Shown piece after piece: positions 1-38,464 of a DNA stretch of 38,464 nucleotides. A program made the position numbers and the translations under genes. How positions within the stretch are numbered: position 1 is the stretch's first letter; every line of letters starts with the position of its first letter. The notes under the pieces are model-generated. The model saw only the letters and a list, made by a program, of their open reading frames with translations. It was not told the DNA's origin and did not search any database. The stretch spans positions 1 through 38,464 of IMG/VR virus record IMGVR_UViG_3300033416_000019; one strand, given 5' to 3'. This DNA is from a virus. Taxonomy: Duplodnaviria; Caudoviricetes.

Positions 1-279
1 TTTGATAGGTGGTTCCTTGATAAAGTAGGGTACTTCGATGAGATCTTCAGCCCAGCGTGGGTTGAGGACGTAGACCTGTCCTGGAGGGCTAGCAGGCATG
101 GCTACCACCTGCACCCGGTACCAGAGACACCGATCTTCCACGTCTATGGGCAGACTGGGTACGATGGCAGGCTGAACTTCATGCAGATATGCGAGCTGAA
201 TGTAGTAAGGTTTGCGGACAAGATAGCGCAGGGGAATGATGGATGGATCGGGCCACCCAGGTTCAGGAGCAATGGATGA
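1..279 (+). CDS. GT2-family glycosyltransferase, C-terminal part (5'-truncated)
   Basis: Frame 1 is open from base 1 to TGA at 277-279 and reads VGYFDEIFSPAWVEDVDLSWRA, matching the GT2 G.FDE.F...EDVD...R motif. Not in the supplied ORF track. Confidence 0.85.
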   Translation, partial: FDRWFLDKVGYFDEIFSPAWVEDVDLSWRASRHGYHLHPVPETPIFHVYGQTGYDGRLNFMQICELNVVRFADKIAQGNDGWIGPPRFRSNG

Positions 280-506
280 AGATGAGCACTGGCAAGTGGA
301 TTGGCTGGAAGGACAATGTGTTCATTGATCGCCTTCACGATGATGTGGCGATGGTCACGTGTGTGTGCGGGGAAGAGCTTTGGCTGCGCCCACTGGCAAG
401 CTTCAGTAGTATCAAGGAGCACAAGTGCTGGAAGTGCGGGCGCAGGTTTAAGACGACGCTTAAGGTAGATGTGGAATACTACCTGGAGTATCTGAATGAC
501 CGATAG
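276..506 (+). CDS. Small putative Zn-ribbon protein
   Basis: CVC...CWKC cysteine pairs. ATG at 276 overlaps the upstream TGA (ATGA). Confidence 0.65.
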   Translation: MKMSTGKWIGWKDNVFIDRLHDDVAMVTCVCGEELWLRPLASFSSIKEHKCWKCGRRFKTTLKVDVEYYLEYLNDR

Positions 507-711
507 CAGATGGGTGGGGTTCAACAGGCCAGTAGAAGTGGAGTTCTTCGACGTCAAGGTGACGTTCAGGTGTATATGCGGGGAACCGAATACCCTGGAT
601 CTGTGCCTGGGGCAGTCCACTGAAAAGAAGTGTGGCTTCTGCAGGCGCTGGTATAGGCTTACGAATAACGTGGATGTGCAGTTACTGCTGGAGGGAGGTG
701 AGAAGATATGA
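496..711 (+). CDS. Small putative Zn-ribbon protein, paralogue of the previous gene
   Basis: CIC...CGFC pairs and the same W.G[WF]...CxCGE...CxxC.R...VDV layout as 276-506. Confidence 0.65.
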   Translation: MTDSRWVGFNRPVEVEFFDVKVTFRCICGEPNTLDLCLGQSTEKKCGFCRRWYRLTNNVDVQLLLEGGEKI

Positions 712-1403
712 TAGAAAGGATGGTTAGCTTTGTGATGCCAAGCGTGCGGCCAGCCAACTGCATCCGCACGATCAAGGCGACGTTGGCGCAATCAAAGGGG
801 CATAACGTAGAAATAGTGCTGGTCACTGAGAGGCTGGACGTGCTGCAGGTTGTGGAGCATATGCTGACTGGCGACGAAGACGCTAGGGTGAACATCGTCT
901 ATAGCGATATCGAACCGCGTGGCTCAGTGAGGGCGTGGAACGACGGGCTAAAGGAAGCGCGCGGGGAGTACATCTGCCTGTGGTCGGATGACGCGATGCC
1001 ACACGCCTACTTCCTTGACAACGCTCTCCCGATGTTCAAGCAATGGCCCGACGGTGTTGGATACGTTGCCTTTAACGACCTTCATGTCAATCCAGACCAG
1101 CTGTCGGTCTTCTACATCGCCCATCGTGAGTACATCGTCAAGTACCAGGGCGGTGTGTTAGTCTATCCTTGCTACCAAGGGCTGTTTAGCAATCTCGAAA
1201 GCACAATGCGCGCTATGATAGCTGGCAAGTTCGGCTACGCGGATACAGCTATAGTCGAACACCTGCGCCCGATCAGTAGGGAGCGTGCGGTGTATAGCCT
1301 TGGTGGTATGATGGCTAATGTGTATTCGGGAGACTTCAAAGTGTTTCTTGAGCGGCGGGATCAGTGGTTCCCCGATGATTGGGAACCAGCAATCAAAGAA
1401 TAA
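708..1403 (+). CDS. GT-A/GT2 glycosyltransferase
   Basis: N-terminal VSFVMPS, then AWNDGLKEARGEYICLWSDD (DxD-like motif). Confidence 0.85.
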   Translation: MIERMVSFVMPSVRPANCIRTIKATLAQSKGHNVEIVLVTERLDVLQVVEHMLTGDEDARVNIVYSDIEPRGSVRAWNDGLKEARGEYICLWSDDAMPHAYFLDNALPMFKQWPDGVGYVAFNDLHVNPDQLSVFYIAHREYIVKYQGGVLVYPCYQGLFSNLESTMRAMIAGKFGYADTAIVEHLRPISRERAVYSLGGMMANVYSGDFKVFLERRDQWFPDDWEPAIKE

Positions 1404-1417
1404 AAGGAGATGATGAA

Positions 1418-1663
1418 ATGGGTAAAGGCAGACCAGTAAGTACAAGCAGGCACAAGATGGGACAGGTAAGGCAGCAAATCGGGCTTACCATCTGGAAGGG
1501 CCAGAAAGAGAAGCTGGAATGGTGGGCGTGGTATACGGATAGGTCTATCTCCGCCATCATTCGCGTGCTGATCGATGAGTGGCTAGAGAAGATGGAGAAG
1601 CAGGTAGCTGAGCAGGGTGGTGCGAAGCTGTACGAGACGCCACAAGACTACAAGGAGGCGTAA
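1418..1663 (+). CDS. Ribbon-helix-helix-like DNA-binding protein
   Basis: GRP start, then IGLTI...KEKL...RSISAIIRVLIDEWL, an RHH pattern. AAGGAG precedes ATG 1418. Confidence 0.65.
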   Translation: MGKGRPVSTSRHKMGQVRQQIGLTIWKGQKEKLEWWAWYTDRSISAIIRVLIDEWLEKMEKQVAEQGGAKLYETPQDYKEA

Positions 1664-1698
1664 GATACCCGGAATTCGACACGAAGGCAGGGTGATCA

Positions 1699-2400
1699 AT
1701 GAGCTTTAAATCGCCCATCGTAGTCGGTGGCACTGGCGGATCGGGCACGCGCCTGATCTGCCACGCCCTCCAGCACGCCGGGGTGTTCATGGGGGATGAT
1801 GTGAACTACGCCCTGGACGCCATGCCGTGGGTCGATGTGGATAACAACTACTTCGAATGCTACGACGACCTGCCAAGCATCATCGATAAGGCTATGGAAC
1901 GGCACGGCGCTGGTGAGCAAAGGGGGCATAAGAATTGGGGATGGAAGCATACCAAGAGCTATCTGTCGCTCCCGATGCTCCACCAATACTTCCCTGAGAT
2001 GTCCTTCGTCCATGTGCTAAGGGACGGTCGGGATCTAGCCTATGCCCCCCACATCTCCCTTGCTGTATTCTGGACTGGCAGCATAAACACCGATAAGCCG
2101 CACCCCGAAGCGATTATGTCCCTATGGGCGGTGACCAACATGCTCACCGAAGCGTATGCTAGGCAGTTCGTGGAGCGGTACGTGCAGGTGAGGTTTGAGG
2201 ACATGTACTCCCGGCCAGCAGAGACGGCGAAGAAGCTGTATAAGGAGCTAGGGCTGAAGGTCGATAGAGAGACTGTTGAAAGTCTCCCGCTCACGATGCA
2301 CGCCCCACCTCCTGGCATCGGCAGGTGGAAAGGGAAAGAAGGACTGGACAGGGTAACCGCTGTCGGAGAACTAACACTACGGAGGTATGGATACCTATGA
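1699..2400 (+). CDS. PAPS-dependent sulfotransferase family protein
   Basis: GGTGGSGTRL (5'-PSB loop), WGWK, VHVLRDGRD (3'-PB) and VRFEDM motifs. Confidence 0.85.
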   Translation: MSFKSPIVVGGTGGSGTRLICHALQHAGVFMGDDVNYALDAMPWVDVDNNYFECYDDLPSIIDKAMERHGAGEQRGHKNWGWKHTKSYLSLPMLHQYFPEMSFVHVLRDGRDLAYAPHISLAVFWTGSINTDKPHPEAIMSLWAVTNMLTEAYARQFVERYVQVRFEDMYSRPAETAKKLYKELGLKVDRETVESLPLTMHAPPPGIGRWKGKEGLDRVTAVGELTLRRYGYL

Positions 2401-2636
2401 AAGCAATCAAATGTGATCGGTGCGGTAAGTTCTCAGTAACGGTACTCCAACGCCATGTCTATGATAAGAACTCCACTTACAGCACTGGTCTTACGCGTAA
2501 TGTCTTTGGAATAAGCTTAGCCCGCTGGCTCTCTTGGGATGATGGGGTTCCAAAGGAAGTGATTGATCTATGTTCCGATTGTTGCGAGTCGCTATCGCGT
2601 TGGTTGAGCCGATCTTATAGGGAGGATGATTTATGA
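2397..2636 (+). CDS. Small CxxC...CxxC Zn-finger protein
   Basis: MKAIKCDRCGK...DLCSDC, with ATGA overlaps at both ends. Confidence 0.7.
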   Translation: MKAIKCDRCGKFSVTVLQRHVYDKNSTYSTGLTRNVFGISLARWLSWDDGVPKEVIDLCSDCCESLSRWLSRSYREDDL

Positions 2637-3001
2637 AATACATATACATTGCTGGGCCGCTTACGTCTAGTGGCTATGCCTCTGATAACATCCGCAAGGC
2701 AGTATGGGCTGCGGAGAAGGTCATTTCAGATGGCCACTGGCCATTCCTGCCGCACCTCACCCACTTCTGGCACATGATCTCACCACACCGTGTGAACCAT
2801 GAAACCAGCCTATGGATGAAGATGGATAGGGCGTGGCTGGAGAAGTGCGATGCCCTAGTCCGTCTGGAGGGGGCGTCCGTTGGCGCTGACCTGGAAGTGC
2901 AGTGGGCTAGGGATGACCTGAAGCCAGTGTTCAGTGAGCAGCAGCTTTACGACGGCAGTATGAAGGAAGCCTTGAGGGTGATGGAGGAGATGGAGAAATA
3001 G
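2633..3001 (+). CDS. Nucleoside 2-deoxyribosyltransferase-like (DUF4406-like) protein
   Basis: IYIAGP...PH...D..WLEKCDALVRL.G.S.GA..E...A pattern. GGAGGA RBS. Confidence 0.75.
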   Translation: MKYIYIAGPLTSSGYASDNIRKAVWAAEKVISDGHWPFLPHLTHFWHMISPHRVNHETSLWMKMDRAWLEKCDALVRLEGASVGADLEVQWARDDLKPVFSEQQLYDGSMKEALRVMEEMEK

Positions 3002-3003
3002 CG

Positions 3004-3348
3004 ATGTACGAACTCGAAAAGAGCCTATACGTGAGGTTGGGTAAGCAGTTGGCAGACATGCTTTGTGAGAAGCGTGACGCGTATGGAGACAACCTAAAGA
3101 GTACAGGGGAGTTTCTGAGGATCCTTTATCCCGAAGGTATCCCGCCGTCTGCGTATGATGAGCTGGCTACAGTCATCAGGGTGATGGACAAGTTATTCCG
3201 CATCGCCAATAAGCAGGCCCACGACACCGTTGGGGATGCCTGGAAGGATAAGGAGTCTCCGCGGTGGGATGTCGCTGGCTATGGCTTGGCTATGGTCGTG
3301 GACAGGACGGTGCAGTTGAAGCCAGGTGTGGAGGTTGACAAATCATGA
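3004..3348 (+). CDS. All-alpha nucleotide-modification-associated protein (DUF1599-like)
   Basis: K..AYG...R..DKL.R...D.AGY motif series. Confidence 0.65.
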   Translation: MYELEKSLYVRLGKQLADMLCEKRDAYGDNLKSTGEFLRILYPEGIPPSAYDELATVIRVMDKLFRIANKQAHDTVGDAWKDKESPRWDVAGYGLAMVVDRTVQLKPGVEVDKS

Positions 3349-4217
3349 ATGTCCTTGTAACTGGCGGCTCAGGTTACATCGGCAGCAAGCTTGTGCGTAG
3401 GCTATATAATGAAGGTCACTCAGTTACCGTTCTCGATAAGGTAGTCGGGAAGGTGAAGGGTGCAAAGTACGTGGAGGGGGATGTACGCTATCCCAATGAT
3501 GTGCAGAGGGTGGTGTACGGCGTGGACGCAGTGGTGCACCTTGCTGCTATAGTAGGTGAAGAGGAGTATGAGAAGGATAAGTCGGTAGGGTATGAGGTGA
3601 ATGTCGTTGGGACGACGGTGGTCGTTGGTGAAGCGAAGGAAGCGGGGGTGAAGCGGCTCATCCTGGCATCTACTGGCAATGTGTACGGGAAGGTGGATCA
3701 CATGGCGAATGAGAGTGAGACGCCGCAGCCAGTAGACCGCTATGGCTATAGTAAGCTGATGGCCGAAGAGGTGGTGAAAGAGGGTAAGTACGTATCGGTG
3801 AGGTTTGGGACGGTCTGCGGGTGGAATGAGGATAAGATGCGATGGGACTTGCTGCCGCACGCCCTGCTGCGCGACCTGTCCTCCGGCGTGCGGTTCAAGA
3901 TGTACTCACCGGAAGCGTTCAGGCCAGTGACGCATATCGATGACGCTGTGGATGCGCTACTTACCCTTGCCAGCGTAGATCCGAACAGCGCGCTATCGGG
4001 GAAGGTGTTCAATATAGTCTCTGAGAATGTCAGCAAGCGGCTCATCGCAGATTGGGCCATTGCTCTAACGCGGTTCCCTGGCGTAGATTTCGTTACTGAT
4101 AAAGAGGACAAGCGTAACTACCTGATGGATCCACACCTCATCGAAAGGACGATGGGGTGGAAGCGCAAGAAGTTCCTAAGCCAAGCAATGAAAGAGGTGT
4201 ACCGTGCCGCTTGCTAG
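3345..4217 (+). CDS. NAD-dependent nucleotide-sugar epimerase/dehydratase (extended SDR)
   Basis: VLVTGGSGYIG, VVHLAAIVG, AST..VYG, catalytic YGYSK, RFGTV. Confidence 0.93.
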   Translation: MNVLVTGGSGYIGSKLVRRLYNEGHSVTVLDKVVGKVKGAKYVEGDVRYPNDVQRVVYGVDAVVHLAAIVGEEEYEKDKSVGYEVNVVGTTVVVGEAKEAGVKRLILASTGNVYGKVDHMANESETPQPVDRYGYSKLMAEEVVKEGKYVSVRFGTVCGWNEDKMRWDLLPHALLRDLSSGVRFKMYSPEAFRPVTHIDDAVDALLTLASVDPNSALSGKVFNIVSENVSKRLIADWAIALTRFPGVDFVTDKEDKRNYLMDPHLIERTMGWKRKKFLSQAMKEVYRAAC

Positions 4218-4953
4218 TGTGGTTATGTCGGTGAAGAATAGAGCGCAGCTGTTCAGGAATAGTGTCGTGCTGTACCGGAAGCAGACAGTGCCGTTTGAGT
4301 TGGTGGTGGTGGATGATGGGAGTACCGATAACCTGAAGGGTGTGATCGATGAGAATGGTGATATGAATATCAAGTACATCCGCCTTGAGCATAGCGGGCT
4401 GCGGTCACCCAACATCGGCCTGCTCACCGGGATGGAACAGTGCTCCGGCGATGTCATCATCCTGACCTGCGGCGCTGAGGTGCTGGTGCCAGATGATGCA
4501 GTGGAGACGGTGATTGAAGGTGCGTATGAGATGAAGCGGCGTGTAGGCATCTCCTGCTTCTGTCTGTCCCAGGCGATGCAGGAAGCGCTGGGTACAGTGA
4601 ACTGGAAAGAGGACGTCCATGAGATACAGAAGATCCCCGGCTTCTGGACTGAGGCGACGCCGTGGGGTAGCGTGAACACTTCCTACCAGATGAACGGCGC
4701 GATGACGCTATCCTTCAGCGGGGCGACTAGAGAGCACTGGGACTGGATCGGCAGGATACGGCGGACAGAGAGCATTGGGATGAATGACAGAGACCTGCTG
4801 GACAGAGAGCGGTTCTTAGGTATAGCTGGTAAGACGATCCTTGGCGCTCATGTGTACCATCAGTATCACAAGAGGTCGGGGAAAGAGTGGTCTGAGCTAT
4901 CGACAAAGGCGATTACATACACATCTGAAGAACAGGCGAGGCTACGATGCTAA
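4204..4953 (+). CDS. GT2 glycosyltransferase
   Basis: ASVVMSVKNR, ELVVVDDGSTD, degenerate acidic motif (CGAEV), C-terminal YHQYH. Confidence 0.85.
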   Translation: MPLASVVMSVKNRAQLFRNSVVLYRKQTVPFELVVVDDGSTDNLKGVIDENGDMNIKYIRLEHSGLRSPNIGLLTGMEQCSGDVIILTCGAEVLVPDDAVETVIEGAYEMKRRVGISCFCLSQAMQEALGTVNWKEDVHEIQKIPGFWTEATPWGSVNTSYQMNGAMTLSFSGATREHWDWIGRIRRTESIGMNDRDLLDRERFLGIAGKTILGAHVYHQYHKRSGKEWSELSTKAITYTSEEQARLRC

Positions 4954-5684
4954 TCAGTGTTGGTGCGCGATGTCTGAATGAGGAAGAACTGCTGCCGATA
5001 TTTCTGAAGAATCATCAGTTCGCTGATGAGATAGTGGTGTGCGATGGCGGGAGCACAGACAGGTCTAAGGAGATTGCTTTGTCCGACCCGAAAGTGGTAT
5101 GGGTGGACTTTCCTTATCGTGTCCCGTCGATGGGTGGCCACCCCGAAATCACCATGAACCCGGAAGGGAAGCATGTCAATGCAGTGATAGACGCCTGCCG
5201 TGGTGAGTGGTTGTACATAACAGAGGTGGACGTCGTGCCCGACCTAGCCATGCAGGATGCCATAAGGGATGTTATTCGTTTGGCTAAGTCGCCAGCTATC
5301 GGCTCGTATCTATACTATGTTGCCCCGATGAAGTCTCCTGGGAGTCCGTATGAATACTACCCCGCGTTGATACAGGGGTGGGGGCTGACGTGTTGGCATA
5401 AGGACATTGGTCTTAAGGTGCCCACTGAGGTGTGCGAGAATCTATCAGACCCATGCGCGTGGCCGCTGAAATCCAAGACCTGGGAGAACAACCAGAACAA
5501 CAAGAACGTGATCATCATGGATCGCCCCAGTGGTCGTGTCCATCTCACGTGGTGCACCAGAGAGCGAGTGCAGAACTGCATCAAGAAGTACGCCCTACGG
5601 GATAATCGGAATATCCCTGATCCTGACACCTACCTGACCAGGGCACTACTCCCCGACTGGATCGTATGGAACGGGATGTACTAA
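4947..5684 (+). CDS. GT2 glycosyltransferase
   Basis: LNEEELL, ADEIVVCDGGSTDRS.EIA, GEWLYITEVD. Confidence 0.88.
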   Translation: MLISVGARCLNEEELLPIFLKNHQFADEIVVCDGGSTDRSKEIALSDPKVVWVDFPYRVPSMGGHPEITMNPEGKHVNAVIDACRGEWLYITEVDVVPDLAMQDAIRDVIRLAKSPAIGSYLYYVAPMKSPGSPYEYYPALIQGWGLTCWHKDIGLKVPTEVCENLSDPCAWPLKSKTWENNQNNKNVIIMDRPSGRVHLTWCTRERVQNCIKKYALRDNRNIPDPDTYLTRALLPDWIVWNGMY

Positions 5685-5685
5685 G

Positions 5686-5892
5686 ATGGCTAAGAGCGTA
5701 ACCGTAGTTGACAACAGCAAGACTACCCGCATGACTGAAAAGCGGCGTCGGCAACTGAAGTCCAGCATCCATGCGTTGCTAGCGAAGGGGCTGTCATACG
5801 GAGAGGTTGCTAGAGAGCTGGATATCAGTAAGAGTGAAGTCCATGTTCTAGCTCATGAGAAGGATGAAAAGGAAGCACCACATGAAGATTGA
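5686..5892 (+). CDS. Small helix-turn-helix protein
   Basis: LLAKGLSYGEVARELDISKSEVH is a canonical HTH. Confidence 0.8.
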   Translation: MAKSVTVVDNSKTTRMTEKRRRQLKSSIHALLAKGLSYGEVARELDISKSEVHVLAHEKDEKEAPHED

Positions 5893-6982
5893 TTTCTACT
5901 GCCACCCAGGTAGCAACAGCTTCGTCTTCACGCCGCCGGATGTATGGGGCAGGGGAGTCGGCGGTGCGGAGCTATCCTTAATCTCCCTTGCTGAGACGTT
6001 CGCCAAAGACGGGCATAGGGTGCGGGTGTATAATGAGCCGTACAACAACCGCATGGAGGACTGCAGTGGTAGGTATAACGGCGTGTATTATCTCAACTCC
6101 ACCCTGTTCAATCTGTCAAAGGATCGGGATGTCTTCATCCTCTTCCGTAACCCATACCCCTACTTGCAGGGAGTAAACGCTAGGGTGAAGCTCTTTTGGT
6201 CGTGCGACCAAGTGACCACTGGCAACTACGCCACTGACATCTACCCATTCGTAGACAAAGGGGTGTGCATCAGCCTCTTCCACCAGGAAGACCACATAGA
6301 AAGGTATGGCGTGAGTAATGATAAGATCACGTGGATCGACCTGGGTGTGCGGCTGGAGGATTACGTTGATCCCTTGCCGAAGGTCAAGGGCAGGCTGATC
6401 TTCTGCTCCGTGCCGCACCGTGGGCTGCAGTGGCTCCTACCAATCTACCAAACATTGAAGGTGCTCCACCGCGACATCACCCTGCACATCACGTCCGACT
6501 ACACACTATGGGGCAGGGGGATTGGCCCGAATGATACAGACATGCGGACGATGTGGCGCGATGTATCAGGCGTAGACTACTTAGGCAACATCCCGCGCCG
6601 CAGCTTTATCGAGCAGCAGAAGCGCGCCGAACTCCTCATCTACCCGCACTACCCTGTTAGCGGGTACCCTGAACTGTTCGGTATCTCGGTGGCTGAATGC
6701 ATGGCCGCTGGTACGGTGCCGATCATCAGCACGCAGGGTGGGCTGAACATGACGGCGACAGGGGCTATCGTGATCAATGGTGATCCACGTGACCCTGATA
6801 TCCAGTTCAGGTACATCGAAGCTGCCTCCTTCTATCTACGGTACCCGAACAGGATGGATGAGGCAGCGAAGTATTGCCAGTCCATGGCGAATCGCAGGTT
6901 CGATTGGACAACCATAGCTAAGCAGTGGTATAATCTATTTGAGGAGATATTGAATGGGCGAAACCAAAAGCAACCCGTATAG
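5882..6982 (+). CDS. GT-B/GT4 glycosyltransferase
   Basis: GVGGAE, GHRV.V, S.P.RGL..L, and the EX7E motif ELFGISVAECMAAG. Confidence 0.9.
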   Translation: MKIDFYCHPGSNSFVFTPPDVWGRGVGGAELSLISLAETFAKDGHRVRVYNEPYNNRMEDCSGRYNGVYYLNSTLFNLSKDRDVFILFRNPYPYLQGVNARVKLFWSCDQVTTGNYATDIYPFVDKGVCISLFHQEDHIERYGVSNDKITWIDLGVRLEDYVDPLPKVKGRLIFCSVPHRGLQWLLPIYQTLKVLHRDITLHITSDYTLWGRGIGPNDTDMRTMWRDVSGVDYLGNIPRRSFIEQQKRAELLIYPHYPVSGYPELFGISVAECMAAGTVPIISTQGGLNMTATGAIVINGDPRDPDIQFRYIEAASFYLRYPNRMDEAAKYCQSMANRRFDWTTIAKQWYNLFEEILNGRNQKQPV

Positions 6983-7526
6983 CCTAAAGGCTAGGCTAAG
7001 GGGTATACAGAAGAAGTACGGAGATATAGTGTGCCTGGACTTGGGGTGTGGCAAGGACGAAAGCCCTATCAGCCACGCGGTGCTGGAGATCCCCTGGCGC
7101 GTCCTTGTCTCTGTGGACGCCTGGGAGCATAATATCAGCGCCCTCCAGGACAAGAGGAAGGCAGGTGGTATCGCTGCTGTCCACTGGACGTACTACATTG
7201 AGCCGATAGAGAAGATCGTCCCACGCTTGCCGGACAAGAAGTACGATGTCACCCTGTTCATCGACTCCCTAGAACACCTGCCAAAGCCTGTTGCTCTTTC
7301 TATGCTGGCGGAGGCTGAGCGCCTTACCACTACCCGCATCATTATCTTCCTGCCTATCGGCCCTTGCCCGCAGGGGCCACTGAACGGCAACCCGTTTGAA
7401 GTCCATCAATCTACGTGGACGGTGGATGAACTAGAAAGCCTGGGCTATGACGTCCAGCTCTTCCCGCAACTCCACCGTCACATCAATCCTTGGGTGGATG
7501 CTGCCTGGGCTGTCAAGAAAGTGTGA
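6954..7526 (+). CDS. Class I SAM-dependent methyltransferase
   Basis: LDLGCG motif I, YDV.LFIDSLEHL, H.STW. Confidence 0.87.
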   Translation: MGETKSNPYSLKARLRGIQKKYGDIVCLDLGCGKDESPISHAVLEIPWRVLVSVDAWEHNISALQDKRKAGGIAAVHWTYYIEPIEKIVPRLPDKKYDVTLFIDSLEHLPKPVALSMLAEAERLTTTRIIIFLPIGPCPQGPLNGNPFEVHQSTWTVDELESLGYDVQLFPQLHRHINPWVDAAWAVKKV

Positions 7527-7527
7527 T

Positions 7528-7556
7528 TTGCATAATCGCGTAGGGTCGCGTATAAT
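7528..7556 (+). promoter_or_regulatory. Sigma70-type promoter for the neck/tail genes
   Basis: TTGCAT (7528-33), 17-bp spacer, perfect TATAAT (7551-56), in the gap before the adaptor gene. GAGGT RBS follows. Confidence 0.7.
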
Positions 7557-7591
7557 CCACCCAACGATCTACCTATCCCGCGAGGTACGCC

Positions 7592-8320
7592 ATGATCAAT
7601 ACTATCGGTGGGGTGGACATAACCAATGTCGTTCGGTTGAGGATTGACGACGAAGACTCAAGCGACTATGAATTCAGCGACACCAAATTCAATGAGTGGT
7701 TAGCCCACGCCGTCAGAGCTTACAGCAAGGAACGCCCATACGTCCTGGAGACGACGATAAGCCACGTCGAAGACCAGGATATCTACGCGCTGCCATCCGG
7801 ATTGGAGAGGGTCATAGAGTGCCAGTATCGGCTGTCCTTTGACACTAACGTCTATGAGCCGCTGGAAGATACCACGCTGGCTGGGTTTTCTACATACGAC
7901 TGGCCAGCATTAGACCTGATCCGCCGGATGCTGCGTGTGAAGTATGATGAAGTGGCCGTCGGCCACTGGGAAGTCATTACTAATCGCACCTCCTACGCTG
8001 CTGGTAAGTACCTTGTAATCTATCCTGCCCCTGACAGTTCCACTGGCGACTTCACTGTCCGCTACTCCGCAACACACCCGCTATCAGGCTCGGACTACTT
8101 TACTATTCCAGCAGAGCACGCCTACCTACTGGCCGATCTCCTGGTATCCTATGCCCTGAAGCGCCGCGCCATGAAGTTCTTCAAGAACCCAATGGACTAT
8201 GATGCTGGGCAGACGCGTATCCGTCGTGGGGCGACGATAGACCATCTGAACAGAGAAGCTGATATACTGGAGCAGAAGGTATGGAATGCGCTGCGGGGAA
8301 CGGTGATCGCGATAGGGTAG
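7592..8320 (+). CDS. Putative head-tail adaptor (neck) protein
   Basis: VRLRI.D.....FSD....WL..A N-terminus, Y.LP, L.IYPAP and a helical C-terminus. First gene of the structural operon. Confidence 0.6.
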   Translation: MINTIGGVDITNVVRLRIDDEDSSDYEFSDTKFNEWLAHAVRAYSKERPYVLETTISHVEDQDIYALPSGLERVIECQYRLSFDTNVYEPLEDTTLAGFSTYDWPALDLIRRMLRVKYDEVAVGHWEVITNRTSYAAGKYLVIYPAPDSSTGDFTVRYSATHPLSGSDYFTIPAEHAYLLADLLVSYALKRRAMKFFKNPMDYDAGQTRIRRGATIDHLNREADILEQKVWNALRGTVIAIG

Positions 8321-8637
8321 TCTTCAGGGTAAGAGAGGCGTCATCGGAGTTCGCGCTGCCACTATCTATTGGTAGCGACGGTATAGTGGAGGAAGTGAAG
8401 TACGTGTCTTCCGATATACCGGAGGGGCTATTGTGCTTCGAAGTCCCGGTGACACGCTCTTGGCTGAAGATGTATTCCTTGGACGGAGAGCCAGAGACAG
8501 AAAGAGAAGTCCAGTGGATGTTGCGCGCCGGACACGCTACCTTCCATCGGCCTGTATGGAAGGTGTTCAACGGGACACTGTACTTGTGGCCTCCTGCACC
8601 ATGCGACGGAAGACTGATAGTTGACTACGTGAAGTAA
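8281..8637 (+). CDS. Hypothetical protein resembling the adaptor beta-domain
   Basis: WKVFNGTLYLWPPAPCDGRLIVDY resembles WEV...YLVIYPAPDSSTGDFTVRY of the previous gene. Start uncertain (40-nt overlap). Confidence 0.5.
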   Translation: MECAAGNGDRDRVVFRVREASSEFALPLSIGSDGIVEEVKYVSSDIPEGLLCFEVPVTRSWLKMYSLDGEPETEREVQWMLRAGHATFHRPVWKVFNGTLYLWPPAPCDGRLIVDYVK

Positions 8638-8664
8638 GTCTTCCGTACTAACTAGGGCACAACC

Positions 8665-9114
8665 ATGGCACCAAGAACATCATCTTCCAACTTCACTCAA
8701 AAAGATGGCGTAACGCTACAGGATCACCTTGAAGACAAGCTGAAAGCTTGTGATGCCCGCTGGCAAGTGGCGTTTCAGGCGCAGCGTGACTTTGGGACAG
8801 CCCAGGCCGATGCGTTGAAAGAGGCTGTACGGCTATTGGCGCACCAGTATGAGATCAAGTTCGAAGCGCAGAACGAATGGCGTGGGTCGTTAAATGACTT
8901 TGTTCATACTTTAGCGACCAAGGATGAGGTTGTCCTGCAGGTGGACAAATTGCGTGGTGAGTATTGTTTGCAGATGGATCGTGCCAATTCCGATATCAAG
9001 GCACTCAATGGCTTCATGAACAACATGCAGGGCAAGGCTAGTCAGACATCGGTGATCATCACCTTATTGCTCTCGGTCGCAGCTTTGATCCTCAGTATAG
9101 CGAAAGCATTCTAA
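8665..9114 (+). CDS. Coiled-coil protein with C-terminal transmembrane helix
   Basis: Helical body ending VIITLLLSVAALILSIAKAF. Confidence 0.65.
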   Translation: MAPRTSSSNFTQKDGVTLQDHLEDKLKACDARWQVAFQAQRDFGTAQADALKEAVRLLAHQYEIKFEAQNEWRGSLNDFVHTLATKDEVVLQVDKLRGEYCLQMDRANSDIKALNGFMNNMQGKASQTSVIITLLLSVAALILSIAKAF

Positions 9115-9131
9115 CCGTAGGGGGGTAGAAA

Positions 9132-9479
9132 ATGGCAGACCTGATCGACCGTATCTCCGGAGATGCGGAGTGGCAAGTCCCGTCGCGCCCTAAGATCAAC
9201 CTACACCGCTTCATGGCCGCTGAGCGCCTATACGCGCTTGGTGAGTGCACTGGGGCACAGGTAGCTGCTGAGTTTGACTTCCAGGGCAATGAGCTGACCC
9301 AAGCTACGCAGCTCAAAGCAGCTATCGACTCTCAGAGCAACGTCACCAACAAGATACTTTATGTCCTGCGGGCTGAAAGCGTGCTCATGTGCATTGAAGA
9401 CCATAGGGATGGGCTGTACCACGCTGGCGGTGCAGTGAATAAAGCGAAGGTATATGAAGACTTGCAGATAGTGGGGTAG
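9132..9479 (+). CDS. Hypothetical (probably virion-associated) protein
   Basis: Packed in the operon with a G-rich RBS. No family recognised. Confidence 0.6.
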
Positions 9480-9480
9480 T

Positions 9481-12400
9481 ATGGCTCTATCAGCAAAGTG
9501 CGGCAGTTTCAATGCCGATACAGCAAAGACCGCCGGACAGACGCAGGCTATCACTGGGCTTGGGTTCACACCCAAGCTTGTTTTGTTCTGGTGGAGCGGC
9601 TCAACGCGCACAAGCGACGGCGTTGCTGGTGGCGATGTCAGCATGGGCTTCGGTGCGGCAAGTTCTGCATCAAGCCGTAGTTGTGTTGCTACGTTCAGCC
9701 TGGACGCCGGGGCCAAGGCTTACTCTGACCACCTAGACTCCCTTACCTGTTGTATCTACGTCTACTCCGCTGCTGCCACGTGCGGCGGTAGCTTCGACCT
9801 GACTTCACTGGACTCCGGTGGCTTCACCCTTGACGTAATCACGCAGTTCGCTGCTGCCACACGCATCTCCTACCTAGCGCTTGGTGGTACGGATATCTCC
9901 AACGTCTACATCGGGTCGCGGTTGATGGCAACCGCCACCGGGAACTATGACACGACTGACGTTGGGTTCCAGCCGGACGCTGCGTTGTTCTTCAGCGCAG
10001 TCACAGCGGCGCATGATACAGACTACGTTACTCAATACATTTCACTCGGTTGGGCTACAGCGTCGGATAAGCAGGGTGTTATCTCAGGCTCTGCAGCCAA
10101 CAACGTCGCCACGTCCAACACGACTGGCTACGGGTACAACGGGGAAGTAATAGCCATAGCCACCCCTGCGCTGGGGTGTATGTACCGCCACTCCTTCACC
10201 TCATTCCTGTCCAACGGCTTCCGCCTCAACCGTCTGGAAGGGACGGTCGCCTATTACTTCACCTACGTCTGTATCAAGGGCGGGAGCTTCGCTGCTGGTG
10301 ACTTAACCACGCGTACCGACGGGAATGATATCGCTGAAGTTGTCGGCTTCCAGCCAACAGCGATCCTGTTCGGCAGCGCTAACCGTGCTCTCAGTACCCA
10401 GGACACACTCACCGATCATTCTTCCCTAAGCATCGGTGCGGCCACTGCCACTGACAACCGCACCTGCCAAGCGGAGTGGGATGAGGATGCTCTTGCTGAT
10501 TCGGAAACCGCTACCGCGTATTATGACGCTGCCTGCTACGCCAACATCGCTCACGATGCTATTGTAGCCCTGATGGATCTGAAGTCCATCGACAGCAGTG
10601 GCTTCACCTGCGTCATGGATGATACAGAGGCGTCGGCGTCCTGGGTGACGTACCTAGCCTTCGGTAATCAGATCCCAGTGGAGAGCGAGTCCGAATCGGC
10701 AAGCCCATCCACCAGCGCTAGTACAAGCGCAAGTACGTCGGCTAGCACCAGCGCAAGTACGTCGGCTAGTGCATCGGCTAGTAAGTCGGCTAGCGCGTCA
10801 GAGAGCGCAAGTGAGAGCGCAAGCGAGAGCGTATCTCCTAGCGCCTCTGAGAGCGCGTCGATATCGCCGTCGGAGTCGGAGAGCGCCAGTCCATCCCTAT
10901 CAGAGAGTGCCAGTGAGAGCGTGTCTCCTAGCACTTCGGAGAGCGCTAGCCCTAGCGTTAGCCCAAGCTTGTCTGAAAGCGCTAGTGAGAGTGTCAGTCC
11001 TAGCCTCTCTGAAAGTGCTAGTGAGAGTGTCAGCCCAAGTGTCTCTGAGAGCGCTAGCGAGTCAGTATCGCCGTCACTGAGCGAGTCGGCTTCTGAGAGC
11101 GTTTCGCCAAGCGTTAGTGAGAGCGCGTCGGAGAGCGTCAGCCCATCGGTATCCGAGAGTGTGTCTCCATCGGTTAGCGAATCAGCTAGCCCGTCTTTAT
11201 CAGAGAGCGCCAGCCCAAGTATATCTGAATCCGTCTCACCTAGCGCCAGTGAGAGCGTGTCTCCTAGCGTGTCTGAAAGCGCTAGTGAGAGTGTCAGCCC
11301 GTCGGTATCTGAGAGCGTCAGCGAGAGCGTCAGCCCTAGCCTCAGTGAGAGCGCTAGCCCGTCGGTATCAGAGAGTGTCAGCCCAAGCCTGTCTGAGAGC
11401 GTCAGCCCATCGCTGTCTGAAAGCGTGTCTCCGTCAGAATCCGAGAGCGTTAGCCCGTCGGTATCGGAGAGCGCCAGCGAGTCGGTAAGCCCTAGCGTCT
11501 CTGAAAGCGCATCCGAGAGTGCTAGCCCAAGTCTGTCTGAGAGCGCTAGCCCGTCCGCTAGCGAGAGCGTATCACCGTCGGTTAGTGAAAGCGTATCACC
11601 TAGCCTATCGGAGAGTGTTAGTCCATCTCTATCAGAGAGCGTTAGTCCATCTCTATCTGAAAGCGTCAGCCCTAGCCTGTCTGAGAGCGTCAGTGAAAGC
11701 GCTAGCCCAAGTGGTGGTGAGAGTGCCAGCGAGTCAGCGTCGCCATCGCTTTCTGAAAGCGCTAGCCCATCTCTATCAGAGAGTGCGTCGCCGTCGGTGT
11801 CTGCATCGGTGTCTGCATCGGTTAGCGCATCGGCATCAGAGTCGGTTAGTCCGTCGGAGTCGGAGAGTGTATCACCCTCTGGGTCAGAAAGCGTGTCTCC
11901 GTCAGAATCCGAGAGCGTCTCACCATCGGTATCTGAGAGTGTGTCTCCGTCGGAGTCGGAGAGCGTCTCCCCTTCAGAATCAGAGAGTGTATCACCTTCA
12001 GAATCCGAGAGCGTCTCTCCGTCTATCAGTGAGAGCGTCAGCCCATCCGCCTCAGAGTCAGTCAGCCCCTCCGTCTCTGAGAGCGCTTCTGAGAGCGCGT
12101 CGGCGTCCGCTGGCAGTGCATCGGAGTCCGCTTCCCCTAGTCTCAGTGAGTCCGTCAGCCCTAGCGTCAGCGCCTCAGCTTCCGAGAGTGCGTCGCCGTC
12201 GGTATCAGAGTCGGCCAGCGAGAGCGTGTCCCCGTCTGTCTCTGAGAGCGCTTCGCCGTCAGCGTCTGCAAGTGTTAGCCCTTCTGCATCAGAGAGCGTA
12301 AGTGAAAGCGCTTCGCCGTCTGTCAGCGCAAGCGCTAGCCCATCGGTCTCCGCAAGCGCTTCAGAGAGCGTCAGCCCATCTGTCTCTGAGAGCGCTTCTG

Positions 12401-12546
12401 AGAGCGCGTCGGTCAGCCCGTCGGTATCTGAGAGCGTCAGCGAGAGCGCGTCGCCCAGTCCCGCTGGCGCAGGTCTAGTCGCTCCGATCATCAGCTCTAT
12501 GGGCATTTTCAGTGTGATAATGGGTGGGGGTATCATCAGTGGATAG
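9481..12546 (+). CDS. Serine-rich repeat (mucin-like) putative virion protein, 1021 aa
   Basis: About 400-aa beta-rich N-domain with three GF[TQ]P repeats, then about 590 aa of (S-X)n and a short hydrophobic C-terminus. No signal peptide or LPXTG. Confidence 0.88.
10684..12459 (+). repeat. (Ser-X)n coding repeat, units such as [12 protein letters not shown]
   Basis: Ser at almost every second codon with X = E, A, P, V, L or T. TCN and AGY codons are mixed. Confidence 0.97.
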
Positions 12547-13147
12547 CATAAGGATGTTCAATAAGATCAGGAAGACGTACAACCCTGGGCTGGATAAGGT
12601 GCCGCCTATCAGGTTGGCTAAGTGGCGAAGGGATGTGCTTATCGCGAACCTGGGGGCGTGTGGGTTTACGCGCGGTGCGGAGCTTGGGGTGCGCGAGGGG
12701 TTAGGCGCACTGAAGATGTGCCAAATGATGCCGGGGCTACATCTAATCCTGGTGGATCCGTGGGACGTATGGCCTGGACATAAGGACATGGATGGCCATG
12801 CTGACGACCCGTTGCTGTTCTTGGAAGAGGCGCAGGAGCGACTGAGAGGGTATGACTGCGAGTTCATACGGGCCAAGAGTGCGGACTACGCCAGCAATGT
12901 GCCGGACGCTTCGCTGGACTTTGTGTACATCGATGGCGATCATAGCTTCGACGGCACTATGCTAGACCTGATCCTTTGGGCACCGAAGGTCAGGGTAGGC
13001 GGCGTGATATCTGGCGATGGGTACAAGCACTATAGATACACCGGGGTGATCCCAGCTGTAGATACCTACACACGGCAGCACTTGGTTCATGAGTGGTACA
13101 TCACTGGTGAGATGGACTCAACCTACTTCTGGAGGAAGAATGGTTAA
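12524..13147 (+). CDS. Class I SAM methyltransferase (Methyltransf_24-like)
   Basis: [31 protein letters not shown]. The real start may be 12539 or 12554. Confidence 0.9.
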
Positions 13148-15212
13148 GGATCGCGTTTCAGTTATCATACCGGGTCGGTGTGAGCCATACTTCCAGCAGA
13201 CCATAGACTCTGTGTTGGATAGGGCCACCGGGGACATAGAAGTAATCGCTATTGTAGATGGCCCAGGGCAGGAGCCGCCACTGCACAGTGATGACCCAAG
13301 GGTGAAGATCATCGTTCTCGATAAGAGTATCGGCCAGCGGGCAGCGTACAACCTGGGCGTTCGCGAAAGCACTGGGCAATACATAATGAAGATCGATGCC
13401 CACGCTTTGTTCAGTGGCGGCTTTGATGATATACTGAAAGCGAACTGTCCAGAGAAGACGATAGTGCTGCCGGAGATGCGGCGGCTCAATGTGCATACAT
13501 GGCAGGATAAGTCGCGCGGCAGGACGCACTTCATGCACATCGGGCTGGACTTATACTGTCACTACTGGAGCGAATACCGTAGGAGGCCAGAGGCCAAGGT
13601 TGAGTATCCAGAGGTGATGACGGGGCAGGGGTCATGCTGGTTCACAACGCGGGAATGGAATGACTACATTGGCCTGCTGGATGAGCGTGTCGGTTCATGG
13701 GGAAATGTAGGCATTGAGGTCAGCCTACGTACATGGTTGTGCGGTGGTAGCCAGATCGTCAATAAGCACTGCTGGCAGGCTCACTGGTTCAGGAAGGATG
13801 AAGGCGGCTTCACCTACCCGATGGATGGCAGGCAGGTCGCCAAAGCGCATAAGTTCACTAGGGATAATTACTACTTCAAGGATGATGCCTTTGAGCATCA
13901 GGTTAGGCCGTTCTCTTGGATCATTGATAAGTTCGCTCCGGTGCCTGGATGGGAGGCATATTCAGTGGATCACTTTGAGACTAGCAGGGCAATCATCTAT
14001 TACACCGACCACCACATTGACGAAAGGCTAGCTGCAGCCTGCCGTAAGGTACTGGCTGAAGCTGCTGGCCCGATACCTATCATCAGTGTATCGCAGAAGC
14101 CGCTGAACTTCGGGAAGAATATCTGTGTTGGGGAGAAGCCAAGGAGTAATAGGAGTATCTATGAGCAGATACTGGCTGGGTTGGAAGCTGCGCCGGAGGG
14201 GGCGGTGATCTACCTAGCGGAGCATGATGTCGCGTATACCCCGTCGCACTTCGCCTACGTCCCGGAGGTGAAGGATAGACTAGACTACAATCAGAATAGG
14301 TATTACTGGGCACCTGGGCAGACGGAGTACCTTCCGGCACGCGGGCAGTGGCCGCTCAGCCAGCTTGTAGCCTATCGTGAGTTTCTGATCGAGAAGGTGA
14401 AGGAGTCGCTGGCTGCAGATGAGCCATCGTCGGAGATGTACCACTGCAGGACAGCGAAGTTTGAGAGTGATCGGCCCAATGTTGATATCAGGCATGGGCT
14501 GAACTTCTCAAAGGACGGCAGGTGGAAGCGGGAGTACGCCGCTGGCAGGGCGGAGTCCACTGTCGGCAACATCGGCCACTGGGGATCGCCGCGTTGGTTC
14601 CAGAAGAAACTTGGGTGGACGCCGACTCCCGAAGAGGTCGGGCTGTCCCCTTTAGCGCGATACCTGCGTAGGGACTATGGGCTAGATCGCTTTCGCCCTG
14701 GCCCGATACGGGTGAAGGATATGCACCGTGGCGATGTGTCCAGGTTGATTGGGCTGATGGGGTTGACTAAAGGCGCGGAGATTGGGGTAGCTGGCGGTGA
14801 GCACTCAGAGATCATCCTGAAGAATATCGAAGGGTGTGAGTTGTTATGTATAGATACCTGGGGGACGTCGTGGTCGAAGAAGCTGTACGAGCCAGCGGTG
14901 AAACGGTTGGCTCCGTACAACGCTAAGATCATACGGGCGTCGTCTATGGAGGCGGCCCGCGATGTGCCGGATGGGTCGCTTGACTTTGTATACATCGACG
15001 CCAGCCATGAGTTCGACAACGTGATGGAAGACCTGATCACTTGGTCACGTAAGGTGAAGAAGGGCGGTATCGTCAGCGGTCACGATTATGACAAGCCACA
15101 TCGGAAGGGCGTAGTCCCCGCGGTGGACTTGTACACCAAGATGCATGGCATACAAGAATGGTTTCTCACCGATCAGGTACGCGAAGCGTCGTACATGTGG
15201 GTGAAGCCATAG
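13140..15212 (+). CDS. Three-domain enzyme: ppGalNAc-T-like GT-A + second GT-A-like domain + SAM methyltransferase
   Basis: Domain 1: SVIIP, KIDAH, WG...E.SLRTWLCGG, HWFRK. Domain 2: IIYYTD...YLAEHDV.Y. Domain 3: GAEIGV, LDFVYIDASH, GG..SGHDY. GGAGGA precedes ATG 13140. Confidence 0.88.
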   Translation: MVKDRVSVIIPGRCEPYFQQTIDSVLDRATGDIEVIAIVDGPGQEPPLHSDDPRVKIIVLDKSIGQRAAYNLGVRESTGQYIMKIDAHALFSGGFDDILKANCPEKTIVLPEMRRLNVHTWQDKSRGRTHFMHIGLDLYCHYWSEYRRRPEAKVEYPEVMTGQGSCWFTTREWNDYIGLLDERVGSWGNVGIEVSLRTWLCGGSQIVNKHCWQAHWFRKDEGGFTYPMDGRQVAKAHKFTRDNYYFKDDAFEHQVRPFSWIIDKFAPVPGWEAYSVDHFETSRAIIYYTDHHIDERLAAACRKVLAEAAGPIPIISVSQKPLNFGKNICVGEKPRSNRSIYEQILAGLEAAPEGAVIYLAEHDVAYTPSHFAYVPEVKDRLDYNQNRYYWAPGQTEYLPARGQWPLSQLVAYREFLIEKVKESLAADEPSSEMYHCRTAKFESDRPNVDIRHGLNFSKDGRWKREYAAGRAESTVGNIGHWGSPRWFQKKLGWTPTPEEVGLSPLARYLRRDYGLDRFRPGPIRVKDMHRGDVSRLIGLMGLTKGAEIGVAGGEHSEIILKNIEGCELLCIDTWGTSWSKKLYEPAVKRLAPYNAKIIRASSMEAARDVPDGSLDFVYIDASHEFDNVMEDLITWSRKVKKGGIVSGHDYDKPHRKGVVPAVDLYTKMHGIQEWFLTDQVREASYMWVKP

Positions 15213-15223
15213 GAGAGTAGGCA

Positions 15224-16576
15224 ATGGGTTGTCCAAGTGAAGTTTACATAGGCGATAACTTGGTATTCTCGATAACAACGCACCATCCAGATACGCTGGA
15301 GGCATCGGACGCCGACGAAAATCCCATATACCGCGTGTATGAGGAAGAGACAGGGACTCCTATCCTTACTGGCGAGATGACCAAGCTGGATGATGCCAAC
15401 ACTGTCGGCTTCTATACAGAACTCATTGCCTGCACAGCAGCTAATGGCTTTGAGCACAAAAAGACGTACAACATTTATATCAGGGCGATAGTCAATCTGG
15501 CTCCTGGCACTATCTCGTTTGCGTTCAGGGCACTGGATGGGGCGGTGCTATACGCTACACAGGGTGCTATCACCTGGGGCCAGCAGAAGATCGCGGCAAA
15601 CGTGGCTAGCCAGGGGGCGCTTGATATTCGCAACTCCCACGCCTCTGGTTATGGCATGTATAACAATGGGGCCACCGGACAGCTAAACTTCGGTACTGCC
15701 ATTGGCCAGCTAAATAGTGGCGCATCACAGGGGCAGAAGAACTACTCATCGGGCGGCGACGGGATGTTATGCCAGGGGGCAGGTATGAATAGCCGTGGCA
15801 TATGCGGTACTGGCGTGAAATACGGGTTGGAGTTCTTAGGAGCCACAGCAGCTGTCGAACCCATGTGGGCGCTTGAAGCCACGTTGACCAAGATCAAGAA
15901 GTGGCTGCAACTTCTGTTCCGCAAGGATGCAGCCATCAAGACGGACAACGCTACGGAGCTTGGTGAGATCAATGCTAGCGGCGGAAGCGGGGCTGGTGCA
16001 TTCGATAACGTCGCGGATAGTGTTGAGGCCATTCGTGACCGCGGCGATGCGGCATGGGCAACAGCGGCAGGGTTTGCCGTTCCGGGTGATGAGATGGATC
16101 TAGTGGATGACGCCATCACCGATATTTGGGGTCACTCATCGCGTACTCTTACCCAGTCCGCTGCCGACGTTACTGCGGCCCTGACTGGTAGCGCGCTCAG
16201 CATCAAGCGTGGCGACACGTACACCAAGACTCTCACTGGCCTGGGCAACCTGTCAGACAGGACAAAGCTCTGGCTTACCGTCAAGAAGTCGAAAGCCTCC
16301 CTGGACAGCGCAGCTACCCTGCAGCTTGTTGAAAGCACCGGCCTCACTAAACTAAACAGTGCTAACACTACAGCGGCTTGGGGTAGTCTGGTGGTGGATG
16401 ATGAGGTGGCTGGTGACGTGACTATCACCTTCGAAGCCGATGCCACGAAGGATCTTACCCCTACCAATGAAGCGGTGATGTACTATGACATCCAGAAGAA
16501 GACGGCCACTGGCATCACCACGGTCACCGAAGAGGAAGTCGAAGTCACTGACGATGTTACGAGGGCGATTGCATAA
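15224..16576 (+). CDS. Putative virion fibre/neck appendage protein with C-terminal BppU-like domain
   Basis: Gly/Asn-rich central repeats (GQLN.G). C-terminal LSIKRGDT...LTVK...G.VTIT....T..L...YYDIQ pattern. Confidence 0.55.
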   Translation: MGCPSEVYIGDNLVFSITTHHPDTLEASDADENPIYRVYEEETGTPILTGEMTKLDDANTVGFYTELIACTAANGFEHKKTYNIYIRAIVNLAPGTISFAFRALDGAVLYATQGAITWGQQKIAANVASQGALDIRNSHASGYGMYNNGATGQLNFGTAIGQLNSGASQGQKNYSSGGDGMLCQGAGMNSRGICGTGVKYGLEFLGATAAVEPMWALEATLTKIKKWLQLLFRKDAAIKTDNATELGEINASGGSGAGAFDNVADSVEAIRDRGDAAWATAAGFAVPGDEMDLVDDAITDIWGHSSRTLTQSAADVTAALTGSALSIKRGDTYTKTLTGLGNLSDRTKLWLTVKKSKASLDSAATLQLVESTGLTKLNSANTTAAWGSLVVDDEVAGDVTITFEADATKDLTPTNEAVMYYDIQKKTATGITTVTEEEVEVTDDVTRAIA

Positions 16577-16977
16577 TGGCTATCAAGGCAGGCCCACTAA
16601 GGCGTGATATAAGCGACATCATCAACGACCAGCCAATCTACGTCTATCGGTACATACTGATCTCTGGTGATGGCGTGGACACTGGTAACTCATGGCAACC
16701 CATCGGCAGCTGGAGGGGCCGCATGGATCCTATGGGCCGCGCTGTCTGGTATACCCAGCGTGGCGTAGTTGGAGAATTCGGACAACGGGTATACACTTTA
16801 CTCTTGCCGTACACCGCAGATAACAGCACTGTCATAGATACTAACCAGCTAATCGAGCTACGCACGCCATCTGGTACGTCGCTTGGGCAGTTCATCGTAG
16901 ACTGGGTGGACAGGTACTATGACGATGCCGGGAATATGTGGAAGATCGAATGTACGGTGGAAGGGTATCAAGGGTAA
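16576..16977 (+). CDS. Putative head-closure/head-tail joining protein
   Basis: 133-aa beta-rich protein immediately before the terminator and tail tube genes. Confidence 0.55.
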   Translation: MAIKAGPLRRDISDIINDQPIYVYRYILISGDGVDTGNSWQPIGSWRGRMDPMGRAVWYTQRGVVGEFGQRVYTLLLPYTADNSTVIDTNQLIELRTPSGTSLGQFIVDWVDRYYDDAGNMWKIECTVEGYQG

Positions 16978-16983
16978 TGCGCT

Positions 16984-17427
16984 ATGGCAACAACCCTGCG
17001 TCAAGCAGCTTATGCCAAGCTTAAAGATAGTAGCATTACAAGCTTGCTCAGTGGTGGGTCAAGCGGCGTCCTCCTTTCAGGGAGGGTGCAAGTGGACAGC
17101 CCATCCCCATGCATCGCTTTGGAGATGGGGCCAGAATCAGGCCGCGTCGGTGACCTGCCCTTCACCGCGCAGACCTTCAACGTATATTGCTATGCCAGGA
17201 CACCAGCGGCATCGATGTCCGACTTCACTGTCATAGACAAGATACTTAAGGCTGTGCGGGATGTCCTACATGGTGCTTCCCTCACCTTGGATGGACAAGG
17301 GAAGGTGGCGTTTGATTGCGCTTGGGATAACTATAGTAGTGGGGATAACTATGACGAGCGTAGGAGAGCGTTCTACCGATATGAGCGGTATCGTGTGTGG
17401 ATGGTATTAACCACCCACTATCATTAG
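16984..17427 (+). CDS. Putative tail terminator (completion) protein
   Basis: LRQA.Y.KL....T.LL...P.I...F.VYCY...I..AV..VL pattern, directly before the tail tube gene. Confidence 0.7.
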   Translation: MATTLRQAAYAKLKDSSITSLLSGGSSGVLLSGRVQVDSPSPCIALEMGPESGRVGDLPFTAQTFNVYCYARTPAASMSDFTVIDKILKAVRDVLHGASLTLDGQGKVAFDCAWDNYSSGDNYDERRRAFYRYERYRVWMVLTTHYH

Positions 17428-17438
17428 GAGGTTAGGGA

Positions 17439-17990
17439 ATGACCGCAACGAAGCAGTTCAAGTCCTTTGCTGTCAAGAAGGCGTATGTGGCACCGTATGC
17501 AGCTGGAGCGGCAGTTTGGGTGGAGTTCCCCCTTGTCGCTGACGGCACGCTGACCGCTACGATCCAAGAAGCAGAGGTGAGAGACGGGGAGGGGAACCTG
17601 AACCATACATGGTTCCACACTCCCGACGGCACAGTGACGTTGCGTGGTAAGCAGACTGCACTTCGCATCCTTGAGCTTGTCACCGGGAATGGTGTGTCTA
17701 GCATTTCCGGAGCGGAGAGGATGTACTTCGGTACAGATGAGGAACTCACGCCGCCTCTGGTGCGGCTGAAAATGGTGGCTACGGCCATCGACGGTAGCGA
17801 TACTGAGGGCTACATAATCGTGATCGCGTACAAGGCGCGGGGCCGCTTCCCATCCATCGGGATGGCGGAGACCACGCCCGGTGAGATCTCGATTGAGTTC
17901 CGTCTTCAGAAGTCAACCCTTGATGACCAAGGCAACACCATCCTGTCTGCGATGGGGCATCTGGACGCAGTACCAGCATCGTATGTGTAA
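17439..17990 (+). CDS. Major tail tube protein
   Basis: 183-aa beta-rich protein with the strongest RBS in the window (AGGAGGT), followed by a hairpin and the chaperone genes. Confidence 0.75.
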   Translation: MTATKQFKSFAVKKAYVAPYAAGAAVWVEFPLVADGTLTATIQEAEVRDGEGNLNHTWFHTPDGTVTLRGKQTALRILELVTGNGVSSISGAERMYFGTDEELTPPLVRLKMVATAIDGSDTEGYIIVIAYKARGRFPSIGMAETTPGEISIEFRLQKSTLDDQGNTILSAMGHLDAVPASYV

Positions 17991-18007
17991 GTAGTAAACT
18001 GATGGGC

Positions 18008-18033
18008 GGGGGTGGGGAGTGATCCTCACCCCC
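18008..18033 (+). terminator. GC-rich hairpin after the tail tube gene
   Basis: GGGGGTGGGGA-GTGA-TCCTCACCCCC, an 11-bp stem with a GNRA loop. No U-tract, so it may be an attenuator or mRNA stabiliser. Confidence 0.55.
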
Positions 18034-18062
18034 ACCCGACAATGAAGAAAAGGAGATAGAAG

Positions 18063-18596
18063 ATGACAGAGGAGTTCCTTAACGACGAACAGACGGCCTT
18101 GGGGTCAGCTGAGCTAGTTATCGGTGACCGCACCATCCCCATTGAGGAAGCCTGCACCTATAAGACCGTTGAGACTTCCAAGATGGTGATGAGGCTATTG
18201 GGGCTGATCGACATGGATGAGATCTTCCCTAAAATAGTCCTGGCGCAACAGTCTGGTGGCCAGACAGCAGTCATGGTTATGCTTGTACAGAAGCTGCTGC
18301 CGATGCTTGCCAACGACATGCCGGATACATTACTTGATCTAGCGGCGCTGGTGATGACACCGAACAGTGAGATGATGAAGTTGTACAGGAAGCCAAATGG
18401 CATCTCCTCTCTTATCAAAGATAATAAGGAGTGGTTGCTGTTCAGCGCCCCGCCAGAGGCCAGCATCCAGATCATCACTGAATTCTTCCCACACCTTGGG
18501 CTGAAGAGACTAAAAAACGTGTGGAACCCGCTCATTGCGACGATGAGCGGGGTACTGGGGATAACGAAGACGGTGGAGGACTCGTCAGCCTCTTAG
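18063..18596 (+). CDS. Tail assembly chaperone (gpG-like)
   Basis: Position after the tail tube, AAGGAG RBS, and a slippery site near the 3' end. Confidence 0.75.
   Translation: MTEEFLNDEQTALGSAELVIGDRTIPIEEACTYKTVETSKMVMRLLGLIDMDEIFPKIVLAQQSGGQTAVMVMLVQKLLPMLANDMPDTLLDLAALVMTPNSEMMKLYRKPNGISSLIKDNKEWLLFSAPPEASIQIITEFFPHLGLKRLKNVWNPLIATMSGVLGITKTVEDSSAS
18512..18518 (+). other. -1 programmed frameshift heptamer A_AAA_AAC
   Basis: X_XXY_YYZ in frame with 18063 (CTA AAA AAC). The -1 frame is open to TAG at 18814. Confidence 0.8.
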
Positions 18597-18814
18597 AAGT
18601 AATGCTCAGTGAGTTCGGGCTGAAGTTTGAGGAGGTACTGTTTGACTTCACAATAGCACAACTGGATAGCCTTGTTCTGGCAAGGATAAAAAGGAACGAG
18701 GCGATGGAGAAGGAGGGCAAGAAGGCGGCACAACGACGACAAGCCAAGACTGAGCCGGAAGCTACTCCTGGTACGATGGCGGATCTCAAGAAGATATTTG
18801 GGAATCCAAGGTAG
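18518..18814 (+). CDS. Tail assembly chaperone frameshift extension (gpT-like)
   Basis: -1 frame ORF (L.EFG...EEV..DFTIAQL...DLKKIFG) with no clear RBS of its own. Confidence 0.7.
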   Translation, partial: RVEPAHCDDERGTGDNEDGGGLVSLLEVMLSEFGLKFEEVLFDFTIAQLDSLVLARIKRNEAMEKEGKKAAQRRQAKTEPEATPGTMADLKKIFGNPR

Positions 18815-18820
18815 GGTAAA

Positions 18821-19285
18821 GTGCCTAGCCCAACTGCTGCCGGGAAACTAGCCAACTTTGAGAATGAGCTTGAAACGGAGTTGCTGGCCTTTGCCCAGGA
18901 AGTGGAAAACTGGACGCGCGGTCAGCGTGACTTGTATTGGGATAATGATACAGGTTCTGCCGACGCGTCTATCACCGGGTTTGTAGTGGATGTGGAAGAC
19001 CCGATGAAGAACGTGAACAGGTCGCCATGGCCAGAGGCTAGATCTGGCATAGTGAGGTCGCGCCACCGCAACCCCCCGGCGCACTATACCCCAACCCAAC
19101 CAGACCTTGATCCGCCGCCACCCGACACGATTATGGAAGTCGGGCTATCAGTGAACACTGAGTACGCTGAGTTCATCGGTGCAGAAAGGGGATCCGATTC
19201 AGTCGTCGATCTCCTTGAAGAAGCCCTGGCCTTCAATACGCGAGCGCTGGTTGACCACGTACTGAACGCTTGGAGGAATGCCTAA
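18821..19285 (+). CDS. HK97 gp10-like neck/tail-completion protein
   Basis: W.N.TG.A..SI and V..NTEYA.F motifs. Confidence 0.55.
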   Translation: MPSPTAAGKLANFENELETELLAFAQEVENWTRGQRDLYWDNDTGSADASITGFVVDVEDPMKNVNRSPWPEARSGIVRSRHRNPPAHYTPTQPDLDPPPPDTIMEVGLSVNTEYAEFIGAERGSDSVVDLLEEALAFNTRALVDHVLNAWRNA

Positions 19286-22200
19286 TGCCAGCTGTCGATT
19301 CAGTACATGTCATTTTCAGGGTAATAGGGCTAAACAACCTTCAGCAAGCGCAGACCCTGCTGGCTCAGATCGCCGCGTACAATAATAGGTCGATCAACAT
19401 CAGGGTTGGGTCATCGCAGCAACTGTCTCAGATTAGTTCGATGAACAGCGGTGTGATGAAGCTGGTTAGCAGCATCGCTGGTGCCCCCGCGCGCCTAGCC
19501 AGCTTCGCTGATGGATTTGTCCACCTTGGGCAAGTGATGTCTACGTTTGCCTACCGCATGACGCTGGTCACTGCGCCTATTACGGCGTTCGTGGTTACGG
19601 TTGGCAAGTCAGCTATTGAGCTAGAGAAGTCTACGTTGAAGGTGGCAACACAGATTGAGGGGACTAAGGAAGAGGCGGTAGCCTTCGCGCGCGAAGTGGA
19701 AGATGCGATGACCGACTTGGCTATCAAGACTTCCAAGTCTGCCACCGAGCTATCCAACGCGCTATACTTAGTCCTCTCATCGATGACCGTGGCAAGGCAA
19801 GACGCCATAGCCATGATGGAACCGATTGCTAAGGCTGCTGTTGCTGGTGTATCGGATATGGAGAGCGTGGTCAAAGCCGTGACCACGGCGTTCAACGTCT
19901 ACGGCGACGAATTGGCCAAGTATGGCGACATGCAGTCACAGGCTACGCACATAGTAGACGTATTCTTTGAGGCAGTGCGTAAAGGTAGGGCGGAGCTGAC
20001 GGATATCGCCAACGGCTTCGGTCGGGTCGCTGAGATGGGCAAGCTGGCTGGCAGCAGCTTCGAAGAAGTGACGGCCATGATCGCTGCACTGTCCCGCGTG
20101 TTCACCGCTGGTCAGGCCACCACCTCAGCTGAGAACTTCTACAAGACACTGGTCGATCCCACCAAGCAGGCAAGGGATGCCTGGGAGGAGTTGGGGATAT
20201 CCATGTACGAGACGGTGGATGGGATTACCCAGCGCCGTCCGGCTATGGAAGTCTTCGTAGAACTGATAGAGAAGCTGAAAGCTGGTGATATTAAGGAAGC
20301 TGATGAGGCGCTGACTACACTGTTCGGCACCATCCGCGGCCTGCGTGCGGCCTTAGTCCTCACGGATACCACGGCGCTCAAGGAGATGCTTGGCTGGTCT
20401 AAGCAATGGGCTAAGCAAGCACCCGACCTGGAAAGCATGATACAGGGCATAGGCAAATACTTCTCCATCACAGCGGAGGGAGTGTTGTTCTTGTTAGACG
20501 TCCTGAAGCGGCTTGGTGAGGCGCTTGGCAAGGATATGTTGGGTGCGTTCCGCGGGGATATCGCTGGCGCGGTGAAGGGATTCAACGAGATATTGAAGCT
20601 GATTAGAGAGATGGATCCCGCGATGCAAAAGACCGTATGGCAGTGGGCGCTGTTCGCTATTGCCCTTGGCCCTCTTACCCTGTTGCTTGGTACGCTGACG
20701 ATGGGCATTGGCGGACTGCTTACTACTATCGGGCAGCTGCTCACGCCGATGGGACTGGCTGGGTTGACAGTGCTTTGGGGGACGTTTGGCGACACGATTA
20801 AGAAGGCGTGGGAAACGATAAAGAGCTATACTGGAGAGTTGGGTTTCAAGGGGCTGATCAAGCTGGTGGCCGACCTTGCTGTTGAATTTGGTGTGCTGAA
20901 GCAGGAACAAGCCGATAAGGTATTGGAAGGGATCGGGATAGCGGCTGGGGACGTCAATTCTGCTGGCGTAGAAAAGCTCAAGGACAAGCTTGGTGAACTG
21001 GGGATAGCGATAAAGGGCCAGGACACCGTGCTTGGCAAGTTCAAAGCAGTGCTTAGCGGCACCGGGATAATCGATGAGCAGGGCGCTAAGAACTTCGACG
21101 CGTTTGTGGAAAGTATAAATAAGCTAGGGGAGAAGGCGGCTGGGCTATGGGATAAGATCAAGAACTTCTTCTTGGGGGTGGCGCAGTTCATCGATGAGAC
21201 GTCCAAGGGGGAGAATAAGACCGGGAAGACGCTGCAGTTCCTTGGTGAGCTGATATCTACGCTGCTGAGGCTAGAAGAGCTTGACTTCAGCTCGGTTGAT
21301 GGTATCGCCAAGGCGATTGACAGTATCGCCAGCGCTCTGTTGGCTGTAGCGGCTGCGTCTATGGGCGTGACCGTGCTGTCTGGTCTTGTTAAGGTGCTCA
21401 TGCCGCTTCTTGGATTGTCAGCTCCATTGTCCTTGCTTGCCGCCGTGCTGGGCGCAGGGATCGGGGTGGGCCTTGGAGAACTCAGCCAGTATAAAGGGGA
21501 AAGGAAGAAGGGCATCCAGAACTATATGGATGCCTACGGGCTGACGTATGAAGAGGCTTACAATGAGTTCATGCTTGAGACACTCAAGCTCCCGCACAAG
21601 TGGCCAAATGTCGGTGCTAGCGACAAAACCTTCGGTGGCCCACCGAAGCCTACGTGGTTGGATAAAGTGTATGGCCCGATGAACTGGCCAAGGGAGGATT
21701 TCTACCAACTCCAGCAGGCAGCGATATCGCGTGATAAGAGAGAGCAAGACGCCCTATCGCAGACGTATGGGATACCAGGAATGAAGCTCACGGTGCCGGG
21801 GACAGGGTTCATGATCCCTGGCTTGGCCCGCGTGCTATCATTTTTCAAGTCGGCTGGTGGGGTAGGTGAGAAGCTGGCTGGCGCTGGTGGCGGCGCGCTC
21901 AGCGGCATCCAGAACCTCTTCGGCACTGGCGCTAAGGGGATCGTTGACGCTGCTCAGATATGGTGGAGTGAGCTGATGGGCAACGCCGATGTCCCCATGG
22001 ACATGAGAAATGAGATCATATCGACGCTGGCTGGGATTGTGGTCAAGATTGAAGACGCGATGGTGAACGACCCCAACTCCGTCGCCGGGTTGATGGCTGA
22101 GCTAAGCCTGTCATTGCAAGAAAGCGTGCAGGCGGTAGACGCTTACACCAATGCTGAAAAGAATGCTAAGAAGGCTGTAGAGAATGCTGAAGATGCGCTG

Positions 22201-23487
22201 ACCATCATAGGGAAGGCCGTTGGCGGTGACTGGTGGAAGGCGTTCACCGAAGAGCATCGCGGCCAGACGCCGCTGAAGAAATACGATAAGCACGCGCGGC
22301 CAATGCAGGCTGCAATGATCGATAAGTTGTGGGGTGAAGACTTCGCCAGAAAGCATGGCCGTGCCCCAACGGATGAGGAATGGCAGCAACACTGGTATGA
22401 GACTTGGATGCCACTGGAGCAGTACCCCAGTGGCCCGATAGCTGCAGCTGGTACCAATGTACCATTTGCTGCAGAGGCCAATAAGATACTGGAGGGGCTG
22501 AAAGATGAAGCTCTTCCTAACCTTGAGACGTCAGTGGCTGATTTGGAGAAAGCGGTTAGCGATGAGGATGGGCTGATAAGTAATATCAAAACCAACGCGA
22601 CGAAGATTGGCGATAACACCACAGCACTCACGGATAAGGTCGCTCCTGGGCTGTCGGCGGTGGCGGCTGGGCTGGATAGGCTTGTTGGGGCGATGGGCGG
22701 TGGTGGAGACGGGGATGGGGATGGAGACGGAGATGGGGATGGAGATGGGGATGGGGAAGATGATGGTACTCACTCCTGCTTCCCCGCGGGCACAATGATC
22801 CTGATGTCCAACGGAAACCAGAAGCCCATCGAGCTGGTAGTGGTTGGCGATAGGGTTATGGGATGGGGGAGAAATGGCTTGGCTACTGCTGTTGTGCAGG
22901 AGATGGAGTCCCCCATACGTGACCATATGTGCCACGTTGTGTTTGCCGACGGGTCTGTTCTGAAGATGACAAGTGAGCACCCAGTGTATACGCTGGATGG
23001 ATGGAAGTCTGTTGACCCGAAGGAGACGCAGAAGGATTCAGGAATGACTGTAGGGAAGCTGTCGGTCGGCAACAAGGTCATGCGGAGTGATGGAAAGTTC
23101 ATTCAGGTCACGTGCATTTCAACTGTCGCGTGCGAGATCCAGACATACAACCTGAAGCGAGTGTCCAGGAATAACAACTTCTTTGCAGACACCTACCTTG
23201 CACACAACAAGATCATCAAGCAGTCCGGAGGTTACGCCTTTGCCGATGCGCTGTATCGTTTAGCGGAGCATGGGAAGAGAGAGTATGTGATCGCGTCGCC
23301 AACGCTGCACGCCCTGGAGCGGCAGATGGGTGTGGTAACGCAGGAGAAGCTGTTGCGTGGCGGCGGCGCTTCGATTACCATCGGGAACATTGCGCTCCCT
23401 GGGGTGCGGGACGCCCGCGGGTTTGTACTGGAGCTGGAACGGCTGGCTACGGAATCTGACGGGCTGGCCAGGATGGGGTATGTCTAA
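19285..23487 (+). CDS. Tape measure protein (TP901-like core) containing a Hint domain
   Basis: 1400-aa helical protein with SATELSNALY, D.F..AV..G, SFEEV.A.IA.L and a C-terminal GG...AE.G.REYVI motif. TAATG overlap sets the start. Confidence 0.92.
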   Translation: MPAVDSVHVIFRVIGLNNLQQAQTLLAQIAAYNNRSINIRVGSSQQLSQISSMNSGVMKLVSSIAGAPARLASFADGFVHLGQVMSTFAYRMTLVTAPITAFVVTVGKSAIELEKSTLKVATQIEGTKEEAVAFAREVEDAMTDLAIKTSKSATELSNALYLVLSSMTVARQDAIAMMEPIAKAAVAGVSDMESVVKAVTTAFNVYGDELAKYGDMQSQATHIVDVFFEAVRKGRAELTDIANGFGRVAEMGKLAGSSFEEVTAMIAALSRVFTAGQATTSAENFYKTLVDPTKQARDAWEELGISMYETVDGITQRRPAMEVFVELIEKLKAGDIKEADEALTTLFGTIRGLRAALVLTDTTALKEMLGWSKQWAKQAPDLESMIQGIGKYFSITAEGVLFLLDVLKRLGEALGKDMLGAFRGDIAGAVKGFNEILKLIREMDPAMQKTVWQWALFAIALGPLTLLLGTLTMGIGGLLTTIGQLLTPMGLAGLTVLWGTFGDTIKKAWETIKSYTGELGFKGLIKLVADLAVEFGVLKQEQADKVLEGIGIAAGDVNSAGVEKLKDKLGELGIAIKGQDTVLGKFKAVLSGTGIIDEQGAKNFDAFVESINKLGEKAAGLWDKIKNFFLGVAQFIDETSKGENKTGKTLQFLGELISTLLRLEELDFSSVDGIAKAIDSIASALLAVAAASMGVTVLSGLVKVLMPLLGLSAPLSLLAAVLGAGIGVGLGELSQYKGERKKGIQNYMDAYGLTYEEAYNEFMLETLKLPHKWPNVGASDKTFGGPPKPTWLDKVYGPMNWPREDFYQLQQAAISRDKREQDALSQTYGIPGMKLTVPGTGFMIPGLARVLSFFKSAGGVGEKLAGAGGGALSGIQNLFGTGAKGIVDAAQIWWSELMGNADVPMDMRNEIISTLAGIVVKIEDAMVNDPNSVAGLMAELSLSLQESVQAVDAYTNAEKNAKKAVENAEDALTIIGKAVGGDWWKAFTEEHRGQTPLKKYDKHARPMQAAMIDKLWGEDFARKHGRAPTDEEWQQHWYETWMPLEQYPSGPIAAAGTNVPFAAEANKILEGLKDEALPNLETSVADLEKAVSDEDGLISNIKTNATKIGDNTTALTDKVAPGLSAVAAGLDRLVGAMGGGGDGDGDGDGDGDGDGDGEDDGTHSCFPAGTMILMSNGNQKPIELVVVGDRVMGWGRNGLATAVVQEMESPIRDHMCHVVFADGSVLKMTSEHPVYTLDGWKSVDPKETQKDSGMTVGKLSVGNKVMRSDGKFIQVTCISTVACEIQTYNLKRVSRNNNFFADTYLAHNKIIKQSGGYAFADALYRLAEHGKREYVIASPTLHALERQMGVVTQEKLLRGGGASITIGNIALPGVRDARGFVLELERLATESDGLARMGYV
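22696..22767 (+). repeat. Gly-Asp coding repeat linker
   Basis: GGGGDGDGDGDGDGDGDGDGEDDG immediately before the Hint domain. Confidence 0.9.
22777..23208 (+). other. Hint (intein-like) domain, 144 aa, no endonuclease
   Basis: CFPAGT (block A), TSEHP (block B), TYNL...NNFFA...AHN (blocks F/G). The following residue is Lys. Confidence 0.92.
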
Positions 23488-24884
23488 TGGCTTGGCGAAA
23501 CTCTTACTTTATGCTTGGTAGCCTGAACATCAATTCCGGCAACTACACGGTGAAGGGATTCGAGGAAACCACCGAGCCTAAGCAGGCCATATGGGGTAAT
23601 CGTGGCGATGCTGGCGACGGGAGGAGTATCATAGACACGTCGCTGCCGAATAAGAAGTTTATGATAACCCTGTCTATCGTTGGACAGACGGCCACTACTG
23701 ACCTGAATAGCGCCCTGCGGACGCTGTACGAGACGGTGGTAAGGGCGGATGATCCGGACGATACGTTGTGGCTATACCACCGACCGTCGGCTGATGTGGC
23801 TTGGACGGCGATCCGCAAGATCAAGGTGCTGTATGCGGACTGTATGGTGCCGACGGATCAGAAGATGTGGAAGGCGCTGATACTGGACGGGATACAGCTG
23901 TCACTGGAATGCGAAGAGGCGTGGAGAGGGACGGAGATAGAGCTTACTGAGGTTGGCGCGGATGCGAATGTGGAGAACGCCGATGATACAGGGAGAGATA
24001 ACCACTGGGACATCAACGCTACACTGCTGGAAGGGGATATCCCAGGGTTCTGTAGGATAGAGGTGGCGTCCACCCACGGCAACTATAGCGGCTGGCGGAT
24101 AGCGCAGAAGAAGGACTTTTCATCTAACCTAACACTGGAGTTCAGCGGTACAGCGGACGCCACAGCGTCAGGCGGGGAGTTCTATTCCTACTCACCGGGC
24201 ACTACCTGGGGGATTGTTGGCAACAAGACGCTTACTGCGTCTATATACTATGGGCTGTATAGGGTGTTCGCGCGGGTACAAGACAGGGCTATGTCAGGAG
24301 GAGATCACTATCTGAGGATACGGTGGGGTACGGCTACCGCGGTGGACGCTGCGCCGAATGCCACCAGCATGATCACGAATGACCAGCACCGGGTGAAGCC
24401 TAGTATGTATACCGGGGATAATCCGGATAGCCGGGTGTGGGTAGATGTGCCGCTAGGTATGGTAGACTTCAGAGAGAGCTACTGGAAGGCTGGGAGTTAC
24501 GAGCCGCTGTACTTCAGTATCCAGCTGCAGGCGAAGGAGAATAACCTGCCGCTGGCCAGTCTGTACGTGGATAGATTGTATTTGATGCCGCTGGACGAAG
24601 GGTACCTATGGGCTGGAAGGACGGATGGCGCAAGTGTGACTAACGACATACTGATAGCAGACTCCGACAGCGGGAAGGTGTTCGTTGTCAACTCATCCGG
24701 GCAGATCAAGTTCTTCCCGTCGCTTGATGGGAAACCATTCAACCTTGACCCGCACGCCGTGTCAACCATCCGCCTGTTCTTCCTATGGGAAGAGGGCAGC
24801 GCCCCCAGCCAGAACATCATCCGGTCAGGGGGCGTGGACAGGCAAGCCCATGTGAACGTATTCTACATACCGAGGTTCTTATAA
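23487..24884 (+). CDS. Distal tail protein-like, enlarged
   Basis: Directly after the tape measure. Dit-like N-terminus (N....ITL.I.G; L.LEC...W), an inserted beta-domain (GLYRVFARV) and C-terminal Y.PRFL. Confidence 0.65.
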   Translation: MAWRNSYFMLGSLNINSGNYTVKGFEETTEPKQAIWGNRGDAGDGRSIIDTSLPNKKFMITLSIVGQTATTDLNSALRTLYETVVRADDPDDTLWLYHRPSADVAWTAIRKIKVLYADCMVPTDQKMWKALILDGIQLSLECEEAWRGTEIELTEVGADANVENADDTGRDNHWDINATLLEGDIPGFCRIEVASTHGNYSGWRIAQKKDFSSNLTLEFSGTADATASGGEFYSYSPGTTWGIVGNKTLTASIYYGLYRVFARVQDRAMSGGDHYLRIRWGTATAVDAAPNATSMITNDQHRVKPSMYTGDNPDSRVWVDVPLGMVDFRESYWKAGSYEPLYFSIQLQAKENNLPLASLYVDRLYLMPLDEGYLWAGRTDGASVTNDILIADSDSGKVFVVNSSGQIKFFPSLDGKPFNLDPHAVSTIRLFFLWEEGSAPSQNIIRSGGVDRQAHVNVFYIPRFL

Positions 24885-25222
24885 TGGGACAAATGCTATC
24901 CAGGGATCTCCAAGAGGCCGTTAACCAGTTGCTTCCGTACTTTCTGGCGCGGTTCGGGCAGAACGTGGTCGCCGGGGACGTGCTGCCGGACGATACGGCG
25001 TCCAGGGATCTAGGGTCATCGGCACGGAAGTTTGATAACATCCACGCTATGAACATCAGCGCTGATGTGATTCAGGCCGCGCGCGTGCTGGTCGAAGGCA
25101 TCGGCCCTAACTTACTGAAGAATGGTTCCTTTGAGCAAGTGGATAGTGAGCATACCAACCAGCCGCTGTACTGGGTATCCAGTGCGGAGACGAAGGTCAT
25201 CAGGGCGACGGGGAGCGGATAA
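24884..25222 (+). CDS. Small tail-tip protein
   Basis: TAATG overlaps at both ends. GDVLP.....DLGS...F and NLLKNGSFE motifs are typical of tail fibre proteins. Confidence 0.65.
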   Translation: MGQMLSRDLQEAVNQLLPYFLARFGQNVVAGDVLPDDTASRDLGSSARKFDNIHAMNISADVIQAARVLVEGIGPNLLKNGSFEQVDSEHTNQPLYWVSSAETKVIRATGSG

Positions 25223-27450
25223 TGACGCAGGGTATCAATGATCTGACTTTTGCCCTGTTCGGCAAGTACCCATCAGAAAGCATGATCCTTGGGGATATTA
25301 AGTTTGAGAATGTTAGGATAGAGACCATGCTGCACGGTGGGTTTGGGCCTCTGTACGCGTCCTTTGCTGCCTCCACACATGAGGCGTACAAGTGGTATCA
25401 TGATTATTACAACTATCGGCTGAAGGCATATGACAGCAGGAGAGAGGTGGCGTGGGAGGGGAGGATTGAGGATATCAGAACCCTCCCTGGCCGCGGGTTA
25501 AGCATTACCGGGTTCGGCTACTGGCGGAACTGCTTCGACATGCCGATGAAGGATGAAGAGACGTGGGACGATGACGACGAACACTACCCTGATGATATCA
25601 TCAGGACGATCATCCAGCGGTGCTGCCGCCAGATCGTGGACAACTTCAACGACTTCGCTGATATCAACAGGAATGTCGCGCCATGGACGGTCAGCGGCTA
25701 TCGGTATCCAGCGGATTTGATACAGGAGTTGCTAGAGGGTGGGGATAAGTGGGGGACTCCGGCGTACTTCGCGGTATGGGAAGATCAAGAGCCACACCTA
25801 TTCCTGAAGGATAGCACGGTCAAGTGGTTGGTGAGAGTGGAGGACTGTCTAGGCCCACCAGAGCTTACAAGAAGCATGGAGGATCTGGCGACTGCGGTGC
25901 TTATTGAATATACGGTTGAAGGTAAGGCCGGGGATGTGAATGATAGCGGGACGGCGACTGGGGAGAGGGCGAATAATTATGTCACCCTGACGGATTCTGG
26001 CCAAGGGTGGGACGAAGGGCAGTGGGACAGCGGGTTTGACATAGCCATCGTCGGCGGCACTGGCAGTGGGCAGATAAGGGATGTGCTGACTACGCGGATG
26101 CTGCCAGAGGTAGTGGATAGCGGTAGGGTGGTGCCGCTGCGGTACGGCACGATAGTGGCGCAGGAGGCAGACTGCCAGAAGATGCTAGTTGGCACTGGCG
26201 GCGCTACGCAGGACGGGCAGTTCACGTGGCGGCTGGCGGATTATGAAGATGAGCCGCTATGGGCGGATATCATCTCTGGTGTTGGGTCGGGTCAGAAGCG
26301 TGAGATCAACGGAGACATGGCATGGCCTAATTACACCTTCGTCTACGTCACGCCGGACTGGGACGGTGAGGGGACGGACGGGGATCAGTACCCAGGCCAC
26401 CCCGCGGAGAACGCTGGTGGGAAGTACCTGATCTACAAGCCGAATACCCTGGTCACCCAAGGAAAGAGCTGGGTGCACCAGCAATACAATACCGGGTACA
26501 TGGTAGAGATCGTGAAAGGGCGCGGGGCCAGCCAGCGGCGCAAGATCACGGACACCAAGCCATACGTCACCCTTGACGGCTCATGGGACATGCTGGTGTT
26601 AGACGAAGACTGGGAGACCCAGCCAGATGAGACCAGCTACTTTGAGATCCATAAGCAGGTGGAGGTAATGGTCGCTGGGAAGGCCACTGGTGGCAGCTAT
26701 AACACGCTGGTTGATGAGAGTAAGAAGGAGGATGGGTCGTACAAGAGGAACTGGACGGTGGGCCAGTATGACGACGACTATGAAGTAGTTATCACCAACG
26801 GGGCTTGCAGCGGGCAGAAGGCCAGGATCGTGGATACCGCCATACGCACGCTGACGGTTGAGCCGCTATGGGATAACGACATCCCGGACGACACGTCGGA
26901 GTATGAGATCAGAAAGATACTTGAGAAGGAAGATGAGGAAGCGAAGGACGGCCACTGCACGCAGGTGGTGATGACGACAGAGTGGACGACACAGCCCGAT
27001 GACACGTCCGAGTATGAGATCAGGCAGAAGGAGGATGGCGGGGAGCTAGATAGAACAGATACCTTTGTTACCGGACAGGCGGCTAGGGATCTTAACCTAT
27101 CACGGAAGAAGGTGTATAGTATCGGGAAGAGCACCCCAGCGAATGCTAAGAGGGTGGGGAGCCTGCTGAGGAAGAAGCTGAAGGAGCCGCTGCAGCGCGG
27201 TGGTAGCTTTACGATAAGTAAGGTGTATAATAGGCAGTGGTCTGAGCAACCACTGGTGGCGGTGAGGGCCGGGGACACGATAGAGATCGTAGACCTATTC
27301 GAAGGCCAAGAGGAAACAGAAGACTTCGACAACATGCGAAGGTTCTTCATCATGAAGACGGTGTTTGATGCAAGCGCACAGACGCTGGCGATCACTCCTG
27401 ATAATGTGGAGACCAATATCGCCACGCTGATTGCATCGGCAAGGAGATAG
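25222..27450 (+). CDS. Baseplate hub/Tal-like tail protein with repeated inserted modules
   Basis: AWEGRIED, G.GY, VRAGDTI.I.D hub-like motifs, plus four I..G.G.GQ.R.I...W...PD.TS.YEI modules. Confidence 0.65.
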   Translation: MTQGINDLTFALFGKYPSESMILGDIKFENVRIETMLHGGFGPLYASFAASTHEAYKWYHDYYNYRLKAYDSRREVAWEGRIEDIRTLPGRGLSITGFGYWRNCFDMPMKDEETWDDDDEHYPDDIIRTIIQRCCRQIVDNFNDFADINRNVAPWTVSGYRYPADLIQELLEGGDKWGTPAYFAVWEDQEPHLFLKDSTVKWLVRVEDCLGPPELTRSMEDLATAVLIEYTVEGKAGDVNDSGTATGERANNYVTLTDSGQGWDEGQWDSGFDIAIVGGTGSGQIRDVLTTRMLPEVVDSGRVVPLRYGTIVAQEADCQKMLVGTGGATQDGQFTWRLADYEDEPLWADIISGVGSGQKREINGDMAWPNYTFVYVTPDWDGEGTDGDQYPGHPAENAGGKYLIYKPNTLVTQGKSWVHQQYNTGYMVEIVKGRGASQRRKITDTKPYVTLDGSWDMLVLDEDWETQPDETSYFEIHKQVEVMVAGKATGGSYNTLVDESKKEDGSYKRNWTVGQYDDDYEVVITNGACSGQKARIVDTAIRTLTVEPLWDNDIPDDTSEYEIRKILEKEDEEAKDGHCTQVVMTTEWTTQPDDTSEYEIRQKEDGGELDRTDTFVTGQAARDLNLSRKKVYSIGKSTPANAKRVGSLLRKKLKEPLQRGGSFTISKVYNRQWSEQPLVAVRAGDTIEIVDLFEGQEETEDFDNMRRFFIMKTVFDASAQTLAITPDNVETNIATLIASARR

Positions 27451-27454
27451 CGCG

Positions 27455-28480
27455 ATGACCTACCCGTATACTACTATATCCCCGGTGACCACAGAGGTGG
27501 AATGCAATGTGAATTGGGCGAACACCAACATTGTCAACCCACTAAACGACCTGAAGACGTTGCTTGGCAGTGGGGCTGCGTGGAATCAGGCTACCGACCT
27601 ATCTACCTTCCTTGCCGTAGAACATAACGCTGATGGCACGCACAACCTAGCGCTGGCGGAGGGCGATATCCCAGTCCTGACTGACTACCTACCAGTCGAT
27701 GGTAGTGGTGAGATGTTAGGGTCGCTGGATATGAATGGGTATAAAGTCATCTTCGACGCCGACGGTGACTCTAGCATTACCTCTGATACGGATAACCAGT
27801 TTGATATTGAGGTAGCAGGGGCAGATGACTTCCGCATTACCGCTAACACGTTCACCGCCCTGGCTGGGTCGAAGCTCGCGACGGACACCATCGATGAGAC
27901 CACTGGTGATGCCGGAGTCACCGTTGACGGGGTGCTGGTGAAGGATGGCAAGGTAGACGGGATTGACGTAGGTGGTCTGATCACCGGAGAGTTCTTCCTT
28001 CCCGTTGGTGCCGGGTTGCCGCGCGACACGAATGGCTGCGCCGACGCGGTGCAAATAGAATCTGCCACGAATAAGGTCAATCAGCTGGTGTGCGACTTTG
28101 ATCCAGACGCCATTGAGTACATCCAATGGGAGGTCTTCATGCCAGCGAACTACGACGGTGGCACTATCACAGCGAAGTTTATCTGGCAGGCCGATAGCGC
28201 AAGCACGAATAGCGTGATTTGGGGGCTGCAGGGTAGGTCATACGCGGATGGCGATGCGGTGGATCAAGCATTTGGCACAGCGCAAGTGGTGACGGATGCT
28301 AACAACGCGCAGAACGATGAGAACGTGAGCGCAGCTACGTCGGCAATCACACTGGCTGGCACCCCGGTGGCGGGGCAAAGGGTCATCCTACAGGCGTACC
28401 GCAACGCTACGGACGGCAGCGATAATCTTGCTGCCGATGCGCGGCTCAAGGGTGTGCTCCTTACATACACCAAGACATAA
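27455..28480 (+). CDS. Putative tail fibre/receptor-binding protein
   Basis: EHNADGTH, DG...M.G.L.M.G, TIDE.T...GV.VDGV.KDG fibre motifs and a C-terminal beta head (MP.NYDGG). Confidence 0.7.
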   Translation: MTYPYTTISPVTTEVECNVNWANTNIVNPLNDLKTLLGSGAAWNQATDLSTFLAVEHNADGTHNLALAEGDIPVLTDYLPVDGSGEMLGSLDMNGYKVIFDADGDSSITSDTDNQFDIEVAGADDFRITANTFTALAGSKLATDTIDETTGDAGVTVDGVLVKDGKVDGIDVGGLITGEFFLPVGAGLPRDTNGCADAVQIESATNKVNQLVCDFDPDAIEYIQWEVFMPANYDGGTITAKFIWQADSASTNSVIWGLQGRSYADGDAVDQAFGTAQVVTDANNAQNDENVSAATSAITLAGTPVAGQRVILQAYRNATDGSDNLAADARLKGVLLTYTKT

Positions 28481-28488
28481 GGTAGAAC

Positions 28489-29386
28489 ATGGCTTCTGTA
28501 AACATCCTATCAGAATCTGGTGATGGCTATATCTTAGGTAGCGCTTCAGCATACGCCGACGCACGTAGTACGTCCGGCAGTTCTAACACCACTGGCGCGG
28601 AAATCATCTTCGGCCAGAGGCTGTCCGGTGCCACGTATTCAGTGTGGCGTGGCTACCTACGGTTTAATACGTCAACTATACCCGATGACGCCATCATCAC
28701 ATCTGTTAGGTTGTACCTGAAGTCCAGCGCTGACAACAGTACCGTTGACTTCAACATCAAGATCTATCGGTACGCTTGGCAGTCGCCGCTTGCCACCTAC
28801 AGAGAAGCCAACTTCGACGGCGCGTGAGGGGACGTTTAGAAACACCTCTTCTGGCTGGGTTGCTGGCACGTGGTACAACATGAGCCTCAGCACTGCCGGG
28901 ATCAACAAAACTGGCTATACAAGCTACGTCATCGTCTCGGAAGAGGATGTCAACAATAGCACCCCAAGCGACTACGAATACGCCAACGCTTACTCCGCAG
29001 ACTTGCTCAATAACGAACCCTATCTCACTATTGAGTATACAGTACCGTCGGAGTCGGCGTCGGAGAGCGCGTCAGCCAGCGCCAGTGCGTCAGCCAGCGC
29101 ATCGACTTCAGCAAGCAAGAGCGCTAGTGCATCAGAGAGCGCGTCGCCGTCGCCCAGCGCTTCGCTGTCGCCAAGTGCATCAGAGAGCGCATCGCCAAGT
29201 GCCAGTGTGTCACCAAGCGCTAGTGAGAGTGCATCAGAGAGTGCATCAATATCACCAAGCGCTAGTGTGTCACCAAGTGCGTCGGAGAGTATGTCGGAGA
29301 GTGCATCGCCAAGCGCCAGCGAAGGGCCACCTGTATCTATGTATCATAGGGTGCAGGATCTAAGCGGCGGCATGACGATTGCCTAA
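28489..29386 (+). pseudogene. DNRLRE-like beta-domain plus (Ser-X)n tail protein, split by a frameshift near 28820
   Basis: Frame 1 (RGYLRFNTSTIPDDAIITS) stops at TGA 28825-27. The domain continues in the +1 frame (GW..GTWY...INKTG...PYLTIEY) and then a Ser repeat. Confidence 0.7.
29048..29320 (+). repeat. Second (Ser-X)n coding repeat, about 91 aa
   Basis: [13 protein letters not shown]...SPSASES. Confidence 0.95.
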
Positions 29387-29404
29387 TAATATGAATGAAG
29401 GAGG

Positions 29405-29704
29405 ATGAACATGGACTTTCCAGCGTTTCTCAGTTACTTGCAGACGGTTAGCGGCATCAATGCAGCCATCGGTATCATCATGAGCTTCCTTGTAGACCTG
29501 TGGCCAGCATACAATGAGCTGGATGCCAAGGCCAAGCGGTTGGTATTCCTTGGGCTATGCTTCGGCGTAGCTATAGCCTCTGCTGTGGTTATGGCCATAC
29601 TGAAGTACGCCCCCTGGGACTTCAATGCGCTGTTCTGGCCTGCGGTCGTCTCCGCGTTTGCCGCGTTCACTGGCGGCACGTTCGCACATACGCGGAAGTT
29701 GTAG
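29405..29704 (+). CDS. Putative holin
   Basis: 99 aa, three hydrophobic segments, basic C-terminus, AAGGAGG RBS and an M-N-M start. Confidence 0.65.
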   Translation: MNMDFPAFLSYLQTVSGINAAIGIIMSFLVDLWPAYNELDAKAKRLVFLGLCFGVAIASAVVMAILKYAPWDFNALFWPAVVSAFAAFTGGTFAHTRKL

Positions 29705-29719
29705 TAGAATAGCGGGCGG

Positions 29720-29792
29720 GCTACAGGGATGTCCCAAGAATGTCCCAACAATGTCCTTTAACATAAGACATCTCTGTGGGCATCCCTGTAGC
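29720..29792. repeat. Intergenic inverted repeat enclosing 11-bp direct repeats
   Basis: GCTACAGGGATG (29720-31) pairs with CATCCCTGTAGC (29781-92). ATGTCC occurs three times at 11-bp period inside. Confidence 0.8.
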
Positions 29793-29824
29793 TACCTATA
29801 CCATCTGTACTGGATTGGTATGAA

Positions 29825-32359
29825 ATGAAGTTTGGCACCTTCCACTTCGGTGACAATGTACTCTTTGGCGATAGTATAGCCATCGAAGACGGGTCAGCCC
29901 TGGCCAGCGGCTGGAGCTTCCCGTTTGAACGGTGGAGCTACCCCGCGGGTGAAGGGTGGAGCTGGCCAAATACAGGGCTATCGTTCCCGGCTGGAAGTGG
30001 ATGGAGCTGGGCTTTTGGGGATTGGTCATATCATACAAATTGGTCATACCAGTGGTCATATGAGCCAGGGTTCTCATACCAGTGGTCATGGCCGAACTAC
30101 ATCTCGTATCCGTGGTGGGATGGATGGAGTTATAAAGGGGAGGGGTGGAGCTACCCTGGGGGCTACTGGAGCTATGACCATGTGGATAACTGGTCGTACC
30201 AGTATTATACGGGGTATTCGTACCCTGGTGGGTGGAGCTATAGATACGGCTGGAGCTACCCCGAAAGGTTCGCTATAGAGCGGGAGCACATCACTGCTGG
30301 GCAGGTGGTGCTTACTAGTTATCTATCGGCATGGTGGCTGAATGCAGTGGAGAGGGGTGTAGATAGCACTGAGGCCATCGGGCACGCTGCAGATAGTAGG
30401 GTGGTGCCGCTGGACAGGGGGACGCTGGCAGACCACCCGAAGGCGCTGGGGTTCAAATGCAACCACCTGGACGCCGTTTGGGAGCCATGGGTTGGGCAGG
30501 TCGCTGAGGACTACTACCCCAACCGTCGGCATGTGCTCTCGGTGTATGCCTGGATCGATGAGGTGAGTGACGGCGACGGCGAACTTACATTGGAGGCCGA
30601 CTGGGGCACTGGGAATATCGGTATTGACGACTACTCTTCCGCTTCATGGAACCACACCTGGGCGGCGCAGTATGATAGCAACTTCAGAAGGATGGCTCCT
30701 GATGGGACTGTTGACTCCTCTCACACTATCCCGGCTGGCAAGGGTGTCTATAGGTACTGGGTAACCATCCCGCAGAAGGCTGAAGGCTATTCGATACGGT
30801 GCAGGATCAGGGCGCTGTCTGGAGACTTCTATACCGACCAAGTGAAGCTAGAGCCAGAGAGACCACTGGACGTTGGGCAGGCTGACAGCGCTGGCACCAC
30901 TTGGCTTCAGGACGACAGCAAGTCCTGGGCTATCAACCAGTGGGCTGCAAAGCAAGTCGTCATCACCTCCGGCGTCACTGCCCCCAAGCGCTATGACGTC
31001 AGCAGCAATACCTACAACCGAGTTTACATAACGGCCGGCTGGAGTCTTGTTGGCGATGAGACGTATGAGATTACGGTCATCGGGGCAGACTCGCGGCCCA
31101 CGGCGTATGTGGATGAGGGGATGCCGTCGGGATGGATCAGCGCTATCAAGGCGGAGAACATCACTGGCGGGTTGCTGACGTTAGGTGGATCGACGGTCAG
31201 TGGGGGCGTAGGCGGGGCGCGGCTGAGGGTGCTTGACGAAGATGACAATGTGATCATCACCCTTGGTGAGAATATTGAGGGAGATGCCTATAGGGGGTTG
31301 GATCTCAAGCTGGGGTCAGGTATCAGAATCGCTTCCGGTTCCGGTGGCATCATCGACGTTGGCAACAACGTCAAGATCACGGAGTACGGGTTCTTTGGGT
31401 ATGATGATGTAGGATCGGAGATCATCGCCATCCGCACCACCGGGGAAGATCGGTTCAAGTTCATGACAAGCGGTGAGTGGAAGCAAAGGATGGAGTTCGG
31501 GTATAACGACGGCTTCCAGTTCTTCGATGACGCCAATGTGCCGTTTGTGAGTATGAACCCGGCGACGGGCACGGTGTACCTTGGGAAAGAACATCAGGCG
31601 CACATCACGATCACCCCTGATTATGTGCGGGTGTACGCCGATACGCTGTTCATGGACAGCGTGGTGGACTTCCAGGATCATGGGGAGCTGCGGATTGGTA
31701 TTGGTACGCCGGACACCGACTTCACTGGCCTGCGGATATACAGGAACGGCAGTGTGTATCGGTTTGAGGGGCAGTACAACGGCGTGCCGCAGGTTTGGAT
31801 CGGGTCGGACGGGAAGGAGTATGCAGGCGGCGGGGATGTGAGGCTGGATGAGAATGGCTTATCCTTCCTGGGCGGCACAGAGGATCCCAGCAACTCTATT
31901 ACTTGGTACTCCGGCAGCGATATCGTAGCAAGGACGTATGCCTATGAGACCGCTGGGATGGGGTACTTTATGTTCGGGGCGAACTTTGAAAAGGATTTCG
32001 ATGACGGGTGGGCGAATATCTCAGCGTATCGTGACACAGTATCGCACGACAGCTCTAAACTACACCTATACGCCGACAGGGATGATGACACCGGGAGCTA
32101 TGCACGGCTAATGGTTCCGTATGGCGGGCAGATCATCGCGCGCGATACAGGCGTGGCGAACGTAGCGAACTTTGCCTTCAACCTGGAGTCCTACGGTGGT
32201 GGCAAGGGCGTTATTAGCATAAAGGATTGTGATACCGCACCGACAGGGAATCCGGTTGGCGGTGGCGCATGGTTTGTTGAGAACGGGGCACTGAAGTATA
32301 TAGGCACGTCTGGTGCCGCAAGGACGATTGTCAATGCTGATGGGACACCGGGGTGGTAA
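29825..32359 (+). CDS. Tail fibre/adhesin-like protein with N-terminal Trp-Ser-Tyr repeats
   Basis: WSY repeats, a carbohydrate-binding-like segment (SVYAW...DQVKLE...PTAY), I.A.NI.GG.L and a Gly-rich beta shaft. Confidence 0.75.
29909..30262 (+). repeat. Aromatic-Ser-aromatic (WSY/WSW/FSY) coding repeat, about 18 copies
   Basis: Read directly from the translation; spacing between copies is irregular. Confidence 0.9.
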
Positions 32360-32361
32360 TA

Positions 32362-35300
32362 ATGATACTAGACTTCATCAAACGACATAGGAATGCGATC
32401 ATCGGGGCAACAGTGGCAGTAGTTGCAGCTGGCGTTGCAGGTGGGATAGTAATCGGTTATGTCAACCCAGCGACTGGCCATGAGCCGACGGCAGCGATCT
32501 ACCTGCAGGGCGGGTGCTACAACGGCTTGTGCAGTGACTTTGGGGCATCCACCTATGGGATGGAGGGGAAATTCTGGTGGAGTTATGTCGATAGCAACTT
32601 CACCCCGATCACCAACTTCCTAAATGAGCTGGGGACTAACAGCCGCACTGGTGGGCTGATGATCGACATCTTCTCGGACTACGGGCCAAACGCTGACACG
32701 AACAACGACGATGGAAGCAAGATCAGAACGCCGTCTGAGCATAGCGCCACGATGAGCGTGTGCTTCCCTGACCTTGTTACCGGGAAGACAAACCCAACAG
32801 ACTATGATAGAGCGTGCTCCTTCCAGTGCGTCATCATACCCAATTACAACAGCACTACATATAGAAATGGTTATGTAGACTTCATAACTAGGCTTGGCGC
32901 GGCGTTCAATGGCAATGCCAATCTGCAGTATGTGACGATATCCGATGGGTATCATGGGGAAAGTGCGCCAGCTGTGCCACAGCGGAGGACGACTGTATAC
33001 GGTGGTAAGACGATTGGCGCAACCTGTGACTTCGCTGCCCAGGCGAATAGCCAGCTACAGGGGAAGTTCTATACCGAGTGGAGCAAACTCATCATCGACG
33101 CTTACCGAGCAGCGTTTCCAAATAAGACTGTCTACTGGCAGGGCGGGTTGGCAAGCGATACTGGTAGGGGTGTTATCATACCGTACCTCCTCACGCGGAC
33201 TCCACACCCTGTAGGGTACAAGCCGAATGGATTCTCTGAGACCGGCCAGAATGGTAACTGGGTATATGGAACTGGAAACCAGAACCGCGGGATGCTGCAA
33301 GCAGCGTATACTAATATCGATGACATGCCTGTAGGCGCTGAGATGAAGTATACCCCACCGGACGTTCAGGGTGCTTGGACTGCCGGACATCAGGTGGCCG
33401 CGTTTTATCCCGACTTCGTTGTTGTACAACCCACCTATGCAAGTGGCAGCTCCGTAGGCACCGGGTCGCTATGGATAGACAAATGGAGCAACGCTGGCAT
33501 CCTGACGTGGATGCAGAACAGGCTTGGTAAGACTCCGGCAACGGATGATACAGTATGGCAATCGCCGCACATGATGGAGACAACATCCGGGACGTACTCA
33601 TCCGACTGGCCATATGACTACGGATCACTGATGTCAATGGCAACTTGTAGCAATGCGACGATAAGCTCAAAGTGTGGCATCTACAGGTTGTATCAGTACG
33701 ATGTCAATAATAGGGGTTCGGTAAGCATTCCATGGAAGACAGCGCTCCCTGATGGAGTGGAAGCGAACTACCGCTCCAGGCATGTTGCTCAGATCCCCCC
33801 TCTTTACGTTGAAGCGTATGATGTCCCTAGTAATTGGCAGTATAGCTGCACCACGCAGGGGGCAGTTGAGTATGTGGTCAAGGTTGACTACATAGATACG
33901 ACAGCTACAGGCAGGGTGGTATTCAGGCAGTCTAATGGAACGCTCATCTATAAAACATTCGGTGGCGGTAATACTGGTGCTTATGTCACCCTGACCTCAG
34001 CCGCCGACAGTAGCATACACATCTGCAACGGGTTCGGTGGCGGCACAAAGAGAGACGGGACGGCTGGGTTTGTCGATTTCTATATCGAGAACACCAGCTC
34101 CTCAGTAACTTTGTTATTCGCCAAGGTGCAGCTGATTGGCACGACAACCGCTGGGCCGACCAACACCCCAACACCAACACACACACCAACGGCTACCCCG
34201 ACACATACTCCTACCGCTACACCAACTGCCACTAGCCTTCCTGGGCCAACTAATACCCCCACACCTACACACACCCCTACCGCTACTCCTACGGCTACCC
34301 CTACCGCCACCCCGACTGCCACTAGGCCATCTGGTACCCTGTTGATCACGACGATCAACGCTAACCTTGACACGTACATCGACTCCGCGTACCCAACTAC
34401 GTCGTACAACAACGCTCAGAGGCTATACGTCGCGCCACTTTCGGGGACAAGGAGAGTGCTGCTGCGATTTGATGGCGTGAACAACCTCCCATCGGACGCC
34501 ATTATTGATCGGGCGATAGTCAACTTCTCCAACGCCCAGCTCCTTGGTGAGCTGGCGGTAGTCAACATCCGCTTGCTGAAGACTTCGTTCTCATCTACGG
34601 CAACGTGGAATGATAGGGATACAGGCGTGGCATGGAGCACGGCTGGCGGCGCGGCTGGGGTGGACTATTACAACTCACCGTATGCCAGCATCAACGCCGA
34701 CTGTAATTACATCCCTACGTCAGCCGATGTCACAACGCTGGTGAAAGAGTGGGTGGAAAACGGCGTTACGAATAACGGGTTCATATTCATGAGTTCGCAG
34801 TACGACTGGTACATCTTTGACTCCCTGGAGCTGAACCCGGCTACGCTAACGGTGTACTACTACAGCGCTGAGCCGACGAATACGCCTACTCCTACTCCGA
34901 CCGCGACGCCAACCCCTGGCATCACCATTGGTATCGTCAACTCACCGACCTACGACTATCCTGGGTCGTGGACGTTCACGATGAACATAACCAATACGGC
35001 ACAGACAAAGGACGACCTGATCGGGTTCTACTTCTACCCGCCAGCGGGTAGCCCTATCCCATCGTCTGAGCCAGCGATGTCATGGGACGGCGGTGTCCAT
35101 AGGCTAGCTGGATCTTCTTACCTACCGATAGGGAAGTCATCGTGGCGCATCACGCAGCAGGGGTGGCTTGCATCGGCCAGTGAGTATAAGGCCGTAGTCT
35201 TCGTTGGTGACTGGAGCACATATGTGACGCTGGACGTAACAGCTAACATCGTCAACACCGCTACTCCTACCCACACGCCAACTGCCACATCCACGGCCAC

Positions 35301-35835
35301 CGCTACCCCAACGCCCACTGACACACCTACCCCAACGGTCACACCGACGCCAACTCCATACGGTGGTAGTAGCCCCATCGTCCTCAACGAGATAATCGTC
35401 ATACCAGGGAGGGATCATAACTATGACGGCACCACAGACCTGGATGACCAAGGGGTTGAACTATATAACCGTGGAACCACTGATGTGGATTTGTCGAATT
35501 GGGAATTTGTGATATATGATGGATATACTGAATCGGAATATGTGCAGTTGCCGCAAGGGTTCACGCTGGACGCTGGCGCATGGTGGGTAATGCGCCCGAA
35601 GCAAATGGATAATGTGCATCTGTCCACTGTTGAAGGAAAGGTGTCCTTGTACAACAGTGACCACACATTAATAGATTCAGTATACTGGGGTTCTGGTGGG
35701 TGGGTTCCAGTAAGTGGGATGTCGTGGGGGAGGTACCCTGATGGTGAAGAAACGTGGAACTCGCTTTACCCAAGCCCCGGATATGCCAATTTGCCATGGC
35801 CCACGGCAACGCCGACGGCGACTGCAACGCCTTAG
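32362..35835 (+). CDS. Membrane-anchored multidomain protein: glycoside-hydrolase-like, DNRLRE and lamin-tail domains with PT linkers
   Basis: Basic plus hydrophobic N-terminus; P.Y....Y..FI..LG..FNG...G..GE and AY..AFP.K; DTYI...LLRFD...ATWN...DVT.LV..W; IVLNEI...VELYN...DLS.W...GRYPDG...SPG..N; four PT tracts. Confidence 0.8.
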
Positions 35836-35863
35836 AGATAAAGATAAAGGGAAAGGAGATGAC

Positions 35864-36205
35864 ATGCCAAACGACGACGGGAACATGATCTTCATGGCGG
35901 CTCGGATCGATGGGAACCAAGTATTCTCAAAGAGGCTACCGATCCCCACGGACTACGACGCTGGAAGGGCGATGATCAACAGCGTTGGTGGGGACTTGAT
36001 GGCTGCAGTTCTAGCGTACCATGCGAATAAGGAGATCATCAGGCTGCGGAAGGAACTTGAGGAGCTGAAGAAGGCGCAGGTAAAGGCACCGACGGCTGAG
36101 GGTGCTACCGAAGCTACCACTGAAGCTGCTCCTGAGAAGCCTAAGCGCAAGCCGCGTAAGCCACGTGAGTCACGCCCTATCCAAACCATAGCTGACGGCG
36201 TGTAA
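35864..36205 (+). CDS. Hypothetical protein with coiled coil and Lys/Pro-rich tail
   Basis: AAAGGAG RBS before ATG 35864. Confidence 0.65.
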   Translation: MPNDDGNMIFMAARIDGNQVFSKRLPIPTDYDAGRAMINSVGGDLMAAVLAYHANKEIIRLRKELEELKKAQVKAPTAEGATEATTEAAPEKPKRKPRKPRESRPIQTIADGV

Positions 36206-36216
36206 TGACTTCATCC

Positions 36217-36289
36217 TGGGCAGGCAACGGCCACTCCCACCCACACTTGCGCCCACACAAGTGTGCCTCCTCCCACCGTTGCCTGCCCA
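36217..36289. ncRNA. Candidate structured RNA or terminator: two-stem hairpin with C-rich internal loop
   Basis: 14-bp outer stem (36217-30/36276-89) and 8-bp inner stem (36242-49/36258-65), followed by TATTTCTT. Confidence 0.5.
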
Positions 36290-36311
36290 TATTTCTTGAA
36301 AGGGAATAGCA

Positions 36312-37196
36312 ATGAAGAAAGCATATCACTTGATTCTTGCCGACCTCCACTCAGGCCACAAGTTTGGCCTATGCAACCCCGAAACAATCATGTACGACGA
36401 AGACAGCAACGGCAACAGGGCTGCACGTTACCCCAAGCTAGGCCCATTCCAATCTGAGTTGTGGAACGATTTAATGGTGGTGAAAGGGAGAGTTGAGGCA
36501 ATCGTCCACGACGACCCGGTGATCATAACGTGTGCTGGCGATATCACGCAGGGCATACGGTTCATGGAGAGCCTGATGTCCACGGAGATCGATGACCACA
36601 TAGAAATAGCGTTCTATGCACTGCTGCCGTGGTTCGAATCCCCCATGAACGTGATAGCGGCTAGACTGATCCACGGCACCGGGGTACACTCCTTCGGTGG
36701 GCACGCGGAAAACAGTGTGGCCAGGGAGCTGCAGGCATCGTTCCCTAATGTAGATATCGCTACCACCTCACACTCACTACTGAACATAAGCGGTAAGACC
36801 TTCAACATAGCGCACCATGGGCCGACACCAGGGAGTAGGAATTGGTTGAAGGGCAGGGAGTTGCTGTATTACGTGCAGTCGCTCGTAGGAGATTGCCTGG
36901 ACGCAGATGAGGTTCCCCCCGATTTCGTAGCACGCGCACACTACCACGAATGGGTTCCCCCAATTACGTACCGGAAGTACCACAGTGGCAAGTTGTATGA
37001 GACCACTGGCATTCTCCTCCCATCGCTATGCGGCATCACCAACCACGGAAGACAGGCTACAAAGAGCAAGACAAGTATCACCGTTGGCGTGATGCTGATT
37101 GAGGTGTCTGACGATGGGCACACGGTGATGTATGGGCCGGAGTCCGGTTTGATCGCTACGTACAATCTGCTGGCTGAGGAGAAGATGACGTGGTAA
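36312..37196 (+). CDS. Calcineurin-like metallophosphoesterase
   Basis: ADLHSG, GD, HGT..H, IAHH and RAHYH metal-binding motifs. Confidence 0.85.
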   Translation: MKKAYHLILADLHSGHKFGLCNPETIMYDEDSNGNRAARYPKLGPFQSELWNDLMVVKGRVEAIVHDDPVIITCAGDITQGIRFMESLMSTEIDDHIEIAFYALLPWFESPMNVIAARLIHGTGVHSFGGHAENSVARELQASFPNVDIATTSHSLLNISGKTFNIAHHGPTPGSRNWLKGRELLYYVQSLVGDCLDADEVPPDFVARAHYHEWVPPITYRKYHSGKLYETTGILLPSLCGITNHGRQATKSKTSITVGVMLIEVSDDGHTVMYGPESGLIATYNLLAEEKMTW

Positions 37197-37213
37197 CATA
37201 GGTAGTAATAATA

Positions 37214-37268
37214 AGTAGACATTCAACAAACATTCAGTAAACATTCAGTAAACATTCAGTAGACATTA
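37214..37268 (+). repeat. Five tandem 11-bp repeats (AGTAAACATTC consensus)
   Basis: agtagacattc aacaaacattc agtaaacattc agtaaacattc agtagacatta. Confidence 0.92.
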
Positions 37269-37280
37269 TATGAGGATACT

Positions 37281-37583
37281 ATGTCAATCAAAGATGTTCT
37301 CGATGAGATTATCGCAGACCAGATCTCCTTGCTTACCCCACCGCCTGACGACGCCTTCACTGCCTACGACTTCGCCTCACGTGTACAGCTATCCACTGGT
37401 AGGCCGCTGCCCATAGGTCGCGCCAAGTCCATCCTCAGCCGACTGGTTGATGAGGGTGCGCTGGAAAGCGATCTAATCTACACCGAAGGCAAGTTCGGTG
37501 GTAAGTACAAGCGGTTCTACTGGCAGGTCGATGGAGGATCCCCCCAACCTACCAAGGATACTGAAGATACTGAAGATACCTAA
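37281..37583 (+). CDS. Putative winged-helix DNA-binding protein
   Basis: FTAYDFA...AKSILSRLVDEGALES plus a beta wing. GAGGA RBS. Confidence 0.6.
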   Translation: MSIKDVLDEIIADQISLLTPPPDDAFTAYDFASRVQLSTGRPLPIGRAKSILSRLVDEGALESDLIYTEGKFGGKYKRFYWQVDGGSPQPTKDTEDTEDT

Positions 37584-38464
37584 GTTACTCATGTGACGGA
37601 TGTAACACCTGTTACATTGGTAACACCTAACTTACTTAGGGGTGTTACATTACTTACTTAGGGGTGTTACATTCGTCACACCTGGAGCTGGGGCTTTCGA
37701 TTCCTTTCGTTTCCTTTCGGATGCTTTCGGGGGCTTTCGATTTCGGGTTACGATTGAAGGGGGCAATAAGAGCAGTGGAGATGGTAGGGGATATGTAGTG
37801 GCGTATATAATGAAGGTGTCACGATGGGAAGATGGGAATTGTGTGGGGGTTAGACGCAGGCGCGGTCGAAGGTCTCACTCCCGATAGGGTATATCCCCTA
37901 CGCGCGCGCGCGTATGCGCGCGTGCACGCGCGACGCCGATTGTGAATATCTTCACGATCCTGATCTGAATGCTTGACTATGCGAAAAATGCATATATATG
38001 CGAGTGATTGTGATATATGTCACAATCCTATTCTGAATGCTTGACTATGCGAAAAATTGAGCCGGCTCCCTAAGTATCTTATGCTTCACATCGACGTCGA
38101 TCATCTCACGTCATCTCACGTCGACGTCGATCATCTCACGTCGATGCTACAGCACGTCGATGCTACAGCACGTCGACGTCGATCATCGATCATCGATCAT
38201 CGATCATCTCACGTCGAATCGTGTCATGACGCGCCGCGTCATGACGTGAAACCGTGGACACGCGCGACGTCATTTTGACCACGCATCACAATCTTATGCT
38301 TGCATTGCAAGCGTTTGCAATCAAACGCTTGCGCCTCCCGATTGTGACTTCCGTCACACAAATTTCGACTTATGTCGACTTGACATCATGAGTTATTCGC
38401 CTGCCGCAAAACCGCTGGCTATGCGAAAAAACGCCATTTTGTGTGACGGAAGTCACAGGTTTAT
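37584..38464. other. Non-coding repeat-rich control region (possible genome terminus, packaging site or origin)
   Basis: No credible ORF. Contains direct repeats, inverted repeats, 10-bp phased CTTTCG, a purine-pyrimidine tract and TGTGA-N6-TCACA boxes. Confidence 0.7.

Follow-up and report, generated by a model that had tools for sequence, protein, structure and literature searches.

In the excerpts of the literature cited here, the step that starts mucin-type O-glycosylation has been described in animals and in some protists (PMC8724618). In GalNAc-T2, manganese is held by D224, H226 and H359, the phosphate is bound by R362, and GalNAc is bound by Arg208, Glu334 and the A307-G308-G309 pocket (excerpt of PMC4388629, including its Table 2). 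The DxH motif is given as specific to families GT27 and GT60 (PMC7185993), and the GT60 polypeptide alpha-GlcNAc-transferases of protists and prokaryotes, which carry DxH, are lectin-less, include soluble cytoplasmic members and form a sister family to GT27 (PMC7185993, PMC8724618). In streptococci, staphylococci and lactobacilli, O-glycosylation of serine-rich repeats is established for GspB, Srr-1, SraP and SRRP (excerpt of PMC12355684), and soluble glycosyltransferases (GTs) encoded by the mycobacteriophages Che8 (gp108-110), Corndog (gp36-38) and Myrna glycosylate the phage's own particle (excerpts of PMC12619734, PMC12363180 and PMC11256854). Phage self-glycosylation has been described in a few mycobacteriophages, whose enzymes are unrelated to the family reported here. 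The literature searched holds no description of GT27-like enzymes with Ser-X proteins in phages or Patescibacteria; Freeman et al. (2023) may list further phage GT families.

The window analysed here covers positions 1 to 38,464 of IMG/VR record IMGVR_UViG_3300033416_000019, from an uncultured bacteriophage of the Caudoviricetes. Its structural block holds a core pair of genes, encoding a stalk protein and a three-domain enzyme, among the following features:

7592..8320, plus strand: head-tail adaptor (PF24175, E 4.8e-11; phrog_399), opening the structural block in which the core pair lies
9132..9479, plus strand: 115-aa gene accompanying the stalk head domain with or without a tract behind it
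9481..12546, plus strand: stalk protein (core), with head, (Ser-X)n tract and C-terminal peptide of about 22 aa
12524..13147, plus strand: stand-alone Methyltransf_24 O-methyltransferase (PF13578 1.2e-13), likely start 12554, between stalk and enzyme
13140..15212, plus strand: three-domain enzyme (core), 690 aa (PF00535 3.8e-13 N-terminally, PF13578 3.8e-14 C-terminally)
Enzyme residues 1-282: domain 1, GT27/ppGalNAc-T-like, with D86-x-H88, H215, W187 and R218
Enzyme residues 283-500: domain 2, GT-A/nucleotidyltransferase-like fold with E-H-D
Enzyme residues about 520-690: domain 3, O-methyltransferase of the cation-dependent type, COMT/CCoAOMT-like matches
15224..16576, plus strand: protein beginning with a conserved Ig-like domain of 105 aa

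The stalk gene is placed between the head-tail adaptor (7592) and the tail-completion and tape-measure genes, a position that suggests a virion location for its product. The preceding gene (9132..9479) has relatives of 62-67% identity ahead of the head domain in loci L002-L006. Downstream, the stop of 12524..13147 overlaps the enzyme start, which is most likely at 13140 and not at 13089. An initial annotation had placed two enzyme genes within the neck gene block, immediately after a protein with a (Ser-X)n stretch of about 590 aa; the genes are those at 12524-13147 and 13140-15212, and the tract measures 594 aa.

The stalk protein begins with a 396-aa head in which internal comparison reveals three repeats of about 130 aa. 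This head is a viral fibre-type domain (its Atlas matches are viral clusters of 145-204 aa) and is assigned to no Pfam family after a search with 55 members, DUF7483 being a lead only (Atlas 0.85; one of the 55 matches it in Pfam). The tract (residues 404-997; nt 10690-12471) contains 294 serines and not a single Ser-Ser pair, and non-Ser residues adjoin at only three internal positions. All six serine codons are in use (AGC 107, TCG 48, AGT 46, TCT 43, TCA 30, TCC 20), which argues that the tract is maintained as protein and not as a DNA repeat. The N-terminus shows no signal peptide (hydropathy 0.84), inspection of the sequence and of the C-termini showed no LPXTG anchor, and, as had been noted initially, SecA2/SecY2 and LPXTG have no match among the ORFs of the window, a contig estimated to be 56% complete. 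The C-terminal peptide of about 22 aa is conserved and hydrophobic (1.85). Among 22 clusters, the peptide and the Ig-like domain of the 15224 product occur together in 13 and are both missing in 7, with the domain alone in 2 and the peptide alone in none; judging from this co-occurrence, the peptide is a candidate virion anchor that may dock on the Ig-like domain. In relatives, heads are exchanged while tract and enzyme persist, and in two of them the tract is fused C-terminally to another domain, L065 giving a weak tail-completion match (PF11367, E 0.001).

The best match of domain 1 of the enzyme is to the polypeptide GalNAc-transferases (GT27). Its PDB sequence matches are ppGalNAc-Ts in 15 of 17 cases, and a 28-member profile of the domain aligns with GT27 at E 7e-21 over positions 4-253; bacterial GT2s align to the first 100-125 or so positions only. 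In the structure model of the enzyme (pLDDT 93.8), every Foldseek hit listed ahead of rank 34 is a GalNAc-T, no GT60 chain appears among the structures listed, and the VIA fold comparison gives GalNAc-Ts Z 26.5 and 25.7 as against 18.9 for the next family, with an rmsd of 2.7 Å over 273 residues and about 20% identity for the best GT27 match. An earlier nine-sequence model, poor over residues 154-271, was used for the methyltransferase domain alone. The equivalents of the metal ligands, D86, H88 and H215, do not vary across the 28 sequences in alignment A6, of which 27 came from a profile search without a motif filter, and together with R218 they are kept in all 42 close members. DxH and the C-terminal His are found in 257 of 257 family domains, many of whose loci were found via the DxH pattern, so that only the His count escapes that bias. 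The GalNAc-binding residues, by contrast with the ligands, are replaced: according to the alignment to GalNAc-T1 and the motif spacing, R208, E334 and A307-G308-G309 correspond to Y70, V190 and Q163-G164-S165, and Y70 and V190 are invariant in the 42 close members. Domain 1 may therefore use another donor, or a sugar acceptor instead of serine. Membership of GT27 itself was rejected, since two GalNAc-binding residues are replaced and the enzyme has neither a ricin-type lectin nor an N-terminal membrane anchor or transmembrane helix (maximum hydropathy 1.2).

Domain 2 gave no Pfam or PDB sequence match even with 60 sequences (PF00535 weak in five of them) and is not detectable as a duplicate of domain 1 (probability 8.7%); the two grounds for its assignment are the predicted fold (Z 11.4-11.8 to IspD-type nucleotidyltransferases) and an invariant E-x-D. 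Of the initially annotated GT complement, the six genes stand, and the seventh domain, in the middle of the 13140 product, is a putative one on these two grounds. Domain 3 has a COMT-like methyltransferase fold, the PHROGs label for the methyltransferase domains being 'DNA methyltransferase'; it is one of three such domains in the window, as annotated, with those of 6954-7526 and 12524-13147.

The enzyme follows the Ser-X tract, not the head domain. A same-strand Ser-X gene lies beside it in 43 of 53 clusters of close relatives (21 of the 22 with adequate flanks), counts in which the clusters are related phages and so not independent events. The tract gene ends no more than 120 nt from the enzyme start in 33 of the 53, and in most relatives the stalk gene directly adjoins the enzyme with a stop/start overlap. 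In the distant family the tract is found at 45 of 65 loci, and at 31 of 35 when loci of at least 12 kb are considered. The initial annotation had set co-occurrence of GTs and Ser-rich proteins among relatives as its test beforehand, and in both sets the pairing holds; what it overlooked is that the linked enzyme is ppGalNAc-T-like and not of the GtfA/B type of the SRRP systems. The linkage extends across different heads and to enzymes of 34-43% identity, whereas a tract accompanies 2 of 120 relatives of the head domain. Of eight viral head-domain loci, one has a tract, on a contig with two family enzymes, and a complete genome with a tract-less head-domain locus has none. In 79 loci found by pattern, the enzyme is present at 6 of the 12 with a Ser-X tract and at 0 of the 67 others, many of which have Thr-Pro tracts. 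The ASPS pattern, which matches 5 of the 65 distant loci and none of the 53 close ones, is estimated at about 350 stretches among 2.9 million contigs, which is not a like-for-like background. Three complete phage genomes contain exactly one family domain each, two of them have this single enzyme and a stalk gene with no other GT2/GT4, sulfotransferase or epimerase match, and no single-domain paralogue of the enzyme was found in the complete genomes of the close subfamily. There are exceptions: a 96%-complete provirus with three long Ser-X tracts has just weak N-half GT2 matches, and the enzyme of cluster L056 lacks a tract in both of its flanks (1.1 kb upstream, 4.1 kb downstream).

The family is present in at least 423 viral stretches. 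Among 50,697 isolated-phage records no full-length relative was found, the best 40 of 58 matches all being to the methyltransferase domain, and a second isolated-phage search returned two weak N-half hits. The close subfamily occurs in no GTDB genome. The wider family, sought in GTDB by DNA pattern, is encoded at 73 of 80 pattern loci, several within housekeeping regions; in Patescibacteria-type chromosomes it lies beside leuRS, rplK, efp and tsaE, and two such chromosomes have Ser-X patterns 7-12 kb downstream on the same strand. A phage-only distribution was rejected on these grounds, and virion display is not the sole use of the family. Single-domain paralogues elsewhere keep the Glu equivalent to E334 in 64% of 167 cases, and distant cassettes often contain epimerases and methyltransferases. 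The family tree was built by FastTree, with eukaryotic GT27 and GT60 sequences left out.

Taken together, it is likely that the enzyme O-glycosylates the Ser-X repeat in the host cytoplasm, giving a predicted sugar-coated stalk that is probably carried on the virion neck. In domain 1, D86, H88, H215 and R218 would hold Mn2+ and a UDP-sugar, and the first sugar would pass to serine hydroxyls by a retaining reaction, like that of GT27; a second sugar, or some other nucleotide-activated group, would come from domain 2, and the glycan would be O-methylated, and so capped, by domain 3 and the 12524 product. The C-terminal peptide would take the place of the LPXTG anchor of bacterial SRR adhesins, its docking site being the Ig-like domain in the 15224 product. 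Stiffened by dense glycans, the 594-residue tract would form a brush of about 150-200 nm (estimated from per-residue lengths), which would keep a binding head of an exchangeable kind (LamG, DNRLRE/CBM96 or the 3x130-aa type) at a distance from the particle and shield it from proteases. More tentatively, phages and ultra-small bacteria may possess a large family, as yet undescribed, of soluble GT27-like peptide O-glycosyltransferases for their own mucin-like stalks, near the prokaryotic stock of the animal mucin initiators. In the subfamily, one polypeptide would initiate, extend and methyl-cap, and a 22-residue peptide would fasten glyco-stalks of any kind, each bearing an exchangeable lectin head, to an Ig-like domain of the neck, producing a glycocalyx as long as the tail.

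Further sugar-modifying genes, and a second stalk gene, lie outside this core:

1..7526, plus strand: sugar-modification cluster with five GT genes, a sulfotransferase, an epimerase and a methyltransferase
1-279, plus strand: GT fragment cut by the contig start (weak: PF13632, E 0.014; TIGR03965, E 6e-5)
708-1403, plus strand: GT (PF13641 1e-7)
1699-2400, plus strand: sulfotransferase (PF13469 6.9e-14)
3345-4217, plus strand: epimerase (PF01370 2.1e-37)
4204-4953, plus strand: GT (PF00535 1.7e-12)
4947-5684, plus strand: GT (PF00535 1.6e-4, below cut-off)
5855-6982, plus strand: GT4 (PF13439 3.6e-7; phrog_2170 2.7e-11)
6954-7526, plus strand: methyltransferase (PF08241 7.6e-5)
28489..29386, plus strand: second, shorter stalk gene with a DNRLRE/CBM96-like head and a Ser-X tract of about 107 aa

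In this contig a frameshift near 28825 interrupts the second stalk gene; the L006 relative is continuous and about 10 residues longer, and one run of another study has 20 extra bases at that place. The Ser-X tract annotated at 29048-29320 is present and belongs to this split gene. The PT and WSY tracts, which had also been proposed as substrates, were rejected as unlinked to the enzyme: the WSY tract (29909-30262) is just 16% Ser, and the PT tracts (34156-35832) lie in a protein that has an N-terminal hydrophobic helix and no relatives within the length range searched.

The initial annotation saw in all these parts one system, in which the whole 1-7526 cluster builds up the stalk glycan by adding sugars, methyl groups and sulfate, and has the PT and WSY proteins as further substrates. 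As an add-on this would be compatible with glycosylation of the stalk by the three-domain enzyme; the cluster is on the same strand directly upstream of the structural block, G011 (one of the three complete relatives) has extra GT2/GT4 genes elsewhere in its genome, and epimerases and methyltransferases are frequent in distant cassettes. The sulfotransferase and the epimerase are indeed there, but linkage is not conserved: the genes at 708, 4204 and 6954, the GT4, the sulfotransferase and the first GT fragment have no relatives in the related loci compared, the epimerase and the 4947 gene have merely 6 and 4 distant hits, the two viral relatives of the GT4 are without Ser-X tract or GT27-like gene, and the sulfotransferase occurs in 0 of 5 related genomes. 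With the membrane helix of the PT protein and the 0 of 67 non-Ser-X loci, this makes the wide system rather doubtful and its sulfated glycans unsupported; sulfation as a core part was rejected. Since two complete genomes manage with a single fused enzyme, the cluster, sulfation included, is accessory: it is real, without demonstrated membership in the stalk system.

The chromosomal loci of the wider family, with their downstream Ser-X patterns, and the hydrophobic C-terminal peptide would also suit a Ser-X protein that is glycosylated and then shown on the infected or lysogenic cell, or freed as a decoy, as the counterparts in Patescibacteria-type genomes presumably are. For the phage protein this is distinctly unlikely, given the missing signal peptide, the position between adaptor and tail-completion genes (most relatives inspected are likewise in structural blocks), the C-terminal tract fusions and the absence of the close subfamily from GTDB. 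The replaced donor-binding residues and the provirus with tracts and no enzyme leave some room for an enzyme that only elongates or caps a host-placed first sugar, or that glycosylates capsid or tail-tube subunits as mycobacteriophages do, with Ser-X a host-modified or bare linker; the single-domain paralogues that keep the Glu could then be the true initiators. However, the close subfamily's complete genomes are without such a paralogue, the linkage is to the tract, with overlapping stop and start in most relatives, and the GTs of Che8 and Corndog do not exceed 13 bits on the family profile, where members score 250-400, so that we regard this as unlikely. Modification of phage DNA or host surface polysaccharide, in restriction evasion or receptor masking, is established for phage GTs (excerpt of PMC12619734) and would agree with the PHROGs label, the Ser-X gene merely hitch-hiking; it is very improbable here, as the fold is nearest to peptide-acceptor enzymes, the methyltransferase fold is COMT-like, a membrane anchor is lacking and the linkage persists across heads and divergent enzymes.

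If glycosylation of the stalk by its neighbouring enzyme is correct, a lectin-less, membrane-free GT27-like family in so many viral stretches and many small bacterial genomes would bear on the origin of mucin-type O-glycosylation, and glycocalyx-like coats would be common on environmental virions. A soluble cytoplasmic serine O-glycosyltransferase would be useful for making defined mucin mimics in bacteria, and the subfamily, where complete genomes manage with a single enzyme gene and a single substrate gene, offers the simplest test case.

Among the known systems, the mycobacteriophages also encode the GTs for their own particles, but their glycans are attached to the C-terminal ends of capsid and tail-tube subunits and not to a dedicated repeat stalk, and the phage system here is known from genes. 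Che8 gp110 and Corndog gp38 score negatively on the family profiles, and Che8 gp110 has no sequence match to GalNAc-Ts. With GT60 the phage enzyme has in common DxH and the missing lectin, and phage proteins labelled 'Glycosyltransferase, GlcNAc' are among its lower-ranked fold hits (E 2e-9); none of 13 members matches a Pfam 'GlcNAc' GT family, even with E values as high as 1 allowed, and no GT60 is among the PDB entries matched. Animal and apicomplexan GT27 enzymes (PDB 8v9q, 1xhb, 2ffu, 8uhv) resemble it over the whole catalytic-domain fold, in DxH and the C-terminal His, in a Trp and an Arg equivalent to W331 and R362, and in the neighbouring substrate-like Ser/Pro-rich repeats. Unlike them, the phage enzyme is predicted to be cytoplasmic, has a second GT-A-like domain and an O-methyltransferase as fusion partners, and is encoded by phages and small bacterial genomes. 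The SRRP systems share its architecture of binding head, (Ser-X)n stalk and C-terminal anchor, here a candidate one, with GT genes alongside. Their initiating enzyme, GtfA/B, has a GT-B fold, whereas the linked phage enzyme is GT-A and GT27-like (a GT4 match is absent in three of four complete genomes); SecA2/SecY2, LPXTG and a long signal peptide give way to a 22-aa C-terminal peptide, and the stalk gene stands in a virion gene block.

The window, at 38,464 bases the whole virus record with an estimated completeness of 56%, is a fragment of a long-tailed phage. All its main genes lie on the plus strand, where a sugar-modification cluster (1-7526) is followed by the head-tail adaptor (7592) and then by tail-completion, tape-measure and distal tail genes. 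Four DNA runs from 3 freshwater/wetland studies cover at least half of a 6-kb part of the window, and one of these runs is possibly its source. Close to the C-terminus of the tape-measure protein (19270-23487) lies a Hint (intein-like) domain (aa 1170-1275; PF05203, 1.4e-7), preceded by a Gly-Asp repeat at 22704-22757. Towards the end of the record, 36312-37583 holds a 294-aa ORF with metallophosphoesterase-like His/Asp motifs, recognized by eye and without a match in a Pfam search, and then a 100-aa ORF; the stretch 37214-38221 has few genes and carries an 11-mer repeated 4.9 times, a perfect 22-mer repeated twice and nested 30/16/7-mer repeats at the window end, a possible origin or packaging region. 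The initial annotation had proposed a mucin-coat system in which glycosyltransferases, methyltransferases, a sulfotransferase and an epimerase modify Ser/Thr-rich virion proteins. Its inventory of enzymes and tracts was confirmed; of the system itself, the linkage of glycosyltransferase and Ser-X stalk and the methylation held, whereas sulfation, the linkage of the upstream cluster and the PT and WSY tracts did not. The features concerned are as follows.

9481-12546, plus strand: stalk gene, with a head domain, a (Ser-X)n tract and a C-terminal peptide
13140-15212, plus strand: enzyme of three fused domains
15224, plus strand: gene for an Ig-like domain
28489-29386 (28489/28745 pair), plus strand: second stalk gene, a single gene with a DNRLRE/CBM96 head, frameshifted in the window
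29909-30262: WSY tract
32353-35835: protein with PT tracts

Co-occurrence of glycosyltransferases and Ser-rich proteins among relatives, whose absence was to have counted against the proposal, was searched for in both directions, and the enzyme proved to be linked to the Ser-X tract. Close relatives of the enzyme were found at 80 loci forming 54 clusters at 97% identity (53 without the window's own), and a same-strand tract is present in 43 of the 53. Six of the ten remaining clusters have less than 300 bases of upstream DNA; where at least 300 bases are available the tract is found in 42 of 46 clusters, and in 21 of 22 of those that additionally have 4 kb on the downstream side. The tract ends at most 120 bases from the enzyme start in 33 clusters. 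The heads before the tract vary: of the 28 flanking segments scanned, 4 contain LamG and one contains CBM96, most heads being unnamed. Relatives of the window head domain have a Ser-X tract in only 2 of the 120 listed from 147 matches. At viral head-domain loci the tract occurs in 1 of 8, on a contig encoding two enzymes of the wider family (relatives of domain 1), and a complete genome with a head-domain locus but no tract has no family enzyme.

Among 79 loci of at least 6 kb found by repeat patterns alone, the enzyme is present in 6 of the 12 with Ser-X (5 of 10 contigs) and in 0 of the 67 without a Ser-X tract, many of them Thr-Pro. In the other five Ser-X contigs the enzyme is outside the fetched stretch or absent: one is a complete genome that has three copies at other places, another three represent only 18-20% of a genome, and the fifth, a 96%-complete provirus (locus L133 of genome G004), is a true exception. 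This provirus encodes a 1810-aa protein with three Ser-X tracts and no GT27-like gene, its glycosyltransferase cluster being ordinary GT2, and possibly represents a second enzyme solution for such tracts. As for the 13140 enzyme, we consider it likely that it glycosylates a virion-borne serine stalk.

Domain 1 of the enzyme bears the Pfam label GT2, yet polypeptide GalNAc-transferases make up 15 of its 17 PDB sequence matches. Its profile matches GalNAc-transferases across the whole catalytic domain (E 3e-13, then 7e-21), and bacterial GT2 enzymes align to it in the N-terminal part only. With an enzyme model from 88 sequences (pLDDT 93.8), Foldseek ranks GalNAc-transferases first, and an independent all-representative fold search gives them Z 26.5 and 25.7, the next family reaching 18.9. 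DxH is given as a mark of GT27 and GT60 in an excerpt of PMC7185993. Of the 12 active-site residues of GalNAc-T2 in Table 2 of PMC4388629 (excerpt), mapped via a GalNAc-T1 alignment and motif spacing, six are kept (D86, H88, G164, W187, H215, R218), five are changed (R208 to Y70, A307 to Q163, G309 to S165, E334 to V190, Y367 to F224) and one falls in a gap, a pattern implying that the parts handling metal and phosphate are intact and the sugar-specific contacts are not. Domain 1 is thus GT27-like, yet outside GT27, and it probably operates like a GT27. Neither a lectin nor a membrane anchor is present in the enzyme. In the predicted structure the fold of the middle domain is of the nucleotide-sugar type (Z about 11.8 to IspD); this domain has an invariant E-x-D, with E361 and D363 in the window's enzyme, and could be assigned to no named family. 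A COMT-like domain ends the enzyme.

The core system is small; methylation belongs to it and sulfation does not. Exactly one family domain each is found in five relatives, three of them complete. Two of the complete genomes, 65 kb and 43 kb long, have the fusion enzyme as their single GT2-type match, directly behind Ser-X tracts of 513 and 229 residues; searches for GT4, sulfotransferase and epimerase genes gave no match in either, which speaks against the proposed sulfation. The third complete relative has extra glycosyltransferases 30-45 kb away. No conserved linkage of the window upstream genes (1-7526) to the stalk system was found, and the window GT4 has two viral relatives, both in clusters that lack the tract as well as the family enzyme. 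Loci L383 and L384 hold GT4 relatives within sugar-modification clusters that directly follow probable capsid genes in other phages; such clusters are candidate capsid-glycosylation systems like those of mycobacteriophages.

The tract of the 9481 gene comprises 594 residues with Ser at every second place; all six Ser codons are mixed and the tandem-repeat units match by only 67-100%, in short pieces, so that the tract is kept by selection on the protein rather than by DNA slippage. A frameshift interrupts the second stalk gene near 28825, at a site flanked by short near-direct repeats, and 20 extra bases are found at this site in two contigs of one run from another study (depth about 6), the other three runs giving no coverage there; an assembly slip and a phase-variable deletion are both compatible readings. 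PT and WSY tracts were also considered as partners of the enzyme, and neither shows linkage. The WSY tract (118 aa; Trp, Ser and Tyr 16% each, plus Gly) forms the N-terminus of a tail-end protein without a family match. The PT tracts are Pro-Thr linkers in a 1160-aa, membrane-anchored-looking protein with DNRLRE and lamin-tail domains, for which a search for relatives within a length range found none; it resembles host surface proteins of Chloroflexota type.

A conserved peptide of about 22 residues ends most stalk proteins of the close subfamily. No occurrence was found other than at the ends of Ser-X proteins, and a search of the stored proteins P0001-P0394, including the 120 head-domain relatives, gave none. 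Its last codons overlap the start of the next gene, which partly accounts for its conservation, the N-terminal half not being so explained. The peptide co-occurs with the 105-residue Ig-like domain encoded by gene 15224: of 22 clusters, 13 have both, 7 neither, 2 the domain only, with divergent tails in both, and none the peptide only (Fisher p 2e-4, kinship ignored). Two loci of the distant family also have both. We read the peptide as a putative virion hook; alternatively, it may be a putative docking tag for the enzyme. Three other conserved C-terminal peptide types occur on Ser-X proteins (L021/L061/L072; L040/L083; L012/L039), which suggests several interchangeable virion hooks.

Beyond the close subfamily, a profile search gave 271 family representatives at E up to 1e-30, and a pattern scan 423 viral stretches, the top 80 being retained. 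Among 65 distant family loci, not dereplicated, the tract occurs in 45, and in 31 of the 35 of at least 12 kb. None of 50,697 records of isolated phages has the family. A family confined to phages is ruled out by the GTDB pattern loci, 73 of 80 of which encode it, with a tract within the flank in 19; several adjoin leuRS, ribosomal L1/L10/L11, EF-P or tsaE on Patescibacteria-type contigs. Of five Patescibacteria-type genomes checked, two have Ser-X patterns 7-12 kb downstream, and in a third the matches lie on different contigs. The window's subfamily forms one clade (43 tips, support 1.0) and is absent from GTDB genomes. Loci L321, L329, L343, L351, L361 and L369 are chromosomal cassettes beside housekeeping genes on Patescibacteria-type MAG contigs, several with Gammaproteobacteria in their titles; a Y1-transposase-like/SH3 gene is followed by a membrane protein, several GT27-like and Methyltransf_24 genes and then signal-less fibre-like or Ser-X genes.

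The literature searched holds no description of phage or Patescibacteria GT27-like enzymes with Ser-X proteins, and the enzyme-substrate pairing is real, widespread and, as far as that literature shows, undescribed. An excerpt of PMC13738210 and a term search of PMC13419713 contributed nothing further. The pairing recalls three known systems in different respects. The stalk copies the architecture of SRR adhesins, as described in an excerpt of PMC12355684, and the likeness to GT27 lies in the enzyme. The setting is like that of mycobacteriophage virion glycosylation (excerpts of PMC12619734, PMC12363180 and PMC11256854; PMC12582341 gives a citation of that work only); the glycosyltransferases of Che8 and Corndog are unrelated to the window's enzyme family.

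What the first reader, a model, noticed from the sequence alone, without database searches (positions are those of the whole stretch)
13140..13960. Glycosyltransferase domain resembling eukaryotic mucin-initiating polypeptide GalNAc-transferases (GT27)
Seen: KIDAH (DAH at 13395-13403) and MTGQGSCWFTTREWNDYIGLLDERVGSWGNVGIEVSLRTWLCGG...AHWFRK...FTYP. Established (from recall): ppGalNAc-Ts have a DxH metal motif (FLDAH) and the Gal/GalNAc-T motif GGLF...IG.YD....WGGEN.E.SFR.WQCGG...GH.FRK..PY.FP, and act on Ser/Thr/Pro-rich peptides. Motif order and spacing match well, although WGGE is WGNV here and there is no ricin lectin domain. It lies two genes after the Ser/Pro-rich protein, making it the best candidate for the initiating enzyme.
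Basis: partly seen in the sequence, partly recalled or inferred. Interest (0 to 1): 0.85.

Follow-up and report, generated by a model that had tools for sequence, protein, structure and literature searches.

The report
Phage mucin-type enzyme for serine stalks
An uncultured tailed phage encodes an enzyme whose predicted fold most closely matches the animal enzymes that start mucin sugar chains, two genes from a protein with a 594-residue stretch that has serine at every second position, so the phage likely sugar-coats fibres on its own particle, though no sugar transfer has been measured and the sugar is probably not the animal one.

Summary
Observation confirmed. The domain (13140-13958) is the first of three (GT27-like, second GT-A, methyltransferase) in a gene of a tailed-phage head-tail region. 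Its model (pLDDT 94.9) matches polypeptide GalNAc-transferases far better than any GT2 (Z 27.3 vs 19.2). Metal triad, Trp/Arg/Tyr donor-loop residues and the peptide-pocket Phe are kept. The GalNAc-binding Glu of WGGE, the lectin domain and the membrane anchor are absent: it works like GT27 but is not a member. It belongs to a large family in uncultured phages that is tightly coupled to serine-repeat genes: 59 of 73 distinct homologues have one nearby, and 17 of 28 repeat-bearing loci have the enzyme versus 0 of 48 without. The repeats resemble streptococcal SRRP adhesin repeats, which use an unrelated enzyme. Best reading (about 0.65): it starts O-glycans on phage serine-repeat fibres, domain 2 extends, methyltransferases cap. 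Caveats: no activity data, virion location inferred, domain 2 co-occurs equally well, and one complete repeat-bearing phage lacks the family. Not found in print in my searches; this scan reported the same system before on other DNA (six notes).

The parts
13140..13958 (+). GT27-like GT-A domain (aa 1-273 of a 690-aa protein); 'G-type', WGNVG clade of a phage family; predicted peptide O-glycosyltransferase
13395..13403 (+). DxH metal motif D86-A-H88 (GalNAc-T1 D209/H211)
   Evidence: PMC4202792 passage
13698..13718 (+). WGNVGIE, in place of WGGENLE: W and last E kept, donor-binding E and N replaced by V and G
13779..13820 (+). AHWFRK...FTYP: third metal ligand H215, peptide-pocket F217, R218, loop Y226
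13980..14630 (+). Second GT-A-fold domain with invariant ExD (EHD in 14214-14228); no named family; likely elongating glycosyltransferase
14700..15212 (+). C-terminal class I methyltransferase (Methyltransf_24); likely glycan O-methyl cap
   Evidence: homologues swap it for rhamnosyl O-methyltransferase/CmcI in 11 of 60
12524..13147 (+). Stand-alone Methyltransf_24 gene, 39% identical to the fused one
9481..12546 (+). Serine-repeat protein (1021 aa): about 400-aa N-terminal domain of unnamed viral type, repeat tract, 27-aa tail; proposed acceptor
10681..12462 (+). 594-residue Ser-X tract (295 Ser, 83 Glu, 64 Ala, 64 Val, 58 Pro, 6 Thr); all six Ser codons used
12463..12543 (+). Conserved C-terminal tail (PII..G..S..GG pattern) shared by repeat proteins with unrelated N-termini; possible particle-docking peptide
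15224..16576 (+). Gene whose first 105 residues form a conserved unnamed domain found in all 15 loci that carry the tail motif; fused to an adaptor-like region in L044
28489..29386 (+). Second serine-repeat gene (DNRLRE/CBM96-like domain plus 92-residue tract), split by a frame break near 28821-28827 in this assembly
708..7526 (+). Upstream glycan cluster: three GT2, one GT4, sulfotransferase, NAD-dependent epimerase/dehydratase, methyltransferase
7592..8320 (+). SU10-type head-tail adaptor (left virion-gene flank)
16984..23487 (+). Tail completion protein to tape-measure protein (right virion-gene flank)

Best explanation
This domain is a phage-encoded relative of the mucin-starting GalNAc-transferases that likely adds the first sugar to serines of the neighbouring serine-repeat protein, which is predicted to be a fibre on the phage particle. 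Shown: fold, metal triad, peptide-pocket Phe, soluble three-domain layout, position among virion genes, conserved coupling to serine-repeat genes. Inferred: in the host cytoplasm domain 1 uses a metal ion and a nucleotide sugar (probably not UDP-GalNAc) to O-glycosylate the Ser-X tract; domain 2 and the upstream GT2/GT4 enzymes extend the glycan; the two methyltransferases and perhaps the sulfotransferase cap it. The dense glycan would stiffen the tract into an extended stalk that carries the N-terminal domain away from the particle and shields the particle; the short C-terminal tail would dock it, possibly through the 15224 domain.
For: Fold: VIA Z 27.3, 267 of 270 residues, 2.5 A to mouse GalNAc-T1 and 26.1 to Toxoplasma T3, next best 19.2 (GT2), among 48,161 chains; all 29 Foldseek rows shown are GalNAc-Ts. 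Internal control: domain 2 of the same protein gives only non-specific GT-A hits, E about 1e-5, TM about 0.5. Residues: D86/H88/H215 in 123 of 123 G-type members, W187 116, F217 113, R218 120, Y226 104, E193 123; F217 aligns with the conserved Phe of the eukaryotic HVFR motif (Phe in 22 of 25), i.e. GalNAc-T2 Phe361, whose mutation nearly abolishes activity on peptides (PMC4432651 passage). Coupling: 13 of 13 closest relatives have the repeat gene abutting the GT gene within 14 nt, 11 upstream and 2 downstream; 59 of 73 distinct homologues have a tract within 6-10 kb, and 4 of the other 14 elsewhere on the record, including 2 of 2 near-complete ones. Reverse: 17 of 28 long-tract loci carry the family versus 0 of 48 loci without a long tract. 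The enzyme clade tracks repeat make-up: WGNVG clade tracts have median 0.055 Pro and 0.35 Glu at the X position (n=14) against 0.355 and 0.005 (n=80) in other G-type loci. The tract uses all six Ser codons, so it is kept at protein level. No signal or membrane segment in the enzyme (max hydropathy 1.2) or in the first 60 residues of the acceptor (0.84). Virion link: genes lie between adaptor and tail genes; 3 of 20 tract-bearing proteins of other phages hit PHROG virion/tail families; LamG domains head 5 of 15 N-termini scanned. Precedent: mycobacteriophages glycosylate their virions with own GTs (secondary passages); chlorovirus A064R is GT-GT-methyltransferase with a second methyltransferase A061L (PMC9614988 passages).
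Against: No activity, glycan or virion proteomics; no isolated phage has the family (0 of 50,697 records over 80% of the query). The donor-binding Glu is lost. The second GT-A family co-occurs with tracts equally well (17 of 28 versus 0 of 48), so co-occurrence does not say which domain initiates; many loci also carry an E-type paralogue that keeps the Glu (49 of 158 loci have E and G). One complete repeat-bearing phage (G009) has no family member and other GT-like genes; G007 has only divergent DxH enzymes whose best PDB hit is a GT2 mannosyltransferase. The mapping of the other two pocket residues (T2 Phe280/Trp282 to C140/Y142) holds in HMMER alignments but not in MAFFT. Loci are related by descent, so the Fisher p (6e-10) and the composition contrast (one clade) overstate independence. 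17 of 20 tract proteins had no named virion PHROG hit, and the window's own acceptor has none (Pfam; NCBIfam, 20). The acceptor's tail is hydrophobic enough (1.85) to be a membrane anchor.
Confidence: 0.65

Rival explanations
1. Same cassette and same substrate, but domain 1 is an elongating (sugar-acceptor) enzyme; the first linkage is made by domain 2, an E-type paralogue elsewhere in the genome, the GT4 at 5855-6982, or a host enzyme.
For: Domain 2 family is as tightly coupled to tracts; WGGE Glu lost; Pfam files domain 1 as GT2 in 60 of 60 members; bacterial SRRPs are primed by GtfA/B (PMC6973325 passages); the genome is only 56% complete.
Against: Domain 1 has the GT27 fold and Phe361 equivalent while domain 2 resembles no peptide GT specifically; the E-type has His at that position in 56 of 69; domain 2 is fused behind G-type (60 of 122) and never behind E-type (0 of 69), which fits an order of action; the closest relatives showed a single family member in the flanks fetched.
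Confidence: 0.2
2. The enzyme starts O-glycans on the repeat protein, but that protein is not on the virion: it is a tail-anchored membrane or host-surface protein used in lysogeny or superinfection exclusion.
For: Hydrophobic C-terminal tail, hydropathy 1.85; no virion family hit for the window's acceptor; related contigs sit in many MAGs.
Against: No signal peptide; location inside head-tail genes; most other tract proteins end in short unrelated tails, 73 of 107 complete ones 60 residues or less; tracts occur inside minor tail and virion structural proteins.
Confidence: 0.08
3. An ordinary GT2 that modifies something else (phage DNA bases, host polysaccharide), the GT27 likeness and the neighbouring repeats being incidental.
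For: Phage GTs that modify DNA or host serotype are common (PMC12619734 passage); PF00535 hit above cut-off; the tree does not resolve a GT27-plus-phage clade (p-AU 0.48).
Against: 0 of 48 loci without long tracts carry the family; Z gap of 8 over the best GT2; abutting gene order in 13 of 13 close relatives.
Confidence: 0.05

Closest known systems
Eukaryotic polypeptide GalNAc-transferases (CAZy GT27; GalNAc-T1 8v9q/1xhb, T2, Toxoplasma T3 8uhv)
   Same: Catalytic-domain fold (Z 27.3), DxH plus distal His, W and final E of the Gal/GalNAc-T motif, HxFR and loop Tyr, proposed Ser-rich low-complexity acceptor.
   Different: WGNVG for WGGEN (donor Glu lost), no ricin lectin, no membrane anchor, cytoplasmic, fused to a second GT and a methyltransferase, about 20% identity, separate clade from eukaryotic sequences; acceptor is almost all Ser, not Thr-rich.
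Protist GT60 polypeptide GlcNAc-transferases (Dictyostelium, Trypanosoma)
   Same: Lectin-less GT27 relatives acting on peptides, some cytosolic (PMC8724618 passages); viral proteins named 'Glycosyltransferase, GlcNAc' are structural neighbours (TM 0.72).
   Different: No Pfam hit of that name in 60 members; the model is closer to GT27 structures; no GT60 structure was among the hits.
Streptococcal/lactobacillus serine-rich repeat proteins (Fap1, GspB, PsrP) and their GtfA/B pathway
   Same: Alternating-serine tract with Ala/Val/Glu/Leu spacers; cytoplasmic multi-enzyme glycosylation encoded beside the substrate (PMC6973325 passages).
   Different: No signal peptide, LPxTG anchor or SecA2/Y2 seen; the candidate priming enzyme is GT-A/GT27-like, not GtfA/B; viral, with Pro in the repeats.
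Mycobacteriophage virion glycosylation (Che8, Corndog, Myrna; Freeman 2023, seen only through citing passages)
   Same: Phage-encoded GTs glycosylate the phage's own particle.
   Different: There the glycans sit on capsid and tail-tube C-termini; this family has no full-length match in isolated phages and uses dedicated long tracts.
Chlorovirus PBCV-1 A064R plus A061L
   Same: GT-GT-methyltransferase protein with a second free methyltransferase (PMC9614988 passages).
   Different: A064R finishes an N-glycan on a sugar acceptor; no homology was tested or is claimed. This parallel also fits the elongating rival.

Membership tests
GT27 ppGalNAc-T | GT-A catalytic domain of the GalNAc-T type | tested here: met
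   Z 27.3, 267 aligned, 2.5 A; Foldseek E 1.5e-16
GT27 ppGalNAc-T | DxH plus distal His metal triad | tested here: met
   D86, H88, H215; 123 of 123 G-type and 25 of 25 eukaryotic rows
GT27 ppGalNAc-T | WGGE(N) motif with the GalNAc-binding Glu | tested here: not met
   WGNVG; E and N in 25 of 25 eukaryotic rows, V and G here (role from PMC6789641)
GT27 ppGalNAc-T | Peptide pocket: Phe361 equivalent | tested here: met
   F217; 113 of 123 G-type
GT27 ppGalNAc-T | Peptide pocket: Phe280/Trp282 equivalents | tested here: inconclusive
   C140/Y142 by HMMER, different register by MAFFT; no residue-level structural superposition was available
GT27 ppGalNAc-T | C-terminal ricin lectin domain | tested here: not met
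   Followed by a GT-A domain and a methyltransferase
GT27 ppGalNAc-T | Type II membrane anchor | tested here: not met
   Max 19-residue hydropathy 1.2
GT27 ppGalNAc-T | Nested among eukaryotic GalNAc-Ts | tested here: not met
   Phage family (43 rows, support 96) and eukaryotic rows (25, support 99) are separate; sister relation neither shown nor rejected, p-AU 0.48
GT27 ppGalNAc-T | Transfers GalNAc from UDP-GalNAc to Ser/Thr with retention | not testable with these tools
   needs assay
GT60 pp-GlcNAc-T | Sequence profile of the family | tested here: inconclusive
   No such Pfam family among hits of 60 members at E<=0.05; structural neighbours so named in BFVD
SRRP/aSec system | Alternating-serine repeats | tested here: met
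   594-residue tract, 295 Ser
SRRP/aSec system | Signal peptide and LPxTG wall anchor on the repeat protein | tested here: not met
   No hydrophobic N-terminus; C-terminus read directly
SRRP/aSec system | GtfA/B and SecA2/Y2 genes | tested here: inconclusive
   None named by Pfam/PHROGs/NCBIfam on the window ORFs scanned; a GT4 lies at 5855-6982; record 56% complete
Phage virion glycosylation (works like) | Phage-encoded GTs among virion genes | tested here: met
Phage virion glycosylation (works like) | Glycan detected on particle proteins | not testable with these tools
   no isolate

The most novel reading that the evidence does not exclude
Uncultured aquatic and sediment phages carry a self-contained mucin-like glycosylation kit: a family of soluble peptide O-glycosyltransferases that is the viral sister of eukaryotic GT27, uses a non-GalNAc donor, co-evolves its pocket with the repeat it modifies (Pro-rich versus Glu/Ala-rich), and builds methylated glycan stalks that snap onto the particle through a short tail and a dedicated docking domain. 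It would be a second, independent invention of serine-repeat glycoproteins and a living model of the ancestor of mucin initiation.
Probability: 0.3. Interest if true: 0.88.

Novelty: new variant of a known kind. Interest (0 to 1): 0.72.

Why it matters
GT27-type peptide glycosylation is described for animals and protists (PMC8724618, PMC4202792 passages), and known bacterial serine-repeat proteins are primed by an unrelated enzyme pair. A large phage family (645 confirmed stretches in the part of IMG/VR scanned; 678 clusters at E<=1e-30) that pairs the GT27 fold with serine repeats would extend virion glycosylation from a few mycobacteriophages to a broad uncultured group, bear on the origin of mucin-type initiation, and supply small, soluble, lectin-free peptide O-glycosyltransferases that can be tested directly by expression with their own neighbouring substrate.

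Tried and rejected
Isolated phages: tblastn found only six partial N-terminal GT2 matches. NCBIfam: only weak sub-cut-off GT2 hits. Domain 2: no meaningful PDB sequence hit, Pfam GT2 in 4 of 92 members only; the VIA search of its model could not be queued, so it rests on Foldseek. Methyltransferase domain: no PDB sequence hit. Acceptor N-terminus: only unnamed viral clusters in the Atlas. A complex prediction for the C-terminal tail with the 15224 domain was never run because the queue was full, so docking is a hypothesis from co-occurrence alone. Sequencing runs: no RNA holder listed. The tree with a GT2 outgroup (13 rows, 8 of them one haloarchaeal group, long branches) could not place the root. 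One search had an off-by-one numbering and was replaced. Chance DNA repeat: rejected by codon scrambling and by contigs of runs X2-X4 that match the region. Recent capture of an animal gene: rejected, since the phage sequences are not nested among eukaryotic ones. Literature: searches showed no paper describing GT27-like enzymes with serine-repeat proteins in phages (listings and abstract starts seen; one search returned none); subscription journals are mostly not held, Freeman 2023 was not held, and no supplements were read.
Full report
Context. The window is an IMG/VR virus record, 56% complete. All long ORFs run on the + strand. Pfam and PHROGs name a head-tail adaptor (7592-8320), a tail completion protein (16984-17427) and a tape-measure protein (19270-23487), and upstream a glycan cluster with three GT2, a GT4, a sulfotransferase, an epimerase/dehydratase and a methyltransferase. 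The finding lies between adaptor and tail genes, in the order: serine-repeat gene (9481-12546), methyltransferase (12524-13147), the 690-aa GT gene (13140-15212), a conserved unnamed gene (15224-16576).

Observation. All motifs quoted are present at the stated places. phmmer of the whole protein against PDB sequences returned 17 hits, the best 14 GalNAc-T-type chains. A 60-sequence profile scored GalNAc-T1 at 3e-27 across the domain and the best non-GT27 chain at 8e-13 across the first 85 positions only. The AlphaFold2 model (pLDDT 94.9) aligned to mouse GalNAc-T1 with Z 27.3 over 267 of 270 residues at 2.5 A and to Toxoplasma T3 with Z 26.1; the next fold, a GT2, scored 19.2. All 29 Foldseek rows shown were GalNAc-Ts.

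Active site. In ORF numbering D86, H88 and H215 match the GalNAc-T1 triad D209/H211/H344 (alignment; PMC4202792 passage). Among 209 distinct family domains from my loci (236 before merging at 90%), 123 are 'G-type' like this one, 69 'E-type', 17 other; G and E/D types form two deep branches. G-type keeps W187 (116 of 123), E193 (123), F217 (113), R218 (120) and Y226 (104). F217 matches the Phe of the eukaryotic HVFR motif (22 of 25 rows), GalNAc-T2 Phe361, one of two pocket residues whose mutation nearly abolishes activity (PMC4432651 passages). The other pocket residues map to C140/Y142 by HMMER but not by MAFFT, so that part is inconclusive. The Glu and Asn of WGGEN (25 of 25 eukaryotic rows) are V190 and G191. 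That Glu is described as critical and placed on the donor GalNAc (PMC6789641 passage), so the donor is likely another sugar. E-type keeps the Glu (by my definition of the type) but has His at the Phe361 position in 56 of 69.

Rest of the protein. Residues 281-497 fold confidently (pLDDT 96.3) into a GT-A domain with invariant ExD and only generic GT-A hits. The C-terminal domain and the upstream gene are Methyltransf_24 paralogues, 39% identical; in 11 of 60 homologues a rhamnosyl O-methyltransferase/CmcI domain is found. The layout parallels chlorovirus A064R plus A061L (PMC9614988 passages), an analogy only.

Acceptor. The repeat protein has a 594-residue tract with 295 Ser in alternating positions, spaced by Glu, Ala, Val, Pro, written with all six Ser codons. 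That matches the description of bacterial SRRP repeats, which are primed by GtfA/B and exported by SecA2/Y2 (PMC6973325 passages); here there is no signal peptide. A second, shorter tract gene lies at 28489-29386.

Coupling, forward. The single-protein scan gave 11 viral loci, the profile scan 645 confirmed stretches of which the best 80 were fetched. After removing the window's own locus, 88 loci fall into 73 clusters at 90% GT identity; 59 have an ORF with at least 50 residues in Ser/Thr-X runs within 6-10 kb. For the other 14 one record each was searched whole: 4 have tracts elsewhere, including both near-complete records; the 10 blanks are at most 45% complete. All 13 closest relatives (12 viral, one MAG contig) have the tract gene abutting the GT gene, although their N-terminal domains and surrounding virion modules differ. 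In MAG contigs 28 of 50 loci have a tract, many of the rest being short; these contigs are spread over CPR bacteria, Thermoplasmatales, Planctomycetota and others, and I did not check each for phage origin. The host of this phage is unknown.

Coupling, reverse. A DNA pattern for Ser-Pro-Ser-(Ala/Val) repeats matched 126 stretches in 14 of 64 parts of the collection; 80 came with flanks. I dropped 4 as duplicates of a contig or repeat (L115, L135, L141, L155). Of 76, 28 have a run of 60 residues or more: 17 carry the family within 10 kb, against 0 of 48 with chance or short matches (Fisher p 6e-10, inflated by relatedness; mean locus length 16.0 versus 13.0 kb). Whole-record search of the 11 misses found the family in 2 more; 6 are fragments of at most 33%; one is a giant-virus bin; G007 has three divergent DxH enzymes that hit GalNAc-Ts weakly and a GT2 mannosyltransferase slightly better; G009, complete, has other GT-like genes only. 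The link is strong but not obligate. The second GT-A family shows the same pattern, 17 of 28 versus 0 of 48, and is fused behind G-type (60 of 122) but never E-type (0 of 69). So coupling shows that the cassette serves the repeats; only the fold argues that domain 1 starts the chain.

Clade detail. The window's clade (WGNVG, 14 members, support 1.0) goes with Glu/Ala-rich, Pro-poor tracts and has Cys at the proposed Phe280 position in 14 of 14, while other G-type loci have Pro-rich tracts and mostly Phe (50 of 80). This is one clade, hence one event, and only suggests co-adaptation. A 24-residue C-terminal tail motif occurs in 15 loci (duplicates included), all of which also carry the 15224-type domain; 6 loci have the domain without a scored tail. 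One tail-plus-domain locus (L031) has GTs from outside the clade, and in L044 the domain is fused to an adaptor-like region (weak Pfam hit). This suggests a docking pair; it was not modelled.

Virion location is inferred from gene position, lack of export signals, LamG heads in 5 of 15 N-termini scanned and PHROG virion or tail hits in 3 of 20 tract proteins.

Phylogeny. With 25 eukaryotic GalNAc-Ts, 43 phage domains, 13 GT2, 3 G007 enzymes and one further GT27-like protein, phage and eukaryotic sets are separate clades; holding them together against GT2 is not rejected (p-AU 0.48) and not shown.

Known or new. Phage-encoded virion glycosylation is known from mycobacteriophages (citing passages in PMC12363180 and PMC12619734; the primary paper was not held). 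No isolated phage has this family, Atlas neighbours are unnamed viral GT2 clusters, and six literature searches showed no description. This scan has noted the same system on other DNA in six unchecked notes; my reading was recorded before I saw them and they are not independent evidence. What this locus adds is the WGNVG clade with Glu/Ala-rich repeats, the GT-GT-methyltransferase fusion, the two-way coupling test with its exceptions, and the tail/domain pair. CAZy family numbers for GtfA/B and GT60 Pfam identity are recalled, not from a call.

Verdict. Real feature; works like a ppGalNAc-T but fails membership (no WGGE Glu, lectin or anchor; separate clade). New variant of a known kind; best explanation 0.65; interest 0.72.

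Noticed in passing
window 28489-29386: Second serine-repeat gene is split near 28821-28827; contigs of run X2 carry 20 extra letters there, a length that would put both parts in one frame, so the break is probably an assembly or strain deletion.
   Followed up: partly
window 12463-12543 and 15224-15538: Conserved C-terminal tail of the repeat protein and an unnamed 105-aa domain co-occur in every locus with the tail; possible docking pair for attaching fibres.
   Followed up: partly
window 19270-23487: Tape-measure protein ends in a Hint (intein-like autoprocessing) domain, about aa 1167-1275.
   Followed up: no
window 32353-35835: 1160-aa protein with a hydrophobic N-terminal segment, DNRLRE and lamin-tail domains and Thr-Pro tracts; a second kind of possible O-glycosylation target, likely exported.
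   Followed up: no
window 29825-30300: N-terminus of the 844-aa ORF is a Trp/Ser/Tyr-rich repeat (WSYP-like units) with no family hit.
   Followed up: no
window 1-7526: Glycan-tailoring cluster with sulfotransferase and epimerase, suggesting sulfated or methylated glycans.
   Followed up: no
window 36312-37196: 294-aa ORF with DLH...GD...H motifs that look like a metallophosphoesterase by recall; no family hit.
   Followed up: no
L218 1486-2352, L221 1444-2571, L222 1093-2628 (G007): A repeat-bearing provirus has three divergent DxH glycosyltransferases outside this family, forming their own clade.
   Followed up: partly
L290 194-2959 (G009): A complete repeat-bearing phage has three adjacent GT-like genes of another type; candidate alternative priming system.
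   Followed up: no
L043, L047, L051, L059, L063, L064, L069, L070, L072, L076, L085: A recurring family of repeat proteins with a conserved 110-125-aa N-terminal domain and the tract running to the C-terminus, several directly upstream of an E-type enzyme.
   Followed up: no
P0069: A 286-aa lectin-less protein with a full WGGEN motif that branches next to eukaryotic GalNAc-Ts (support 87); context unknown.
   Followed up: partly
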